A stretch of 64,000 bases of DNA from Methylococcaceae bacterium UBA6146 (GCA_002422395.1 DIUY01000030.1:221317-285316); one strand, 5' to 3'. Counted from the first letter of the stretch, positions 1-64,000 are shown. The notes: a model not told the origin generated them from the letters alone. Made by a program: numbers and translations.

Positions 1-1238
1 ACTTCCGCCATAAAATGGGCGTTTATTTCAAAGATTATTTCCATCAGGCGCGGCAAGAGTTGCTTGAACAAGTTGACTGACCAACGCTCTAGGGCTTCGG
101 GCAATAACGTATGGTTAGTGTAAGCCATCGTATTGCTGGTAATGTTCCAAGCTTTATCCCAGGGTAAACCGTACACGTCAATTAATAGGCGCATCAATTC
201 CGCAACAGCGATACTCGGATGCGTATCGTTTAATTGAAAGCAGTTTTTCTTGGCAAAGTCTGAAAAATCATGACCGTGCTGATTAACCCAGTGCGTGATG
301 ACATCCTGCAAACTAGCAGAAGCCAATAAATATTGTTGACGCAACCGAAGGGTTTTGCCATTTTCGTTGGCGTCGTTGGGATACAGAACCATGGTGATAT
401 TTTCAGCGGTATTTTTTGCCGCAACAGCTTCCGCATAGTCACCAGCATTAAAATCCTCTAAATCAAATTCTTCTGTTGCTTCTGCTTTCCATAGCCGCAA
501 AGTGTTGACCGTGCCGTTTTGGTAACCTGGTATTGGCGTATCGTAAGGAATAGCGAGTACGTCATGGGTGTCTATCCAACACGTCCTTTCATTGCCGTTT
601 TCATCAATATGCCTTTCGGTACGTCCGCTAAACTTGATTCTATAAGTATGTTCAGGACGTTCAATTTCCCAGATATTGCCGTTACGCAGCCAATGGTCTG
701 GTTTTTCTATTTGCTCGCCATTAACAATAGCTTGGCTGAACATGCCATATTCATAGCGTAACCCGTAACCGGTCACTGGCAATTGCAAAGTCGCACAGCT
801 ATCGATAAAACAAGCTGCCAACCGGCCTAAGCCGCCATTACCAAGCCCCGCATCGGGTTCACTTTCGATCAGTTCCTCCAGTTCCAGACCGATGTCATAC
901 ATCATTTTTTTTACGGTGTCATCAACACCTAAATTGAGCATGGCATTGCTGAGTGTCCGCCCCATCAAAAACTCCATGGACAGGTAATAGGCACGTTTGC
1001 AATCCTGCTTTATATAGGCACTGTAAGTCTTTTTCCAGCGTTCTATCAGCCTGTCACTAATCGTTAGCGATAACGCCTCGTAAGCATAATGGGGCGAACG
1101 GCAAAACTCGTCCCTGCCCAGCCGATGGCTGTAATTGCGCTTGAAATCGCTTATCAAGTCAGTGACTTCCATACCTAAAGCAGGCAATGAAGTAAGGTCA
1201 CATTTAGGTTTGCTTTTTTTAAATTGTATGTTGGGCAT
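1..1238 (-). CDS. glgP: Glycogen/starch/alpha-glucan phosphorylase, N-terminal part (runs off the window edge; absent from the ORF track)
   Basis: Manual translation from ATG at 1238: MPNIQFKK...RAYYLSMEFLMGRTLSNAMLNLG...PDAGLGNGGLGRLAACFIDS, the phosphorylase N-terminal motifs. Confidence 0.93.
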   Translation of the reverse strand, partial: MPNIQFKKSKPKCDLTSLPALGMEVTDLISDFKRNYSHRLGRDEFCRSPHYAYEALSLTISDRLIERWKKTYSAYIKQDCKRAYYLSMEFLMGRTLSNAMLNLGVDDTVKKMMYDIGLELEELIESEPDAGLGNGGLGRLAACFIDSCATLQLPVTGYGLRYEYGMFSQAIVNGEQIEKPDHWLRNGNIWEIERPEHTYRIKFSGRTERHIDENGNERTCWIDTHDVLAIPYDTPIPGYQNGTVNTLRLWKAEATEEFDLEDFNAGDYAEAVAAKNTAENITMVLYPNDANENGKTLRLRQQYLLASASLQDVITHWVNQHGHDFSDFAKKNCFQLNDTHPSIAVAELMRLLIDVYGLPWDKAWNITSNTMAYTNHTLLPEALERWSVNLFKQLLPRLMEIIFEINAHFMAE

Positions 1239-1306
1239 GTTTTTTCTTATTAATTAGATTTTTATTGGGTCGTTTATGGGCTTAAATCTGCACTGTTCTA
1301 CTTTGG

Positions 1307-1792
1307 CTAATTAGCATTTAACTGCCGATAAGCGCCGCGATAGTACAAAATAGGCTCGCCTGTGCGGCAAATGCAATTTTGCACTTCACCAATGATTATC
1401 TTGTGTGTGCCCGCTTTTACTTTTTCAATAACTTTGCATTCAAGTGACATCAAACTGTCACTTAACATGGGCGTGCTATGATTACCGAATTCCCAAGCAG
1501 TATTTTCAAAGCGTTGCACCTGACTACTGCCGCCTGCAAATTGATTGGAAACTTCCTGCTGGCCTGCCGCTAAAACATTAACCGCAAAATATCCGCTTTC
1601 ATCAATACCTGCCCCTGTATCAGCAGCCTCGTTAATGCACACCAATATTTGTGGCGGTTCCACCGAGACACTGGAGAATGCGGTGACCGTCATGCCTTGA
1701 GTACCGAATTTTTCAGAGTGCGTGGTTACGACAGTGACGCCGCTTGCCCATAGTTGCAATGCCTTTTTAAAATCATCAACGCTAACAGTCAT
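1307..1792 (-). CDS. Flavin reductase family protein (HpaC/RutF-like)
   Basis: FKKALQLWASGVTVVTT, GMTVTAFSSVSVEPP, GTHKIIIGEV, PILYYRGAY motifs. Confidence 0.88.
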   Translation of the reverse strand: MTVSVDDFKKALQLWASGVTVVTTHSEKFGTQGMTVTAFSSVSVEPPQILVCINEAADTGAGIDESGYFAVNVLAAGQQEVSNQFAGGSSQVQRFENTAWEFGNHSTPMLSDSLMSLECKVIEKVKAGTHKIIIGEVQNCICRTGEPILYYRGAYRQLNAN

Positions 1793-1962
1793 GTTGTTTT
1801 CCAGTTATTTGTTAAATTTAGGTGTCTTTTAATTGTACTGCCAAAACAGACATTGATTTAAAAGTATAACATGGACAATTTGCTTGGAACGTGTGTTTTA
1901 AGCCAGTATGCGGCTTGATTGTAAAGTGGCGCGGCACTCGAAATATCTGTATAGCGAACGCC

Positions 1963-1998
1963 AAATAAAAAAGGCTAGGACGTTTGCCACCCCAGCCT
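1963..1998 (-). terminator. Rho-independent terminator downstream of the 2134-2442 gene
   Basis: Minus strand AGGCTGGGG-TGGCAAACG-TCCTAGCCT followed by TTTTTTATTT. Confidence 0.6.
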
Positions 1999-2034
1999 AT
2001 TAAAAATTAATTTTACGTATACTTTAAAAAAACC

Positions 2035-2127
2035 GGTGGTGGTAAAAATGATAATGATATTTTGGAATCAAAAAAACATGTTTTTTGACTCCGCTGTCAC
2101 TTAAGTATTTGAATGTTTACCACTACC
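2035..2127. mobile_element. MITE family A, complete copy (93 bp)
   Basis: Ends GGTGGTGGTAAA ... TTTACCACTACC; flanked by AAAAAACC / AAAAAACT (8-bp near-duplication); homologous copies at 37981, 40915, 42475. Confidence 0.75.
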
Positions 2128-2133
2128 AAAAAA

Positions 2134-2442
2134 CTAAGGGGTTGTTTTTTTTGCGTCGTGTTGGGCTTTTTGCTTAGCCCTTTGGGCTTTTAATTTCTCC
2201 TGAAACTCTTCGCTTTTTTTCTTGGCCGCCTCTTGACAACTTTTTAGGCCTACCGGGTCTTTAGCTACCTGTATGCAAGACAAATTAGCTTGGACCATTT
2301 GCATCCTTTCTTGCAAATTTGCTATTTGTTGGTCTTTAGACGCTTGAAATGCCGCCTGATTGGGTGCTGCCACAGACACCGAGGATACAAGCACTCCTGT
2401 AGCAAAAATGATAGGAATAATAGAAAATTTGATAATGTACAT
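2134..2442 (-). CDS. Small secreted helical protein of unknown function
   Basis: N-terminal signal-peptide-like segment, two Cys, Lys/Gln/Ala-rich coiled coil. Confidence 0.6.
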   Translation of the reverse strand: MYIIKFSIIPIIFATGVLVSSVSVAAPNQAAFQASKDQQIANLQERMQMVQANLSCIQVAKDPVGLKSCQEAAKKKSEEFQEKLKAQRAKQKAQHDAKKTTP

Positions 2443-2627
2443 TATGCCACCTAATAAATTTTAAAGTGAGGGAGGATAAACAAGGAAAATGTAGGTAAAA
2501 ATAAACAGCAATAAATACCCTAGCTGACTTTTTTCTACTTGCCAAAATCTACTCCGTATTCTTTTTGATGTCAAAACTCATAAGCTGCGCCAATCAACAA
2601 GCCTATTAGGCTATCTATATGTGACGG

Positions 2628-3917
2628 TTATAAATTCCCTATCAACACATCAGCGAACTCACTGCACTTAACTTCGGTTGCCCCGTCCATTAAGCGGGCA
2701 AAATCATAAGTGACCCGCTTGCTGGCTATTGCCTTATCCATTGCGCTAATAATGGCATCAGCGGCTTCTGACCAACCCATATAACGCAACATCATTTCAC
2801 CGGACAGGATTAAGGAACCTGGATTGACTTTATCTAAGTTTGCGTATTTAGGGGCAGTGCCATGCGTCGCTTCAAAGACTGCCGTACCGGTTTGATAATT
2901 GATATTGCCACCCGGCGCAATGCCTATGCCGCCTACTTGTGCTGCCAACGCATCAGACAAATAATCGCCATTCAAGTTTAACGTGGCGATCACGTCAAAA
3001 TCTTCAGGACGGGTCAGCACTTGCTGAAGGGCAATGTCAGCAATCGCATCTTTAATTAAGATGCGTCCGCTCCCCAATGCATCGGCCTGTTCTTTATTTG
3101 CTGCGGCTTCTCCGGCCTCTGCGCGGGTTTTCTCCCATTGCAGCCAAGTATAGGTTTGCTCAGGATAGTCGCGTTCCGCCTGCTGATAAGCCCAGTTTCG
3201 AAAAGCGCCCTCAGTAAACTTCATGATATTGCCTTTATGCACTATCGTCACGCTTTTGCGCTGGTTAGCAATGGCATATTCAATCGCCGAGCGCATCAGA
3301 CGCTCCGTGCCTTCTTGCGACACTGGTTTGATGCCTATGCCAGACGTTTTTGGAAAACGGATTTTACTGAATTGTTCAGGAAAGTTTTCCTGCAACAATC
3401 GCATAAAACGTTTGTTGTCGTCGCTACCCTGCGCAAATTCCAAGCCCGCATAAATGTCTTCAGTATTTTCCCTAAAAATAACCATATCAACAGATTGTGG
3501 ATGCTTGACCGGTGACGGCACACCCTGAAACCATCTGACAGGACGTAAACACACATACATATCCAACAATTGCCGCAACGCCACATTTAACGAACGGATG
3601 CCGCCACCGACTGGGGTTGTTAAAGGCCCTTTAATTGAGACCAAATAATCCTTACATGCCTGAACAGTGGCGTCAGGCAACCAAGTGCCAAACAGGTTGT
3701 TGGCTTTTTCACCCGCATACACCTCCCGCCAGTGGATTTTCCGTTGCCCTGCATAGCTTTTGGCAACCGCCGCATCTAAAACCCGTACTGTGGCGCGCCA
3801 AATGTCGGGCCCCGTGCCATCACCTTCTATATAAGGGATAATCGGATGATTAGGCACGACAAGGTTGCCATTTTGCATGGTGATAGCACTGCCGTTGGTA
3901 AGTTCGGTATTGGACAT
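2628..3917 (-). CDS. icd: NADP-dependent isocitrate dehydrogenase
   Basis: [56 protein letters not shown] (NADP-type KY). Confidence 0.96.
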
Positions 3918-4015
3918 GGCGAAATCTCTAACAGAATGGATTAAGGCTTAAAACTATACGCCACTTTTGCCAAAAGTACACTGCGCACAAAACGCTGCCG
4001 GTGGCAGACTGATGA

Positions 4016-4041
4016 CTGCCAGTCCCTCAAAGGACTGGCAG
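4016..4041. repeat. Perfect 10-bp stem hairpin between pgl and icd
   Basis: CTGCCAGTCC-CTCAAA-GGACTGGCAG; no U-tract. Confidence 0.45.
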
Positions 4042-4064
4042 CCGTGCTGTCCGGCTTATTAACG

Positions 4065-4748
4065 CTATTCCTGATAAGCGCTACTATCGATATAAATATC
4101 AACCGGATTTTCTGGCACGATATGGGCAATAGGTAAATCCTCCCCTGCCCGCCATGCCTTCACAATATCCTGCTTATTTGTGCCAGTAATCAAAAAGATA
4201 AGCTGTTGCGTATTGCTTAAGGCCTTTGCGCTGATAGAAACGCGCTCTGGCGGCGGCTTAGGTGAGTTATAGACCGCATGCACTAATTCATCCTCATTAT
4301 GGATATGGCCAGGAAACAGGCTGGCAGTATGGCCGTCTTCCCCCATACCCAACAACACCATATCAAATGGCAGAGCCGCCGCAACGATGGGACGATAAAG
4401 CGCGGCGGACTGTTCGCCGCCTAGCTCGGCAGGAATTGGGAAAACTTGTGTTGCCGGAATGGCCACTTTGCTTAACCAAACCCGCTCCGGTATGGCGCTG
4501 TTCCTATCGGCATGGTCAACAGGCAAACAACGCTCGTCGCCATAATAGATCACCCAGTTAGCCCAGTCCGCCTCGGCTGCGGCCAATAAACGGTAGACTT
4601 TTTCAGGTGTGGTCCCGCCTGCCAATACGAACTTGAATTTGCCCTGATCGGCAATGGCTTGTCCGGCCGCTTTAAGAATTTGTTGGCAGGCCGCAACGGC
4701 GACCTGATCGGCAGTTTCTAATAGATGCCATCGGCTATTTTCTTGCAT
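4065..4748 (-). CDS. pgl: 6-phosphogluconolactonase
   Basis: LAGGTTP, YYGDERC, LLGMGEDGHTASLFPG; directly downstream of zwf. Confidence 0.94.
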   Translation of the reverse strand: MQENSRWHLLETADQVAVAACQQILKAAGQAIADQGKFKFVLAGGTTPEKVYRLLAAAEADWANWVIYYGDERCLPVDHADRNSAIPERVWLSKVAIPATQVFPIPAELGGEQSAALYRPIVAAALPFDMVLLGMGEDGHTASLFPGHIHNEDELVHAVYNSPKPPPERVSISAKALSNTQQLIFLITGTNKQDIVKAWRAGEDLPIAHIVPENPVDIYIDSSAYQE

Positions 4749-6230
4749 TTATTTACACTCCGGTGTTAACGAACTACGCCAGGATTGGCTGTCCTTATCA
4801 AATAATCGGCTATCTTCAGGCCCCCAAGAACCGGCGGGGTAAGTGGCGATGTAATCACGTTCTATCGCCCAGGTTTGCAGGATAGGGTCCACAATCCGCC
4901 AGGCATATTCCACTTCATCAAAGCGCAGGAATAACGAACGGTCACCTTTTAACACGTCCAGCAACAAGTCTTCATACGCATCAATCGCTTTTTCGTCTTG
5001 GTTGCGGAAACTGGCATCGAGGCTGCTGGTGCGGGTGGTCATTTCCAGGCCCGGTTCCTTAACCGTCATTTCAATGCGGATACATTCTTCCGGCTGTATG
5101 CCCAGCAGCACCCAGTTGGGATTCATGCAGTGCACTTCAGTGTCGCGGAAAAATTGTAACGGCGGGTGGCGGAAACAAATTGAAATGGTGGATTGCGCTT
5201 TGGCCATGCGCTTGCCGGTGCGCAAATAAAACGGCACACCGCGCCACCGCCAGTTGTCAATATACAGCTTCATGGATGCATAGGTTTCAGTCGTGCTGTT
5301 AGCGGGTATATTGGCTTCTTCCAAGTAGCCGTTGACTTTTTCATTATTTACATGGCCTTTGGTATATTGGCCTCGGAAAGCTTGGGCATGAACCGCTTCT
5401 TTAGGGATGGGGCGTATGGACTTTAATACTTTGACTTTTTCATCCCGCAACGTTTCGGCTTCCATCGAGACAGGCGGCTCCATAGTGACCAGCGTCAATA
5501 ATTGCAACAAATGGCTTTGCAGCATATCGCGTAACGCCCCGGCGCTATTGTAATAATCGCCTCGCGTGTCTATGCCGATACTTTCAGAATGGGTGATTTG
5601 GATATGGTCTATGTAGTTGCGGTTCCATAGCGGTTCCAACATGACATTGGCAAACCGGAACACCAAGACATTCTGCACCATGCCTTTGCCCAGATAGTGG
5701 TCGATGCGATAGATCTGCTCTTCAGTCAAATAGTGGCTGATGCGCTTTTGCAGCGCTTGCGCACTGTCCAAATCATAGCCAAACGGTTTTTCAATAATGA
5801 CCCGCCGCCAGCCGCTGTCTTCATCAAACAAGTGGTTGTCGCTCAACATGCTCATGACCGGCCCAAAGTCGGCGGGGCTGATTGACAAATAGAACGCTAT
5901 ATTCCTGGAAAACCTTTTATCGTCGAGCGTGCTTGTCAACGTGGTATAACATTGCGCCTCGCTTAGATCGCCCTGGTGATAATGCAGCCTATCGCTGAAG
6001 CGCTTAAAAATGGCCTCGTCAAAATCATCCTTGGCTTTTACCTGAACCATTTCCCTGACTTCAGCCAGCCATTTTTGCTGATCCCAAGGCCTGCGGCCTA
6101 TAGCGAGGATACGCGTGCCCTCAGGAAGCCGATTGGCAACGTCAAGATGATACAAGGCGGGCATTAACTTAATGCGGGAGAGGTTGCCGGTGGCACCAAA
6201 AATAACATAAGTACAGGGTTCGGCTTTCAT
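4749..6230 (-). CDS. zwf: Glucose-6-phosphate 1-dehydrogenase
   Basis: GATGNLS, IYRIDHYLGK, GALRDMLQSHLLQ, WRGVPFYLRTGK. Confidence 0.96.
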   Translation of the reverse strand: MKAEPCTYVIFGATGNLSRIKLMPALYHLDVANRLPEGTRILAIGRRPWDQQKWLAEVREMVQVKAKDDFDEAIFKRFSDRLHYHQGDLSEAQCYTTLTSTLDDKRFSRNIAFYLSISPADFGPVMSMLSDNHLFDEDSGWRRVIIEKPFGYDLDSAQALQKRISHYLTEEQIYRIDHYLGKGMVQNVLVFRFANVMLEPLWNRNYIDHIQITHSESIGIDTRGDYYNSAGALRDMLQSHLLQLLTLVTMEPPVSMEAETLRDEKVKVLKSIRPIPKEAVHAQAFRGQYTKGHVNNEKVNGYLEEANIPANSTTETYASMKLYIDNWRWRGVPFYLRTGKRMAKAQSTISICFRHPPLQFFRDTEVHCMNPNWVLLGIQPEECIRIEMTVKEPGLEMTTRTSSLDASFRNQDEKAIDAYEDLLLDVLKGDRSLFLRFDEVEYAWRIVDPILQTWAIERDYIATYPAGSWGPEDSRLFDKDSQSWRSSLTPECK

Positions 6231-6388
6231 AAGATCCTGATGGGATGGAAGTTAAATAGGCAGTAGGCAAGCGGAACTTATAGCAACTTGACCTTTTAAG
6301 TCGGTATTGGCCGCGATAACCGCGGCCAAGGAACCCTGCTACAGTGTTAGCAAAGTTAAATTTCGGGGCGTCACCCCACCTACCCTAG

Positions 6389-7834
6389 TTATACCGTATA
6401 CGTAGTCGATGCCGTCTTACCGCCGTGCCCTGTCCAATCGGTATGAAAGAATTCGCCTCTAGGCTTGTCCACGCGCTCATAAGTGTGCGCACCAAAATAA
6501 TCCCGTTGTGCTTGCAACAAATTGGCAGGCAACCGTTCGGTGCGGTAGCCATCGAAATACGCCAATGCAGAAGAAAAGGCCGGGGTTGGGATACCCAGCT
6601 CAATACCCAAAATAACAGCTTTACGCCAGCCTGCGTCGGCTTTGCCCATTGCCTCGACAAAGAAATCGGCAAGCAACAGATTTTCAAGTGCTGGGTTGGC
6701 GTCGTATGCTTGTTTGATGTCATTCAAAAACTGGCTGCGGATAATACAACCACCGCGCCACATCAAGGCAATTTCGCCATAATTCAGCGCCAGGTCATAT
6801 TCTTTTGAGGCTTCACGCATCAACCGGAAGCCTTGGGCATAAGAAATGATTTTAGCGGCATACAAGGCATCACGAATCGCGTCAATCATCGCTTGCTTGT
6901 CGCCGGAGAACTTGACCTGTGCTTTAGGCAAAATTTGTGCGGCCTTGACGCGCTCTGATTTTTGCGCCGACAAACAGCGGGCAAACACCGACTCACCAAT
7001 CAACGTTAACGGAATGCCTAACTCCAACGCGTTAATGCCTGTCCATTTGCCGGTGCCTTTTTGGCCTGCGGTGTCGAGGATTTTATCGACTAGGGGCTGC
7101 CCGTCTTCATCGTTGTAAGCCAAAATAGCCGCTGTTATTTCGATCAGATAAGAGCTTAATACCCCTTGATTCCATTCGGAAAAAATGCTGTGCATCTCGG
7201 CCGCCGTCAATCCTAAGCCCTCGGACAACATTTGGTAAGCCTCACAAATCAACTGCATATCACCATATTCAATGCCATTATGCACCATTTTGACATAATG
7301 CCCCGCGCCATTGTCCCCCACCCATTCACAGCAAGGCTGGCCGTCAACCTGTGCGCTGATGGCTTGGAAAATGGCTTTTACCGTAGGCCAAGCCGCTTTA
7401 TTGCCGCCAGGCATAATCGATGGCCCATGCCGTGCACCTTCTTCACCACCGGAAACGCCAGTGCCGATGTAGTAGATGTTTTGTTCCTGCAAATATTGGG
7501 TACGGCGATTGGTGTCGGTGAACAGCGAGTTGCCGCCGTCAACAATGATATCGCCTGCCGATAACAAAGGGATTAATTTGTCGATGTATTGGTCAACCAC
7601 CTCACCGGCTTTAACCATGAGCATGACGATACGCGGCGATGCCAAACCGTCCACTAACTCTTCTAGGGAATGGGCACCGATAACCTGCGTGTTTTTTGCG
7701 GGTCCTTCAAGGAATTCATCCACAGTGCTGGTGGTGCGGTTAAAAACCGCCACTCTAAAACCGTGGTCATCCATATTAAGGACAAGATTTTGCCCCATAA
7801 CCGCCAGACCGATCAAACCAATATTTGCTTTCAT
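6389..7834 (-). CDS. gnd: 6-phosphogluconate dehydrogenase (decarboxylating)
   Basis: IGLIGLAVMGQNL, GVSGGEEGA, VKMVHNGIEYGDMQ, QAQRDYFGAHTY. Confidence 0.97.
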   Translation of the reverse strand: MKANIGLIGLAVMGQNLVLNMDDHGFRVAVFNRTTSTVDEFLEGPAKNTQVIGAHSLEELVDGLASPRIVMLMVKAGEVVDQYIDKLIPLLSAGDIIVDGGNSLFTDTNRRTQYLQEQNIYYIGTGVSGGEEGARHGPSIMPGGNKAAWPTVKAIFQAISAQVDGQPCCEWVGDNGAGHYVKMVHNGIEYGDMQLICEAYQMLSEGLGLTAAEMHSIFSEWNQGVLSSYLIEITAAILAYNDEDGQPLVDKILDTAGQKGTGKWTGINALELGIPLTLIGESVFARCLSAQKSERVKAAQILPKAQVKFSGDKQAMIDAIRDALYAAKIISYAQGFRLMREASKEYDLALNYGEIALMWRGGCIIRSQFLNDIKQAYDANPALENLLLADFFVEAMGKADAGWRKAVILGIELGIPTPAFSSALAYFDGYRTERLPANLLQAQRDYFGAHTYERVDKPRGEFFHTDWTGHGGKTASTTYTV

Positions 7835-7921
7835 GTGTGCCTTCTATAAATATTATTGTCGCTAATAAATGCTAGGGAATTATAGCTTGTTAAGCCCCTT
7901 ATGAATATTCTAATACCGCGC

Positions 7922-10900
7922 TCAAACCCGTTGCTGCGCTATATCCCATATCGGTTGCAGTAGCTCCCGGCATTGCTGCGCAAAGGCATCGCCCAACACT
8001 ATGTCCAGATCAACGGCTGCGTACAGGCGTCTTAATTCGGGTTCATAAGGCTGTTCCGATGCCTTCAATAACTGCTCTTTTGCCGCATCCAACGCTGATT
8101 TTTTGGCCCTATTGCCATTTTTGAGCTTATAAGCTTGCCTGACATAGGCCAATGTGGCCTCAACAAAAAACACATCAGGCTGCTGTTGGCCCTGCCCATA
8201 AATATCAATAAACCGAACTAAATCATCGGGCCGACAATCATCGGACAAAAACAGCAAGTCTTCATCACTGCTTAGCAAATAAGTCGTCTGCTCCTTAAGC
8301 CGATTAATGATCAGATGATGCAGCCACGCGCCAATAAAATCTTTGCCTTTAAGGTCAGCATAACGGTAAAACAGGCTGCCGTTGGCATACAGATTGTTCA
8401 GCTTGCCGACCAGCCGATAATGGCCAATTTTTATATCAACAAACAAGTCGTCCACTGGCTCACCGAGACCTTTGGCGTGGATGCGCCCGACAAATTCATT
8501 GACCAGTTGTTGCTGCTGTTCAAATAACAGCTCCCCCGCCGCACCTGATAGCCAACGCCCCCGTGCTTGCAGCTTTTTTATTGATGGCGTCGAGCCATTC
8601 AATGCCCCCTCCAGCCATTCATGTTGGAGGGCATAATTCTCCAGCCGGTCTATGACGAAAGGCTCGCGTTCTTCAGTCGCCGCATTAATGCCGCTAAATC
8701 GGAGCGCCATTTGCCGCCGCATAAAATACCGTTGTGGATGCCGGAAGAATGCAAACAATTCGTGCAAGTCAATGACGTTACCCGCAGTATTGCCAATGTT
8801 GCCCCGCCACCATTGGTTGGCTTCCACCTTATCCGCCGAAAGGGCTTTGGCGGTTGCCAAATCAGTTGCCGAAAAACTGAACAAATCCGCTGAACCGGTA
8901 AAATAACGGGGGCTAAACGCCTGCAAAGGGTGCTTGACGACCAAATCTGTCAAGCCATAACTGGTCTGTAACACGTCCAATAATTCACTGATGACAACCG
9001 ATGGTGGGATCGTCGCGTTCTGGCTAATCGACTGGCCAATATAGGTGATTATCAATTGCTGACGGGCTGACAGCAGAATTTCCAGGAACTGGTAGCGGTC
9101 ATCGGCTCGGCGTGTGCGGTCACCCTTACGAAAATGCACGCTGAGCAGGTCGAATGTCGGATGGCGGTCTATTTTAGGGAATTCACCCTCATTAATGCCC
9201 AGCAACGCAATCACTTTAAAAGGGATGGACCGCATCGGCAGCATCGAACAAAAGGTAAGTTGCCCGCGTAAAAAGCCGTTGCTTGATTTACGCTCGGCGA
9301 CCATCCCTTGCAGCCAACTGACAATCACTTGCAGCTCAACTTCATCGTTATGCACATCCGTTAAGTCGGCCGATAACTCCACCAATAATTCATTAAGCTG
9401 TTGGCGTTCAATGGGGTCGGCGCTCGCTAGCAGTTGGTCGGCATAGTAATAAAGCCGGGTGCTCCAAGTTTGCAGCGGTTTAGGTTGTTTTAGTTCCGCA
9501 CCGGCTTTAAACAATAACTGCATAAACTCGCACAAGCCGCCCAACGCCAGTGCTGACGAGCCTTCCACGTCCCGATAAGGCAACACCCCATCAATAAAAT
9601 CGGCATCGCTACCCACGGCATAGCCCATCAACAACCTATCAAGTGCGGCTTGCCACGTATTTTCGCAGACTTCGGGCAGTCCTAACTCCCGTTTGTGTTG
9701 CGCCGACTTTCCCCAGCGCACATGGGTGTCTTGTACCCAGTGTTTAATCAACTCCAGATCAGTTTCCGACAAGCCGAAACCAGGATACACAACGGGTTGC
9801 TCCAGCAAATCCAGCACCGTCTGCCAGCCGAACCGGCTCTGGCTCAAGCTTAAAAAACGGATGAACGCATCTAGGGCGTGGTTGCTCAACCGCATGCTAC
9901 GGTCGGCGACCGCGTGTTGAATGTCATCAAACACCGCTGAGATAAACGGTTCATACACCTGGATGTCTGGCGCCATTACCACTATGTCGCGTAATTCCAG
10001 CGTTGTATCGGCTTCAAGCGCTTGCAACAATTGGTTTTTTAAAACCTCCACTTCGCGCAACCGAGAATGGCAGGCGTGTAGGCTGATGGAATTATCTTTT
10101 TGCAACGTCCGACCGTCCAAGCAATTGTTTAAAATGTCATTTTGCAACTGTTGCAGGTTATTGGCCGCCTCAACCGCTTCAAAGCTGTCCAGCTCCAGTT
10201 CAAACGGGGTGTCTTGGTTCAGCAATAGCTCCTGAAACTCCCGTCCCTGCTGGCCTAAGGCCGATAATAAGGGATGGCCGTCGAAAGTTTCTTGAGCGGC
10301 ACGCTGGCGCTTGGTTTCCAGATCGGCCCAAAAAACCTGCGCCGGATTAAGCAGAAAAAAATGCACCTGGCAATGTCTGGACAAGCCCTGTAAATAACAT
10401 AAAAACAGCGGCGGCATGGTGTTTAGGCCAAACACCGAAATGCGTTCCGGCAAATGCCCGCTAAAAGCGCCTTCCGGCGCGTCATTTAACGTGGCAATCA
10501 CTTCCAACCACAACGTTCCCCGGTGGCGCTGGCCTGCCTGCATGATGACTTGCTGCCAGAGCGCTTTTTGCCAGCGTTCTGTATCGGTATGATAAAGCAG
10601 TTGCCCTTTCTGCCAGAGCGCCAGCATATCGGGGCGCATAATTTGATATTGGTCAAAAATCTGCGATAACTGCTGTGCCAGTTGGTAACGTTTTAAGGCG
10701 CTGTTGGTGCCTGACAGATAATTACGCAATGGGACAAACTCATCGCCGTCCAACTTTCGCAACAAGGCTTCAAGACGCCAGAGCATCAGATGCCGGTCAA
10801 ATGCCTCATCACTCAGCGAAAGCCTTATCTTTTTGGCTAAGGAACTGAAAAACTTGCCCGGAAACAAAAACTCGCAGTTGCCCCACATTTGAAACTGCGT

Positions 10901-11053
10901 GGCCAACTGCTGGGACAACCAACGTTCCATGCCTTGGCTTTGGATCAGGAACACTTCCTTTGCAAAAACCGAGTCTAGCGGCGCATTCGCAATGACCGCA
11001 CTCAGATGGGCTAAAAGGTTTTCAGTTTTATTGGAGCTGTGCAGGATGAACAT
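7922..11053 (-). CDS. recC: Exodeoxyribonuclease V gamma subunit
   Basis: N-terminal LHSSNKTENL, LIQSQGMERWL, HACHSRLREVEVL, TFCSMLPMRSIPFKVIALLG, HPLQAFSPRYF. Confidence 0.93.
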   Translation of the reverse strand: MFILHSSNKTENLLAHLSAVIANAPLDSVFAKEVFLIQSQGMERWLSQQLATQFQMWGNCEFLFPGKFFSSLAKKIRLSLSDEAFDRHLMLWRLEALLRKLDGDEFVPLRNYLSGTNSALKRYQLAQQLSQIFDQYQIMRPDMLALWQKGQLLYHTDTERWQKALWQQVIMQAGQRHRGTLWLEVIATLNDAPEGAFSGHLPERISVFGLNTMPPLFLCYLQGLSRHCQVHFFLLNPAQVFWADLETKRQRAAQETFDGHPLLSALGQQGREFQELLLNQDTPFELELDSFEAVEAANNLQQLQNDILNNCLDGRTLQKDNSISLHACHSRLREVEVLKNQLLQALEADTTLELRDIVVMAPDIQVYEPFISAVFDDIQHAVADRSMRLSNHALDAFIRFLSLSQSRFGWQTVLDLLEQPVVYPGFGLSETDLELIKHWVQDTHVRWGKSAQHKRELGLPEVCENTWQAALDRLLMGYAVGSDADFIDGVLPYRDVEGSSALALGGLCEFMQLLFKAGAELKQPKPLQTWSTRLYYYADQLLASADPIERQQLNELLVELSADLTDVHNDEVELQVIVSWLQGMVAERKSSNGFLRGQLTFCSMLPMRSIPFKVIALLGINEGEFPKIDRHPTFDLLSVHFRKGDRTRRADDRYQFLEILLSARQQLIITYIGQSISQNATIPPSVVISELLDVLQTSYGLTDLVVKHPLQAFSPRYFTGSADLFSFSATDLATAKALSADKVEANQWWRGNIGNTAGNVIDLHELFAFFRHPQRYFMRRQMALRFSGINAATEEREPFVIDRLENYALQHEWLEGALNGSTPSIKKLQARGRWLSGAAGELLFEQQQQLVNEFVGRIHAKGLGEPVDDLFVDIKIGHYRLVGKLNNLYANGSLFYRYADLKGKDFIGAWLHHLIINRLKEQTTYLLSSDEDLLFLSDDCRPDDLVRFIDIYGQGQQQPDVFFVEATLAYVRQAYKLKNGNRAKKSALDAAKEQLLKASEQPYEPELRRLYAAVDLDIVLGDAFAQQCRELLQPIWDIAQQRV

Positions 11054-11193
11054 GGCGTTTGGGATAAAGCGGGCAATTAGGCGGAGTCATTAAAATGCCC
11101 GATGTGCAGACATTCTTGTTAGAAAACAGGGGCATCAATTGCATTAAGCCAGGCCGTTCGTGCTGGGTTAGCAGCCGGTTTTGTTTTTGCTGT

Positions 11194-11997
11194 TCAATGC
11201 CATAGCAGTCTGGCTGCCATCACAAAAAGCAGTAGCGAAAAATAACGTTTTAACTTTGCCGCAGGCAGCTTATGAGCCAACCTTGCCCCTATCGGCGCAG
11301 TGCAAACACTACTCAAAGCAATGCCGATAAAGGCAGGCAAATAAACAAACCCCAAACTCCATTGGGGTAGCTGGACTGCATCCCAACCCAATAATGCGTA
11401 ACTGGCCGTCCCAACAATCGCAACAGGCAATCCGCAAGCGCTTGCCACGGCGACCGCATTGAGCACGGGCATTTGCCCATGCACTAGGTAAGGCACAGTA
11501 AGCGCACCGCCGCCCATGCCGACCATAGACGATAGCAAACCAATAAGGGTTGCCACCGTATAATCCAGCCACTTTGGCTGTTTTGTAGTGCCTGGCTTGG
11601 GTTTTACTTGCAAGGCCATAATGGTGCCGAAATACAGCAAAAAAACCACCAGAATTGCACGCAAAGTATCGGCACTAATTTGTTTGGCAATTACCGCACC
11701 AACCGCAGCGCCAAAACCAATTAGCGGACTTAAGCGCAGCACTTTATCCCATAACATTGTGCCTAAACGATGATGTGCGACAACCGAAGCGATTGCTGTC
11801 AGGATAATAGTGGCTAAAGAGGTGGCAACCGCCATTAATAACACTTGCTCCGCAGGAAAATGGTATGCCGAAAAAACGAGTGCCAAAACCGGTACAATAA
11901 CCAGCCCCCCGCCAATCCCAAATAAGCCGGCCATCAAACCAGAGACAGTGCCTAGTGCGAGGCTAGCGGCAAAAATATCTATGATTTCCTTGTCCAA
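11194..11997 (-). CDS. Sulfite exporter TauE/SafE family membrane protein
   Basis: GLFGIGGGLVIVP and GMGGGALTVP repeats, multiple TM segments. Confidence 0.88.
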   Translation of the reverse strand: MDKEIIDIFAASLALGTVSGLMAGLFGIGGGLVIVPVLALVFSAYHFPAEQVLLMAVATSLATIILTAIASVVAHHRLGTMLWDKVLRLSPLIGFGAAVGAVIAKQISADTLRAILVVFLLYFGTIMALQVKPKPGTTKQPKWLDYTVATLIGLLSSMVGMGGGALTVPYLVHGQMPVLNAVAVASACGLPVAIVGTASYALLGWDAVQLPQWSLGFVYLPAFIGIALSSVCTAPIGARLAHKLPAAKLKRYFSLLLFVMAARLLWH

Positions 11998-12117
11998 AAT
12001 AACCTTGTGTTATGGTGGTGGGCAATATACCCAATAAATAATTATGAATTATGGCAATAATTGACCGTCCATAACTGGTTGAGCCAGAACTTTTTTTTGA
12101 GCCACCCGCATCGTTTG

Positions 12118-12208
12118 TGTAGTAGGCCGGAGGCCGGCAACCCACTTTGCCACACCGATGGGCGTGCCAGAATCACCAGCCCGGACAGTTGTGCCGAACC
12201 CTACTACC
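12118..12208. repeat. GTAG-type REP doublet (REPIN-like)
   Basis: GTAG-GCCGG-AGG-CCGGC at left; inverted ...CCCTACTACC at right; intergenic. Confidence 0.4.
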
Positions 12209-12210
12209 GA

Positions 12211-12873
12211 TTATTCTTTTCCCGCCAAAAAAGGCACAAAAGTGACTGGCTCCAATTCCTCAACTTTATAGCCCATTTCGGTACGGGTAACCCGTTGCAA
12301 TGTTTGTTTGTCGCCATTTTTTCCCACGGGGATCACCATGACACCATTTACCGCCATTTGCTGTAATAATATCTCTGGTATTTCCGGTGGGGCCGCTGTT
12401 ACTAGAATGCCATCAAAAGGGGCGTATTCCGGCCAGCCAAGACTACCATCGCCATATAAGTAGCTGATATTTTTAATTTTTAAATCCCACAGATAATCTT
12501 TTGCTTTTTTCTGTAAAGGTAATATCCGCTCAATGCTATAGACATGATCGACCACTTGCGCCAAAACCGCTGTCTGGTAGCCACAACCGGTGCCTATTTC
12601 CAAAACTTTTGATAAGGACCCTGACGCCAGTAACAACTCTGTCATCTTAGCGACAATATAAGGCTGGGAAATGGTCTGGTTATAACCAATGGGCAGTGCA
12701 GTATCTTCGTATGCCCGGCTAGACAACGCCTCATCCATAAAAATGTGCCTAGGCGTATCACGCATCACCTCCAACACTTTTTGGTTGGTTATCCCTTGCT
12801 CAGCCAAGCGGTTCATCATACGCTCCCGGGTGCGCAAGGAAGTCATACCTATCCCTTGCAGATGCGGTGTCAT
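12211..12873 (-). CDS. pcm: Protein-L-isoaspartate O-methyltransferase
   Basis: [32 protein letters not shown]; start at 12873 gives an ATGA overlap with the surE stop. Confidence 0.95.
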
Positions 12874-13631
12874 AAATCGCTCTCTTTCGGTAACCATTCT
12901 TTTAACTCATTAATCCGCCCATACCAAGTCAAATCAATCTGTAATGGCGTGACTGACACAAAACCGGCATTAATTGCATAAAAATCCGTGCCCGGACCGG
13001 CATCCTGTTCGGCACCCGGCGGCCCCACCCAATAAATGTCGCGTCCCCTCGGGTCTTTACTTGTAATGACCGGTTCTGATTTATGCCGCTGGCCAAGCCG
13101 CGTTGCCTGAAAACCTTTTAAGTCCTTAAGCGGCATATCCGGCACATTGACATTAAGGATAGTGTCTTGAGGCAAAGGCTTGGCTATCAATTGTTTTAAT
13201 AGGGTTACTGCAACCTGGGCGGCGGTGTCAAAATGAACGGGATTGCTGCCGACTAAAGAAATGGCGACAGCGGGCAACCCTAAAAAACGCCCTTCGGTCG
13301 CTGCTGCAACCGTACCCGAATACAGCACGTCATCACCCAAATTGGCACCGTGATTAATGCCTGCAAAAACCATATCAGGTTCATTTTTTAGCAGGCCGGT
13401 GACGGCCAGATGCACACAGTCGGTGGGTGTGCCATCCACTTTTATGAAGCCATTATCGAGCTGATAAGCCCGTAACGGCATTTCCAGCGTTAACGAGTTG
13501 CTCGCCGCACTGCGGTTCCTATCCGGTGCAACCACCGAAAGGTCTGCATGGGCACGCAGTACATTGGCTAATGCCAACAAACCTTCAGCCAAATAGCCGT
13601 CATCATTACTTAACAAAATGTGCATTATCAA
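12870..13631 (-). CDS. surE: 5'/3'-nucleotidase SurE
   Basis: [36 protein letters not shown]. Confidence 0.96.
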
Positions 13632-13699
13632 TCGCCATCAAGCAGAAAAATCTATAAAATCAAACATATTAGCAACAATAAACCGCAAAATCAGCTATC

Positions 13700-14242
13700 G
13701 TGACAAAAAAAACCATCAGTATTGAAGACAGTGACTTGTTTCGTGACACTGTCGGGACAGTACGCCCGATTAAAGCCGACAAGGTCTTGTTGAAGCAACC
13801 AGATAAACCTAAACCCTACCCCAAAAAGCCCGTTATTAATATCGAAGCGCATTTAAGGGAAACGGCTGATATAACCATTGAAAAAGTTGGTCTTGAAGAT
13901 TCGCTCAGCTTCGCAGCCCCGGGATTACAAAAAAACGTCTTAAAAAAATTACGCCAGGGCTTTTTTGGCCTTGATGCTGAAATTGATCTGCATGGCTTAA
14001 GCAGCCATGAAGCCAAACGGCAACTGCTGTGCTTTTTAAACGATTGCGTCATAAACACTTGCCGTTGTGTGCATATTGTGCACGGCAAAGGGTATCGCTC
14101 GACTGACAATCATCCTATTTTGAAAAACAACATCAACCTATGGCTTAGGCAGCACGAAAAGGTGCAGGCGTTTTGCTCAGCTCCCCCTAAAGACGGTGGC
14201 ACGGGTGCTGTTTTTGTGTTGCTGTCCATGACAAAAAATTAG
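13700..14242 (+). CDS. Smr/MutS2 C-terminal domain endonuclease
   Basis: IDLHGL, IVHGKGYRS, GGTGAVFVLL. Confidence 0.9.
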   Translation: MTKKTISIEDSDLFRDTVGTVRPIKADKVLLKQPDKPKPYPKKPVINIEAHLRETADITIEKVGLEDSLSFAAPGLQKNVLKKLRQGFFGLDAEIDLHGLSSHEAKRQLLCFLNDCVINTCRCVHIVHGKGYRSTDNHPILKNNINLWLRQHEKVQAFCSAPPKDGGTGAVFVLLSMTKN

Positions 14243-14243
14243 C

Positions 14244-15071
14244 CTAATCGACTGTCCATTCCACCAGCCCGCTGTAAGCCGTGGCCAAAATAACCAAGCC
14301 AAAAGCAATACGGTACCACGCAAAAATAATGAAATTATGGTGGCTGATATAACGCAATAAACCCTTGATTGCCAATAATGCGCTAATAAAGGCAGCAATA
14401 AGCCCGACGACAAAATAAGGTGCGTCCCCCGCAATATCTAATAAGTCACGGTGCTTATAAACATCATAAAGGCTAGCGATAATCAAGGTAGGAATCGCCA
14501 GAAAAAATGAAAACTCGGTTGCCGCCTTGCGCGACAAGCCAAACAATAGCCCGCCGATAATCGTTGAACCCGAACGCGAGGTGCCCGGAATCAATGCAAA
14601 GGCTTGGGCGAAGCCCAGTTTTAAAGCATCTAAGGGCGTCAGGTCATCGACCTCGTGGATACGGATTGTATGTTCGCGCTTTTCCGCCCAGATAATCACA
14701 ATTGCACCAATAATAAAGGCTAACGCAACCGGCACCGGTTTGAATAATTCGGCTTTAATATATTTGCCAAACAAAAGCCCTAGGCTTGCCAAAGGTATAA
14801 AAGCAATCACCAAGTTCAAGGTGAATTTCTGAGCCGCCCGCTGCGTGGGCAAGCCCATCACAACAGAGGCTATTTTCGCGCGATATTCCCAGCAAACGGC
14901 CAAAATGGCGCCGACTTGGATAACAATTTCAAACACCTTGCCTTTATCATTGTTGAAATTAAGCAAGTCGCCAACCAGGATTAAATGTCCAGTGCTGGAA
15001 ACGGGGAGAAACTCGGTCAGGCCTTCAACAATACCCAGAATAAAGGCTTTAAGTATTAATAATAGATCCAT
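14244..15071 (-). CDS. uppP: Undecaprenyl-diphosphate phosphatase
   Basis: [35 protein letters not shown]. Confidence 0.96.
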
Positions 15072-15136
15072 GTTTTTGAATTAAATGGGGTGTATAGAAA
15101 ATGGAACAATCGCGGCCAAGCCGTTAATTAAATCGG

Positions 15137-15406
15137 TCATTTTATTTCAAACGAGGTCAACGCTTCGTCAATTGGGATATCGGCAATTTCAAGCTGATCG
15201 ACGCGGGCAGTGACCGGCCCTTTTTGGCACCATTTGATAAATTTTTCTATCGTTGGATGTTCCGCCTCGGCAATAATTTCAACCCGCCCGTCGGACAGAT
15301 TTCTGACACTGCCCTTGATGGCGAAATGTTTGGCTTTATTCTGGGTAAAAACACGAAAATAAACGCCTTGTACACGTCCTGACACCAGGACTTTTACTCT
15401 ACGCAT
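15137..15406 (-). CDS. acyP: Acylphosphatase
   Basis: VSGRVQGVYFR, GSVRNLSDGRVE. Confidence 0.93.
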   Translation of the reverse strand: MRRVKVLVSGRVQGVYFRVFTQNKAKHFAIKGSVRNLSDGRVEIIAEAEHPTIEKFIKWCQKGPVTARVDQLEIADIPIDEALTSFEIK

Positions 15407-17601
15407 TACTTAAATAACCTCCAGCAGTAGTGAATTTTAGGGTTGCGGGCAAAATCTTCCGGGATAGTGGCCGCCGTAATGTCTTCAATGTTTGATGCTG
15501 ACAGCGCTGGGCCATCAAGTTTGAAGCGCCGAAAATTAGTGGAAAAATATAAAACGCCTTGCGGCGCCAATAATTTGAGGGCGTTGTTGATTAACGCCAC
15601 ATGATCGGCTTGTATATCAAAAATGCCTTCCATCCGTTTGGAATTGGAAAACGTAGGCGGATCAAGAAAAATCAAGTCATATTGCCGACAGTGCGCCTGC
15701 GCCGCCTCATTTGCCAACCATTCCAAGCAATCTGCCTGAATAAATTCATGGCCGCCAGCGGTTTTATTTAACGCCAAATTGTTTTTTGCCCAGTTTATAT
15801 AAGTGTTGGACATATCCACGGTGGTGGTTGATTTGGCGCCACCCACTGCGGCATGTACCGTCGCGCTGCCGGTATAAGCAAACAGATTTAAAAAGCGTTT
15901 ATCTTTAGCTTGCTGTTGGAGCATCATGCGGATTGGGCGGTGGTCTAAAAACAGGCCAGTATCCAGATAATCTTCAAAATTTACCAGTAACCGGCAGCCC
16001 CCTTCTTCAATGGCATGAAAATGTCCTGACTCGCCATACTTTTCATATTGTTCGGTGCTGCGCTGCTTGCGGCGTATCTTTAAAAAAACATTCTCACGCC
16101 CAACACCAAGCACCTTAGGTATTTCCGCCAACAACCCCGCTAGCCGTTGGTCTGCTTTATGGGCGTCGATGGTTTTTGGCGGCTCGTATTCCTGCACATT
16201 AACCCAAGTCTGGTCACCTTGATAAATGTCCACGGCGGCCGAGTATTCAGGCAAATCGGCATCATAAACACGGTAACAGCTAATCTGGTTTTGTTTTGCC
16301 CAGTTAGCCAGTTTTTTAACATTTTTTTTAAGGCGGTTGGCGAACATCACCGCACCGGCATCCGCTTCCGGCTCTGCGCTGGTTGCCGTGACTTGCTTCA
16401 AACGTTCCTCTTGACTTTTAGCTTTTGGGACAAAAAAAGCGCTTTCTTCGATGTCCATACGTAACAGCTTGCATTCCAACGCCCCATTAAACAATGTGAC
16501 CGGTTTTTGTGAGCGTATCCCTAAGCGAAAACCCAGCTCTGGATCACTGATAATCATCGCGGCCTTCCAACCTATAAAATGGGCTTTTAACGATGCACCA
16601 AATATTTTATACAGTTCGGCTGTTTCCGCCTCATCACCTAACCGCTCACCGTAAGGCGGATTGCAAATCAGCAGGCCAGGTTTCCAGCTATCGGCTGGCG
16701 CGGCATCCCTAATATCACGGCGTTCAACATGAATTTTAGCCTGTAATCCGGCATTGGCGATATGGGTTAACGCGGTGTTGATAGTTTGTCGGTTTTGATC
16801 AAAACCGACAATGACCGGAAGTTTTTCCAGCCCCGCATGTTTACGTTGTAGGGCTTCGTCACGCAATTTTTTCCAGCACGCCGCATCATGTTGCTTCCAG
16901 CCGATAAAGCCAAAGTAATCACGCAACAAACCGGGGGCGTAATCGGCGGCCATCATTGCGCCTTCCAGCAGCAAGGTGCCAGAGCCGCACATGGGATCAA
17001 GCAATGAACCGCCTTGCTTGGCGATGTGTGGCCAACCACTGCGCAACAACATGGCGGCGGCGAGATTTTCTTTAATGGGCGCTTTGATATTGATGTCCCG
17101 ATAGCCGCGGCGGTGCAGGCTTTCACCCGACAAATCCAAGCTAAGCTGGGCGATTTCACCGTGTAAGTAAACATTGACGCGGATATGGGGCTGCCCAGTA
17201 TTGATGCTGGGGCGGACATTAAATTTTGCCCGCATTTGATCGACAATCGCATCCTTGACTTTCAATGCGCCAAAGTGCGTGTTGTTGATTGCGGGTGCAT
17301 TTTTCGCACTGAATGAGACGGCAAAACTGTCTTCAGGATTAAGATGCTCAAACCAATTGATGCGTTGTACGCCTTCATAAAGGTCTTCTTGGTTTTTTAC
17401 GTCAAACGAACTTAACACCAGCAGAATTCGGTTGGCTGTCCTCGACCACAGACAGGTGCGATACGCTGTTTCCAGATCGCCCTGAAACGCCACCCCCGCC
17501 ATCGTTTGTTTGACCTCGCTAATGCCTAATGCTTGCAGTTCTTCGGCGAGTATGTTTTCCATCGCTTTAGGCGTGGTGGCAAATAGTTGATAAATGGGCA
17601 T
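15406..17601 (-). CDS. rlmKL: Bifunctional 23S rRNA m2G2445/m7G2069 methyltransferase
   Basis: THUMP domain + DPMCGSGT + NPPYG, second MTase DTGLFLDHR, LNLFAYTG, DPPTFSNSKRM; start placed at MPIYQLF (17601). Confidence 0.94.
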   Translation of the reverse strand: MPIYQLFATTPKAMENILAEELQALGISEVKQTMAGVAFQGDLETAYRTCLWSRTANRILLVLSSFDVKNQEDLYEGVQRINWFEHLNPEDSFAVSFSAKNAPAINNTHFGALKVKDAIVDQMRAKFNVRPSINTGQPHIRVNVYLHGEIAQLSLDLSGESLHRRGYRDINIKAPIKENLAAAMLLRSGWPHIAKQGGSLLDPMCGSGTLLLEGAMMAADYAPGLLRDYFGFIGWKQHDAACWKKLRDEALQRKHAGLEKLPVIVGFDQNRQTINTALTHIANAGLQAKIHVERRDIRDAAPADSWKPGLLICNPPYGERLGDEAETAELYKIFGASLKAHFIGWKAAMIISDPELGFRLGIRSQKPVTLFNGALECKLLRMDIEESAFFVPKAKSQEERLKQVTATSAEPEADAGAVMFANRLKKNVKKLANWAKQNQISCYRVYDADLPEYSAAVDIYQGDQTWVNVQEYEPPKTIDAHKADQRLAGLLAEIPKVLGVGRENVFLKIRRKQRSTEQYEKYGESGHFHAIEEGGCRLLVNFEDYLDTGLFLDHRPIRMMLQQQAKDKRFLNLFAYTGSATVHAAVGGAKSTTTVDMSNTYINWAKNNLALNKTAGGHEFIQADCLEWLANEAAQAHCRQYDLIFLDPPTFSNSKRMEGIFDIQADHVALINNALKLLAPQGVLYFSTNFRRFKLDGPALSASNIEDITAATIPEDFARNPKIHYCWRLFK

Positions 17602-17742
17602 AGCTAAATAGTAAGGGCGAGCGTAACAGATAGGAAAAAACGATGTGCTATCGACCCCAATCAAGATCAGGGGTCAATAGCGGATGTAAGGTCAAGTCTT
17701 AGCTAGAAGCTGATGTGCAAGAATGCATCACTAGCGCTTGAT

Positions 17743-18225
17743 TTATTGAATCTTGATCAGCTCCACATCAAAAATCAAAGCTGAATTAGGGCCGATAGTA
17801 CGGCCAGCACCGCGCTCGCCGTAGGCAAGTTCTGAAGGGATATAAAAACGGTATTTGGCGCCTTCTTTCATTAACTGGACGCCTTCAGTCCACCCAGGAA
17901 TAACGCCGTTTAGTGGGAACGTGGCGGGTTCGCCTCTGGAATAGGAACTATCAAACTCTTTACCATCTATTGTTGTGCCCTTGTAATGTACCGTCACATT
18001 GTCGGTTGCGGAAGGGGAGTTAGTTCCGGTGCCAGCAACCAGCACTTCGTATTGCAAGCCGCTGTTAGTCGTCAGTATATTGGGTTTTTTGGCATTCGCC
18101 GCAAGAAACGCAATGCCGGCGGCTTTATTTTCTTCTGGAGTGGTGGCATTAGCCATTGAAAACATAGTGATTCCTATTAAGAGGGTGGTAACAATTGAAA
18201 GAACTTGTATTTGGATGCTTCTCAT
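17743..18225 (-). CDS. FKBP-type peptidyl-prolyl cis-trans isomerase
   Basis: VTVHYKGT, FDSSYSRG, VIPGWTEG, IPSELAYG, LIFDVEL; signal peptide. Confidence 0.93.
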   Translation of the reverse strand: MRSIQIQVLSIVTTLLIGITMFSMANATTPEENKAAGIAFLAANAKKPNILTTNSGLQYEVLVAGTGTNSPSATDNVTVHYKGTTIDGKEFDSSYSRGEPATFPLNGVIPGWTEGVQLMKEGAKYRFYIPSELAYGERGAGRTIGPNSALIFDVELIKIQ

Positions 18226-18272
18226 GATTTCACCTTATTTTGTTGATGTAAAACAGGTTGCCCGGCAAACAA

Positions 18273-18851
18273 TCAGCGTTTGTCCGCCAATTGACAGGCC
18301 GCCAGTTGATTGTGGAACAATGCGGCCCGTTTAGCGACAGTGGCCGCGCTTTGCATTAGCCATTTTTTATGTAAGTAACGTTTTTTTCGGTAGCCGTTAT
18401 GGCCTTCATGATACGCAAGATACAGATTTTTAGCATCGGTTTTTGCTATGCCCAAGCGTTTATTACTTAAATAATTGTACCAGCCAATAAAATCGGCGGC
18501 GTCGGCAAACTCATCCCGGTCTGCTCCCCAACGACCCGCGCTGTCAAGATAATCGTCCCACGTTGTATCGAGGGCCTGTGCATAACCATAAGCGCTGCTC
18601 GGCCTAAACCAAGGGATCATGCCTAACAACCAAGTGCGTGGCGGCTTAGCATCGGCAACAAAATGTGATTCCTGGTGCATAATTGCCATCAACACCGGTA
18701 TGGGCACCCCCCACTTTTGATAAGCAGTGCTCGCATTGCCATACCAATCGTATTTCTCCCGAAAAGTGGAGCATATGTTATCACTATTTTTAGGGGGTAT
18801 AGCCGCACAGCCGACTAATGCAAACAACAAAAAGAGTATTATCTTTCTCAT
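18273..18851 (-). CDS. Lipoprotein with transglycosylase SLT-like domain
   Basis: Lipobox LVGC, AIMHQES catalytic-Glu motif, SSAYGYAQAL, YLAYHEG. Confidence 0.8.
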   Translation of the reverse strand: MRKIILFLLFALVGCAAIPPKNSDNICSTFREKYDWYGNASTAYQKWGVPIPVLMAIMHQESHFVADAKPPRTWLLGMIPWFRPSSAYGYAQALDTTWDDYLDSAGRWGADRDEFADAADFIGWYNYLSNKRLGIAKTDAKNLYLAYHEGHNGYRKKRYLHKKWLMQSAATVAKRAALFHNQLAACQLADKR

Positions 18852-18953
18852 GAAACGAAGAGGGATATAATTACAGAATCTAGCGCGGACATGACTAAAA
18901 TGAGAACTATAATAAAATCATAAAGCAGTGCCTAATCTGCAAGGAATGACAAA

Positions 18954-19568
18954 ATGAACTTACACATAAACCGACTCTACCGCAAAAACCTTAAATCGCA
19001 AGGCCTCATTTATGTAGGTGGTGAAGAGCGGGAAATCATCCTTAAAAATTTGTCCATAACCGGCGCACTTGCAGAATTAAAAAATTGCCCTGATGTGGAT
19101 TTTATCACTTCGACAATAGCCGCATCGCCCACAGTTGATATTTATCTCCCCCCGTTACAATTGGCAGGCGAGGCCGATGTTGTCAGGATCAGTGGTAAAT
19201 CGGACCACATCACACTTGCCCTGCAATTCAAGCATATCTCTTATGATGTTGATGAGCTGAGTTATAAAAGAAAGGCTTACAGAAAAAACATGAGCGTTGT
19301 CGGGCAATTATTTTTGGACAACACTTACTATAATTTTTTTTCCGTGAACATATCAACTGATGGCCTGATGATCCGTTTGCCCGAACCCGCCCCTATTGAA
19401 GAAGGGGGCACTGCCTCGTTTCAATTTAAAGAACTGGACTTGGTAGGGCAAGTTAAAGTCATTTGGAGGGATGAAGCCCCCAATGGAGGCATATTGCTAG
19501 GATTGCAGTATATCAATTTGTCAAAAAAACAGATAAAGGGCGTGCCCAATTTTGCAAAGAAAGAATAG
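18954..19568 (+). CDS. Tandem PilZ-domain protein
   Basis: Two repeats with NLSITG / NISTDG; second repeat has RKAYR (RxxxR). Confidence 0.8.
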   Translation: MNLHINRLYRKNLKSQGLIYVGGEEREIILKNLSITGALAELKNCPDVDFITSTIAASPTVDIYLPPLQLAGEADVVRISGKSDHITLALQFKHISYDVDELSYKRKAYRKNMSVVGQLFLDNTYYNFFSVNISTDGLMIRLPEPAPIEEGGTASFQFKELDLVGQVKVIWRDEAPNGGILLGLQYINLSKKQIKGVPNFAKKE

Positions 19569-19903
19569 CTTCTTATGGCAAAAACGCATTAGTGCAATCC
19601 ACTGGTCTGGTGCGCAAAATCGCGGACATATGTTAAAATTCCGTTCCGCCGGACCACCTTGCCAAGATAAGCCGATATCCGTAAGTCCATTAGCCTTTCA
19701 CAGCTGCACGGTTGAATAATTTATGGACAATATCCGGCTCGGTTAGCTTTTTTGTCCGGGAACGTTAAATCCTTTCCGCAGTGGCTAATTACAGTTAGGC
19801 TTAAATGGCACTTACCCCTGCCCACAAGATAGTTCCCACCTAGATAAAAACAAGACTGTCAGCCGGAAAGACTGCAACCTCAACTTAACCACACTACACA
19901 AAT

Positions 19904-21133
19904 ATGAACAAACCTAAAAAAGTCGCAATCCTTACCGCAGGCGGATTAGCCCCCTGCCTCAGCTCCGCCGTTGGCAGCCTCATCGAGCGTTACACCGAAA
20001 TTGACCCTAGCATTGAAATTATTTGCTACCGTAGCGGTTATAAAGGGCTGCTGCTTGGCGATTCGTACACAGTGACCCCCGAAGTCCGTGCAAACGCATC
20101 CAGACTGCACCAATTTGGCGGCTCTCCCATCGGGAACAGCCGAGTAAAATTAACTAACGTTAAAGATTGTGTAAAACGCGGCTTGGTTCAAGAAGGGCAA
20201 GACCCTCAAAAAGTGGCTGCCGACCAATTGATTAAAGACGGTGTCGATATACTGCACACCATAGGCGGTGATGACACCAATACCGCCGCAGCGGATCTGG
20301 CCGCTTTCCTGGCAACAAACAATTACGGCCTGACCGTTATCGGCTTACCAAAAACCGTTGATAACGATGTATACCCAATCAAACAGTCACTGGGCGCATG
20401 GACTGCCGCTGAACAGGGCGCACGGTATTTCTGGAATGTGGTTGCCGAAAACAACGCCAACCCGCGCATGTTGATAGTCCACGAAGTCATGGGCCGTAAC
20501 TGCGGCTGGTTGACTGCTGCCACAGCAAAAGAATACCGCAAGTTACTGGGCCGTGCCGAATGGTTGCCTGAAATTGGCCTGGACCGTAAAGCGTTTGAGA
20601 TCCATGCAGTATTTGTCCCTGAAATGGCAATTGACCTTGCCGCCGAAGCTTTGCGTTTACGCGCTGTGATGGATACCGTTGATTGCGTCAACATTTTTGT
20701 TTCTGAAGGGGCGGGCGTCGATGCCATCGTCGCAGAAATGCAAGCTAAAGGTGAAGAAGTGCCTCGTGATGCTTTTGGCCACATCAAACTGGATGCAATT
20801 AATCCCGGCAAATGGTTTGGCGAACAATTTGCCGCCATGATTGGTGCGGAAAAAACCCTAGTGCAAAAATCGGGCTATTTTGCCCGGGCCTCTGCGGCGA
20901 ATAGCGAAGACATCCGCCTTATCAAATCATGTGCCGACTTGGCCGTTGAATGCGCATTACGCCGCGAATCGGGCGTTATGGGTCATGACGAAGACAAGGG
21001 TGGCGTGCTCCGTGCCATTGAATTTCCCCGCATCAAAGGTGGCAAACCTTTCGACCTCGACACGCCATGGTTTAATGAAACCTTAGCCGAAATAGGCCAA
21101 ACAAAAGGGGCCAAAGTTGATGTAAGCCATTAA
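19904..21133 (+). CDS. pfp: Pyrophosphate-dependent phosphofructokinase
   Basis: LTAGGLAPCL, GGDDTN (PPi-type Asp), PKTVDND, MGRNCGWL. Confidence 0.93.
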   Translation: MNKPKKVAILTAGGLAPCLSSAVGSLIERYTEIDPSIEIICYRSGYKGLLLGDSYTVTPEVRANASRLHQFGGSPIGNSRVKLTNVKDCVKRGLVQEGQDPQKVAADQLIKDGVDILHTIGGDDTNTAAADLAAFLATNNYGLTVIGLPKTVDNDVYPIKQSLGAWTAAEQGARYFWNVVAENNANPRMLIVHEVMGRNCGWLTAATAKEYRKLLGRAEWLPEIGLDRKAFEIHAVFVPEMAIDLAAEALRLRAVMDTVDCVNIFVSEGAGVDAIVAEMQAKGEEVPRDAFGHIKLDAINPGKWFGEQFAAMIGAEKTLVQKSGYFARASAANSEDIRLIKSCADLAVECALRRESGVMGHDEDKGGVLRAIEFPRIKGGKPFDLDTPWFNETLAEIGQTKGAKVDVSH

Positions 21134-21221
21134 CCTCTCCCCACACCGTCCGAGGGCAAACGCTGTTGGTGTTTGCCCTTACCATGCCGTCACCGCGCCG
21201 CCCTATAATCCGAACAACTTT

Positions 21222-22250
21222 TTGGTTTTTATTATGCACATTTTTATAAAACAGCCGCTTCTAGCAGTTGTTGCCTTACTATGGCTACTAATCAATAGCC
21301 AAAATGCCTTTGCAGATAAAAAAATCAAGGCGCCCCAATCTAAAGACGCCGCTACGGCCTTACAATGCGTTGCGTTTAGCCCTTATGTCGGCAAACTTAC
21401 GCCCGATTATGGCGCGCACCCTTCCAAAGCATTAATTGATACCCTACTTGACAAACTGGTCAAAGACACTGAGTTTCGCTGCATCATGACTTACGGCGTT
21501 ATCAACGGGCTTGACTACACCTTTGCTGCCGCTAAGGCCAGGGATATTAAAGTTATTGCCATCATTTGGATAGATAAAGACACTGCCGTTAACTCCCAAT
21601 CTATCACCGCCGGCATTCAAGCGGCCAAAGCATACCCTGAAACCATCATTAAATTGAGCTGTGGTTCGGAAGTAAGGACTCGTCATGGTTACGCCTTTGA
21701 CGGTGAAATCACGCGTTGCATCCAAGCGCTGCGTGAAGCCAAAGTGACCCAGCCAATCACCACCATAGACACTTGGTGGGAATGGTGTAACCGTTCGCTA
21801 ACCTGCGGGCAAACCAGCTTTTTTGCACAGGTGGATTGGATAGGCATCAATATTTTCCCTTGGTGGGAAAATGGTTATTCGGGGATTCATCCTTGCACCA
21901 CAGCCCAACAAGCGGCTGATTTTCATATTGCCAGACTTACTGAAGTGCACAAAGCCAACCCTGACAAAGACATCATGGTGACAGAATTCGGTTGGCCAAA
22001 TGGCCCGAAAAACGGCACTCAAACCAATATCAAAACCGGCCAACATTGTGGCATCGCCAGCCCGAAAAACCAGGCCATAGTCGTGCAAAACACCTTCAAA
22101 AAACTGGCCGAAAAAAACTGGTCGGGGGTTGTTTTCGAAGCATTTTCCGAGGACTGGAAGCCCAGTAGCGAAGGTAACTCTGGTCGTTTCTGGGGGCTTT
22201 GCCAAGGCGAAGAACCCTACACTTGCAACAAAGAAATATATAAGCACTGA
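21222..22250 (+). CDS. Exported glycoside hydrolase, GH17-like (beta-1,3-glucanase)
   Basis: Signal peptide, CVAFSPY, GSEV (acid/base), VTEFGWP (nucleophile), FEAFSEDWK. Confidence 0.75.
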   Translation: MVFIMHIFIKQPLLAVVALLWLLINSQNAFADKKIKAPQSKDAATALQCVAFSPYVGKLTPDYGAHPSKALIDTLLDKLVKDTEFRCIMTYGVINGLDYTFAAAKARDIKVIAIIWIDKDTAVNSQSITAGIQAAKAYPETIIKLSCGSEVRTRHGYAFDGEITRCIQALREAKVTQPITTIDTWWEWCNRSLTCGQTSFFAQVDWIGINIFPWWENGYSGIHPCTTAQQAADFHIARLTEVHKANPDKDIMVTEFGWPNGPKNGTQTNIKTGQHCGIASPKNQAIVVQNTFKKLAEKNWSGVVFEAFSEDWKPSSEGNSGRFWGLCQGEEPYTCNKEIYKH

Positions 22251-22321
22251 TAAATTAAGCCCAGTCTATTTAACTTAACATCAACACCGCAACAATCGAC
22301 CTTTATCCAAGCTTCCTTAAA

Positions 22322-23392
22322 ATGACTAAAGTAAAATTAATTCTACTTATCGTGTTGCCGCTCTGGCTAACATTAGCATCACAAACAAGTTATGGCCGCC
22401 ATGCCGCCATTCTTGTCGAAGCCGATAGCGGCCGAGTAATATATGAGGCTGATGCAAGCCATTCATGGTATCCCGCTTCACTCACCAAAGTCATAACCCT
22501 CTACATTGCATTTACTGCACTGAACCAAAGGCGGATCCATTTACATGACACGATAACCACCTCGCCTCATGCCGCCCGCCAGCCTAACAGCAAACTCGGC
22601 CTAAGAACCGGCGAAACACTGACGGTACAGGAAGCCATTTTAGCCATCATCACCCGCTCCGCAAATGACGCCGCCGTTGCGCTTGCCGAACACATCGGCG
22701 GCAATGAAGAAAATTTCGCCATAAAAATGACTGCAACAGCACATGCTCTAGGCATGTACGACAGCCATTTCATGAATGCCACCGGCCTGCCACATCAGTG
22801 GCAAGTCACAACACCTCGCGATATGGCGCTGCTGGCTTGGCGGGTACAACGTGATTTCCCTAATTTTTATGGTTATTTTGCCACCCATAGCTTTTATTTT
22901 AGAGGCTCGGAATTGCGCGGAATCAACAAATTCACCGCCAACTATCCCGGCGCAGAAGGCATGAAAACGGGCTTTACCTGTGGCTCCGGCTATAACCTAA
23001 TGTCTTCAGCCTATCAAAACAACAAAAGGCTGATTGGCGTGGTGTTAGGTGGCTCGACCAGTGCTGAACGCTACCAATTGATGACGCACATGATGGATGA
23101 CGGCTTTGCTGATAAATTAACCCCATCACAGCAAAAACACATCACCTCAATACCTGCAAAAATGACCAGCCCCGCCCCCTATCTGCTTGATTGCGGTAAT
23201 GGCGCCACTGGGCATAGAACGGCTCATTATAACCACCCGAAAACAGCAAAATCCCACAAGCTGGCCAGTAAAAGCAAAAAAACAAGCAGAACAAAGTTCA
23301 CTGCTAAAACCAAACCCCGGCTTGCCAGCAGCAAAAAATTAAAAGCAAAGCCAGTGATAAAGCACAGTAAAACCCGTTATCGAAAAGGTTAA
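22322..23392 (+). CDS. D-alanyl-D-alanine carboxypeptidase (peptidase S11)
   Basis: ASLTK (SxxK), SAN (SxN), MKTG (KTG); basic low-complexity C-tail. Confidence 0.9.
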   Translation: MTKVKLILLIVLPLWLTLASQTSYGRHAAILVEADSGRVIYEADASHSWYPASLTKVITLYIAFTALNQRRIHLHDTITTSPHAARQPNSKLGLRTGETLTVQEAILAIITRSANDAAVALAEHIGGNEENFAIKMTATAHALGMYDSHFMNATGLPHQWQVTTPRDMALLAWRVQRDFPNFYGYFATHSFYFRGSELRGINKFTANYPGAEGMKTGFTCGSGYNLMSSAYQNNKRLIGVVLGGSTSAERYQLMTHMMDDGFADKLTPSQQKHITSIPAKMTSPAPYLLDCGNGATGHRTAHYNHPKTAKSHKLASKSKKTSRTKFTAKTKPRLASSKKLKAKPVIKHSKTRYRKG

Positions 23393-23439
23393 AACAGATG
23401 TTATAAAAAGCGCCGCACAAGCGGTTGCTTTAAAAAATG

Positions 23440-23940
23440 TTAACCACGCTCCAGGTAGCGTGATAACGCGAACCGTATCATCAAAAGCGTCACCATCACC
23501 GGATACAATAAAAAATGTTGCGGTAATTGTAGGCTCACCAACACGCCCAACATAATTACCCAAGGCTTGACCATGTTGTTATTGGCAAATGCCTGCATTT
23601 GTCGAAGGCTTCTATCATCAATAGGCTGCTTTTGACCAAGCGCCATCATTTCAATAAAAGCCGCCAAAAACACAAAATAAAGCGGAAAAAAGAAAAAAAA
23701 CGGCGTCTCATTCTGAAAAAGGGAATGCCAATAAGCAAACCAAGCCAGTAAAGCGCCGCTAGAGAAAAGATCATGCCAGAGCGTCACGGAACCTTTTTTG
23801 AAAATAATCCCCCAAATGCTGACGATGGCTAAAAAAAGACCCACATAAATTACGGCGGGCATCATTAATAAATTCTGCAAAGGATTCGCCATTTGCACTA
23901 TAAAACACAAAGCGAGGCTAAGGGCTATAAACAAAAACAT
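23440..23940 (-). CDS. Hypothetical inner-membrane protein
   Basis: About five hydrophobic segments; family not recognised. Confidence 0.65.
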   Translation of the reverse strand: MFLFIALSLALCFIVQMANPLQNLLMMPAVIYVGLFLAIVSIWGIIFKKGSVTLWHDLFSSGALLAWFAYWHSLFQNETPFFFFFPLYFVFLAAFIEMMALGQKQPIDDRSLRQMQAFANNNMVKPWVIMLGVLVSLQLPQHFLLYPVMVTLLMIRFALSRYLERG

Positions 23941-23997
23941 GTCACCAACTCCTGGAAGATAAAAATCACACTAGCCCATAAGCTTATCAGGTAATAT

Positions 23998-24206
23998 TTA
24001 TACACAAATTATTTTTAGTTGGAGCAAACAAAACTAATAGCCTAAAAACAGAAGGCAATACACCAAAAAATAAATAACTTATTGATTTTTATTGAAAATA
24101 ACATTTGTATAAAAATAATACATTAGCCAAAAAGCCAAGTTTTATCATGTGTTAGCATAGTTATCCAAACCTTATGCACAAAGTTACCCACAGGAATTGT
24201 GGACAA
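23998..24206. promoter_or_regulatory. Cluster of DnaA boxes with an IHF site
   Basis: TTATACACA 23998-24006; TTATCCAAA 24161; TTATGCACA 24172; TTACCCACA 24184; reverse TTGTCCACA 24198-24206; IHF consensus AATCAATAAGTTA on the minus strand 24075-24087. Confidence 0.7.
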
Positions 24207-24367
24207 GTGGCTGTAGTCGGTTTGTTTAGCCTTTAACCATTCGGCTAATCCAATGATAGAATTACTCATTTAAAAATGACTGCCTGCACCCGTATAAGCT
24301 AGCGCCACAAAACGACGCTTAAGCACACAACAAAACACCCACAAAAAAACAACAAGAAGGAATCACT

Positions 24368-25219
24368 ATGCGTTTACAAAACAACCCAACTCCGCCGCTA
24401 TTATGTAGCCTGGCTGTCACTATGACGCTGGTCGGCTGCGCAGCAACTGCACACCAAGATGACCCTTGGTACGGTTGGAATCATGGGACCCATACTTTCA
24501 ACGATAATGTCGATAAATTTGTTATCAAGCCTCTAGCCCAAGGCTATAAATATATCACCCCTGAATTTGTTGACCGGGGCGTCACTAATTTATTCAGTAA
24601 TATCAATGATGTGGGTGTAACAATAAATGACGTGCTCCAGTTCAAAATGCTACAGGGAGGCATGGATGCCAGCCGTTTTGTCTTAAACACCACCGTCGGT
24701 GTGGCAGGCTTGATGGATGTGGCAACCCTAGCGGGCTTGCCCAAACATAATGAAGATTTTGGCCAGACTTTAGGTTATTGGGGTATGGGCTCCGGGCCCT
24801 ATCTGGTGTTGCCATTCTTTGGGCCAAGCTCGCCTCGGGATACAGCCGGGCGGATTGGCGATGCTTTATTAAATCCGCTGACTTATGTTTCTTTTATTGG
24901 TGGTGCAGCCAGCGCCGCTATCGCAGGCTCCAAAGTCGTCGATGTTGCCGATAGCCGGGCGGATACGATGCGCACAGAAAAAATAGTCGATGAAGCCACG
25001 ATTGACGACCGTTACGACTTTATAAAAAACGCTTATAAACAGCGGCGTGAGTATCTGATTAATGACGGCAATTCACCTATTGATGAGCTTGAACTGGAAG
25101 AAGACATGTCCGCTGAAAGTGCTGACACGCCTTCAGAGGCAACCTCAACCCCTGCTTCCGATTCGACCAGCAACACTTCCGGGCACATTTTGAATTTGTC
25201 AGCCCCCGAAGAACAATGA
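24368..25219 (+). CDS. mlaA: MlaA/VacJ lipoprotein
   Basis: Lipobox LVGC, DPWYGWN, NTTVGVAGLMDVA, EDFGQTLGYWG, GPYLVLPFFGPS. Confidence 0.92.
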   Translation: MRLQNNPTPPLLCSLAVTMTLVGCAATAHQDDPWYGWNHGTHTFNDNVDKFVIKPLAQGYKYITPEFVDRGVTNLFSNINDVGVTINDVLQFKMLQGGMDASRFVLNTTVGVAGLMDVATLAGLPKHNEDFGQTLGYWGMGSGPYLVLPFFGPSSPRDTAGRIGDALLNPLTYVSFIGGAASAAIAGSKVVDVADSRADTMRTEKIVDEATIDDRYDFIKNAYKQRREYLINDGNSPIDELELEEDMSAESADTPSEATSTPASDSTSNTSGHILNLSAPEEQ

Positions 25220-25260
25220 CATCATAATTAAAGTATCGGATAAATAAATTACAGGCGCAA

Positions 25261-26061
25261 ATGAACACCAGGGCACTTAATTATTCTGCGGCAAGCTACA
25301 GCAATTTACTTAAAAATCAGCAACACCAGTTCGCTGCAAGCCATGCGCTACGGGTTTATAAAAGCAGCGCCATCTACAGCTTTATCCCTAAAAACGCCTG
25401 CTCAACCCTACGGGTGTCGCTTGCTTTGGCTAACGGCTGCATTGCTGATAAAACTGACTTTAACTGGATCCATCAGAACAACGGGACGTTCGCGGCTGAC
25501 CTTGCCAGTTTGGCACTGGCTGACTACACGTTTGTTATCTTAAGATGCCCTTATGCCCGGCTTGCCAGCGCGTACCTGGACAAAATAGTTGACCGGACAA
25601 CCGAAGCATGGATGCTTTACGATGCGCTAGACAGAAAACTGGAACCTGCCGACATGACCTTCAGGGTGTTTGTAAAAGCCATCACCCAAGCAAAATTGTT
25701 GCATACCAACATTCATTGGCGGCCTCAAGTGGATTATCTGGTTTATAAAGACTATGACGACTATTTTTGTTTGGAAAATTTTTCCGCCGCACAAACAGTT
25801 ATAGAAACAAAAGCCAAGCTGGAAATAGTTGATGCCCGAAAGCTGACCCAACACGGCACCGACCGCTTTGCCCTATTAAATGACCACAACTATGCCGATT
25901 GTCGGCCTGACGAAATCAGCGCATTAAAAAAGCTAGGGCAACTGCCCGCGCCTAATGCGCTTTATGACGATGAAATTGCCGCCCTTGTTGGCAAGCATTT
26001 CAAAAAAGACATTGCGCTATACAAAACCTTATTCGGCACAAAAAACCTGATGTTTTCATAG
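25261..26061 (+). CDS. Sulfotransferase family 2 protein
   Basis: FIPKNACST (5'-PSB), ILRCPYARLASAY (3'-PB), NIHWRPQ. Confidence 0.8.
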   Translation: MNTRALNYSAASYSNLLKNQQHQFAASHALRVYKSSAIYSFIPKNACSTLRVSLALANGCIADKTDFNWIHQNNGTFAADLASLALADYTFVILRCPYARLASAYLDKIVDRTTEAWMLYDALDRKLEPADMTFRVFVKAITQAKLLHTNIHWRPQVDYLVYKDYDDYFCLENFSAAQTVIETKAKLEIVDARKLTQHGTDRFALLNDHNYADCRPDEISALKKLGQLPAPNALYDDEIAALVGKHFKKDIALYKTLFGTKNLMFS

Positions 26062-26171
26062 AGCGCATTTCAGGACTGCCAGATATTTGATGATCCGCTA
26101 CAGATTTTAAAGAACGCCAAAGCCGACATCGCCGCCCTGCTCAGCCACGCTCTCTGCCCGTCGCCACGGTT

Positions 26172-26260
26172 GGAACAGGTTTGTAACCCGTTCCATAACG
26201 TTTTGATTGATTGTCGGTATTTCAAAACGTTTGAGCCGGGGTTACAAAACCCCGTCACTC
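26172..26260. repeat. Inverted REP-like doublet
   Basis: GGAACAGGTTTGTAACCCGTTCC-ATAACGTTTTG ... CAAAACGTTTG-AGCCGGGGTTACAAAACCCCGTC at the junction of convergent genes. Confidence 0.55.
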
Positions 26261-26287
26261 CCAAAAAATTAAAGGGTTATTTGCAAA

Positions 26288-27055
26288 TTATTTTTCTTCA
26301 ACAATCCGGTCATCCTTCGGTTCAATATGCCGTGCGTTATCGCCTTCTATTACATTAATCGTTTTAATTTGCTCAGGAGAAGCTTCAAAAATCTTTTTCA
26401 GCACTACCCAACTCACGGTTTCTGTATAAGGCGGTGTAGTTAATGAGCCTTTATAATGGTAATGATGTTTTAAATCGCTTGAAATCAGTAATTCGTTTAA
26501 TTTAATAATTTTTTTGCCATTCAATAAAGTTTTTCCTTCAGTGTAAGGAATAGCATCTAAAAATTCGTTAATAAAAACGTTTTCCTTACCCATTTTAAAT
26601 AAAATGGCGATGACCAGATAATGCGGTACTGTGTGCTGTTTAGAAATGGCAACAATATGTAATTCCATAGGAAAAGTAACACCATCAATTAAATGCTCCG
26701 ACGGCGTGTGAAAGTGCATTTGTTTAAAATCATAAATATCTTCCCCTATTTTAAGGGTGCTGCCGGGTTTAAAATCAAGCTGTACGGTATGGACTAAATT
26801 TTCAACTTCGGTAACTTTTTCTTGTAAATCAAAAGTAAATGCGTAGTTATTCGTTTTTTTAGTTTCAAAAGTTAAAATATTAATAGGGGATTGATATATA
26901 CCTGGGTCACGGTTAGGTAAACTATATTTTCCGCTGTATTTATCTATCGTCGGCAAATGGGAGGTGTTTTTTGTTTCTTCATTCGCATAAGCTATTAGTG
27001 AAATAAACAATAGATTTATCATAAGGTAACTTTTCATAGATTTATGACCCGACAA
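26288..27055 (-). CDS. Periplasmic alpha-class carbonic anhydrase
   Basis: QSPINI, QMHFHTPSEH, MELHIV (three Zn-binding His), GSLTTPPYTETVSW; signal peptide. Confidence 0.92.
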   Translation of the reverse strand: MSGHKSMKSYLMINLLFISLIAYANEETKNTSHLPTIDKYSGKYSLPNRDPGIYQSPINILTFETKKTNNYAFTFDLQEKVTEVENLVHTVQLDFKPGSTLKIGEDIYDFKQMHFHTPSEHLIDGVTFPMELHIVAISKQHTVPHYLVIAILFKMGKENVFINEFLDAIPYTEGKTLLNGKKIIKLNELLISSDLKHHYHYKGSLTTPPYTETVSWVVLKKIFEASPEQIKTINVIEGDNARHIEPKDDRIVEEK

Positions 27056-27056
27056 C

Positions 27057-28766
27057 TTATTCTAAAATATTATTAGCGATTTTTTTTGATATTTCCAAAC
27101 TCTCAGTTAATGACCTAGCAAAATAAATATTCTGATGTTTGCCATGCAAACCTGCACGGCGCAGTTTTAGTATCATCCTGGGCTGTAAATTGCTAATGAT
27201 GAGTGTTAATTGGTTATCGGTGCAATTTTTAATAATGGATTCCATCGCAATAATCGCACTCATATCAAGCATCGATACTTTGGTCATATCCAGTACTACG
27301 ATTTTTATTTCAAGACTAATATCTGTAATACTTCTTAAAGCTTTTTGCGCAGAACCAAAAAATAACGGCCCGTTAATTTCGTAAATAATAGTTTCTTTTG
27401 GAAAATTTAATTGCGTTTCTTTTTCTAAGTCTATCGCTGACACTTGTGTTAAAGAAATGCTGCGGTTAATAAAAAGCACGGCGGACAAACTCATTCCTAC
27501 CGCTACCGCAATGGTCATATCAAAGATGATAGTCAGTAAAAAGCAGGTTAATAAAGCAATCACATCATCACGGGGGGCTATTTTTAGAGTCCTGATAAAG
27601 TGCTTTGTTTCACTCATATTCCAGGCCACCATCAAGAGTAAAGCTGACATAGATGCCATCGGAATATAACCAAGCATTGGAGTGAGCAGCAAAATTGCCA
27701 CAATAATAAATAACCCGTGTACCACAGAGGCAAGTGGCGATGAACCACCGGCCCGAATACTGGCGGCAGTTCTGGCAATCGCCGCTGTAGCAGGAATGCC
27801 GCCAAAAAAAGGGGCTATCATATTTCCCAAACCTTGACCAATCAGTTCATCGTTGGGACTGTGTTTTTTGCCTGACATGCCGTCTGCAATCACCGCACAG
27901 AGTAATGACTCCAATGCACCTAATACCGCGATAGTGATTGCGCCGCTTAATAAATTCCGTACTAACTCAAACGAAATACCAATCGGTTTGCCCTGTGCAT
28001 TGAGTTGTTCCCAAGGCAAGCTAAAATGCGGTAAAAAAGGCGGAATACCCTGATGAACAAGCCCTGCCTGTTCATAATGAAAACGCGAGTTGATAGTGGC
28101 AACTGAAAAGCCATCAAGATTATGGCTTCCTAACCATGCGGCTATTGAGCCTATCAATAAAGCAACCAGATGCCCTGGAATTTTTGATTTGCGCCTTGAC
28201 CATAACACCAGTACCAGCAAGGTTAAACAGCCAATGGCTGATTCTTGCCAGTTGACGGTAGGCAAGGCTCGATAAAGTAACACCAGTTTATCTACATAAT
28301 GTGCATTGGCAGGGGATTCAAAATTTAATCCCAGAAAGTCTTTGATTTGTATAGTTGCAATAACTACACCTATCCCCGCAGTAAATCCTATGGTTACTGG
28401 ATAAGGCACAATTTCGATAAATCGCCCTAACCGGAATAGTCCCATTAAAATTAAAATGCCACCCGCCATAAAGCCACTGACTAATAAGCCACCTAAGCCA
28501 TATTGTTGGACAATCGGTAGCAAAATAACAACAAAAGCGGCAGTAGGCCCTGAAATATTGACTTTTGAGCCGCCTGTCAAGGCAATTACAATGCTACCCA
28601 CAATAGCCGTATATAAGCCTTGCTGCGGTGCAACCCCCGATGCGATAGCCAATGCCATTGATAAGGGTAAGGCAATAATTCCAACCGTAAGTCCTGCTAA
28701 AAGGTTGGATTGAATACTTGCTAAAGAACGTTCATTTTTTAAAGAGCGGGAAAGAGCTGAAAACAT
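27057..28766 (-). CDS. SulP/SLC26 anion transporter with STAS domain (DauA-like)
   Basis: ALPLSMALAIASG, ISGPTAAF, ESLLCAVIAD, GPLFFGSA, DMTKVSMLDMS. Confidence 0.92.
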   Translation of the reverse strand: MFSALSRSLKNERSLASIQSNLLAGLTVGIIALPLSMALAIASGVAPQQGLYTAIVGSIVIALTGGSKVNISGPTAAFVVILLPIVQQYGLGGLLVSGFMAGGILILMGLFRLGRFIEIVPYPVTIGFTAGIGVVIATIQIKDFLGLNFESPANAHYVDKLVLLYRALPTVNWQESAIGCLTLLVLVLWSRRKSKIPGHLVALLIGSIAAWLGSHNLDGFSVATINSRFHYEQAGLVHQGIPPFLPHFSLPWEQLNAQGKPIGISFELVRNLLSGAITIAVLGALESLLCAVIADGMSGKKHSPNDELIGQGLGNMIAPFFGGIPATAAIARTAASIRAGGSSPLASVVHGLFIIVAILLLTPMLGYIPMASMSALLLMVAWNMSETKHFIRTLKIAPRDDVIALLTCFLLTIIFDMTIAVAVGMSLSAVLFINRSISLTQVSAIDLEKETQLNFPKETIIYEINGPLFFGSAQKALRSITDISLEIKIVVLDMTKVSMLDMSAIIAMESIIKNCTDNQLTLIISNLQPRMILKLRRAGLHGKHQNIYFARSLTESLEISKKIANNILE

Positions 28767-28831
28767 ATCTGGTCCTGAAAAAATATTTTCTGTATCTGGG
28801 AAAAATTTACAGCCATTACAAAATATTTTAA

Positions 28832-28844
28832 TATCAATAAGTTG
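28832..28844 (+). promoter_or_regulatory. IHF consensus site upstream of the SulP gene
   Basis: TATCAATAAGTTG matches WATCAANNNNTTR in an AT-rich intergenic stretch. Confidence 0.45.
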
Positions 28845-29019
28845 TAAAAAAATTATCGCAGATAATTTCAGAAAAAAGCGAAAAACACGCGTTTAATCGG
28901 CATCCTGGTTGATAACCAAGTAATCATCGTTTTTTTTATTGCCGTAGGCAAAAAATAAAATAAGTGTGTGCGGTAAAGCAAGAGGCAGAAAAAGCTGATC
29001 TGTCCGGCTCAGGTCGCGG

Positions 29020-31161
29020 TCACGCCGTCTTATACAACAAAGCCGCCCGCACACAGCGCAACACACCATAACTATATACACCATCGAATTGCTCAAAAAC
29101 TGGCTTGAGCGCATTTTTTTGCTCTTCGGGCAAATTAAGGATCGCCTCTTCTATATGCCTTATATCCTGCGGCGGCAAATCCACCACATCAGCCAATTCA
29201 AGCAACCCATGCTCTAAAGACTGTGCCAGATGCCCATAAATGGTGGTTTCCTGCAAAGCCCTTTGTTCTGCAATCTGTTTGACCGTAAAACCTAACCTGA
29301 ATAAATTGACTGATTCACTGGCGGTATCAGGAAGTCCATCAACCGCAGCAGAGAAATCCTTAATCACCGCCAAAAAAATGTCGGCATACAGCTCCATTTT
29401 GCGCACCCCGATACCCGAAATCAACGCCATTTGCTGACGGTTTTGAGGACGGTTTTCCAACATTGCCATCAAGGTGGCATCATGAAAAATCACGTACGGC
29501 GGCACGTCTTGCGCATCCGCAATTTCTTTACGCTTGGCCCGTAACGCATCCCAGAGCGAGGCCGTATTTTGGCTTCCACTGGAGGATTTTCCCGAAGATC
29601 TGACACGCTTGGTCTTTTCAGGCTTGACATCCTTGCGCAACATTAATTGTTGCTCGCCGCGCAAAATGGGACGGCACACCTCTGTCAGTTGCAGCGCACC
29701 AAACCGGTCAAAATCGACCGCCACCAGACCGCGAGCGACCAACTGCCTAAATACCGAATGCCATTGCTGCTCGTCCAACGCTTTGCCAATACCGAATGTG
29801 GACAGGTTTTCATGACCGAATTTTTTCACCCGTTCGGTGCCCTTACCCAGCAGCACGTCGATCAAATAAGTGACCCCAAAGCGTTGCCCGGTACGATGTG
29901 CACAGGATAAAGCCTGTTGCGCCGCAAGCGTGCCATCCCATGTCTGCACGGGCTCCAAACAGGTGTCGCAGTTGCCGCACGGCTGTTCAAGCAGGTCACC
30001 AAAATAATTCAGCAATGCTTGCCGCCGACAATGCACTTGCTCACACAAAGCCAGCATGGCATCCAACTTATGATATTCAACCCGTTTATGCACTTCATCC
30101 GCCTGCGATTCCGCCAGCATTTTCCGCAACGTAATGACATCCTGCAAACCATAAGCCATCCACGCATTTGCAGGCAAACCATCCCGCCCCGCCCTCCCCG
30201 TCTCCTGATAATAGGCCTCCACGCTTTTTGGCAAGTCCAAATGGGCGACAAAACGGACATTTGGCTTGTCGATACCCATACCAAACGCAATCGTCGCAAC
30301 AATCACCAACCCTTCTTCCATCAAAAAACGGTGTTGATGCTGATAACGTAAATCGTTACTCATACCGGCATGGTACGGCAACGCATTGACCCCTTTGCTG
30401 TCCAGCCAAGCCGCGGTTTCCTCGACTTTTTTACGCGACAAGCAATAGACAATCCCTGCATCGCCAGCATGTTCGGCATTAATAAAATCCAACAATTGCT
30501 GTCTAGCGGTTTGTTTCTGGACGATCCGGTAACGGATATTGGGGCGGTCAAAACCGCTACGAAAATGCGCCGCGTTTTCCAAACCCAGGCGCAAGATAAT
30601 TTCCTGCCGGGTCTTATCATCAGCCGTCGCCGTCAGGGCGATACGCGGAATATCGGGGTACTGTTCGTGCAACAGCGAAAGCTGCAAATAATCGGCGCGA
30701 AAATCATGTCCCCATTGCGAAACGCAATGCGCCTCATCAATCGCAAACAAGGCAATTTTAATTTTGCCAAACAACGCCGAAGTGCGTGCAGCCGTCAGCC
30801 GTTCCGGGGCGATATACAATAAATCCAGCTCACCGGCCAGCAATTGCCGCTCAACTTGCCGGGCTTGTTCAAGCGATAGCGTGGAATTCAGAAAAGCAGC
30901 CTTGACCCCCAGTTGCAACAAAGCGCTTACCTGATCCTGCATCAGTGCAATCAATGGCGAAATGACAATCCCGACACCGTCGCGGATGATGGACGGAATT
31001 TGATAACACAGCGATTTGCCGCCCCCCGTCGGCATCAACACCAACGCATCCCGCCCCGCCAATAAATGGTCAATGACCGCCTGCTGCTGACCTCGGAAGC
31101 TGTCATAGCCGAATACGCTTTTAAGCGTTTGCGCCGCCCCAGCCTGCGTAGTTATCGCCAT
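29020..31161 (-). CDS. recQ: DNA helicase RecQ
   Basis: [41 protein letters not shown] Zn cysteines, HRDC, C-terminal HTH. Confidence 0.96.
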
Positions 31162-31357
31162 CTGTTGTGTTTGAAATTAGTTTTAAAAAATGGCTGGAAT
31201 TTTAACACAGCACCTAAGACGGAAAATGCCCACGACAAAAGAGCTTCCCAGTTTTTAAAACCCATAGGCGGGCTTGTGGTGGGCAGCCCAAAAGTAATAA
31301 ACGGGGCTTAGGGCAATATCTCGCCACATTGAGATAATTCGATGGTACTGGCCTTTT

Positions 31358-31927
31358 TTACTCATTATCCACAGCCACATGCTCGCGGCAGATCTTTTTC
31401 GCGTCGAAGCGGCTTAACGGCAGCTGGGTCAAATTACAGTGATAATGGTTGTCTATCTGGATGAAATTGACGCAGGAATGGCATACCCCAAAGCTTTTGG
31501 CGTTATTGGCTTTTTGCAATTCCGAGAGCATGGCGTTTAACGCATCCTCTATCGTGGTGAAGGCTTTAGTGGACATTGCCAGCTGTGCTTGGGCAAAAAC
31601 ATCGACCGGTTTAAGCTCATCCAACAAGGCCTCACCGGCAGGTGATAATGACAGATGGACAACCCGACCGTCTTCGCTATCCTGCGTTTTTTGAACATAA
31701 TCTTTGCGCTCAAGCACTTGGATGGATTGGGAAATAGTGCCTTTGGTCATGCCCAAGTATTCGGCGACAGCGGCTGGGGTATCACTAAAGCGATTGCAGG
31801 TTGCTAAGTATTCCAGCACTTGGACATGAATAGGTTGCAGGCCGATAGTGACGTATTTTTTGCGTTCTTCAGAGCGCAACAGGTTGCTGATGCGCTCAAT
31901 AAGTTTAAAGATATTGACTTCGTGCAT
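31358..31927 (-). CDS. MarR-family regulator with C-terminal Cys-rich extension
   Basis: wHTH (TPAAVAEYLGMTKGTISQ...DGRVVHLSL) followed by CxxC-x11-C-x15-C. Confidence 0.82.
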   Translation of the reverse strand: MHEVNIFKLIERISNLLRSEERKKYVTIGLQPIHVQVLEYLATCNRFSDTPAAVAEYLGMTKGTISQSIQVLERKDYVQKTQDSEDGRVVHLSLSPAGEALLDELKPVDVFAQAQLAMSTKAFTTIEDALNAMLSELQKANNAKSFGVCHSCVNFIQIDNHYHCNLTQLPLSRFDAKKICREHVAVDNE

Positions 31928-32779
31928 TTAACTTAACAAAAAGGCTTTCTTAAAAAACTCAGGCTGGGCCAACGCGGCCCTGTGGATGTCAATATTGTAA
32001 TAAGTGGTGTCAAACAGCTTGTTGGCCGAATCCAGTTCCCTAAATTTTGCCAAGCTGGATTTGCTGGCAATTGTCGCGCTCCACCAGCCGGAAGGATACA
32101 GGCATTGCGGAAAAAACAGCGTCTGTAAATGGTCAAAGCCTGCCGAACCCATTGCATCACGCATTTCACCCAGTAATTTCAGGTGAAACAGCGCCGATTC
32201 GCTTTGTTGGACAACCATGCCGTGTTCTGACAAGCAGTTAAAGCAATCACGGTAAAACGCCTTGCTGAACAAGCCTTCAGCCGGGCCGACCGGATCGGTG
32301 CTATCGACAATGATAATATCGACTGAATTTGGCTCGGCATCTTTAACCCATTTGATGCCGTCGATAAATTTCAGTTCGGCACGCGGGTCATTGTTGGACT
32401 CGCACAGTTCAGGAAAATAAATCTCGGCAAGACGGGTGACGCGTTCATCTATGTCAATCTGGATAGCTTGCTCAACTGAATCATGCTTTAACACTTCTCT
32501 TAACGTGCCGCAATCGCCCCCGCCGATAATCCACACCCGTTTTGGGTTGGGATGGGTGAACAGCGCGGGGTGGCTCATCATTTCGTGATAAAAAAAGTTG
32601 TCACGGGTTGACACCATCGTGCAGCCGTCAATAACCATCAAATTACCAAAAGTTTCGGTTTCGTAGATTTCCAAAAACTGGAAATCGGATTGTTCCTCGT
32701 GCAGTTTTTGTTTGATTTTTAATGAAAAGGCTGAGCCAGCGCCAGCGGCTTGTTCGGTAAACCACTCTGAAGGATTCAT
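31928..32779 (-). CDS. speE: Spermidine synthase (polyamine aminopropyltransferase)
   Basis: YHEMMSHP, IIGGGDCGTLRE, IIVDSTDPVGPAEGLF. Confidence 0.95.
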   Translation of the reverse strand: MNPSEWFTEQAAGAGSAFSLKIKQKLHEEQSDFQFLEIYETETFGNLMVIDGCTMVSTRDNFFYHEMMSHPALFTHPNPKRVWIIGGGDCGTLREVLKHDSVEQAIQIDIDERVTRLAEIYFPELCESNNDPRAELKFIDGIKWVKDAEPNSVDIIIVDSTDPVGPAEGLFSKAFYRDCFNCLSEHGMVVQQSESALFHLKLLGEMRDAMGSAGFDHLQTLFFPQCLYPSGWWSATIASKSSLAKFRELDSANKLFDTTYYNIDIHRAALAQPEFFKKAFLLS

Positions 32780-32860
32780 TTGTTGTTCCTGATAAATAAA
32801 CGGCTAAAATAAGTCCACATTATATTAGAAATCGGCAATAGTGACATAACGGAGTTTTCT

Positions 32861-34699
32861 GTGAGTTTAAATCCTTCAAAAAGCTGGACTATCCAGCAAG
32901 CAGCGCAACTGTATGCCATTGACTTATGGGGTGATGGTTATTTTTCCATCAATGCCGAAGGGCATGTCTGCGTAAAACCCAGTTCAGATAAAACCGGAGA
33001 ACTGGATTTATACGAAATTGCCTGTTCGCTGGGCGATAAACAACTATCGTTGCCGGTGTTGGTGCGCTTTACCGACATCTTAAAAGACCGCGTGACACGG
33101 CTTGACAACGCCTTCAAAAAAGCCTGCCTCAACAATGCTTATCGTGGCAAATACACGCCCGTTTATCCCATTAAGGTCAACCAGCAACGCCAAGTGATTG
33201 AAGGCATACTGGCGGCGGACAATATCGGTTTGGAAGCCGGCAGCAAGCCGGAATTGCTGGCGATTATGGCGTTGTCGAACCAAGGCGTGGTGGTGTGCAA
33301 TGGTTATAAAGACCGCGCCTATATCCGCCTCGCCTTAATTGGCCTGCAAATGGGCTTGGAACTTTATCTGGTGATTGAAAAGCCGCTGGAGTTGGAACTG
33401 ATCATCGAAGAAGCCGCGCGGCTTAATATCAAGCCGTCATTAGGTCTGCGGGTCAGGCTGTCCAGCATCAGCGCGGGCAAATGGCAAAACAGCGGCGGCG
33501 AGAAATCCAAATTCGGCCTGCACGCTTATGAAGTGCTGCAACTGATTGAACGCCTGAAACAAGCCGGTATGCTGGATGCCTTAAAATTGATGCACTTTCA
33601 CATGGGCTCGCAAATCGCCAATATCCACGACATTAAAATAGCACTGAAGGAAGCCGGGCAATTTTATGTGGAACTGCACCGGTTGGGCGCCAAAATCCAG
33701 ATCGTCGATGCGGGCGGCGGCTTGGGCGTGGACTATGACGGCAGCCGCTCGCGCCGCGAGTCGTCAATCAATTACAGCCAAGATGAATACGCACAAAACA
33801 TCGTCCGCAGCTTTGCCGACATCTGCGCCGAAAAACAAGTGCCGCAACCCGACATCATCACCGAATCAGGCCGTGCGCTGACCGCCCATCACGCGGTGTT
33901 GATCACCAATGTCACCGATATTGAGTCGGTGTACAGCAACGAAGAGGTTGCGTTGGAGTTACCCGCCAACCTTAATTTGGCCGAAGCCTATCATGACGCG
34001 CATTTTCAGCTCTCCGAAGCCCGCGCCAAATTTGCCCGCGACAAACTCAGCATCAACGGCTTGGCGCAAGCGGAAAATGACTACGCGATTTTGTGCCAGC
34101 AAATCAAGCGCCAGCTTAACCCTAATAACCAGAGCGAAGCCACCATCTTGCAAGAGTTGAACGAAAAGCTGGCTGACAAAGTTTTTTGCAACTTCTCGCT
34201 GTTCCAGTCCTTGCCGGACATCTGGGGCATCGACCAGATTTTCCCGATTATGCCCATCCACCGTTTAGATGAGCAACCAACCCGCCGCGCCGTGATCCAG
34301 GACTTGACCTGTGATTCGGATGGCCGCATCGACCAATACATAGACGGGCAAAACCTTGAAAACACCCTGCCCGTCCATCTGATTGACACAAAACAGCCTT
34401 ACCTCATCGGCTTTTTTATGGTCGGCGCGTATCAGGAAATTCTTGGTGATATGCACAATTTGTTCGGCGACACCCATTCCATCAACATCAAACTCGATGC
34501 TAACGGCTACCATTTTTATGACTTGCAGGAAGGCGAAGATGTCTCTGAACTGCTTGACTATGTGCATATCAGCAGTGAAGAACTGAAAACGGCTTACCGG
34601 GAAAAACTGGCGAAAAGTGACTTGAGTGACGGGCAACGTCAGGAATATGAACAGGAATTGGTGGCGGGGTTGAATGCTTATACTTATTTGGAGAAATAA
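32861..34699 (+). CDS. speA: Biosynthetic arginine decarboxylase
   Basis: VYPIKVNQ (PLP Lys), GLEAGSKPEL, HFHMGSQI, DAGGGLGVDYDG, DLTCDSDG, LGDMHNLFGD. Confidence 0.96.
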   Translation: MSLNPSKSWTIQQAAQLYAIDLWGDGYFSINAEGHVCVKPSSDKTGELDLYEIACSLGDKQLSLPVLVRFTDILKDRVTRLDNAFKKACLNNAYRGKYTPVYPIKVNQQRQVIEGILAADNIGLEAGSKPELLAIMALSNQGVVVCNGYKDRAYIRLALIGLQMGLELYLVIEKPLELELIIEEAARLNIKPSLGLRVRLSSISAGKWQNSGGEKSKFGLHAYEVLQLIERLKQAGMLDALKLMHFHMGSQIANIHDIKIALKEAGQFYVELHRLGAKIQIVDAGGGLGVDYDGSRSRRESSINYSQDEYAQNIVRSFADICAEKQVPQPDIITESGRALTAHHAVLITNVTDIESVYSNEEVALELPANLNLAEAYHDAHFQLSEARAKFARDKLSINGLAQAENDYAILCQQIKRQLNPNNQSEATILQELNEKLADKVFCNFSLFQSLPDIWGIDQIFPIMPIHRLDEQPTRRAVIQDLTCDSDGRIDQYIDGQNLENTLPVHLIDTKQPYLIGFFMVGAYQEILGDMHNLFGDTHSINIKLDANGYHFYDLQEGEDVSELLDYVHISSEELKTAYREKLAKSDLSDGQRQEYEQELVAGLNAYTYLEK

Positions 34700-34721
34700 T
34701 CTTTAAAGCTTCGGTGGGGAA

Positions 34722-34840
34722 TGTAGGATGGGGTGACGTAAGGAAGTCCATCAAAACGACAAGTCTTACGCCAATTCCCAAGCTACGGTGGGGCTAAGCC
34801 AAGTAGATACGCAATGCGTGCCCTATACTTGGCTTAGCAT
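34722..34840. repeat. Degenerate REP-like hairpins at the left edge of the R-M cassette
   Basis: GTAGGATGGGGTGACG...CCATC, and a 13-bp inverted repeat GCTAAGCCAAGTA ... TACTTGGCTTAGC. Confidence 0.45.
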
Positions 34841-34870
34841 TTCAAGGTGTTGGTTGAGAATATCGCCTAT

Positions 34871-35734
34871 TTAATTGTAATTCTTTAGCCATTTCTGTGC
34901 CAATTCCGGAATACGGGTAAGTGTTTCTCTGCCAAACACCACTTCATCAACGTATCCCATGTGCAACATGTCAATAATGCGGCATAAATATGATCTTCCA
35001 CATACCCACCAAGTGTAATAATCATCAATGAACAAAATATGCTGTATTTTGCGTTGGGATGCAATTTCAAGTTCTTCCAATTCCATGCCGTCTAGTAGTG
35101 TTTCATAAACACCATCAGCGACACGGCTACCGAATGTTGTCGTATAGTAATATTCCTTAATTTCCCAGATGGCGATAGGATTGACTACCGAAGGGAACGC
35201 GCCATCCACTCGGCGGGACAATGTCCGCAGTGGCATCCCATCATGGGTTATCGTGGTTAAGCTACGAGGATCATAATCGCAGGGAATGCCATCGATGTTA
35301 GCCTCTATCAGCATATTGACCATGCCCGTCAGAAACGCATAGTTCTTTTTTTCCGATTTTTGCTTGTTCATTGGTAAAGGGCACTGAGGGTTTAGCTGCA
35401 CTTTGAGTCGATTAAATTCAATTTCAGCAGCAACTTTATCCATCAAATTACCTTGAACGGTATCATTCAGACAGGTTGCGCGGAACGTGAAATAATCAAA
35501 CAAATTTTTGCCAAAATCGGTTAACACGTTATCGCCATTAGCAATATGTTCAGCAGACAAACCGAGCTTTTCGAATTGCTTGCGAATAGCTAATAAAGCT
35601 GGGATTTTGATGGACTTTGTGCCTCGTTCGGTATAACCAACCTCTTGGCTGATAGTGCGGACATTAGCCCAAAATTCCTTGGGTTGGGAGATAAAACGAG
35701 GGTCAGCTTTCAAGATAACGTTCCACAAAGGCAA
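34871..35734 (-). CDS. Putative type II restriction endonuclease (PD-(D/E)xK fold)
   Basis: RRVDGAFP...IWEIKE motif; overlaps an upstream HTH controller; divergent from an adenine MTase. Confidence 0.7.
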   Translation of the reverse strand: MPLWNVILKADPRFISQPKEFWANVRTISQEVGYTERGTKSIKIPALLAIRKQFEKLGLSAEHIANGDNVLTDFGKNLFDYFTFRATCLNDTVQGNLMDKVAAEIEFNRLKVQLNPQCPLPMNKQKSEKKNYAFLTGMVNMLIEANIDGIPCDYDPRSLTTITHDGMPLRTLSRRVDGAFPSVVNPIAIWEIKEYYYTTTFGSRVADGVYETLLDGMELEELEIASQRKIQHILFIDDYYTWWVCGRSYLCRIIDMLHMGYVDEVVFGRETLTRIPELAQKWLKNYN

Positions 35735-35918
35735 TTAAAGAAATATCCATGGCTTTACAGACAGCTTCTAACTCGATTAAATCGAGCCGTTGCTCGCCAT
35801 TTTCATATTTCGAAACATACGATTGTGCCTGCCCTATTTTTTCGGCAAGCTGAAATTGGGTAAGGTTGCTATCTAAGCGAATTTGCCGCAGTAATGCGGC
35901 GAGGCGATTTTTTTTCAT
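35703..35918 (-). CDS. XRE-family HTH protein, probable R-M controller (C protein)
   Basis: LTQFQLAEKIGQAQSYVSKYENGEQRLDLIEL; 71 aa; immediately upstream of and overlapping the endonuclease gene. Confidence 0.82.
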   Translation of the reverse strand: MKKNRLAALLRQIRLDSNLTQFQLAEKIGQAQSYVSKYENGEQRLDLIELEAVCKAMDISLIAFVERYLES

Positions 35919-35939
35919 GCCGACTACTGTAAATTCTAT

Positions 35940-35974
35940 GTTAGGATATTCAAAATTAGAATATAAAGCCTAAC
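35940..35974. promoter_or_regulatory. Nested inverted repeat between the divergent C and MTase genes (candidate operator)
   Basis: GTTAGG-ATATTC-AAAATTA-GAATAT-AAAG-CCTAAC. Confidence 0.4.
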
Positions 35975-35996
35975 TTCTTTAGATACCCCCTTAAAA

Positions 35997-36911
35997 ATGA
36001 TTATGCCTGCAAGCCTACAACAACTTGAATTGTTTAGCACCGAAGACGCGCCAATACCGGTTTCAGGGGGTACTAAACCCTTTCGTACCCAATTATTGAA
36101 ATGGATAGGTAACAAACAGACACAAGCTGATGCAATCATTGGTTTTTTCCCCAAGCAATTTGGCACTTATTTTGAGCCTTTTCTCGGTAGCGGTGGTGTA
36201 TTGGGTGTACTTGCGCCGAAAAATGCAGTGGCGAGTGATGCTTTTTCCCCATTAGTACAAATATGGCAAACACTTCATACTGATAAAGAAGCCTTGAAGC
36301 AGCAATATGAAGAGCGCTATCAATTGATAGAACAACTAGGGAAAAAAACGGCTTATGAACAAATTCTTGCCAGCTATAACAACCAGCCAAATGGCGCTGA
36401 CCTGCTGTTTTTATGCCGGGCGTGTTATGGAGGTGTCGTCCGATTCCGGAAAAGTGATGGTTACATGAGTACGCCTGTTGGTGTCCATGCGCCAGTATCG
36501 CCAGAAAGTTTTGGTAAACGGGTCGATGTTTGGTATGCGCGGACACAGGGTGCAAACTTTTTCCACTTAGATTTCGCCATTGCTATGGCGCAAGCAAAGC
36601 GTGGCGATTTGGTTTATTGCGATCCACCTTATTCTGATAGCCAAACCATTCTGTACGGAGCACAGGCCTTTTCCTTGGAGCGGCTGTTTGATTCAATTGC
36701 GGCATGTAAAGAACGAGGCGTTTATGTCGCATTAAGTATTGACGGCACAAAATTTTCTGGACGCAAGCTTTGTGATATTGCTATCCCTGATGGCTTATTT
36801 AAGCGCGAAGAGTTCGTTAATGTGGGGCGTTCAATGTTGAAACGTTTTCAAATGGATGGGCAAAGCCTTGAGGATCATGTGGTTCGTGATAGATTATTGC
36901 TGACATATTGA
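35997..36911 (+). CDS. Dam/D12-class N6-adenine DNA methyltransferase
   Basis: LKWIGNK, YFEPFLGSG (motif I), VYCDPPY (motif IV), alpha-class order. Confidence 0.92.
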   Translation: MIMPASLQQLELFSTEDAPIPVSGGTKPFRTQLLKWIGNKQTQADAIIGFFPKQFGTYFEPFLGSGGVLGVLAPKNAVASDAFSPLVQIWQTLHTDKEALKQQYEERYQLIEQLGKKTAYEQILASYNNQPNGADLLFLCRACYGGVVRFRKSDGYMSTPVGVHAPVSPESFGKRVDVWYARTQGANFFHLDFAIAMAQAKRGDLVYCDPPYSDSQTILYGAQAFSLERLFDSIAACKERGVYVALSIDGTKFSGRKLCDIAIPDGLFKREEFVNVGRSMLKRFQMDGQSLEDHVVRDRLLLTY

Positions 36912-36944
36912 AGATATTGGAAATTGTTCTACGCGTCTTTTACC

Positions 36945-37007
36945 ATTAAATGTAAACCCACCGCCAATGCCATACTCAAACAAGCTGGCTTAACGTCAAA
37001 AACTTGA
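36945..37007 (+). pseudogene. C-terminal remnant of a HicA-type toxin
   Basis: Translates IKCKPTANAILKQAGLTSKT*, resembling the HicA C-terminal (H)TANAILKQAGL motif; no start codon or 5' part. Confidence 0.5.
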
Positions 37008-37100
37008 GTTATCCATAAATATTTACTCTTTTTGCAAGCAGCAATATTTCTATATTAATTCAATAGATTAGCATAATAAAAAATACAGGGGGGACATAGC

Positions 37101-37961
37101 ATGAAAGTTGGTTTTATAGGCTTAGGCGCAATGGGTTTAAGCATGGCGCGGAATGTTGCCAAAGTTGGGTTGCTGGCGGGTGTGTACAACCGGACCACTG
37201 TAAAAGCCCAAACCTTGGCGGCGGAATTGGGCGTTACAAATTATCAAGACATCACAACGCTTGCCGCTGATATGGATGTGGTTTTACTGTGCGTGTCCGC
37301 CGATGCGGATGTGCTGGCGGTAGTTAACGCAATCGCGGCAACCATCAGGCCCGGTGCGGTTGTTGTCGATATGTCCACGGTCAGTAGCGGCACGGCCAGA
37401 CAGGCGGCGGCGATATTGGCGGAAAAACAAGCCTACTTTTTAGACGCACCCGTGTCAGGCGGTGTCGAAGGCGCCAAAAATGGCACGTTGGCGATGATGA
37501 TAGGTGGGGACATTGACGCCTTGGAACATGTCCGCCCCGTGTTGGCTGCCATGGCAACGCGCATTGTCCATATCGGCGCAACCGGCTCTGGACAGGCCAC
37601 TAAGGCGGCCAACCAAATCATGTGTGCAGGCATCAACCAGGCCGTGACCGAAGCGCTGGCTTTTGCCCAAGCGCAAGGCTTGCCGATGGAGAAAGTGATT
37701 GATGTCATTTCTGGCGGCGCGGCAGGCAACTGGTTTCTTGACCATCGTGGCAAAACCATGACCAGCGGTAGTTTTGCGCCCGGTTTTAAGCTGGCATTGC
37801 ATCACAAAGATTTAAAAATTTGCCAAACTATGGCGACGCCAACGGGGGTTGCCACTCCGTTGACCGACATGACGGTTGCCGATTATGTGCAACTCATGGC
37901 AGACGGCTTCGGCGCTGAGGACATATCGGCACTGTACCGGCTAAAAATCCCGAAAACTTAG
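37101..37961 (+). CDS. NAD(P)-dependent oxidoreductase, beta-hydroxyacid dehydrogenase family
   Basis: GFIGLGAMG, FLDAPVSGG, GQATKAANQ, FAPGFKLALHHKDL. Confidence 0.9.
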   Translation: MKVGFIGLGAMGLSMARNVAKVGLLAGVYNRTTVKAQTLAAELGVTNYQDITTLAADMDVVLLCVSADADVLAVVNAIAATIRPGAVVVDMSTVSSGTARQAAAILAEKQAYFLDAPVSGGVEGAKNGTLAMMIGGDIDALEHVRPVLAAMATRIVHIGATGSGQATKAANQIMCAGINQAVTEALAFAQAQGLPMEKVIDVISGGAAGNWFLDHRGKTMTSGSFAPGFKLALHHKDLKICQTMATPTGVATPLTDMTVADYVQLMADGFGAEDISALYRLKIPKT

Positions 37962-37980
37962 GGGACGCCCTACAGTATCT

Positions 37981-38177
37981 GGTAGTGGTCAACATTCAAC
38001 TGCTTAGGCAACTCGCAAAAAATAATCTCCCACTTGCATAAGCCGTTCGCTGAGCGGGAGCCGAAGCGAACACCAGCATTGTCGGCTTCGACGCCGCTCA
38101 GTCGACGGTGGTTTGACAGCGGAATCAAAAAACATGTTTTTTGACTCCAAAATAGCATTACCATTTTTACCACCACC
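37981..38177. mobile_element. MITE family A copy (inverted relative to 2035) carrying a ~106-bp internal insertion
   Basis: GGTAGTGGTCAACATTCAA ... TGACAGCGGAATCAAAAAACATGTTTTTTGACTCCAAAATA ... TTTACCACCACC; insertion 38008-38113 includes a REP-like doublet at 38043-38108. Confidence 0.72.
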
Positions 38178-38184
38178 CCCGTAT

Positions 38185-40782
38185 TTATCCACCAGTTGCC
38201 GCCGCTTCCGCCAACACGCAATCAACCCAAAAAATCGACCCCTCACCCAGTTTGCTCTGGACACCAATGCTGCCGCCCATCGCCTCGATCAGCTGCTTGC
38301 AGAGGGCAAGCCCCACGCCACTGCCTTCCACCCCGCTGTAAGCCGACTCCAAGCGCTCAAAATTTTTGAATAAATTTGGCAAGGCATGGGCGGGGATGCC
38401 TTTGCCCGTATCGCGGAATGCAATCCGCATCCTATCCTTGCCTTCCGGACGGCAACTGACCCAAATTTGCCCCGAATCACGGTTGTATTTAATGGCATTA
38501 GCCAATAGGTTCAAGATGGTTTGTCTAAGCCGCAAACGGTCTGCGTGCACGGTGCATGAACAATCAGCATAAAAATTAAGCGTAATTCCACGCTCCATGA
38601 TTAACGGCTGAAGTGAGCCGATACATTCCTCCAGTAATGGCCCGATAGCCAGCGCTTCCATAGCCAGCTCCAAGCGGCCAGTCTCAATCCGCGCCAAATC
38701 CAAAACTTCATTGATCAGTTCCAGCAAATGCCCGCCCGCCTTCAGTATTTCCCGAACACTGTCCAGTTGGTCGGGAACTAATGGGGCTAACGTATCGGTT
38801 TCTAACAGTTGCCCGAAGCCCAGAATGGCATTAAGCGGCGTGCGCAATTCATGGCTCATGCGTGACAGGAATTGTGATTTGGCGTGGCTGGCCCGTTGCG
38901 CCTCATCCCTGGCGTTGACCAATTCAGCAGTCCGCTCCGCCACCCGTTGCTCAAGTGCTTGGTTGAGGGAGATGAGTGCGGCTTTGGCGCGTTTGTGGCC
39001 GGTAAGGTCCGAGGCAACGAAAAGGAAGCCGATGACATTCCCCTGCCCGTCGTGTTTGGCGGTAACGGTCTGGCTGACCGGCAATAAGGAGCCATCCTTG
39101 CGGATATAAGTCCATTCACAAGGGGATAAATCACCCCGCAAGGACGGCTCAAAAAACACCGGCAACCCTTCAACCGCTTGCCCATAGCGCTTGCTTAGCA
39201 GCTCGCTGCGGGCGGCAATTTCTGTAGCCTGATGAAAAAACACCGGCGCCTGTTTATTGACAACTTCCAGCGCCTGATACCCCAACATCCGCTCGGCACC
39301 TTTGTTAAACAAGGAAATGACGCCATTAACATCAGTGGATATGATAGCCACCTCAGTGGCGGCATCAATAACAGCCTGCAATTCAATACGGGTTGCTAAA
39401 GTGGCCTCTACTTCAAGCTGGCTTTTAGTTATATCCTGCACCGTGCCCCATGAGCTTATAGGCTTGTCTTCGGCATCAAAGTCCGTATCGCCACATTCCT
39501 CAACCCATTTAATGCGGCCATCGGGCATCAGCAAGCGATGGATGATTTGGTAAGGTGTCTTGGAATGCAAAGAATTGGTGTAGACCTGATTGACTTTTTC
39601 CCTGTCATCAGGATGGATGATGTTGAGGAAAGCGTCATAAGTGGCTTCAAAATTTTCTTTGTCAAGCTCAAATAGCCGGAAAACTTCATCTGTCCAAATT
39701 AGCTGGCCGGTTTTTAAATCCAATTCCCAGCTCCCAACCTTAGCGATCCGTTGGGCTTCATTAAGACGCGCCTCGTTGAGGCGCAGGCGTTCTTCGGCTA
39801 CTTTTTGAGGGCGTAAATCCCGGGCCACCAGCCCAAAATTAATGGCTTCCCCAGTGTTAGGGTCATCAATGCGGAACAAGTCAATTGACACGGCAATCGT
39901 GCCACCATCAAGCAAATTACAAAACTGGTGTTCGCCAAGCCAACGGCCTGTGGCCAGCACTTCTGCGGCTATGTCAGCCAACAATGGCCAACGGCCACCG
40001 GCTAACAAACCACCTAACGGGATCTTAGAACAATCCCCGTCAACACTAACACCGAGCAACTGCCGCCCCGCTTGGTTAATGAATTGCACCTTACCGTCCA
40101 AACTAAAAAGCCCGATAAAGTCGGATGCAGAACGGACAACGGCGGTGTAACGCTCCATTTCACGCTCACGCAACCGCTGTTCGGTGACATCCTTGCCTAT
40201 CGAAATAACGCCGCTAAGTTGGCCATTAAAATCGTAAAGGGGTTGGTTCAGCCAGGCGATTTCCCGCTGCTCGCCATTGCGAGTGACAATCGGGTTTATA
40301 TGGCTGCTTTTTACTGTGGTGCAGCTTATTGAATTAAACAAAGCCCGAATGTGTTCTCTGTAAAATTCAGGCACAAAGGACGAAAACCAGTCCTTGCCCT
40401 TAATTTCTTCCAATTGGTAGCCGGTCAGTTGCTCAAAACAAGGATTGGCATAACTGATGTTGCCCTGCTCATCCAAGAGCAAAATGCTCACCGGTGCAGC
40501 ATTGAGCAAGTTGGCGGCAAAATCACGTTCACGTTTAAGCTCCAACGCCTGTTGATTGCGTTCGGCAACGCTTATGTCCAAAGCATTTAGGGCTCGCCAA
40601 GCAAACCAACTAGAACAGACGCCTACAAAACTTATGACGAAAAAGATATGTCCCACCAATTGCACGTTATCCCGCATTTGACATAGCCTATAACAATGCA
40701 GGGCCACCACGGCGGCTGCGGCGGCTGCGGCGAGCAATGCGGACAACATCATAACCGCCTTTAGCAATTTTTTTTTCATCAT
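38185..40782 (-). CDS. Membrane-anchored sensor histidine kinase with four PAS domains, no receiver
   Basis: Two N-terminal hydrophobic segments, four PAS/PAC repeats, SHELRTPLN H-box, NAIKYN, DTGKGI, GSGVGL, GSIF. Confidence 0.88.
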   Translation of the reverse strand: MMKKKLLKAVMMLSALLAAAAAAAVVALHCYRLCQMRDNVQLVGHIFFVISFVGVCSSWFAWRALNALDISVAERNQQALELKRERDFAANLLNAAPVSILLLDEQGNISYANPCFEQLTGYQLEEIKGKDWFSSFVPEFYREHIRALFNSISCTTVKSSHINPIVTRNGEQREIAWLNQPLYDFNGQLSGVISIGKDVTEQRLREREMERYTAVVRSASDFIGLFSLDGKVQFINQAGRQLLGVSVDGDCSKIPLGGLLAGGRWPLLADIAAEVLATGRWLGEHQFCNLLDGGTIAVSIDLFRIDDPNTGEAINFGLVARDLRPQKVAEERLRLNEARLNEAQRIAKVGSWELDLKTGQLIWTDEVFRLFELDKENFEATYDAFLNIIHPDDREKVNQVYTNSLHSKTPYQIIHRLLMPDGRIKWVEECGDTDFDAEDKPISSWGTVQDITKSQLEVEATLATRIELQAVIDAATEVAIISTDVNGVISLFNKGAERMLGYQALEVVNKQAPVFFHQATEIAARSELLSKRYGQAVEGLPVFFEPSLRGDLSPCEWTYIRKDGSLLPVSQTVTAKHDGQGNVIGFLFVASDLTGHKRAKAALISLNQALEQRVAERTAELVNARDEAQRASHAKSQFLSRMSHELRTPLNAILGFGQLLETDTLAPLVPDQLDSVREILKAGGHLLELINEVLDLARIETGRLELAMEALAIGPLLEECIGSLQPLIMERGITLNFYADCSCTVHADRLRLRQTILNLLANAIKYNRDSGQIWVSCRPEGKDRMRIAFRDTGKGIPAHALPNLFKNFERLESAYSGVEGSGVGLALCKQLIEAMGGSIGVQSKLGEGSIFWVDCVLAEAAATGG

Positions 40783-40804
40783 GGCCCCGCCTTATTGTTA
40801 TTTG

Positions 40805-40914
40805 GGTGGTAGGTTAAATCTGTGGCTGCACGTTGATAAGCGGGAGTACAAACCTGGGTTTGCCTCAGTACAAGCCAAGGCTTGTACTCCATCCACCCCA
40901 TTTAACCCACTACC
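40805..40914. mobile_element. MITE family B copy 1 (110 bp)
   Basis: GGTGGTAGGTTAAAT ... ATTTAACCCACTACC; internal GTACAAGCCAAGGCTTGTAC; near-identical inverted copy at 53435. Confidence 0.75.
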
Positions 40915-40972
40915 ATATTTTTGAATCAAAAAACTCCGCTGTCACTTAGGCATTTGAATGTTTACCACTACC
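40915..40972. mobile_element. MITE family A, truncated copy abutting family B copy 1
   Basis: TATTTTTGAATCAAAAAACTCCGCTGTCACTTAGGCATTTGAATGTTTACCACTACC matches the right part of 2035-2127. Confidence 0.68.
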
Positions 40973-40985
40973 AATAAATCTAAAG

Positions 40986-41094
40986 AATAGGGGGTTAAAT
41001 CTGTAATTTTAGTTCGTAATGTGGAGTGCAAACCTGGGTTTGCGCCTGTACAAGCCTAGGCTTGTACTCCAGCCAGCAGATTTAACCCGCTACC
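40986..41094. mobile_element. MITE family B copy 2
   Basis: ..TAGGGGGTTAAATC ... GATTTAACCCGCTACC; perfect 20-bp palindrome GTACAAGCCTAGGCTTGTAC; flanks ATCTAAAG / ATCTAAGG. Confidence 0.72.
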
Positions 41095-41160
41095 ATCTAA
41101 GGGTCAGGCCAAGAATAACTTCCAGCATTTAACATGATTACCATAGCGGCGGCTCATGAC

Positions 41161-42522
41161 TTAACACCGGCGGTTGCCCAACAAGGAATCAATAACTTTA
41201 AGAAACTTGGGTATGTCCAAGGGTTTGGTCAGGTACTCAACAAAACCAGCTTCGCGCCCTTTTCTCAGGTCACTTTCCATGGCGTTGGCCGATATGGCCA
41301 CAACGGGTATGTTTTGTGTTGACGGGTCGGCCTGCAATTGCCGGAATATTTCAAAACCATCCATATCCGGCAAGTTGATGTCCAACAAAATCAGGTCGGG
41401 GAGATGGCTTCTGGCTATTTCTAAACCCAATCTGCCCAAATGGGCGTCCAGCAACTTTAAGTCGCTATATTTGGCGATGATTTTCTGCACCAAACGGAGG
41501 TTGGCTGGGTTGTCTTCCAGGTACAGCACAGTGTGGCAAGCGGAAGTTGAGCGGGGAAGAGCTTTATTTTCGGGATTTTCCTGCGGTTCCCGTTGCGTAT
41601 TGTCGGCTTTAGGAAAACTGACCCAAAATAAGGAACCTTCACCGAGGCTACTTTCCACGCCAATTTCCCCAGCCATTGCTTCGGTCAGTTTTTTACTGAT
41701 GGCAAGCCCTATGCCGGAGCCTTCAATGCCATCATAAGGCGAACCTAAGCGCTCAAAAGGCTGGAACAAATGGGGCAGTTTATGGGCGGGAATACCATCG
41801 CCCATATCCTGCACATTAATTTGGACTTTTTCATCGTAATGTTGGCAGCCAATTCTGATAATGCCTGCCTGACGGTTGTATTTAATGGCATTGGATAATA
41901 GGTTCAACAAGATCTGCCGCATCCTGAAGCGATCCACCAAAATCGAGCAATCCCCATCTAAACCCAATTCGACTTGAATTTGCCGGCTATGGATTAACGG
42001 TTGCAGCAAGGCCACGGTTTCTTTGACTAACTCCCATACCTTGACCGGTTCTAGGATAAATTGAAATTGCCCGCTTTCAATGTGCGCCAAATCCAGCACC
42101 TCATTAATCAGTTTTAGCAAATGTTTGCCGGCAATCACGATTTCGTTGACACTTTCAAGTTGGTCGGCAGCTAACGGATGCTTGGCGTCGGCCTCCAATA
42201 ATTGTCCAAAGCCGATAATCGCATTCATTGGGGTGCGCAGCTCATGGCTCATCCTCGACAAGAATCGGGATTTTGCTTCATTGGCACGCTCGGCTTCTTC
42301 CTTGGCCAATACCAGTGAAGATTCATGCCGCTTGCGCCCCGCGATGTCGTGGACGAATGAATAAAAAAACAACTCCCCACCTATTTGGTTAATCGTCACC
42401 TTCACCTCAACGTCAATCACCACGCTATCTTTACGCCGATAACGGGTGTCAAAACGCAGATGACCGTTTTCTTGTAATGATATTTTGGAGTCAAAAAACA
42501 TGTTTTGTGGCTCAGCTATCAT
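41161..42522 (-). CDS. Hybrid histidine kinase (half-PAS, HisKA, HATPase, REC); N-terminus derived from a MITE
   Basis: SHELRTPMN, NAIKYN, GSGIGL, REC YLEDN/LLDINLP/LTKP; only the PAC half of a PAS remains. Confidence 0.85.
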   Translation of the reverse strand: MIAEPQNMFFDSKISLQENGHLRFDTRYRRKDSVVIDVEVKVTINQIGGELFFYSFVHDIAGRKRHESSLVLAKEEAERANEAKSRFLSRMSHELRTPMNAIIGFGQLLEADAKHPLAADQLESVNEIVIAGKHLLKLINEVLDLAHIESGQFQFILEPVKVWELVKETVALLQPLIHSRQIQVELGLDGDCSILVDRFRMRQILLNLLSNAIKYNRQAGIIRIGCQHYDEKVQINVQDMGDGIPAHKLPHLFQPFERLGSPYDGIEGSGIGLAISKKLTEAMAGEIGVESSLGEGSLFWVSFPKADNTQREPQENPENKALPRSTSACHTVLYLEDNPANLRLVQKIIAKYSDLKLLDAHLGRLGLEIARSHLPDLILLDINLPDMDGFEIFRQLQADPSTQNIPVVAISANAMESDLRKGREAGFVEYLTKPLDIPKFLKVIDSLLGNRRC

Positions 42523-42549
42523 TTAAACATTTAAATGTTTACCGCTGCC
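42475..42549. mobile_element. MITE family A, diverged truncated copy overlapping the kinase start
   Basis: TAATGATATTTTGGAGTCAAAAAACATGTTTTGTGGCTCAGCTATCATTTAAACATTTAAATGTTTACCGCTGCC aligns with 2052-2127. Confidence 0.7.
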
Positions 42550-42557
42550 CGCGTTGT

Positions 42558-45500
42558 TTATTCAGGGTCAATTTTTAAATACACATCCAACAGTGCGAAA
42601 AAAGCCCGGGCGTCGATAGGTTTTTCCAAGTAACCGACAAATCCAGCTTCCCTTGCACGGGCATGGTCGAGAATACCCGCGATTGCTGATAACGCAATCA
42701 CGGGAGGGATGTTCGACAAGCCACTCTTTCGCAGTTGTTTAAGAAAAGCGAAACCATCCATTTGTGGCATATTGATGTCCACTAAAACCAGCTCGAACGG
42801 CATGGTTGACAGCAAGTCCAAACCAACTCGTGTGGAGTGTGCCGTCATCAGGTGAATATCCGGCAGATGCCTGAGCAATTCGACCATATGTTTGAAATTG
42901 CCAATATTTTCATCGATATATAAGATAGTTGTGTAGTTGTCGGCTATCCGTGCTATGCGTGATTTGGTGCGCGAGCGCCGTTCCTGCGGCAATTCCAGCC
43001 AAAAGGTGCTGCCGACACCCTTTAGGCTATCGACACCAATAGCCCCGCCCATCAACTCGACAAGCTGCCGGGTAATGGCCAAACCGATGCCGGTGCCCTG
43101 TATGTTCAGGCCTTCAGCGCCTAGCCGGTTAAACGGCCTGAACAGCTCGCCGAGCCGCTCTTTCGGTATCCCCACTCCGGTGTCACTGACTTGGATGCGT
43201 ATCAGCCCGGAACTAACCAAGCGGCAACCTAACTCCACCTTACCGCCCGGTCTGTTGTATTTAATGGCGTTGGACAGCAAGTTAAGCAAACACTGTTTCA
43301 GGCGCAATGAATCCGCCCTTAGCAATATCGAAGAACAATCAGCAGAGACCATTATTTGTATGCCCCTAGCTTCAGCCATTGGCTTGACGAGTGCCAAACA
43401 AGCGTCGATGACCTCACTTAAAACGACCGCTTCTATGGATAATTCGATATTGCCGCCCTCGATTTTTGCCAAGTCTAAAACTTCATCAATCAACTGCATC
43501 AAATGGCGGCCAGCCTTAAGAATTTCGCCCGCGCCCTCCCTATGTTCGTTTAGCAGCCTGACATCCATTTCCATTAACTGGGCAAACCCCAGCACCGCAT
43601 TCATAGGGGTGCGCAATTCATGCGACATGCTGGAAAGGAACTTTGATTTCGCCAGATTGGCGCGTTCGGCTTCGTTCTTGGCGGCCAGCAATTGGGCTTC
43701 ATGCCGCTTACGGCTGGAAATGTCACGCACCAGGCCGATAAACAACGTTGCGTTGTCCAACTGAATCTCGGAAATCGCCAAATCCATCGGAAACACGCCA
43801 CCATCCTTACGGCGGCCCGTCACTTCACGGCCTATGCCGATAATACGTTTGACGCCTGACTCAACATATCTTTTCAGGTAAGCGTCATGTTCACTGGCAT
43901 AAGGCTCCGGCATCAACATCTTGACATTGTTGCCGACAATCTCATGGGGGGCATAGCCAAAAATCCGTTGGGCGGCGGGGTTGAACGATGACACGCCCCC
44001 CCGGCTGTCGATAGTGATGACCCCATCGACCACATTGTCCAAGATGGCTTGGGTATGCTTGGCGCTTTCCTTAGGGGCGCGTTCGGTGTTCTTACGGTAA
44101 CTGATGTCACTGACATAGCCATGCCAAAGGATAGAACCCTCTTCCTCCTGCTCTGGAGCGGCGTTGGCCAATAACCAGCGCACCGAACCATCGGCAAACC
44201 TGACCCGAAACTCATGCTCCCAGGTGGTCAAGCCACGCGCGGAAGCTTTGATGGAAAGCAATATCCCACGGCGGTCAAGCGGATGAAAAATAGGCATCAA
44301 TTTGGCCACATTTTCACGGGCTTCTTCAGCGCTTAGCCGGAACAATCCGGCAATCGCATCGCTGGCGTAGGGTAAGCAAAAATTTCCGGCGGTGGTCAAG
44401 CGTAATTGGAACACCACGCCGGGCACCCGGCTGGCGATTTTTTGCAGGCGCTCCAATACCTCTTGGCGACTGGCCTCGGCTTCTTTTTGGCGGGTCACAT
44501 CCTCGGTGAGGCCGATAAAATGGCTAAGCTTGCCCAGGCTATCATGCACAGGGGCAACCCGCATTTTGTTCCAAAACAAGCCGCCATCTTTGCGGTAATT
44601 GCGCAGCAAAGCTTCCCCCGCCCTGCCCTCGCGCAAGGCGGCGCGGATTTCCGCAAGTTCGGGTTGGTCAGTGTCGTTAGCCAATAAAAAACGGGCATTG
44701 TGGCCAAGCGCCTCTTGGCGGCTATACCCAGTGATGCGCTCAAAAGCGGGATTGACATAAACCAACGGCAATTTAGGGTCAGTGGCGTCAGCAATGCTGA
44801 TGCTGCCAGAACTGGCTTCGACGGCCCGGCTAAGGATATTGAGGCGGATTTCATGTTCTTTTATCTTAGTGATGTCAGTACGGATGGAAATGTACTGGTA
44901 GGGTATGCCCTGATTGTCCAAAAAGGGCACAATACTGGATTTTACCCAATACAAACTACCATTTTTCCGGCGGTTGCAGATTTCGCCCTGCCAAATTTTG
45001 CCACGGCTGATCGTCAGCCAGATGCCAGTGAAAAAACCTTGCGAATGTTCATCCGATTTCAGGATGCGATGGTTCTGGCCAAGCAGTTCGCTACGGCTAT
45101 AGCCACTGACCTCACAAAATTTTTCATTGACATAAACGATTCTGCCTTCCTTGTCGGTGATACTGACTATGGCATGATAATTGACTGCCTGATACTGTCG
45201 CCTGCATTCATAAAGCATCAGCCGGTGGTCTTCGGCTCTCTTAGTGGTTTGCCGAAAATGCCAGGCATAGTTTGCCAGTTTGGTGAGCAAGGTCTGTGGC
45301 TTAACCGTTTTTGCAAAAAAATGGTCACGCCCGTAGTCCGATACCGGCAACGTCCAGCCTATCCCCCACTCTTCCAACAAATATACGATAGGCAGTTGCC
45401 GGCACATTTCATCTTCACGCAAGATAGCCGCCAACTCAGTCCCGGAACAGGCTTCCATGTTCATGGACAACATCAGCAAGTCAACGGGGGAACGTGACAA

Positions 45501-46391
45501 AATCGCCGCTGTTTGGAACGGTTCATCAAGCGCTTCGACTTTCCACCCGGCCTGCTCCAATAGTGCGGCTCGCGCCGCCAATTGCCGCTGATTGTCGTCG
45601 ACCAACAAGATCCGATAAGGCGGGTCAGGGAACGGGGAGGCGACATCAGCGAGCTTATCCAGTATCTCGTCCGCCTCCAGGGGGTAAGCCAGACAACTGG
45701 CGGCACCGAACCGGTAAGCGGCCAGCTTGGCCGCCATATCGGCACTCTCCAGCAAAGACACCAAAGGCAAGCCCTGTAGGCACAAGCTTTTTAGTTCCAA
45801 GGCCGTGGCTTCGGTAAGGTGGCCGTTTTGCAAACAGGCCATGTCCATCAGCACTGCCGCTGGCCGCTCCTGCCCCAAACAAGCCTCCTTGACCGCTTTG
45901 TCCTCGTCTAACAAGTCAACGACAAAACCGGCCTGAACCAAGGCGGGAACAATCAGGGCAACCAGTTGCCGATTCTTTTTTGCAACCAACCACAATTTGC
46001 GCCCTTGGCCTATCGGGGAAAACAGTGTCCATTCGGTGCTTAATTTATCCACCTGCACCCGCAACTTTTTTAACACCTGGTGTAAAGGGAACAGGTCAAG
46101 GTCATGGGCATTTTGGTTGCCCTGCGGACAGCTGGCTTCAAACACCTGCTTCAACTCATGGACAAGCAGGCTTATAGCTGGCAAATGGTGTATATCTGCC
46201 ACCTCAATCAACTGGTTGATCATAATGCGCAACGACTCTATTGCCTTCGGGCCACCGTCGGCGAGTTCTTCAATATGGGTTTCCAACAACACTAACCGGC
46301 ACGGCATGCTTCTGACAAAATTATCCCGTAACCGGTGCAGGGCCGTTTGGAAATCGTGTTCAATAATCGGTTCTTTCAGTAATGAAGCCAT
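42558..46391 (-). CDS. Multi-sensor hybrid histidine kinase: Hpt-like, 2 degenerate REC, FAD-type PAS, LOV-like PAS, PAS_3, heme-type PAS, HisKA, HATPase, REC
   Basis: GQNHRILKS..W..ISRG..WQGEICNRRKNG; GHNARFL..NYRKDG..FWN; LMPEPY..EHDAYL..IIGIGREV..RKDG..FP; SHELRTPMN; LVDINMP. Confidence 0.88.
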   Translation of the reverse strand: MASLLKEPIIEHDFQTALHRLRDNFVRSMPCRLVLLETHIEELADGGPKAIESLRIMINQLIEVADIHHLPAISLLVHELKQVFEASCPQGNQNAHDLDLFPLHQVLKKLRVQVDKLSTEWTLFSPIGQGRKLWLVAKKNRQLVALIVPALVQAGFVVDLLDEDKAVKEACLGQERPAAVLMDMACLQNGHLTEATALELKSLCLQGLPLVSLLESADMAAKLAAYRFGAASCLAYPLEADEILDKLADVASPFPDPPYRILLVDDNQRQLAARAALLEQAGWKVEALDEPFQTAAILSRSPVDLLMLSMNMEACSGTELAAILREDEMCRQLPIVYLLEEWGIGWTLPVSDYGRDHFFAKTVKPQTLLTKLANYAWHFRQTTKRAEDHRLMLYECRRQYQAVNYHAIVSITDKEGRIVYVNEKFCEVSGYSRSELLGQNHRILKSDEHSQGFFTGIWLTISRGKIWQGEICNRRKNGSLYWVKSSIVPFLDNQGIPYQYISIRTDITKIKEHEIRLNILSRAVEASSGSISIADATDPKLPLVYVNPAFERITGYSRQEALGHNARFLLANDTDQPELAEIRAALREGRAGEALLRNYRKDGGLFWNKMRVAPVHDSLGKLSHFIGLTEDVTRQKEAEASRQEVLERLQKIASRVPGVVFQLRLTTAGNFCLPYASDAIAGLFRLSAEEARENVAKLMPIFHPLDRRGILLSIKASARGLTTWEHEFRVRFADGSVRWLLANAAPEQEEEGSILWHGYVSDISYRKNTERAPKESAKHTQAILDNVVDGVITIDSRGGVSSFNPAAQRIFGYAPHEIVGNNVKMLMPEPYASEHDAYLKRYVESGVKRIIGIGREVTGRRKDGGVFPMDLAISEIQLDNATLFIGLVRDISSRKRHEAQLLAAKNEAERANLAKSKFLSSMSHELRTPMNAVLGFAQLMEMDVRLLNEHREGAGEILKAGRHLMQLIDEVLDLAKIEGGNIELSIEAVVLSEVIDACLALVKPMAEARGIQIMVSADCSSILLRADSLRLKQCLLNLLSNAIKYNRPGGKVELGCRLVSSGLIRIQVSDTGVGIPKERLGELFRPFNRLGAEGLNIQGTGIGLAITRQLVELMGGAIGVDSLKGVGSTFWLELPQERRSRTKSRIARIADNYTTILYIDENIGNFKHMVELLRHLPDIHLMTAHSTRVGLDLLSTMPFELVLVDINMPQMDGFAFLKQLRKSGLSNIPPVIALSAIAGILDHARAREAGFVGYLEKPIDARAFFALLDVYLKIDPE

Positions 46392-46506
46392 TTTCTTGTA
46401 ATCGTTATTTGCTAATAAATGTCTGGAACAACCAATTTTGGCAGGCTTTATTGGTGCGGTATCACTATTCCTGATTAGTAAGATACTTCAGCTAAAGCTC
46501 AGAATA

Positions 46507-46621
46507 CGTCGTTCCGGCAGGGAGAGCGTAGCGAGGGTTGGCCGGAACCCAAAAGCCATGGAAGGCTTACAATAATTACATCCATGTAATCTGGATACCG
46601 GCAGTCCATGCCGGTATGACG
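46507..46621. repeat. REP/MITE-like element with CGTCATTCCGGC-type ends
   Basis: CGTCGTTCCGGCAGGG ... GCCGGAACCC ... GGATACCGGCAGTCCATGCCGGTATGACG; same motif family at 53666. Confidence 0.62.
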
Positions 46622-46652
46622 TTGTTGCTGAAGCACCTTTATAATCAGGTCA

Positions 46653-49600
46653 CTATTTGGCTGAATCAGCCTGCAACCAAGCAATAAGCTCATCAACAGG
46701 CATGGCTTTGGCTATCAGCCAGCCCTGCACAAAATCACAGCCTACGCCCCTGACCAAATCCAAGTCTTCTTGGGTCTCCACCCCTTCCGCGACGGTGACA
46801 AGGTTAAGTTTGGCCGCCATCCCGACGCTGGCAGAAAGTATCGTGCGAGCCGTGGCATTATCAGCGGCGCCTTTGACAAAGGCGCGGTCCAGTTTAAGTT
46901 CGTTAAATGGAATACGCTGCAATTGCTCTAGCGATGAATAGCCGGTACCAAAATCATCAATTGATAACTTGAAGCCCTTAAGCCGCAAACGGGTCATAAT
47001 ATCCAAGGTTTTGGTCAGGTCGTCCATAACCCCTGTTTCAGTAACCTCAAGGATCACGTTGCCAACTTTTAGCCCGGTTGTCTCGGTGCTGGCTTGGATA
47101 AAATCCGGCAGGTTCACATCCGACATCCAAGCCGCCGACAAATTAACGGAAATATCCAACGGAAAGCCCGCATCAACAAGACGGCGGCCACCGATAAACG
47201 CTTTGACCAATAAAACTTCCGACAATGCCCCCACCAAACCGCAGTGTTCTGCCGCCAAAATAAAGGCTTCAGCCGGCACAGCGGCCCCTTGCCGCCGCCA
47301 ACGCGCCAAGGCCTCAACCCCAACTGGTTTGAGGGTAAAGGCATCGACCTTCGGTTGGAAGAAAACATCAAATTCATCATTGTTTAAGCCATCCAAAATA
47401 TCTTCAGTCTTGATCGCCTTTGCCGTGGCTTTTTTGACGGTATTGACCTGTCTGTGGGAAGCGTCATTCAATAAAGCCAAGAAATCATCGCGGACTAACG
47501 GTTTGCCCAAACTACCCACCAAATGCAAACCTTGCAAGCAGGCTAATTCAACTGCGGACTGCATCAACCGCGCATCAACCCCGCTCACCAAAATGATATT
47601 GCCTTGGTAGCCTATCTCGCTCATACGCCGCAAAAACTCAATGCCATCCATCTCCGGCATATTCAAATCACAAAGCAGCAAATTGACGCGCTGCCCGTGT
47701 GCTTCCAGCTCTTTTAAGCCTGCCATGCCACTGTCGGCCACCAGCACCTCAGTTACCCCTAACGCGGTCAGCAACAAGGATGTTTGCCGTCGGACCACCG
47801 CATCATCGTCAACCACCAACACGCAATTGGGCAATTCTAAACAGGGCTTAGTGTTTTGTAAGGCGGGCAGGCTATTTTTAACAATGGCTTCTTCAACATC
47901 AGTGAGCGCGTGTTCAAGCTCCCGAAGCAAGGCCGCCGCATGGCCGACTGCCCCTTGCTTGGCAACAATTTCCAACTCTTTGGCCAATTCGGCAAAACGC
48001 AACGCCCCTATGGCCTGTGAGGAAGACTTCAGCTTGTGCATGGACAAAGCAAGCCCCGCCATGTCTTGGGCCAAAAGATCCCGACGGCATAAAACCAACT
48101 CGGCTTGGGCGGAACTGGTGAACAAGTCAACCAAGCTTTGGATTTGTCGGGCATCCAAACCACCCGTTATCTTAAGTAAATAATCGGTGTCCAAAACATG
48201 CTTGCCGTAAGGGGACTGTGCTAGCTTGCTTGGGAAGACCGATAATGGGGGCTTTGATGCCGCCACTGCCTGTTCGGGCAACCATTGCTGTAGCTTTTGC
48301 CGCAGGTAATTCAAATCAATAGGTTTGGGCAAGGTGTCGTCCATACCGGCGTTCAAGCAAGCCTCGAGTTCCTCCGGGTAAGTGAATGCGGTAATGGCGA
48401 TCATAGGCATGTGGGCCTCTGTGCCTTGTTCTGCTGCACGGATTGAGCGGGCAAGTTGCATCCCATCCATACGGGGCATACTGATGTCGCTTAAGATAAG
48501 GTCGTAGCCGCCTTTTTTCCATTCGACCAAGGCTTCCGAGCCGTCTGCAACAATAACGGCATCAATGCCCAACACACCCAGCTGCATTTTGAGTAAGGTT
48601 TGGTTGGTGGGGTTATCTTCGGCGACTAAGATGCGGTACGCTTGTTTTTGTTGTTCTGACTCGCCATCAGTTGGGGCGATCAATGCGGCGGAATCTTTAA
48701 TTTCCAGAGGATTTTCTTCGTGCGCCCTAGCCAGCTTGTCAATCAATTGGTTAAACCGGTCGCTGGATTTGATGATTTCTTGGGCGCATTCAAGAACATC
48801 GGCAGCCAGGTTTGTTTGCATCGACAGAAGCTGCGCCTCGCCTAAGAAGCCATTTAACGAGGTACGCAGTTCATAGCTGACACTGGCGACAAGTTCGCTC
48901 TGCCTAGCCCGGTTCTTTTCGGCTTTTTCCAAAAATTCGGCAAGGTCGTCAACCGCTTGTTGTTGGCGATCATTTTTCCCGGCGGTTTCAATCAAATTGG
49001 CGCAAGTTTCGGTAAAAGGCGCCAAAAACTCCACGGATCCGGCGTCATAGCCATCCTGCTTATTGGCCAAACCCAGCATCCCTAGCAGGCAGTCCCCAGA
49101 ATAAATCGGCATTCCCATAAACGCGGTCAGCGGCGGATGCCCTGTTGGCAAACCACGGCTACGGGGATCATTTTGCGGGTCATTGCTGATCAGCGGGCGG
49201 CCCGCAAGGATGACAGCGCCATACAGGCTGTCCAGAGATTTAAACCCTGCTCCGGTCGCCTGCATTTTCTGATACATGGCGCGGCTGGTTTCATCCCAGC
49301 TTATGTCGGTGACTGCCTTGATGCTAAGGTAAGGGTGGCCAATGGGCTCATACAACACCTCTGCGACAAACCCAAACGCACTTTCAGTCAGCAGCAACAC
49401 GCCGTCCAACAAACGGTTAACCGCGTTGCCCAAGTTACGGTCAACATTGAATTGTTGCAGGGTCTCCCGCAATAAATTCAATAACCGCTGTTGCCGCCGC
49501 TCTTCGGCATGCAGCTGTTTTTGCTGTGTCACATCGGTACGGACAGAAAAATACTGTTTTGGCTTTCCGTGCCCATCCATAATCGGCGCAATAGTGGATT

Positions 49601-50978
49601 GCACCCAATAAGGCTTGCCGTCTTTGCTGCGGTTTTGGATTTCACCTTGCCAAGTCTTGCCGGCGCTAATGGTCTTCCACATCTCAACAAAAAATGCGTG
49701 CGGATGGTGGCCGGATTTGACAATGCGGTGATTATGGCCAATCAATTCTTCTTTACTATAACCGCTTATGTCACAAAACTTTTGGTTGACATCAATAATG
49801 GTGCCATGGGCTGAAGCAATGGAAACAATCGAATGTGCATCCAAGGTGCTGCGCAACCATTTTTGCTGCGCTTGGACGGCTTGCCATCCCTTCGCCCTGC
49901 CCTGCAACAACCGATGTTGACGGGATTTTGCTATGACTAGGGACAATAATTCATAACCTTGCACGGGTTCCGACAAATAACAGCTTCCAGTGGCCAAATA
50001 ATGGCGTCTGATTTCATCGGGGCAATCAGGGCCTAGCCAATAAATCACCGGCAGTTGCACACTGTCCATTTTCAATCGGCATAACGCCAAAAAACCAGGG
50101 CTTTGGCACAACGCCAGTGAAGCGTCCAGTATCAGCGCATCGGGGGGGAAAGTTGCCAGAAGATGGGGCATCTGCAACGGTTCAGACTGAGTTACAACCT
50201 CAATACCGGCGTCATGCAAGACACTCAGGCCAAGCGCCAGCTTTTGGCGGTCAGCACTGAGCAAGAGCACACGATAAGGTGCTTGCGGCATCCAAGCAAC
50301 GCCTGCCAATTCCGACAGCAGCTTTGAAGCATCAACGGGGGGTTCAAAAAATAGGCGGACACCCAGCCCGCTGACAAAAACTGGGTCATGGCTGCCCAGA
50401 CTATCCAGCATACCGACCAGTATCGGCATCACCTCTTGCCCTGTGCTTTGCTTGAGCTGCCCTAAAAGCCATTGCCCATGTTGGGTGAGCCAGCTTGATC
50501 CCGCCACTAGCACGAGCTGTTCTTGGCAAAGGTAGCCCTCAGAAAAATCGCCATCGGATTTGTGTTCAACTATAAACCCCAAGCTTTGAAGGGTTCGGCT
50601 GAGCCGGATTGTCTCCGCAGACTGGTCACCAAGGAGGCAGAAAACCCAAGCCCCCGGTTGGGGGGGCAAGTTTTTGGCATCGACTTGCCCTGACAACGGC
50701 CCTTCACGCAATAGGGCTGCCAGATTATGTGCGGACTGCAAGGCCGAGGCCAACCGTTCGGGCGCGGGCGCGTCTTGGAAGAAATCAGCCAAGACCGAAA
50801 CCAACGCCTTGGCCCGGCTCGAAACCTCAAACCAATCCGTACCCTCAGACTTGTCAATAACATTTGCCAAGGACTTAGCCAAATGGGTGGCTATCACTCT
50901 ATCCCAACCGGCATTTTTAAGCCGGCCAGTGTGCTTGCTTATGTCTGCTGCAAGTTGTTCTAAAGCCGCAGTATTCAT
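46653..50978 (-). CDS. c-di-GMP phosphodiesterase with degenerate kinase core: REC-like x2, FAD-type PAS, GAF, pseudo-HisKA, REC, Hpt, REC, EAL
   Basis: SYELRTSLN (His->Tyr), no HATPase; HKLKSSS Hpt; two intact REC (LSDISMP, LCDLNMP); EAL motifs VEALARW, SVNLS, LEVTE, DDFGTGYSS, LKLD, AEGVE, VQG. Confidence 0.88.
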   Translation of the reverse strand: MNTAALEQLAADISKHTGRLKNAGWDRVIATHLAKSLANVIDKSEGTDWFEVSSRAKALVSVLADFFQDAPAPERLASALQSAHNLAALLREGPLSGQVDAKNLPPQPGAWVFCLLGDQSAETIRLSRTLQSLGFIVEHKSDGDFSEGYLCQEQLVLVAGSSWLTQHGQWLLGQLKQSTGQEVMPILVGMLDSLGSHDPVFVSGLGVRLFFEPPVDASKLLSELAGVAWMPQAPYRVLLLSADRQKLALGLSVLHDAGIEVVTQSEPLQMPHLLATFPPDALILDASLALCQSPGFLALCRLKMDSVQLPVIYWLGPDCPDEIRRHYLATGSCYLSEPVQGYELLSLVIAKSRQHRLLQGRAKGWQAVQAQQKWLRSTLDAHSIVSIASAHGTIIDVNQKFCDISGYSKEELIGHNHRIVKSGHHPHAFFVEMWKTISAGKTWQGEIQNRSKDGKPYWVQSTIAPIMDGHGKPKQYFSVRTDVTQQKQLHAEERRQQRLLNLLRETLQQFNVDRNLGNAVNRLLDGVLLLTESAFGFVAEVLYEPIGHPYLSIKAVTDISWDETSRAMYQKMQATGAGFKSLDSLYGAVILAGRPLISNDPQNDPRSRGLPTGHPPLTAFMGMPIYSGDCLLGMLGLANKQDGYDAGSVEFLAPFTETCANLIETAGKNDRQQQAVDDLAEFLEKAEKNRARQSELVASVSYELRTSLNGFLGEAQLLSMQTNLAADVLECAQEIIKSSDRFNQLIDKLARAHEENPLEIKDSAALIAPTDGESEQQKQAYRILVAEDNPTNQTLLKMQLGVLGIDAVIVADGSEALVEWKKGGYDLILSDISMPRMDGMQLARSIRAAEQGTEAHMPMIAITAFTYPEELEACLNAGMDDTLPKPIDLNYLRQKLQQWLPEQAVAASKPPLSVFPSKLAQSPYGKHVLDTDYLLKITGGLDARQIQSLVDLFTSSAQAELVLCRRDLLAQDMAGLALSMHKLKSSSQAIGALRFAELAKELEIVAKQGAVGHAAALLRELEHALTDVEEAIVKNSLPALQNTKPCLELPNCVLVVDDDAVVRRQTSLLLTALGVTEVLVADSGMAGLKELEAHGQRVNLLLCDLNMPEMDGIEFLRRMSEIGYQGNIILVSGVDARLMQSAVELACLQGLHLVGSLGKPLVRDDFLALLNDASHRQVNTVKKATAKAIKTEDILDGLNNDEFDVFFQPKVDAFTLKPVGVEALARWRRQGAAVPAEAFILAAEHCGLVGALSEVLLVKAFIGGRRLVDAGFPLDISVNLSAAWMSDVNLPDFIQASTETTGLKVGNVILEVTETGVMDDLTKTLDIMTRLRLKGFKLSIDDFGTGYSSLEQLQRIPFNELKLDRAFVKGAADNATARTILSASVGMAAKLNLVTVAEGVETQEDLDLVRGVGCDFVQGWLIAKAMPVDELIAWLQADSAK

Positions 50979-51502
50979 GTTTTAAGATACCGTGTGTTGA
51001 TGACATGAAGCTTGTTTTCAATAAGTGCCCGCAAGATTCTAAATGGAACTGGTTTAGAATAAACGGGGATGCCCCGCAATAACTTGCGGGCATCCTCCAT
51101 TTCTGTTGCATCCAAAGCGGCCACAACGATAATATCGAAACGGTTATTGTCTTCCTGGCCACGCAAATGCCGGATCAGCCATACACTGTCCATTTCTGGC
51201 ATGTGCAAGTCGGTAATGACTAAATCAAGGGCATGGCGGCCAATTTTTATCAGTCCATCAAAGCCTCGGTTGCCGTCAATAACTACAAAGGCGTTGAGGG
51301 GGATTGCCTGCAATACTGATTTTTGCCCGGGAACTAGGGATTCCACAGCGTTCCTAGGGATGCGCCAATGGCCGGCCGCCCGCAGTCTTCCACGCCGGCA
51401 ATTTGCCATTTTCAACCCACAACTGTACGGTTGACAATGCTCCCCAAGGGTGGCCGCCACCTTGCGCGTAGAAATAAATTCAGATGCTTGCTTCGCCTTC
51501 AA
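50975..51502 (-). pseudogene. Degenerate excisionase-type HTH + receiver regulator
   Basis: Canonical LSTVQLWVENGKLPAWKTAGG hidden in another frame between two compensating frameshifts; the first beta-alpha unit of REC is missing. Confidence 0.65.
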
Positions 51503-51642
51503 TTAGATAATCAACATAGGCTAAGTTACTGGGTTTGGCATTATATTCCCAGTTTATAAGCAAAAATAGCGCTTTCAACATTTCCAACATATTCATGATT
51601 TTTGGCGGGACACAATGATTTACACCACTTATTGGCAAGCGT

Positions 51643-52119
51643 ATGACTGACCGCGTCGACCCTGAAACCCGTTCGCGCACGATGGCTGCTATCCGCAGCA
51701 AAAATACGAAACCGGAGAAATGGGTCCGTTCCGCCCTACACAAGCAAGGCTTCCGGTTTCGCCTGCACAATAAAAAATTGCCCGGATCGCCGGATTTGGT
51801 GTTACGTAAGCACCATGCGGTAATATTCATTAACGGCTGTTTTTGGCATCAGCATGAAGGCTGCAAGGCGGCGCATCTGCCAAAAACACGGCAAGCGTTT
51901 TGGGGGCTGAAATTTGCCCGCAATGTGGCGCGTGACCAGAAAGTGCTGTACCAACTTAAAGTGTTGGGTTGGCGGGCGGCGATTGTTTGGGAATGCGGTC
52001 TGAAGAAAAAATGCAGGGATACAACTTTGCAACATTTGGTGGCATGGCTGCACAGCGGCGCAGAGTATTTTGAAATGCCCGTTTATGACGAATTTAGCGA
52101 CTTAAGTGATTATGAATAA
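51643..52119 (+). CDS. vsr: Very short patch repair endonuclease
   Basis: RSRTMAAIRSKNTKPE, LPGSPDLV, GCFWHQHEGC, FWGLKFARNVARD, GWRAAIVWEC. Confidence 0.93.
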   Translation: MTDRVDPETRSRTMAAIRSKNTKPEKWVRSALHKQGFRFRLHNKKLPGSPDLVLRKHHAVIFINGCFWHQHEGCKAAHLPKTRQAFWGLKFARNVARDQKVLYQLKVLGWRAAIVWECGLKKKCRDTTLQHLVAWLHSGAEYFEMPVYDEFSDLSDYE

Positions 52120-52195
52120 GTTTTTCGGCATAAAACGACTGCGCGTCCTTTGAGGACAGGCAGTCGTAGCCCTAAAATTTTTGCGTATGTACTTA
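52103..52195. mobile_element. MITE-like family C, simple copy (93 bp)
   Basis: TAAGT...ACTTA ends, central hairpin ACGACTGCGCGTCCT-TTG-AGGACAGGCAGTCGT; second copy at 53579. Confidence 0.68.
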
Positions 52196-52256
52196 TGATT
52201 AACCCAACGCGATGGTGTATGAACGGTAACGCTCGGATAGGTGGCCGTGACATCAC

Positions 52257-53411
52257 CTATTTTTCAATAATCGCCAACCTGTCTGACTCAATCCCCAGCA
52301 TCAGTTCGCCTTTTAACAGGCCGACCAGCTCCCGGCCGGCCATGGTGTAACGCCAGCCGTGCAGCAGCGGACACTCGTCATCTTCATCAGACAACAGCGC
52401 TTCCAAGTCTTTACGGGAAGCTAGGATGCTAGGATTCAGCGAGTTTTCTTCAGCCCTTATTCGGACCAGTGCCGTTAAAATATCCAGGATGGCTTCCTGT
52501 TGTTGGGTTTTTTTTGCCGCTTTTCCATGTTCATGCAACGGGATAGGCGCACGGTTTTTAGCCGCCGTGATCAACTGGCACAGCTCTTTGCCATAGCGGT
52601 TAACGATGCGCTCATTAATTCCCCGTATATTGGCCAATTCACCGACCGTTTCCGGTTGCAACTTGGCTAACTCAAACAGCAGTTCATCACGCAACAACCA
52701 ATTTTTCGGCCGGTTTTCGGCCTGTGCGTGCTGTTCGCGCCATTCGGCCAAGGTTTGGATAATTGATAGCTGTTTTCCGGTCAATTTGTTTTTGCCTTTA
52801 ATTTTAAGCCAGGCTTTTTCGGGATTAACCTGGTAATGCGTCGGCTCAGAAAGTTCGGCAAAATCCTGTTTTAACCAATCCGCACGACCTAACTGGGTGA
52901 GTTTTTCGGTCATCATCTGATAAATTTGGCATAAATAAATGACATCATCAGCCGCATAATCAATTTCTGCCGAGCTTAAAGGCCGTTTGCTCCAATCCGC
53001 ACGGGTATGCGCTTTGGTCAAATTGACATTTAACAAACTGGAAACCAGCATGGCGTAGCCGGGATTATCCTGAAAACCTAACAAAGGCGCCGCTATTTGC
53101 GTGTCAAAAATAGGTGTGGGCAATTTACCGGTCAATTGATAAAAAATTTCCAGGTCTTGTCGGCTGGAATGGAACACTTTGACAATGGCAGGGTTGTAAA
53201 TCGCCTCAAAAAGCATATCCAGTTCAGGCAAGACTATCGGATCAACACAAGCAACCCAATCGGGCGTGGCTATTTGCAGTAGGCAAAACTTAGGGTAATA
53301 CGTTTTTTCGCGCAAGAATTCGGTGTCAAGCGCCAGCCATGTGCAGATTTTTATTTGTGCGCATAGCTTGTTCAGTTGTTCAGGGGTGTTTACGTAATTA
53401 ATGGGGGTCAT
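52257..53411 (-). CDS. rnd: Ribonuclease D
   Basis: LALDTEFLREKTYYPKFCLLQIA, FDTQIAA, DWSKRPL, YAADDV, HRDC; start placed at MTPINY because the ORF-track extension is MITE sequence. Confidence 0.94.
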   Translation of the reverse strand: MTPINYVNTPEQLNKLCAQIKICTWLALDTEFLREKTYYPKFCLLQIATPDWVACVDPIVLPELDMLFEAIYNPAIVKVFHSSRQDLEIFYQLTGKLPTPIFDTQIAAPLLGFQDNPGYAMLVSSLLNVNLTKAHTRADWSKRPLSSAEIDYAADDVIYLCQIYQMMTEKLTQLGRADWLKQDFAELSEPTHYQVNPEKAWLKIKGKNKLTGKQLSIIQTLAEWREQHAQAENRPKNWLLRDELLFELAKLQPETVGELANIRGINERIVNRYGKELCQLITAAKNRAPIPLHEHGKAAKKTQQQEAILDILTALVRIRAEENSLNPSILASRKDLEALLSDEDDECPLLHGWRYTMAGRELVGLLKGELMLGIESDRLAIIEK

Positions 53412-53434
53412 AGTCAAATGGGTAATCAATAAAG

Positions 53435-53544
53435 GGTAGTGGGTTAAATGTGGTGGTTGGCGTACAAGCCTTCGTTTGTACTGAGGCAAACCAAGGTTTG
53501 AGCTCCAGCTTATCAATGTGCAGCTACAGATTTAACCCACCACC
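53435..53544. mobile_element. MITE family B copy 3 (inverted)
   Basis: GGTAGTGGGTTAAAT ... GATTTAACCCACCACC; flanks CAATAAAG / CACTAAAG. Confidence 0.78.
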
Positions 53545-53578
53545 CACTAAAGGAGGCCGCACCACTAAGGTGCGGTCA

Positions 53579-53783
53579 TAAGTAATTATGAATAAGCTTT
53601 TCGGTACAAAACGACTGCGCGTCCTTCACCCTAGAGCCATAGGTATCTACACAAGTTTTATGGGTCGTCATTCCGGCAGGGATTGCCGGAATGACGGTGT
53701 CCAAGACTTGTGTAGATACCTATGCCCTAGGGCGCAAGTAAGGACGGGCAGTCGTAACCCTAAAACTTTTGAGTATGTGCTTA
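53579..53783. mobile_element. MITE-like family C copy with two nested palindromic inserts
   Basis: Same arms as 52103-52195; 18-bp perfect IR CATAGGTATCTACACAAG at 53638-53655 / 53707-53724; REP CGTCATTCCGGCAGGGATTGCCGGAATGACG at 53666-53696. Confidence 0.72.
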
Positions 53784-53788
53784 AGGAA

Positions 53789-54343
53789 CTAATTAGCCTG
53801 CTCTGAAAGTTGGGCTTCTGGTTTTAGGTGACGTATCTTGCCACGTTGGTTAAGGATGTTGCCGCGTTTTTTATTGCGCATTTTTACCCGTCTAATGTCC
53901 AATTTTTGCTGATTAATTTCTACGGTTTTTAAATGCTGGAATATATCGGGCGGCATGGCATCAGGGAGGTCAATCAGTGTGTACTGGCCACGGATGGATA
54001 CGTTGGTGATGTTGTTTTTATCGACGCCGGACTCTTCAACCAGCACTTTTTTAAGGGCTTCCAGCGTGATTTGGTGTTGGTTGCCGACATCCAAACGGTA
54101 GCGGACCATTTTAATGCCCGACCGGACAGGAGGTTTTCGTAGGGCTGGCACTGGGGCGCTCTGACTATTTTGGGCCAAATACACTAATGCCGCCGCACAT
54201 TCTAAAATGTCGGCATCCAATTCTGCCGCTATAGCCGCTATTAAAGTGCGCTGCGCCTCCAAGCCCTCATGGGTCAAAATAGATTGCAAACGGGTTTTTA
54301 ACCGCTGCGCCTGATCAGGCTCAGGCCGTTCCATTGTGTTCAT
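53789..54343 (-). CDS. Stand-alone DeaD/CsdA C-terminal half (dimerisation helix + DbpA RNA-binding domain)
   Basis: LECAAALVYLAQ then MVRYRLDVGNQHQI...VSIRGQYTLIDLP..MP..IFQHLKTVEINQQKLDI; no helicase motifs. Confidence 0.78.
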   Translation of the reverse strand: MNTMERPEPDQAQRLKTRLQSILTHEGLEAQRTLIAAIAAELDADILECAAALVYLAQNSQSAPVPALRKPPVRSGIKMVRYRLDVGNQHQITLEALKKVLVEESGVDKNNITNVSIRGQYTLIDLPDAMPPDIFQHLKTVEINQQKLDIRRVKMRNKKRGNILNQRGKIRHLKPEAQLSEQAN

Positions 54344-54378
54344 GTGTTGTCTGGTTGTTGTTATCCGGCAAATAGCTA

Positions 54379-55686
54379 TCACAGCCTATTTTGGTTGATT
54401 TCGACAAACGCTTCATCGCGTAAGCGGCGTATCCATAGCTCCGTTTCTTCTTCAATTTTACGTTTGCGGATAGCTTCCCTGACCAGATTTTTGCGGTATT
54501 CGGCGCTGTTATCTTTATTTTCGCGGCCTAAAACCTGAATGAGATGCCAACCAAACTGGGTTTGTACGGGTTCGCTAATTTCGTTAACTTCTAAGGTTGA
54601 CATGGTTTCCTCAAAGGGTCTCACCAAATCACCCGGGCTAACCCAATCGAGTGAGCCACCTTTAAGCGCCGAGCCTTTGTCATCCGAATGGGAGCGTGCC
54701 AACGCCGCAAAATCATCGCCATCGGCAATCCGCGCTTTTAATGCCAACAGCCGTTTCCTAGCTTCAGCGTCATCAATTAACTCGTTGGTTTTTATAAGGA
54801 TATGCCGGACTTTCGTTTTTGTGATGACGTGGTTACCTAGTCCCTTCAGTTCCAGCATTTTAACGATATGGAAACCGCTAGGGCTACGGATTGGCTCAGA
54901 TACAGCGCCTTCTGCCATGTTTTTAATCACCTCAACAAAGAGGGTCGGTATGTCGCCGATGCCACGCCACCCCAAATCACCACCTTTCAAGGCGTTGTCA
55001 TCATCTGAGTGGCTCATTGCGACTTGCTTGAAATCTTCCCCAGCACGTAGCTTTTTAACCAGATCATCGGCTTTGCCAAGCGCTTTTTGTATGTCTGCGG
55101 CTGCAGCGCCTTCCTTAACGGCAATCAAAATATGGCCTAAATGATATTGGATAGCTTCGTCACCGATTTTTTCCTGGGTTTCCATAAAATGTTCGACTTC
55201 ACGGTCGGTCACTTTAATGCGCCCGCCTATCTCCCGTGCGCGTAACTGGTTAATGATGATTTCATTACGCATATTATCGAGGAAACCTTTATAAGCGATA
55301 CCTTGGCGTTCCAATTCAGCCCTGAAATCATCCAAGCTCATATTATTGCGTTGGGCAATATCCGCCGCAGAACTGTTGAGCATCTCTTCACTGACATTAA
55401 CGCCAGCGCGTTCCGCCAATTGCCGCTGTAGTTTGTCGATGATCATTTTTTCCAGCACTTGCTTACGCAGGATAGAGTCGGGCGGCATTTGGGTATTACT
55501 GGCTTTTATCCGTTGCGCAATAGCCGCCGTTTCTTTCCCCAATTCGCTTTCAAGAATGACATCGTCTTCAACGACAGCAACAATCTCATCAAGCAATTGT
55601 GCGCTGGCCAAAAAACTGCCGGACATTAAACTGATGAACAACACCAAGGGCAGGATCATTTTTTTTATACGTGTTTGCTTAATCAT
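54379..55686 (-). CDS. surA: Periplasmic chaperone/PPIase SurA
   Basis: LDEIVAVVEDDVILESEL, two parvulin domains (GGDLGW, GGSLDW, GWHLIQV). Confidence 0.94.
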   Translation of the reverse strand: MIKQTRIKKMILPLVLFISLMSGSFLASAQLLDEIVAVVEDDVILESELGKETAAIAQRIKASNTQMPPDSILRKQVLEKMIIDKLQRQLAERAGVNVSEEMLNSSAADIAQRNNMSLDDFRAELERQGIAYKGFLDNMRNEIIINQLRAREIGGRIKVTDREVEHFMETQEKIGDEAIQYHLGHILIAVKEGAAAADIQKALGKADDLVKKLRAGEDFKQVAMSHSDDDNALKGGDLGWRGIGDIPTLFVEVIKNMAEGAVSEPIRSPSGFHIVKMLELKGLGNHVITKTKVRHILIKTNELIDDAEARKRLLALKARIADGDDFAALARSHSDDKGSALKGGSLDWVSPGDLVRPFEETMSTLEVNEISEPVQTQFGWHLIQVLGRENKDNSAEYRKNLVREAIRKRKIEEETELWIRRLRDEAFVEINQNRL

Positions 55687-58346
55687 TTTGCCGGTTTCCG
55701 GTAACCATAAATACTTGTTGCAAAGAAATCATCGAGTTGCGCGCCAACGCCAGTCAGCCCCTTAAGTTCCACTTGAAAGAATATTCCTGTCTGGTTCGTG
55801 CCTTCGACAGTCTGGCTGATGTCATTGATGGGCTTATTGATACTGTTAAGGTAACTGCGGCCAATAATGCGGAAACGCCAGCAGCAGTTTTCTTTCTCAA
55901 GACCAAAAAAACCATCCTGAGTTCTGTTGTATAGCCACGAATACTGCCAGCGGCCTACGGCGTACCAGTTGTTATAAATGGGCCAACGGAATGACATGTC
56001 GGTTTGGGTTATATCGTTGCTTTTGTCTGTCACCAGCGGATCATGCCGATATAAATAGCCCAAATTGATCAGCTCGTCAGGCTCATTCATAAAATGCAGC
56101 ATCGCTTTGCCCCGTACAAAATCATTTGAATGGGGGTCCCATTGCACACCGCTATCAACGGCAAAATGTTGGGTCAGCTCACTGCCCAACTCAACAACGA
56201 TGGGCGAGGCGCTGGCAGTTTCAACCGGAGTGCCAGGCAAATTCAGGGTGACCTCACGGTTACGGAAATAAAATATCTCGCCGATGTTGAGTTTTAAACG
56301 CTCCCTACCGGTGGCGGGGTCAATCAGGCGCGAGGTAATCGCGACGCTGATCTGGTTGGCGTCTTGTACCCTGTCCGGGCCGCTGAAACGGTTTTCACGG
56401 AACAGGCTATCAAACCAAAAATCATAAATGGAGGTGTCAAATAACGGTATTTGGCTTTGGTCGATTTTGGGGATATATAAATAAAATAGCCTAGGTTCCA
56501 GCGTCTGCACTAAAGCGCTGCCGCCAATATCGCGCTCCAAATACATGCCGCTATCAACGGACATAATCGGCAATGTCCTGGAAATGTCAGTGGACGAATC
56601 TGCCAATTGGCTGTTTAAGAAATACTGGGTGTGTTGCAGCGATATTTTAGGCGTCACATAAGAACCCGCAGTCTGCAATGGGAGGCTTAATGATGGCTTG
56701 ACGTTCAAACGTTGGCCGTCGATTAGCGAGCTATGCTGAAAATTGACCGCTTCACTTTCCAGTCCCGCATCGACCGGCATGGGGTTAAAAGCAAAAGCGT
56801 GGTTCAAATTGAAGTTAACTTGCGGCAAGCGTTTATAGGGAATTTGATTGCCTTTCAGTGACGAGTCGAGGGTCTGGTAACTTTCGACACGGGTGACCAA
56901 AGAAACCCCTTCATCAATATAACTGACATCACCCTGGCTTCTAAGGAAACTGAAATTGGGTGTGCTTAGGGCATTGCCCAGCTCGGCAAAATAATTGTTG
57001 TCCGACACCGTGTTCAAATCAAGACTGGTGCTGACGTGTTCAGTGAATTGGGTGTTGTGCTTAAGCATCAGATGATGCCTTGATTCGTTTAGCTTATAGT
57101 CATCAGGCATGTATTGCACACTAGCCTGACCCTTTGTGTTTGAAGTCAAATAACGGAAACTACCACCCAACAAAGCCCCCCGGTCGCCGAAATAGGCGGG
57201 GGTCAGCGTGGCGTCGTAATTAGGGGCGATATTCCAGTAATACGGGACAGACAGATTAAAGCCGCTGTTTTGGGTGCTGCCAAACGAGGGTGCCAAAAAT
57301 CCGGAAAGCCTACGGTTATCTACCGGAAACGCCAGATAAGGCGAATAAAACACGGGGACACCTTTAAATTCAACCCAAGCATTTTTGGCGGCCCCTTTGC
57401 CGGTCTGCTTATTCAATTTCAACTCGGACGCATGGACAGCCCAGTCATGATTTCCAGGCCGACAACTGGTGTAAGTGACCCCTGTGTAATGCGATAACAA
57501 GGCACTGTCCCGATAAACCGCTTTAGCACTTCCGCGCAATGGTGTGGCTGCGGAAATAAACAAGGTGTTGCGCAATTTTGCCTGGTCAGTCGCCAGTTTA
57601 AGCGAGGCTGATTCGCTATATAAGGCCAGCTGGTCTTCGCTGTAATAGACATTGCCATGCAAATCCAATGTTTCTGACACACTGTCATAATTGGCCTTGT
57701 CAGCCAACGCCTGCTGGTCGGCACGGCTCATTTCCACCCGCCCGGAATAATTGCCGATTTCATTGTCGAATATTTCCGAGTAATTCGACTTAACATCCAG
57801 GGGCGTTTCTCGCCTGATTTCCCGAAAGTCGGCCGGCACCACGTTACCCGCCGATTGCACAGTGCAGTTTTCCCAAGGGTCGGCTTTAAGTTTTGAAGTT
57901 AACGTGGCAAATATTTGCTCTTGCTGGTGATCAAATACCGGATCAAGCAAGCCTATATTGAAATCATCCAAGATGTCAGACTCGATTGTTGCGGCTTGGG
58001 GCTTTGTTAACTCAGTGGTGGATGCCGTTGCCACAGGAACTCGCTGTTGCGGTTTGGACGACGGCATCTGGACAGGTTCAGGCTCTTCTATAGGCGCCGC
58101 AACAGGCTGAGGTGCCACAACGGGTTCTATTGCCACCTGAGGCTGCCGTTCCTCGCTTGGCGGGGTAATTGGCGCATTGTCAACCGGCTCAGAATCAACC
58201 GATTGCTGCGTTGCCCCACTTTGGCCACCCAAGCAAACCCACTCGTTGCTGTCTTTGTCCTGCTGGCAAGACCACGCGGCCTGATCAGCAAAGCTGACCG
58301 AGGTTGTTACTGAAGGCAAAAAAATGAGCAATAAGCGGCGAAGCAT
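55683..58346 (-). CDS. lptD: LPS assembly protein LptD
   Basis: YTSCRPG, VPVFYSPY, PYYWNIAPNYD, NRFSGPDRVQDANQ, CCW; Pro-rich N-terminal linker. Confidence 0.94.
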   Translation of the reverse strand: MLRRLLLIFLPSVTTSVSFADQAAWSCQQDKDSNEWVCLGGQSGATQQSVDSEPVDNAPITPPSEERQPQVAIEPVVAPQPVAAPIEEPEPVQMPSSKPQQRVPVATASTTELTKPQAATIESDILDDFNIGLLDPVFDHQQEQIFATLTSKLKADPWENCTVQSAGNVVPADFREIRRETPLDVKSNYSEIFDNEIGNYSGRVEMSRADQQALADKANYDSVSETLDLHGNVYYSEDQLALYSESASLKLATDQAKLRNTLFISAATPLRGSAKAVYRDSALLSHYTGVTYTSCRPGNHDWAVHASELKLNKQTGKGAAKNAWVEFKGVPVFYSPYLAFPVDNRRLSGFLAPSFGSTQNSGFNLSVPYYWNIAPNYDATLTPAYFGDRGALLGGSFRYLTSNTKGQASVQYMPDDYKLNESRHHLMLKHNTQFTEHVSTSLDLNTVSDNNYFAELGNALSTPNFSFLRSQGDVSYIDEGVSLVTRVESYQTLDSSLKGNQIPYKRLPQVNFNLNHAFAFNPMPVDAGLESEAVNFQHSSLIDGQRLNVKPSLSLPLQTAGSYVTPKISLQHTQYFLNSQLADSSTDISRTLPIMSVDSGMYLERDIGGSALVQTLEPRLFYLYIPKIDQSQIPLFDTSIYDFWFDSLFRENRFSGPDRVQDANQISVAITSRLIDPATGRERLKLNIGEIFYFRNREVTLNLPGTPVETASASPIVVELGSELTQHFAVDSGVQWDPHSNDFVRGKAMLHFMNEPDELINLGYLYRHDPLVTDKSNDITQTDMSFRWPIYNNWYAVGRWQYSWLYNRTQDGFFGLEKENCCWRFRIIGRSYLNSINKPINDISQTVEGTNQTGIFFQVELKGLTGVGAQLDDFFATSIYGYRKPAK

Positions 58347-58459
58347 AAAGGTATCAAATCAAGATTAATGGCGAAATAAAACGTAAATCGCATAAAATGC
58401 AGAGGTGCATTCTACCTTAAATTTACTAGTGCCAGATAACTAATCTGCCCAACACCATT

Positions 58460-59452
58460 ATGTCTGAAGACTTAAGAACACTCACTTTACTCGACTGGCT
58501 TGAAAACGATCTTTTACTGGCAGTCAAAACTTTTCAACCGGCTTCTAGTGACGCCAGCTTCAGGCGTTACTATCGGGTGACCACGCCAGAGGGTTCGGTT
58601 ATTGCCATGGATGCGCCACCCGACAAAGAAAAACTGGAACCCTTTATCAAGGTTGCCGGACTCATGGCGCAAGCAGGCATTAATGTCCCGACTATTTTTC
58701 AGCAAAATCTCGATGATGGTTTTTTGTTGCTGGAAGATTTTGGCAACCAAAGCTTTTTAGACCAACTAAATCCAAACAGCGCCGATGCTTTATATCAAAG
58801 CGCCTTCGACAGCCTGTTTAAATTGCAAACCCAGACAGTGATAAAAAACAGCCCCCTCCCCCGCTATGATGAAACCCTGCTAGAGCGCGAACTCACTATT
58901 TTTGATGACTGGTTTCTCAATGGCTTAATGGACATCGACATACCTGAAACACTGTGGGCATCGGTAAAAGCCGAGCTTATCGCCTCGGCATTAACACAAC
59001 CCGTAACATGTGTGCATAGGGATTACCATTCCCGCAATCTTATGGTGTTAGACCATAACTCACCTGGGGTCATTGATTTTCAGGATGCGGTGATAGGCCC
59101 GATCACTTATGACCTCGTGTCGTTGCTGCGTGATTGCTATATCGCTTGGCCGCAACAACAAGTTGAGCAATGGTTGGAAGCCTATTTTCAACGCTTGCAG
59201 CAAGCCTCATTGGTCACCTGTGACCTGGACCAGTTTAAACGTTGGTTCGATTTGATGGGGCTACAGCGCCACCTTAAAGCCATCGGGATTTTTTCCCGCC
59301 TGCATTTAAGGGACGGCAAACCGGATTATCTTAACGACATACCGCGCACCTTAAATTACGTCACGGACGTTTGCTCTGGCTATCCCGAACTGGCTGAATT
59401 TAATCACTTTATAAAAGAAAACGTAGCACAAGCGCGGGGATTAACCTCATGA
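58460..59452 (+). CDS. amgK: Anomeric N-acetylmuramate/N-acetylglucosamine kinase (APH family)
   Basis: DASFRRYYR, MDAPP, LLLEDFG, HRDYHSRNL, DFQDA; upstream of murU. Confidence 0.88.
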   Translation: MSEDLRTLTLLDWLENDLLLAVKTFQPASSDASFRRYYRVTTPEGSVIAMDAPPDKEKLEPFIKVAGLMAQAGINVPTIFQQNLDDGFLLLEDFGNQSFLDQLNPNSADALYQSAFDSLFKLQTQTVIKNSPLPRYDETLLERELTIFDDWFLNGLMDIDIPETLWASVKAELIASALTQPVTCVHRDYHSRNLMVLDHNSPGVIDFQDAVIGPITYDLVSLLRDCYIAWPQQQVEQWLEAYFQRLQQASLVTCDLDQFKRWFDLMGLQRHLKAIGIFSRLHLRDGKPDYLNDIPRTLNYVTDVCSGYPELAEFNHFIKENVAQARGLTS

Positions 59453-60132
59453 AAGCCATGATACTAGCTGCAGGACGTGGCGAGCGGATGCGCCCGCTAA
59501 CCGACCACACCCCCAAACCTTTATTGCCAGCAGGCGGTAAACCACTAATTGAACACACCATCGGCCAATTAGTGGCGGCCGGGTTCACCGACATCGTCAT
59601 TAATTACGCCCATTTAGGGCAACAAATAGCCGATTATCTGGGCAATGGCAAAACATTAGGCGCAACCATCGGGTATTCCCCTGAAGGTGAAGAAGGGTTG
59701 GAAACCGCTGGCGGCATCATCAATGCTTTGCCATTGCTGGACACGGAGACATTTTTAGTGGTCAACGGGGATGTCGCGACCGATTTTCCTTTTGCCCAAC
59801 TCCAAAACCAACCGTTTGATTTGGCCCACTTGGTGCTGGTCAATAATCCCGAACATCACCCGACTGGCGATTTTAGTCTCGACAGTGCAGGCTACGTCAT
59901 TGATGGCGGCACCGACACGTTCACGTTTAGTGGTGTGGGCGTTTATCGCAGGGAATTGTTTGCCAACCTGCCGTCCGGAAAGGCCAAATTGGCGCCGCTA
60001 TTACGTCAGGCTATGGCTAAACGGCGTGTTAGCGGGCAAAAACATACTGGCTTTTGGATGGATATCGGCACACCGCAACGCCTTCAAGAGCTGGATTTTT
60101 ATTACTCACAACAGCGTATCGGCCATGCCTGA
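59449..60132 (+). CDS. murU: N-acetylmuramate alpha-1-phosphate uridylyltransferase
   Basis: AMILAAGRGERMRPLTDHTPKPLL, LETAGGI, WMDIGTPQRL. Confidence 0.9.
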   Translation: MKAMILAAGRGERMRPLTDHTPKPLLPAGGKPLIEHTIGQLVAAGFTDIVINYAHLGQQIADYLGNGKTLGATIGYSPEGEEGLETAGGIINALPLLDTETFLVVNGDVATDFPFAQLQNQPFDLAHLVLVNNPEHHPTGDFSLDSAGYVIDGGTDTFTFSGVGVYRRELFANLPSGKAKLAPLLRQAMAKRRVSGQKHTGFWMDIGTPQRLQELDFYYSQQRIGHA

Positions 60133-60276
60133 CCATGTTTACAAAAAATAGCATTAACTGGTTCTTCACCCATCAGCTTGCTTGAATGCGTGATGGTTAA
60201 GCCGTGATTATTTACAGTTAAAGTTTAACCGTCGCCCCTGAGTGTCTGTTAAACCGACAGGACGCTATGCGCCCTG

Positions 60277-61323
60277 TCATTTAGAAAAGCCAATGAACTG
60301 CCGGTAAGGCGAATCCTGTTTCCAAGTGAATGCCTCGGTAAAATAATGCATTAACGCCAAATAGCCTAACACCCCGACAGTAACGGCTTTACGGATTTCA
60401 ACTTCAAACAAAGTTGTGCTTATCAGATTGACGGCATCATCACCATAGGCCTGTAACGCAAACGCCAAACCAAATGACAATAGCGGCAAGACAACAAAAA
60501 TAGGCACATTGCAGTAGGCCGCATAACGGTACATAAAATTCTGTGCTTGCCGGTGATGCTTGTTGTAATCATGCGTGACATAAAAAATATACGCCGTCGC
60601 ATCGTGTACCAAGCGAGGAATCATGATTGCCAAAAAATAATACTGCTGCACATAAAGATAAAAACTGCTTAAGACCAGAAACACATTAGCCCACAAAAAA
60701 TAACGGCTAAAGGTGGTGGTGCAGTACCGCTGGCATAGCGCCGCACTGCACACCAGGCAAAAACTTAACCCGCCCGCCATATACCGGATAAGTCCGGCCT
60801 GTTGCACATCTAGGCTGTTCTTAAGAAAAATCCCGACATAAATAAAAATCCCTGCCGTTATACTCAGCCACAATAGCAATTGGAACGCCCACCCTGGTAA
60901 TCGGCAAACGCCCCGCGCGATGCCATGCTGCTGCTTAAGGACATGATAAACCGTCCATGCGGCAACCATCACATACATCACTTTATAAGGGAGAAGCAAG
61001 CTGCCGAGGCCAAAAAAAATGGCAAGCGCTGCCGTCATTAATAGCAAACTGCGCCGATAACGCTGGATATAATCCCTGTTGCTAACCAGTATTAATGAGC
61101 TGGCAATAATATGTGGGGTTCCAAACAGGATTTGAAACAACAGGAAGTGGGACGGGCTGCTAGGCAATAATTGCTTCAAGCTACCCTGCAAAAACCAGCT
61201 ATCCGCCACCTGTAACACCAGACACAGGGGGATAATAAAATATAAACCCAGCAATAAGCGAAAAGAGACTGTAAGTTTGGGTTCAACGGTTAGGTTGTGC
61301 AGCGGGAGCGTAGATGCAGACAT
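60277..61323 (-). CDS. Polytopic membrane protein of unknown function with conserved-looking His motifs
   Basis: About nine hydrophobic segments; GTPHII, YHVLKQQHG, VHDAT, MHYFTE. Confidence 0.7.
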   Translation of the reverse strand: MSASTLPLHNLTVEPKLTVSFRLLLGLYFIIPLCLVLQVADSWFLQGSLKQLLPSSPSHFLLFQILFGTPHIIASSLILVSNRDYIQRYRRSLLLMTAALAIFFGLGSLLLPYKVMYVMVAAWTVYHVLKQQHGIARGVCRLPGWAFQLLLWLSITAGIFIYVGIFLKNSLDVQQAGLIRYMAGGLSFCLVCSAALCQRYCTTTFSRYFLWANVFLVLSSFYLYVQQYYFLAIMIPRLVHDATAYIFYVTHDYNKHHRQAQNFMYRYAAYCNVPIFVVLPLLSFGLAFALQAYGDDAVNLISTTLFEVEIRKAVTVGVLGYLALMHYFTEAFTWKQDSPYRQFIGFSK

Positions 61324-61461
61324 GGCGTTTTACCTTTTTCAATCGGGAATGCCTTGAGTGTTTTTTACTATTGACGAAATAGTGTGCGGCCATTCCAAAA
61401 CGGGTCGCCGATTATAACCCTGCATTTGATGACCATGCCACTTAACAATCAGCATTGAAAA

Positions 61462-61496
61462 CCGAAAGGCTTGTTAAAATGCAACAAACCTTTCGG
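61462..61496 (-). terminator. Probable terminator downstream of typA
   Basis: CCGAAAGG-TTTGTT...AACAA-G-CCTTTCGG followed by TTTT on the minus strand. Confidence 0.5.
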
Positions 61497-61535
61497 AAAA
61501 ACAACTATTTTTGAAATTTTGGCAACAAGACAATC

Positions 61536-61562
61536 AGTCAAACCAAAAGTGTTGGTTTGACT
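61536..61562. promoter_or_regulatory. Perfect 11-bp inverted repeat (operator-like)
   Basis: AGTCAAACCAA-AAGTG-TTGGTTTGACT. Confidence 0.35.
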
Positions 61563-61637
61563 TTAAGCGCTATATCTATGCAGGCAATATCACTAAAACA
61601 GTTTAGGATTTGGTGATTAATAACTCCCCCGACATTA

Positions 61638-61670
61638 AGACCTTACAGGTTTCAAAAACCTGCCAGGTCT
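61638..61670. repeat. REP-like palindrome
   Basis: AGACCTTACAGGTTTCAAAAACCTGCCAGGTCT. Confidence 0.55.
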
Positions 61671-61714
61671 CTACTGTTTCAGTGATAATTTAGGGAAGTT
61701 AGTTAGCCAAACCC

Positions 61715-63526
61715 TTAGCTTTTAGCGGCTCTTTTCCGCTCATTTTCTGTCAACAATTTTTTGCGCAAACGTATCGACTTAGGCGTGACTTCCACCAACT
61801 CATCCTCAGCAATAAACTCCAACGCTTGCTCAAGGGTTAATTTTTGAATCCGTGCCAACACCAAACTTTCATCAGTGCCTGACGCGCGGACGTTAGTCAA
61901 TTGTTTCGGTTTGCAGGGGTTGACGCATAAATCATTGCTGCGGGAATGCAGGCCGACTAACATGCCTTCGTAAACTTCATCACCATTAACTAACAGCAGT
62001 TCGCCGCGTTCTTGAAGCGGATGCAATGAATAAGTCACGGCTTTGCCAGCAACCATTGAAATCATCACGCCGCGTAGGCGATTACCGACTTCACCCGGTT
62101 TCATCGGGCCGTAATGATCGAACACATGGTAAAGCAGGCCAGAACCTGATGTTGCCGTCATAAATTCGGTCTGGAAACCAATCAGGCCGCGTGAAGGCAT
62201 CATATATTCAAGACGGATACGGCCTTTGCCGTCTGGCACCATATTGGCCAAATCGCCTTTACGATCCCCCAGTTTTTCCATGATAGTGCCTTGGTGCTCT
62301 TCTTCGACTTCGATAGTCACCATTTCGAAAGGCTCACACTTTTTACCATCAATTTCTTTAATGATAACCTCTGGACGTGACACGCCCATTTCAAAACCTT
62401 CGCGGCGCATGTTCTCAATCAGCACCGACAAATGCAATTCACCACGGCCTGACACTTTAAATTTATCAGGGTCGGCTGTGTCTTCAACTTTTAACGCGAC
62501 GTTGTGTTGCAATTCTTTTTCTAAACGGTCACGAATCTGACGGGTAGTGACAAACTTGCCTTCCCGACCGGCAAACGGTGAGTTGTTGACCTGAAACGTC
62601 ATAGTCACAGTGGGTTCATCAACCGTTAGCGGCGGCATGACCTCTACCGCATCGGGACTGCAGATAGTGTCAGAAATTTCCAGCTTTTCAATACCGGCAA
62701 AGGCGATGATGTCACCGGCACGCGCTTCCTGCACTTCAACCCGCTCCAGGCCATGAAAGCCATAAATTTGCAGCATACGTCCCTTACGCTCAACCCCTTC
62801 GCGATTGACAATAACCAACGGTTGGTTAGGTTTGATGCTGCCTCGTTGGATACGGCCAACACCAATGACGCCGACGTAAGTGTTGTAATCCAGACTAGAA
62901 ACTTGCATCTGGAAAGGGCCATCCATGTCAACCGGCGGCGGGTTTACTTTGGCAACAATAGTTTCAAACAGTGGAGTCATGTCGCCGCCAGTGATGGTGT
63001 GCTCCAAACCTGCGTAACCATTGATTGCCGAAGCAAAGACAATAGGAAAGTCGAGCTGCTCATCAGTGGCGCCTAGGCGGTCAAACAGATCAAAGGTTTG
63101 ATCGACCACCCAATCAGGACGCGCGCCCGGACGGTCGATTTTATTGATGACAACAATCGGTTTCAAACCGAGCGCAAAGGCTTTTTGTGTGACAAAACGC
63201 GTTTGTGGCATCGGGCCGTCAACCGCATCGACTAACAATAAAACTGAATCAACCATCGACAACACCCGCTCCACTTCGCCCCCGAAGTCAGCATGGCCTG
63301 GTGTGTCGACTATATTGATGTGATAGCCGTTCCAGTCTAACGCCGTATTTTTTGCCAAAATGGTGATGCCACGTTCTTTTTCAATATCGTTGGAATCCAT
63401 TATTCGCTCGGTCACTTTGGCATGGGCGGCAAAGGTTCCTGACTGTTGCAGCAATTTATCAACCAAGGTGGTCTTACCGTGGTCAACGTGGGCAATAATG
63501 GCGATATTTCTTAATTTTTCAATCAC
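61715..63526 (-). CDS. typA: Translational GTPase TypA/BipA
   Basis: [59 protein letters not shown]. Confidence 0.97.
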
Positions 63527-63706
63527 TTTGTGTTTACTCTAAGGGTTAATAAATAGGGATTAGCCAGATCATGTGATGGCTTGGTTAAAATAGGGTTGAA
63601 AGAAGGGCGGCGAGTCGTATTGTAAAGTTTCCAACGCAGTGATTGACAAACAATCCGGTCTATTATCGCACCCATTAGGATAGGGTCAAGAAATCAGTCT
63701 TACGGC

Positions 63707-64000
63707 TTAACCCTTGCCACGGGTGCGGGTTGGAGATCTATCTTTAGCGGTTTCTATTGCTTCGAACCGTTTCTCAATAAATTGGACAATCAAATCGGCA
63801 ATATCTTTACCGCTCGCAGCTTCAATGCCTTTAAGCCCCGGCGATGAATTAACCTCCATAATGACCGGGCCGTGATTGGAGCGCAACATATCCACACCAC
63901 AGACATTTAGCCCCATAATTTTTGCCGCACGGACTGCGGTGGAGCGTTCCTCTGGCGTTAGGCGTATCAGACTGGCAGTGCCGCCCCGGTGTAAATTAGA
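63707..64000 (-). CDS. rimK: RimK-family alpha-L-glutamate ligase, C-terminal part (runs off the window edge)
   Basis: SNLHRGG...[40 protein letters not shown]. Confidence 0.9.

Follow-up and report, generated by a model that had tools for sequence, protein, structure and literature searches.

A kinase-dead Hpt-REC-EAL protein as the candidate hub of a branched multi-kinase phosphorelay in a Methylococcaceae bacterium

Within the 64,000-nt window analysed here (Methylococcaceae bacterium UBA6146, GCA_002422395.1, DIUY01000030.1:221317-285316), one large protein carries phosphorelay domains and a c-di-GMP phosphodiesterase domain but no working kinase, which raises the question of where its phosphoryl groups could come from. 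It is encoded in a cluster of five ORFs, all on the minus strand, as the initial annotation had noted (coordinates below are window positions and, unless otherwise stated, refer to that strand). A decayed HTH-REC regulator (P0005, 50975..51502) is followed by the 1441-aa protein (P0004, 46653..50978), with a 4-nt overlap at the P0004 start, and then by three paralogous PAS histidine kinases (P0003, 42558..46391; P0002, 41161..42522; P0001, 38185..40782). Neither GGDEF nor HD-GYP domains were found among the five cluster proteins by Pfam, in agreement with the same annotation. Two intergenic gaps in the cluster, of 261 and 378 nt, contain repeat elements, and the P0002/P0001 interval holds a repeat-rich spacer (40832..41096, no strand assigned) in which the repeat search found an 85-nt direct repeat, palindromes and REP/MITE-like copies (families D3, D5, D10 and I2-I5). 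The promoter and terminator scans of the cluster showed no excess over shuffled controls. The sequencing runs containing the cluster sequence were DNA runs only.

P0004 was assigned as a kinase-dead phosphorelay scaffold and predicted c-di-GMP phosphodiesterase using Pfam, 3SY8, the NCBIfam PvrR model and its homologue clusters. Its domain order is a helical N-terminus, two REC-like domains, a FAD-type PAS, a GAF, a DHp remnant, REC, Hpt, REC and EAL. Residues 1-360 (49899..50978) comprise a helical N-terminal domain and two REC-like (pseudo-receiver) domains. In hhalign, the pseudo-receivers matched REC1 with 90% (residues 105-232) and 98% (residues 233-360) probability and their acidic pocket is degenerate. 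Residues 1-100 were also tried as a second, degenerate Hpt; this reading was not supported, as the hhalign probability was about 1% whether they were compared with the scaffold Hpt or with the P0003-type N-terminal Hpt, and the position of His32 is occupied by Arg in 49 of 66 homologues, which speaks against it as well. Residues 380-664 (48987..49841) consist of an MmoS/NifL-type (FAD-type) PAS followed by a GAF (Pfam PAS_9 and GAF_2). In the PDB search, residues 384-498 matched 3EWK (E-value 2.7e-43), which we take to be the FAD-binding sensor domain of MmoS.

The DHp remnant (residues 685-750; 48729..48926) gave a weak HisKA match and reads VSYELRTSLN, with Tyr702 standing where the phospho-His belongs (VSYELRTS). 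No Pfam match to HATPase_c (PF02518) was found in P0004, and only about 30 residues lie between the DHp remnant and REC1. Both features agree with the earlier prediction that P0004 would be unable to autophosphorylate. REC1 (residues 780-900, 48279..48641; Pfam match at 783-896) has E787, D788, D831, T863 and K885, and the Hpt (residues 940-1035, 47874..48161; match at 949-1030, 32.3 bits) has His981 in HKLKSSS; both domains exceed the Pfam cut-offs. Compared with an unorthodox kinase, P0004 thus lacks the phospho-His and HATPase_c, and has a receiver followed by an Hpt with their Asp and His present. The initial annotation called this Hpt the only intact one, which is right for the cluster but not for the genome, where three others were counted, each within a complete unorthodox kinase. 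The P0004 Hpt is the only one in the genome without an attached working kinase core.

The REC2-EAL region (residues 1050-1430; 46689..47831) is a RocR/PvrR-type module. Residues 1053-1432 align with residues 6-386 of 400 of RocR 3SY8 (E-value 3.4e-54), and the NCBIfam PvrR model was matched at positions 5-393 of 398 with 297.8 bits, which does not reach the equivalog cut-off of 580; the module forms the C-terminal portion of the 1441-aa P0004 and is not a stand-alone two-domain REC-EAL. The REC2 pocket residues (D1057, D1058, D1104, S1132 and K1159) are present and the EAL catalytic set is complete including loop 6 (EAL, R, N1279, ExxE, DDFGTGYS, K1362, EGVE and Q1418). The two intact receivers (D831 and D1104) and complete EAL site that had been described were thus found again. 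By full-length homology, the module is assigned as a RocR/PvrR-type phosphodiesterase with an active-looking EAL domain.

When homologues of P0004 were collected, about 87 clusters lacked the ATPase domain, while 33 more distant ones had it together with a complete SHELRTPLN core. The ATPase-less family was found in Methylococcales, Chromatiales, Dechloromonas and Magnetococcus-like bacteria. In a tree of the C-terminal 665 residues, the presence of the ATPase domain is one change (SH-aLRT 100). REC1 of P0004 clusters with its counterpart in the complete-kinase relatives. Simple local decay of the P0004 kinase, in which case the relatives would all have an intact kinase core, was ruled out as all close homologues lack the ATPase domain and the tree has this single change. 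By its distribution on the tree, the kinase loss is ancient and extends over the whole clade of the EAL protein. Fused HK-REC-Hpt-REC-EAL proteins of an uncharacterised sister clade (Thiobacillus, Gallionella, Nitrosomonadales and Rhodoferax) have a REC1-Hpt-REC2-EAL half that is 43-48% identical to P0004 and in the same order, with orthologous REC1 and REC2. They differ from P0004 in keeping SHELRTPLN and a full ATPase domain, so that the whole relay is possible in cis.

Residue conservation was counted in 66 full-length ATPase-less homologues. D831 of REC1 is kept in 65, H981 of the Hpt in all 66, D1104 of REC2 in 65 and the EAL catalytic residues in 65-66, and these counts support strong purifying selection on the REC1-Hpt-REC2-EAL residues. 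The H-box His, by contrast, occurs in just 8 of the 66, and its position is variable. Per-domain conservation was 0.80 for EAL, 0.78 for REC1, 0.77 for the PAS and 0.46 for the DHp remnant, which is the least conserved structured region and was undetectable in 13 of the 66 (e.g. the Chromatiaceae proteins). The H-box ELRT..N is partly kept (E in 31, T in 31 and N in 42 of 53 ungapped sequences).

The high conservation of the PAS and its homology to the MmoS redox sensor domain would also fit a DosP-like phosphodiesterase under the direct control of the FAD-type PAS and GAF that it carries itself, with the REC and Hpt domains as leftovers and the kinases serving other partners. DosP-type PAS-EAL enzymes need no phosphorelay, and DosP structures were among the PDB matches of P0004. 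However, we regard this explanation as highly improbable, as it leaves unexplained the near-invariant D831, H981 and D1104 with full receiver quintets in the 66 homologues, and also the tight co-inheritance with Hpt-less hybrid kinases (see below).

The three neighbouring kinases each have an MSHELRTP H-box, and HisKA and HATPase by Pfam; their cores are 49-57% identical. They had been described as paralogous kinases with intact H-boxes and ATPase domains but no His-bearing Hpt, two of them ending in receivers, and this description stands (REC in P0002 and P0003). P0003 (1277 aa) is a hybrid kinase without a functional Hpt. According to its Pfam, PDB and NCBIfam FixL matches, it consists of an Hpt-like N-terminus, two REC-like domains, a FAD-type PAS, a Cys-less LOV-like PAS, a PAS, a FixL-type haem PAS, HisKA, HATPase and REC (three to four PAS by Pfam). 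Its N-terminal Hpt-like domain has lost the His (NQLIEVA versus HHLKGAA in the ortholog L081_k1a). In the PDB search, residues 408-531 matched 3EWK (E-value 2e-52), and LOV proteins were also among the matches. Over residues 768-901, P0003 aligns with 1D06, a FixL haem PAS (E-value 1.7e-34; lmpepy.sEHDaYLkRY...kRIIGIgReVtG) with the proximal His and the FG-loop Arg/Ile context kept and an intact HisKA-HATPase, while the score against the NCBIfam FixL model was 244.9 bits, below its cut-off of 850.

P0003 therefore resembles FixL, the rhizobial O2 sensor kinase, in its haem PAS with a proximal His, and both P0003 and P0004 resemble MmoS, the Methylococcus redox sensor, in their 3EWK-type PAS. 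P0003 differs from FixL and MmoS in being a hybrid kinase with extra PAS domains, a degenerate N-terminal Hpt-REC-REC and no FixJ partner (no FixJ-like gene was found in the cluster), and its cofactors are predicted from sequence. That these domains are strongly homologous to the haem PAS of FixL and the FAD PAS of MmoS type supports P0003 and P0004 as putative O2/redox sensors, as had been proposed.

P0002 (453 aa) is a hybrid kinase with half a PAS, HisKA, HATPase and REC (Pfam). On ortholog identity, it is a 5'-truncated ortholog of 832-844-aa sensor kinases. It is 68.5% identical to residues 385-830 of the ortholog L082_k2 and its REC, which has a very short branch on the tree, is 80% identical to that of its ortholog, while about 384 N-terminal residues with the sensor region are lost. 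The start codon and first ~16 codons are inside a repeat element, and the palindromic repeat core at the P0002 start (42487-42514) has about 58 copies in the genome. P0001 (865 aa) is a membrane-anchored kinase with four PAS, HisKA and HATPase but no REC (Pfam). It is 61% identical over its full length to L082_k4, the last kinase of the Methylovulum cluster, which likewise lacks a REC.

The same gene neighbourhood was observed elsewhere. In Methylococcales relatives, an HTH_17-REC gene is followed by the scaffold gene and then by one to five kinases. A kinase also adjoins the scaffold gene in Thiocystis and Dechloromonas (the sole neighbouring kinase in Dechloromonas has no receiver), and in the Olavius Gamma 3 symbiont an HK-REC gene is followed by an Hpt-REC-EAL ORF. 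When loci with adequate flanks were counted, a separate kinase within 6 kb was present in 7 of 7 ATPase-less loci versus 6 of 26 ATPase-bearing loci, which are phylogenetically related and not independent events; a same-strand adjacent kinase was present in 6 of 7 and 5 of 26, respectively. A search of genome contigs with P0004 alone gave mainly the distant complete-kinase clade, and the close loci came from P0004-encoding contigs and genome searches. Seventeen receivers of Hpt-less partner kinases form one clade (100/99) apart from the other hybrid kinases of this genome. These data support the co-inheritance of Hpt-less hybrid kinases next to the scaffold gene.

The module is patchy in its distribution: among 151 genomes of the order, about 6 have it, and within the same genus it is missing from 4 of 6 genomes.

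P0005, which has a TTG start codon, was identified as a decayed HTH_17-REC response regulator from its ORF and ortholog alignment. When it was aligned with its 199-207-aa orthologs, the HTH was found to be scrambled by two compensating frameshifts and 23 aa (69 nt) of the REC were deleted; the orthologous HTH GALSTVQLWVENGKLPAWKTAGG is readable in another frame. HTH_17 had no Pfam match in P0005 and the partial REC scored 26.5 bits, below the cut-off of 30.2. The lesions were recovered with the same sequence in an independent run and are absent in a ~93% relative. By alignment, P0005 is a pseudogene of the response regulator whose gene lies before the scaffold gene in relatives. The earlier statement that no intact DNA-binding regulator is present applies here but not to the module, as relatives keep an intact HTH_17-REC, and the predicted 'EAL-only' output is a local peculiarity.

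This erosion, together with the lost sensor region of P0002 and the lost N-terminal Hpt His of P0003, counts against a relay in this genome. With the P0002 start inside a repeat element and the patchy distribution of the module, it might mean that the module is being lost here, with no working relay and with intact-looking genes that have not yet decayed. We consider this decidedly unlikely, as P0004, P0003 and P0001 are open with all catalytic and phospho-acceptor residues intact, and P0002 shows 68-80% identity to orthologs in its kinase core and REC and has a very short branch.

Taken as a whole, the cluster is probably a branched multi-kinase phosphorelay with the kinase-dead scaffold P0004 as its hub. 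The P0004 ancestor would have been a self-contained HK-REC-Hpt-REC-EAL sensor kinase, in whose lineage the ATPase domain and phospho-His would have been lost in one ancient event with REC1, Hpt, REC2 and EAL kept. As P0004 has neither of the two, phosphoryl groups must come in trans, most likely from the co-inherited neighbours P0003, P0002 and P0001. The hybrid kinases P0003 and P0002, having no functional Hpt of their own, would pass phosphate from their receivers to His981, the receiver-less P0001 would do so through D831 of REC1, and transfer from His981 to D1104 of REC2 would then modulate c-di-GMP hydrolysis. To our knowledge, the degree of phosphorylation control over RocR phosphodiesterase activity is not firmly established. 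A further redox input would probably come from the FAD-type PAS and GAF of P0004 itself. In relatives, the same module may also drive the HTH_17-REC transcription factor; as this gene is a pseudogene here, c-di-GMP breakdown would be the only remaining output. In principle, the Hpt-less hybrid kinases could also be served by the three other Hpt domains of the genome. The domain order, the conserved residues, the gene neighbourhood, the ATPase domain lost only once and the homologies described above give good support to a relay that is fed in trans and has a RocR/PvrR-type phosphodiesterase as its output. The individual phosphotransfers, the sign of their effect on the phosphodiesterase and the sensed ligands are inferred.

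The initial annotation proposed a route from kinase REC to Hpt, REC and phosphodiesterase. The co-inherited Hpt-less hybrid kinases and the conserved residues fit this route, but kinase receivers feeding the Hpt directly would leave the strongly conserved REC1 without a role. Because the Dechloromonas neighbour kinase and P0001 have no receiver, the comparison points to transfer from kinase His to REC1, in place of the first route or besides it. Comparing specificity residues would not separate the two entries, since partner, fused and generic hybrid kinases hardly differ in the residues close to the H-box.

REC1 could also have another function, with the kinases signalling mainly to a different receiver (HTH_17-REC in relatives) and REC1 draining or gating the Hpt phosphate to set the relay gain. 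The DHp remnant would then be a His-independent phosphatase or a docking surface, with the FAD-type PAS and GAF controlling it. In its favour, REC1 matches EAL in conservation though no kinase core is present in cis, and the order of PAS, GAF and DHp remnant is kept across the clade with part of the H-box. The EnvZ DHp domain alone has phosphatase activity and ArcB carries out reverse transfer via its receiver, which offer parallels. This function of REC1 nevertheless seems unlikely, given the low conservation of the DHp remnant, the 13 homologues in which it was undetectable and the retention of the putative phosphatase residues in only about 58%.

A wider reading, which is on the doubtful side, is that the ATPase-less family forms a class of signal-integrating pseudo-kinase hubs. 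Their own FAD-type PAS, GAF and DHp remnant would initiate no signal; they would control what passes from several O2/redox/light-type kinases to REC1 and Hpt and onwards, either via heterodimers with a partner DHp in the manner of RetS/GacS or via a sensor-controlled REC1 phosphatase or sink. If true, c-di-GMP breakdown would combine external kinase inputs with the internal redox state.

For the branched relay that we favour, similar divisions of labour are found in known systems. In Enterobacteriaceae, the hybrid kinase RcsC, which has no Hpt, hands phosphate to RcsD, a kinase-like, non-autophosphorylating and Hpt-bearing protein. The RcsC-RcsD-RcsB system appears, by description, functionally like what is proposed for P0004. 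RcsD differs from P0004 as it is a membrane protein in which a degenerate ATPase-like domain persists, it lacks both receivers and an enzymatic output, and its phosphate goes to the separate DNA-binding RcsB. The initial annotation knew of no description of the architecture; its logic, however, is known from RcsC and RcsD and from Pseudomonas aeruginosa, in which the Hpt-less hybrid kinase RocS4 signals through the separate Hpt HptA to the REC-EAL RocR3 (PMC12051241). The Roc network (RocS1/RocS2/RocS4, HptA, RocA1-3, RocR/RocR3) and PvrS/PvrR-RcsC/RcsB resemble what is proposed for the module, as signals from several sensor kinases come together there on both a DNA-binding regulator and a REC-EAL phosphodiesterase. 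In contrast to Roc/Pvr, P0004 fuses Hpt and REC-EAL on one polypeptide and adds a dead kinase remnant, a conserved REC1, a FAD-type PAS, a GAF and two pseudo-receivers, the paired regulator of the module is HTH_17-REC and not of the GerE/LuxR type, and its sensors are cytoplasmic haem/flavin-type PAS domains. Our literature search found nothing on the exact P0004 domain string or on a kinase-dead Hpt/EAL protein, and the Methylobacter hypoxia paper concerns a different protein (PAS-EAL-GGDEF).

As hybrid kinases, a separate Hpt, REC-EAL output and a kinase-dead Hpt carrier are already established in Roc/Rcs, the gain is incremental and not conceptual. The ATPase-less scaffold family is widespread and experimentally untouched, and D831, H981, D1104 and Tyr702 are testable residues. 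If the relay works as proposed, several sensor kinases share a hub that arose when a self-contained four-step phosphorelay enzyme lost its own kinase, a natural case of pathway fission and of signal convergence onto a second-messenger enzyme. A role in motility versus attachment was suggested earlier; flagellar motility is unlikely as no flagellin match was found in the 99.99%-complete genome. In methanotrophs living on O2 gradients, a relay of this kind would tie haem/flavin-type O2/redox sensing to c-di-GMP, and probably to matrix or biofilm behaviour.

Five ORFs, all on the minus strand, were found at 38185-51502 of the window. In transcription order, P0005 (175 aa; only a sub-threshold partial REC match in Pfam) is followed by P0004 (1441 aa; PAS, GAF, weak HisKA, REC, Hpt, REC and EAL, no HATPase_c), P0003 (1277 aa; REC-like N-terminus, several PAS, HisKA, HATPase and REC), P0002 (453 aa; half a PAS, HisKA, HATPase and REC) and P0001 (865 aa; four PAS, HisKA and HATPase, no receiver). 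With two hydrophobic segments at its N-terminus, P0001 seems to be membrane-anchored. The cluster is flanked by housekeeping or unrelated genes (RNase D, SurA and LptD upstream; a dehydrogenase, a restriction-modification-like cassette and SpeA downstream). A 197-aa ORF (53789-54382, minus strand) overlapping the end of surA contains DeaD dimerisation and DbpA RNA-binding domains only, with no DEAD/helicase core, and resembles the C-terminal fragment of a DeaD-type helicase standing alone. At 34871-36911, flanked by speA and an oxidoreductase gene, the gene of a DUF7690/DUF7687 protein is divergent from that of a D12-class (Dam-like) adenine methyltransferase, and the pair is a possible restriction-modification cassette.

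The MSHELRTP H-box is present in the kinases P0001, P0002 and P0003, whose cores are 49-57 % identical. The corresponding motif of P0004 is VSYELRTS, in which Tyr702 stands where the His should be. Since only about 30 residues separate this DHp remnant from the first receiver (REC1), the ATPase domain is absent and not degenerate. The quintets of REC1 (E787, D788, D831, T863 and K885) and of the receiver after the Hpt (REC2; D1057, D1058, D1104, S1132 and K1159) are complete, the Hpt carries His981 in HKLKSSS, and the full set of EAL catalytic residues was found. The initial annotation had described the cluster correctly in every checkable detail.

When the C-terminal half of P0004 was used as the query, about 87 homologue clusters were found to share its layout without HATPase_c (Methylobacter, Methylovulum, Chromatiaceae, Dechloromonas and a Magnetococcus MAG). 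Another 33, more distant clusters (Thiobacillus, Gallionella, Nitrosomonadales) retain HisKA and HATPase ahead of REC-Hpt-REC-EAL, all with the H-box SHELRTPLN. In a tree of 120 homologues (C-terminal 665 residues), a single change accounts for presence of the ATPase domain (SH-aLRT 100). Among 66 full-length ATPase-less proteins, H981 is kept in all, D831 and D1104 in 65 each and the EAL residues in 65-66, and the H-box position is His in eight (elsewhere Q, R, L, Y and others). Thus, an intact kinase core in all relatives, which the initial annotation had named as refuting its reading (simple local decay), was not found. The kinase-dead scaffolds form a family that is old and conserved, in which selection maintains the relay chain without the kinase. 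An enzyme working independently of phosphorylation is a less likely explanation. Per-domain conservation was highest for EAL (0.80), REC1 (0.78) and PAS (0.77), and the DHp remnant was the lowest of the structured parts (0.46). REC1 of ATPase-less scaffolds groups with REC1 of the complete ones. REC1 and the remnant could together form a sensor-gated sink or phosphatase, which is considered less likely than a trans-fed relay.

A histidine kinase adjoins the scaffold gene in every ATPase-less locus examined. In Methylococcales, a DHp-CA-REC hybrid without Hpt lies directly downstream, often followed by more kinases; Thiocystis violascens has an upstream CHASE8 kinase carrying its own Hpt, and in Dechloromonas a receiver-less PAS kinase lies downstream. 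When only loci flanked by 2.5 kb or more on each side were counted, a separate kinase was found within 6 kb in 7/7 ATPase-less versus 6/26 ATPase-bearing loci, and an adjacent kinase on the same strand in 6/7 versus 5/26 (hypergeometric p of about 4e-4 for the enrichment, which overstates independence, the loci being related by descent). Receivers from 17 Hpt-less partner kinases fall into one well-supported clade (100/99), which includes one receiver from a betaproteobacterial locus and leaves out those of the genome's other hybrid kinases. Each of the three remaining Hpt domains of the genome lies within a complete unorthodox kinase, so that His981 belongs to the only Hpt without its own kinase. 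Elsewhere in the genome (C2:144463-151121), an unorthodox DHp-CA-REC-REC-Hpt kinase (1281 aa) is directly followed, head-to-tail, by an Hpt-less hybrid (940 aa), which may be another shared-Hpt arrangement. In the Olavius algarvensis Gamma 3 endosymbiont (8696-12012 of its locus), a DHp-CA-REC gene is followed by an Hpt-REC-EAL ORF overlapping it by about 300 nt in another frame; either the relay is genuinely split between D1 and H2, or the old assembly contains a frameshift.

Local erosion is seen in several genes of the cluster. P0002 aligns to residues 385-830 of a Methylovulum ortholog of 832 aa (68.5 % identity), and its ATG and first 16 or so codons come from a copy of a palindromic REP/MITE-like element (core GGAATCAAAAAACATGTTTTTTGACTCC; about 58 genome copies). 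In the window this element occurs at 42474-42549, 38114-38161, 40915-40972 and 2065-2092. The 378-nt P0002-P0001 spacer also holds an 85-nt direct repeat (40832-41096; 82 % identity) composed of palindromes nested in one another, which probably represents a further small repeat family. The N-terminal Hpt-like domain of P0003 reads NQLIEVA versus HHLKGAA in the ortholog. In the closest relative (62 % identity; 14487-18320 of its locus), two genes correspond to P0003, one of 564 aa (Hpt-REC-REC-PAS) and one of 677 aa (PAS-kinase-REC), and the N-terminal Hpt retains the His (HHLKGAA) that the window copy lacks.

In relatives, a 199-219-aa HTH_17-REC response regulator directly precedes the scaffold gene. 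Aligned to it, P0005 has its central 23 HTH residues scrambled and 23 REC residues (alpha1-beta2) missing. A different frame of the P0005 gene contains the HTH sequence of the orthologs, GALSTVQLWVENGKLPAWKTAGG, which indicates two compensating frameshifts. P0005 is thus a pseudogene of a regulator belonging to the module. The source-sample contigs and those of an independent 2020 run have the same sequence, and a groundwater relative of about 93 % identity has 86 nt in place of 6 nt of the window as well as indels exactly at both frameshift sites; therefore the lesions are real and lineage-specific. A module merely eroding in this genome would accommodate P0005 and P0002, and is less likely beside the intact acceptor residues of P0004.

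As for sensing, P0003 matches the FixL haem PAS (1D06; residues 768-901, E 1.7e-34) and retains the proximal His in its sequence context. Residues 408-531 of P0003 (E 2e-52) and 384-498 of P0004 (E 3e-43) match 3EWK, the redox sensor domain of MmoS, which binds FAD. Residues 512-657 of P0003 are LOV-like and lack the adduct Cys. The REC2-EAL part of P0004 matches RocR (3SY8) over the whole length (E 3.4e-54) and scores 298 bits with the PvrR NCBIfam model, under its equivalog cut-off of 580. Twelve GGDEF and ten EAL matches genome-wide, mostly in composite proteins, show that a c-di-GMP network exists. The single pmoA-family match lies in an open frame of just 195 aa (profile positions 70-238). 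No Flagellin_N match was found in the 99.99 %-complete genome and no CheA-like protein among the carriers of its four Hpt matches; flagella are probably lacking in this organism. The absence of flagellin speaks against control of flagellar motility, where a choice between motility and attachment had been proposed.

The literature search returned no paper describing the scaffold architecture, which had been put forward as not known to be described, and the family is common in sequence databases. Its functional logic is not new: like Roc/Pvr, a branched network of several kinases, one transcription factor and one REC-EAL is seen, and like Rcs, a hybrid kinase is paired with a kinase-dead Hpt carrier. 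Unlike in both, the Hpt carrier and REC-EAL are fused here in one scaffold, which retains an additional receiver as well as a PAS-GAF sensor of its own.

The best reading of the cluster is a trans-fed phosphorelay, in which the neighbouring kinases would autophosphorylate. Phosphate could pass from the kinase receivers to His981, as initially annotated, a route that agrees with the Hpt-less hybrids, with the RocS4-HptA-RocR3 precedent for kinase-receiver-to-Hpt entry (PMC12051241) and with the Olavius symbiont arrangement. Entry from the kinase His through REC1 to His981 is compatible as well, and fits the strong REC1 conservation, the receiver-less Dechloromonas partner and the receiver-less P0001. 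We think that both routes probably operate. From His981 the phosphate would pass on to D1104, and REC2 would modulate the EAL domain of P0004.

Follow-up and report, generated by a model that had tools for sequence, protein, structure and literature searches.

A methanotroph hybrid histidine kinase predicted to join an FAD-type PAS domain, a LOV-like domain without photochemistry residues and a FixL-type heme PAS domain

Oxic-anoxic interfaces are the habitat of gammaproteobacterial methanotrophs such as Methylobacter, which must match methane oxidation to scarce O2. To our knowledge, little has been established about their sensing of O2 and redox state. The window analyzed here is a 64,000-nt stretch of DNA from Methylococcaceae bacterium UBA6146 (GCA_002422395.1 DIUY01000030.1:221317-285316), and one of its reading frames encodes the kinase described here. 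The original prediction was that a soluble kinase carries three different cofactor-type PAS domains (FAD, LOV-like and heme) and uses them to sense O2, cellular redox state and perhaps light simultaneously.

Gene and domain layout

The gene at positions 42558-46391 of the minus strand is an intact, uninterrupted frame of 1277 codons encoding a hybrid histidine kinase of 1277 aa. Its domains were assigned using phmmer searches of each domain against the PDB, Pfam profiles, AF2 models and Foldseek, as listed from the N-terminus:

42558..46391 (-), whole ORF, soluble hybrid histidine kinase, 1277 aa
46029..46370 (-), HPt-like degenerate helical bundle, aa 8-121 (AF2, four helices)
45636..46004 (-), pseudo-receiver 1 (REC1), aa 130-252 (AF2 (beta-alpha)5 fold, Foldseek)
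45252..45620 (-), pseudo-receiver 2 (REC2), aa 258-380 (second stretch matching Pfam Response_reg; AF2, Foldseek)
44856..45182 (-), PAS1, MmoS/Aer-type FAD PAS, aa 404-512 (3ewk match and pocket residues)
44490..44810 (-), PAS2, LOV-like flavin domain without photochemistry residues, aa 528-634 (phmmer, AF2, Foldseek)
44097..44429 (-), PAS3, like FixL PAS-A, aa 655-765 (collinearity with FixL; no cofactor signature)
43713..44048 (-), PAS4, FixL-type heme PAS, aa 782-893 (1d06 match and residue map)
43452..43652 (-), DHp/HisKA, aa 914-980, with the phospho-accepting His924 (Pfam HisKA, 1.3e-17)
42981..43313 (-), catalytic ATP-binding domain, aa 1027-1137 (Pfam HATPase_c, 8.7e-27)
42594..42926 (-), C-terminal receiver, aa 1156-1266, with Asp1205 and Lys1257 (Pfam Response_reg, 1.8e-32)

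Everything expected of a hybrid histidine kinase is present in the sequence: the H-box His, intact N, G1, F and G2 boxes (NLLSNAIKYN, DTGVGI, FRPF and GTGIGL), and the receiver Asp and Lys. His924 is found in 62 of 62 family members, and the Asp and the Lys of the C-terminal receiver are each found in 61. No transmembrane segment was detected. The top hydrophobic window (aa 143-161) corresponds to helix and strand elements of REC1 in the AF2 model, and because this sole peak falls within a receiver fold the protein is taken to be soluble, as originally predicted. Two peptides quoted in the prediction also lie where it placed them, IVSITDKEG starting at aa 408 (nt ~45170) and NVKMLMPEPY at aa 822 (nt ~43928).

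The cofactor-type PAS domains

The top PDB match of PAS1 is MmoS PAS-A (3ewk; E=3e-55, 60% identity over 110 aa, phmmer), followed by Aer (8dik) and NifL (2gj3), the same three proteins to which the domain had been likened. The MmoS pocket comprises T103, G107, H132, N164 and R195 (PMC9668731), and FAD-PAS domains are recognized by an F-alpha Trp plus secondary His/Asn (PMC10468136). When residues are mapped from these sources, the PAS1 flavin pocket is complete (T412, G416, H441, W458, N473 and R504), and its G, H, W, N and R occur in 62 of 62 family members. The assignment of PAS1 as an MmoS/Aer-type FAD PAS that would hold FAD is thus supported.

PAS2 is LOV-like, in agreement with the prediction. 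It matches short LOV proteins (PpSB2, 7a6p, and others) at E~1e-33 and 46% identity (phmmer), and its AF2 model (pLDDT 89) has a LOV fold, including the A'alpha and Jalpha helices, that aligns with PpSB2-LOV (7a6p) at a Foldseek TM of 0.95 and an rmsd of 1.3 A. Its motifs read NARFLL against the canonical NCRFLQ (GHNARFLL against GxNCRFLQ) and FIGLTED against FIGxQxD, so that the adduct Cys and both signature Gln residues are missing. Ala566 (codon 44694-44696) occupies the adduct Cys position, Leu570 the position equivalent to YtvA Q66 and Thr629 that of the active-site Gln (I-beta, YtvA Q123), so that 7 of the 10 LOV signature residues given in PMC4682037 remain. The active-site Gln is found in none of the 62 family members and Leu570 is unique among them. 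The flavin contacts N565, R567, R583, N598 and N608 (YtvA N61, R63, R79, N94 and N104) are each present in all 62. Flavin affinity may be reduced because the contact equivalent to YtvA Q66 is lost. Flavin would very probably still be held, a Cys adduct would be impossible, and the role of PAS2 would be that of a transmitter or of a second redox-responsive module instead of a blue-light receptor.

The suggestion that the kinase might sense light is, for the canonical route, unlikely given these substitutions. Light might instead act by photoreducing the Cys-less PAS2 flavin to the neutral semiquinone, which would give the kinase three inputs (redox, light and O2). Signaling by photoreduction has been shown for Cys-less LOV domains (Vivid, YF1 and BAT-LOV), and in some natural LOV domains Ala or Pro stands in place of the Cys (PMC4682037). 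LOV receptors that have Ser or Thr instead of the Gln can be genuine photoreceptors (PMC9098866), and the Cys is kept in 43 of the 62 family members. However, the Cys, the YtvA-Q66 equivalent and the active-site Gln are missing together from the window copy, which at 7/10 fails the published filters of at least 9/10 and at least 8/9 (PMC4682037, PMC9098866). The Cys site has also changed at least 10 times on the family tree and is therefore not firmly constrained, and the source of the genome is a hydrocarbon metagenome, with a related sequence in groundwater. Light input by photoreduction is accordingly judged improbable.

PAS3 and PAS4 are collinear with residues 65-269 of BjFixL (8js5), which span its PAS-A and PAS-B. 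PAS3 has no cofactor signature and, searched alone, only a weak PDB match (3mr0). It also differs from the PAS3 of the orthologues, with 25% identity to the family domain against 56-61% among the other genera. PAS4 matches the heme domains of RmFixL (1d06; E=1e-34, 48% identity, phmmer) and BjFixL (1dp6; E=5e-31, 44% identity). Its proximal His835 (HDxY; codon 43887-43889) aligns with BjFixL H200 and its distal Arg855 (GIGR, in the IIGIGR FG-loop) with R220, the two residues that the original prediction had singled out. The hydrophobic triad I850, L871 and I873 corresponds to I215, L236 and I238, and Y838, R841 and I851 correspond to Y203, R206 and I216. The BjFixL numbering used for the distal Arg and the triad is self-consistent with the sequence. 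Every mappable pocket residue is kept, which supports the assignment of PAS4 as a FixL-type heme PAS that would carry heme.

In FixL, the distal Arg confers O2 selectivity. It is absent from most members of the family (present in 3/62) and the heme His is missing in 11/62, so the family is not uniformly a FixL-like O2 sensor. The heme of PAS4 might in principle respond to NO, CO or its own iron redox state, as has been considered for heme-PAS proteins such as DosP, whose heme PAS (DosP/EcDOS) also matches PAS4 at E~1e-18. This is doubtful for the window copy, which retains the full FixL set including Arg855 and its FG-loop and which lies far nearer to FixL than to DosP by E-value. Orthology to FixL was considered separately. 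Positions 26-481 of the NCBIfam FixL profile align with aa 681-1136, and the score of 245 bits against the sens_FixL_Rhizob equivalog cut-off of 850 means that the kinase is not a FixL orthologue. It is also excluded from the FixLJ system as a hybrid with its own receiver, and no adjacent gene encodes a FixJ-type regulator.

Taken at the sequence level, the analysis confirms that a single chain combines an FAD-type redox sensor and a FixL-type heme sensor, both intact, with a LOV-like flavin domain from which the residues for light chemistry are missing. The PDB matches of PAS1, PAS2 and PAS4, whose per-domain phmmer scores exclude chance, bear out the predicted co-occurrence of three such PAS domains in one kinase; as a claim about cofactor types it stands for FAD and heme and needs qualification for PAS2, which is without the adduct Cys and both signature Gln.

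Phosphorelay, family and proposed mechanism

The N-terminal HPt-like/REC/REC module, which the original prediction does not mention, is degenerate in the window copy. A four-helix bundle is predicted, yet a functional HPt is rejected, since the phospho-His position is Asn59. The family motif LHRAAHSLVGSAG, which has the His in 55/62 members, is changed to LRIMINQLIEVAD, the HxLxGSAG motif reads INQLIEVAD, and Pfam Hpt gives no match at E<=0.01 in a region where the orthologues do score. REC1 retains Asp183 in the alignment, with its acidic pair changed from DD to KK and TKP changed to AYP, and REC2 has Ser309 at the phospho-acceptor position, which is Asp in 58/62 members. Foldseek matches the tandem receivers to 3mf4/3luf and PleD (E 5e-9) and to ShkA (6qrj; E 3e-6). 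In the upstream neighbor (46653-50978) the H-box is dead, the ATPase domain is missing and the REC-Hpt-REC-EAL part is intact, and genes next to the orthologues encode REC-HD-GYP and Hpt-REC-GGDEF proteins and further PAS hybrid kinases.

The domain arrangement is no one-off; it recurs, in the order HPt-REC-REC-PAS(FAD)-LOV-PAS-PAS(heme)-kinase-REC, in a conserved family that some methanotroph genera carry. No report of this family was found in the literature searched. This protein family, of ~62 clusters, is present in 4 of the 36 genera in the taxonomic family of the host and includes named members from Methylobacter, Methylomarinum and Methylotuvimicrobium. Within the host's genus, for which ~21 species were covered, no other genome carries the gene, and the copy is very divergent (branch length 1.13 against a median of 0.1). 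Relaxed selection on parts of the protein would be consistent with the degenerate N-terminal modules and with the absence from ~20 congeneric species. Among the sensor domains, PAS1 and PAS2 are conserved best.

Joint sensing of O2 and redox state is the most economical reading of a soluble protein with an FAD-type PAS1 and a FixL-type PAS4; this much of the predicted function holds at the level of homology and residues, and its light component is unlikely. The kinase is most likely cytoplasmic, probably dimeric, gated by O2 through heme, modulated by redox state through flavin and coupled to c-di-GMP turnover. PAS4, joined by a continuous helical linker (D890 to H924) to the DHp domain and so to the phospho-accepting His, would be the kinase-proximal switch. 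By analogy with FixL, autophosphorylation would proceed while the heme is deoxy-ferrous, and binding of O2 to the heme, with a hydrogen bond to Arg855, would turn the kinase off. PAS1 would report the redox poise of the cell and modulate the kinase through the helical linkers, which have DIT, DVT or DIS motifs at the end of each PAS. The phosphoryl group would be transferred from His924 to Asp1205 and, because the protein's own HPt-like His is lost and both N-terminal receivers are degenerate, would then have to pass to the HPt of another protein. The likeliest recipient is the upstream neighbor, whose domain content, given above, would make c-di-GMP hydrolysis the output. The family, which unites an MmoS/Aer-type FAD sensor with a FixL-type heme sensor and is encoded beside c-di-GMP enzymes, is a concrete candidate for the switch by which these methanotrophs would respond to O2 and redox state.

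The N-terminal losses could also mean that the protein in effect receives a single input, as a FixL-like sensor of O2, with the work done by the C-terminal half (PAS-A-like domain, heme PAS, kinase and REC) and the N-terminal half an inherited scaffold that serves only for dimerization or is decaying. The loss of the HPt His, the REC1 acidic pair, the REC2 Asp, the LOV Cys and the LOV flavin-contact Gln fits this, as does the long branch. PAS3-PAS4-kinase-REC alone is matched by the ~800-aa proteins of congeners and by FixL-like hybrid kinases of ~770 aa, which form a widespread class. On the other hand, PAS1 and PAS2 are 66% and 64% identical to their orthologues, equal to the values between other genera, and the family shows no variation in the FAD pocket or the five LOV flavin contacts, all of which are intact here. 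This conservation indicates purifying selection on flavin binding and makes a single input unlikely, though still worth weighing. The long branch, the absence from congeners and the loss of several relay residues would also be seen in a non-functional remnant drifting toward loss. A remnant is nevertheless very improbable, considering the uninterrupted frame, the intact kinase boxes, H924, D1205, K1257 and both cofactor pockets, and per-domain identities equal to those of orthologues in other genera.

The favored O2- and redox-responsive kinase can be placed in a broader and more speculative setting, held with no great confidence, in which the family is a natural multi-input logic device that combines FAD redox, LOV flavin and heme O2 inputs on one coiled-coil spine. 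Its LOV domain may repeatedly toggle between Cys-containing (photoactive) and Ala/Pro (redox-only) states while the flavin contacts remain invariant. The window copy may be an extreme redox-only end-member, with complementary degeneration between it and the kinase-dead HPt-EAL paralogue. If this is true, the family offers a natural test bed for the origin of LOV photoreceptors from redox flavoproteins and for the addition of signals by tandem PAS domains. A labile LOV Cys amid invariant flavin contacts is also relevant to the question of a redox-sensing role for Cys-less LOV domains.

Comparison with known systems

Each domain taken singly is of a known kind, and multi-PAS kinases like this one are numerous. 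Residues ~650-1140 are collinear with soluble BjFixL (PAS-A, heme PAS-B, DHp and CA), a correspondence that goes beyond the original prediction, and as in FixL of Bradyrhizobium japonicum and Sinorhizobium meliloti the DHp helix follows directly on the heme PAS. Unlike FixL, the protein has a C-terminal receiver and ~650 extra N-terminal residues, which comprise two flavin-type PAS domains and the degenerate HPt-REC-REC. PAS1 shares its pocket Thr, Gly, His, Trp, Asn and Arg with MmoS, the FAD-PAS redox sensor of the sMMO copper switch in Methylococcus capsulatus Bath. The kinase is not an MmoS orthologue, because its architecture differs from the PAS-PAS-GAF-kinase-REC-HPt of MmoS; the upstream neighbor (PAS-GAF-deadDHp-REC-Hpt-REC-EAL) looks closer to it. 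A Phenol_Hydrox (sMMO hydroxylase) search gave no match in the 99.99%-complete genome, and the control genomes were equally without a match.

PAS2 has in common with PpSB1/PpSB2-LOV, YtvA and the Brucella LOV-HK the LOV fold and the N, R, R, N and N flavin contacts. The natural Cys-less LOV* (BAT) and Gln-less LOVdeltaQ proteins described so far each lack one of these residues (Cys, YtvA-Q66 equivalent or active-site Gln), whereas PAS2 is without all three. The kinase core of ShkA, whose pseudo-receiver is a ligand-gated lock (PMC8534201), is among the top sequence matches, and the N-terminal receivers resemble those in ShkA/PleD pseudo-receiver regulation in fold and domain logic only. A comparable design is YHF, an engineered LOV and heme-PAS kinase derived from YF1, in which a LOV-type PAS lies upstream of the FixL heme PAS on one coiled-coil spine leading to one kinase, and which integrates light and O2 cooperatively (PMC6798134). 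The methanotroph family differs from YHF in being natural and in having an extra FAD PAS, an intervening PAS-A-like domain and a hybrid relay, and the window copy differs in that the photoactive Cys is missing. With these differences, the family is the natural counterpart of the YHF design.

Kinase architecture and gene neighbourhood

The kinase (42558-46391, minus strand) occupies a reading frame of 1277 residues without interruption, in which Pfam detects at least three PAS units and a weaker N-terminal receiver signal in addition to three C-terminal domains.

Pfam domains of the C-terminal half of the kinase
aa 914-980, HisKA
aa 1027-1137, HATPase_c
aa 1156-1266, C-terminal receiver

The kinase core is intact, with H924 and the N, G1, F and G2 boxes, as is the C-terminal receiver with D1205 and K1257. 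No NCBIfam equivalog cut-off is reached by the kinase; the FixL model scores 245 bits (cut-off 850), with profile positions 26-481 aligned to residues 681-1136. Just one 19-residue window, aa 143-161, is strongly hydrophobic, and it falls within helix alpha1 and strand beta2 of REC1, the first of two N-terminal receivers. Because this stretch belongs to the receiver fold, transmembrane anchoring is rejected and the kinase is soluble.

The kinase is third in a series of minus-strand genes.

Genes around the kinase, in minus-strand order
50975-51502, minus strand, 175-aa receiver-like ORF
46653-50978, minus strand, 1441-aa protein, upstream neighbour of the kinase
42558-46391, minus strand, the kinase
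41161-42522, minus strand, 453-aa kinase-REC with a truncated PAS, downstream of the kinase
38185-40782, minus strand, membrane multi-PAS kinase

Promoter and terminator sites across 40500-52000 are no more numerous than in shuffled sequence, with no signal above background between the genes. The 1441-aa neighbour begins with a paralogous and likewise degenerate HPt-like/REC/REC N-terminus, followed by a MmoS-type PAS domain 55% identical to PAS1 of the kinase, a GAF domain, a DHp domain whose H-box (SYELRTS) lacks the His, and an intact REC-Hpt(HKLKSSS)-REC-EAL series; an ATPase domain is absent. It is a partial paralogue, and together with the kinase it resembles a case of complementary degeneration of two paralogues. 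The 453-aa kinase-REC shares 43% identity with residues 858-1271 of the kinase; of a PAS domain it retains the C-terminal half alone, and it looks like a truncated paralogue. Synteny was read from the contigs encoding orthologues, where the neighbours include REC-HD-GYP proteins, an Hpt-REC-GGDEF protein and further PAS hybrid kinases; H-box peptide patterns retrieved only generic hybrid kinases from many phyla.

Cofactor pockets of the PAS domains

Each PAS domain was searched separately against PDB sequences. PAS1 (aa ~404-512) has MmoS PAS-A (3ewk) as its best match, being 60% identical to it across 110 residues without gaps (E=3e-55), followed by Aer (8dik, 40%) and then NifL, in agreement with the likeness to all three that had been proposed. 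The FAD-pocket positions were taken from the Aer structure paper (PMC9668731), which gives the flavin-pocket network of MmoS as T103, G107, H132, N164 and R195, and from a study of PAS evolution, in which the F-alpha Trp, with His and Asn, is the determinant of FAD binding (PMC10468136). At these positions PAS1 has T412, G416, H441, W458, N473 and R504.

PAS2 (aa ~528-634) matches the LOV domains of phototropin, of the PAL receptor, of PF5-LOV and of the short LOV proteins PpSB1/PpSB2 with E values of 1e-33 to 1e-25, and is 46% identical to 7a6p. Ten signature residues of LOV domains, in YtvA numbering G59, N61, C62, R63, F64, L65, Q66, N94, N104 and Q123, were used by Yee et al. (PMC4682037). 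Their counterparts in PAS2 are, in the same order, G563, N565, A566, R567, F568, L569, L570, N598, N608 and T629, so that seven of the ten are kept; the three lost are the adduct Cys, the active-site Gln and the Gln that contacts the flavin. Modelled by AlphaFold (pLDDT 89), aa 516-650 superimpose on PpSB2-LOV with a TM score of 0.95 and an rmsd of 1.3 A, both flanking helices included. Judged by the retained residues and this predicted structure, PAS2 is a LOV fold without LOV photochemistry. The LOV-like character originally assigned to it stands, but the suggestion that it might sense light is weakened by the loss of the Cys and both Gln residues.

PAS4 (aa ~782-893) is most similar to the heme domain of Sinorhizobium meliloti FixL (1d06; E=1e-34, 48% identity), with 44% identity to Bradyrhizobium japonicum FixL and DosP far behind (1e-18). 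PAS3 (aa ~655-765) alone has only a weak match (3mr0); the PAS3-PAS4 pair is collinear with PAS-A/PAS-B of B. japonicum FixL (8js5 residues 65-269, E=1.6e-36) and is similar to the FixL-like hybrid kinases of ~770-1000 aa that form a widespread class. The heme pocket of PAS4 (B. japonicum residues in parentheses) comprises H835 (H200), Y838 (Y203), R841 (R206), I850/I851 (I215/I216), R855 (R220), L871 (L236) and I873 (I238). The B. japonicum numbering is anchored on H200, with an offset that is self-consistent at every anchor. The proximal His and distal Arg of FixL are thus both present, as predicted.

The peptides quoted in the original prediction lie where it had placed them, and its central claim of three cofactor-type PAS domains in one kinase is borne out by the separate PDB matches of PAS1, PAS2 and PAS4, because of which their presence is, at the level of sequence, real and far beyond chance. 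Further PAS domains of these kinds occur elsewhere in the host genome (G000), whose PAS repertoire is unusually rich for its 3.2 Mb: more than a dozen domains are MmoS/Aer-like, and frames of 629-675 aa encode at least three other FixL-like heme-PAS proteins that share 27-40% identity with PAS4.

Further FixL-like heme-PAS matches in the host genome
Contig C11, 173677-174030
Contig C7, 120838-121194
Contig C3, 122298-122666

Variation across the methanotroph family

When 5.8 billion proteins are searched with the PAS region as query, about 60 clusters of ~1275-residue proteins span the entire query with 44-52% identity. The named members belong to Methylobacter, 'Methylococcaceae' and Methylomarinum vadi, and those of Methylotuvimicrobium alcaliphilum, M. 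buryatense and strain KM1 have 1418 aa and one extra PAS domain. In a strict regular-expression count over 219 homologues, a query-biased set with little bearing on other phyla, only this methanotroph family has all three motifs. With pmoCAB in its genome (3.19 Mb, 99.99% complete), the host is a methanotroph. In this operon (contig C20, locus L088, 1456-2016) the pmoA frame includes a run of masked bases, translated as X, which is apparently sequence that was withheld rather than a lesion. A search for Phenol_Hydrox (sMMO) has no match in the host genome, and control genomes are equally without one. All sequencing runs listed are of DNA, and their sources are a hydrocarbon metagenome, a groundwater metagenome and a third sample.

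Among 201 genomes of the host's family, the full-length protein is found in 13, representing 4 of 36 genera. Within the host's own genus (~21 species) only the host genome has it, and congeners have only ~800-aa proteins with PAS, heme-PAS, kinase and REC domains that match aa 680-1274. In one same-family genome (G193, contig C18, 33196-37008) the orthologue is interrupted by one TAA stop in frame. The window copy forms a long branch in a FastTree phylogeny of the 62 members (1.13 substitutions per site versus a median of 0.1). Its identities to Methylobacter-type proteins (PAS1 66%, LOV 64%, PAS4 50%, DHp 68%, CA 58%) equal those of the Methylomarinum and Methylotuvimicrobium orthologues; the outlying domains are the C-terminal receiver (39% versus 58%) and PAS3 (25% versus 56-61%), the latter probably replaced or strongly diverged. 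Recent horizontal acquisition of the gene is rejected, since even its closest match among other proteins reaches only ~46-52% identity.

A census of the 62 members separates positions that are fixed from those that vary. The G, H, W, N and R of the FAD pocket are each present in 62/62, as are the LOV flavin contacts N565, R567, R583, N598 and N608. The LOV adduct site is Cys in 43, Ala in 15 and Pro in 4, with at least ten changes of state on the family tree; the I-beta Gln is found in no member (Ser in 46), and the site of YtvA Q66 is Gln in 38, His in 14, Asn in 8 and Leu in the window copy only. In our reading of these residues, strong constraint acts on the binding of flavin by both PAS1 and PAS2 but not on the photochemical residues of PAS2, which is why the family's LOV module would serve mainly as a flavin (redox) module; some members may use it to respond to light as well. 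The heme His is kept in 51/62 members and the distal Arg in three, including the window copy, which in our reading combines the most FixL-like heme pocket of the family with its least photoreceptor-like LOV domain. Orthologues of Methylotuvimicrobium alcaliphilum and M. buryatense (P0062, P0063, P0064, P0066, P0076, P0046) have lost the proximal His to Ile or Tyr. Since it is lost in these model methanotrophs and the distal Arg is missing in 59/62 members, the family is not uniform in heme-based O2 sensing. The orthologue of Methylomarinum vadi (P0048) has the LOV Cys as well as the heme His, and P0014 and P0021 are orthologues with Ala at the adduct site.

The phosphotransfer residues of the C-terminal half are almost invariant (H924 in 62/62, D1205 in 61/62), and those of the N-terminus are degenerate in the window copy. 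Its AlphaFold model (aa 1-395, pLDDT 81) has a four-helix bundle (8-121), whose counterpart in orthologues scores as Pfam Hpt, followed by two (beta-alpha)5 receiver folds, for which Foldseek returns the tandem receivers of 3mf4/3luf, PleD and ShkA. The family HPt motif LHRAAHSLVGSAG reads LRIMINQLIEVAD in the window copy, with Asn59 in place of the His found in 55/62 members. In REC1, KK replaces the family acidic pair DD and AYP replaces TKP, and in REC2 Ser309 replaces the phospho-acceptor Asp of 58/62 members.

Proposed signalling and relation to known systems

Between PAS4 and the DHp domain, a helical linker runs without gaps from D890 to H924, both invariant in a 28-sequence alignment (A1). 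Because of this linker, the switch nearest to the kinase would be PAS4, in the manner of FixL, whose kinase is inhibited when O2 binds (PMC8534201). The spine also carries PAS1 and PAS2, upstream of PAS4, each closing with a DIT-like motif and then a helix. In the engineered kinase YHF, a LOV domain and a FixL heme PAS placed in series give cooperative signal integration (PMC6798134). The FAD of MmoS has a potential of about -290 mV (PMC9668731), a value that fits a readout of cellular reducing power. The output suggested here is a phosphorelay from His924 to Asp1205, the Hpt of the 1441-aa neighbour and its last receiver, which would activate the EAL domain. This inferred route is suggested by the recurrent association with c-di-GMP enzymes, and the loss of the in-cis HPt His from the window copy is in line with it. 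The tandem pseudo-receivers (aa 130-394; 45210-46004) match PleD and ShkA in fold, and since the pseudo-receiver of ShkA is a c-di-GMP-gated lock (PMC8534201), c-di-GMP feedback on the kinase is conceivable by analogy. On balance, we lean towards a kinase that is gated by O2, modulated by flavin redox state and feeds c-di-GMP turnover.

Literature searches, of incomplete coverage, returned no study of the methanotroph kinase family and no report of a natural kinase uniting an MmoS/Aer-type FAD PAS, a LOV-type PAS and a FixL-type heme PAS; searches for FixL in methanotrophs and for LOV in Methylobacter, Methylomicrobium, Methylotuvimicrobium and Methylomarinum gave nothing relevant. The kinase bears on O2 sensing in methanotrophs and on signal integration by tandem PAS domains, and its family offers a natural series for tests of Cys-less and Gln-less LOV signalling. 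The individual domains belong to well-known classes, multi-PAS hybrid kinases are common, and no new principle is involved.
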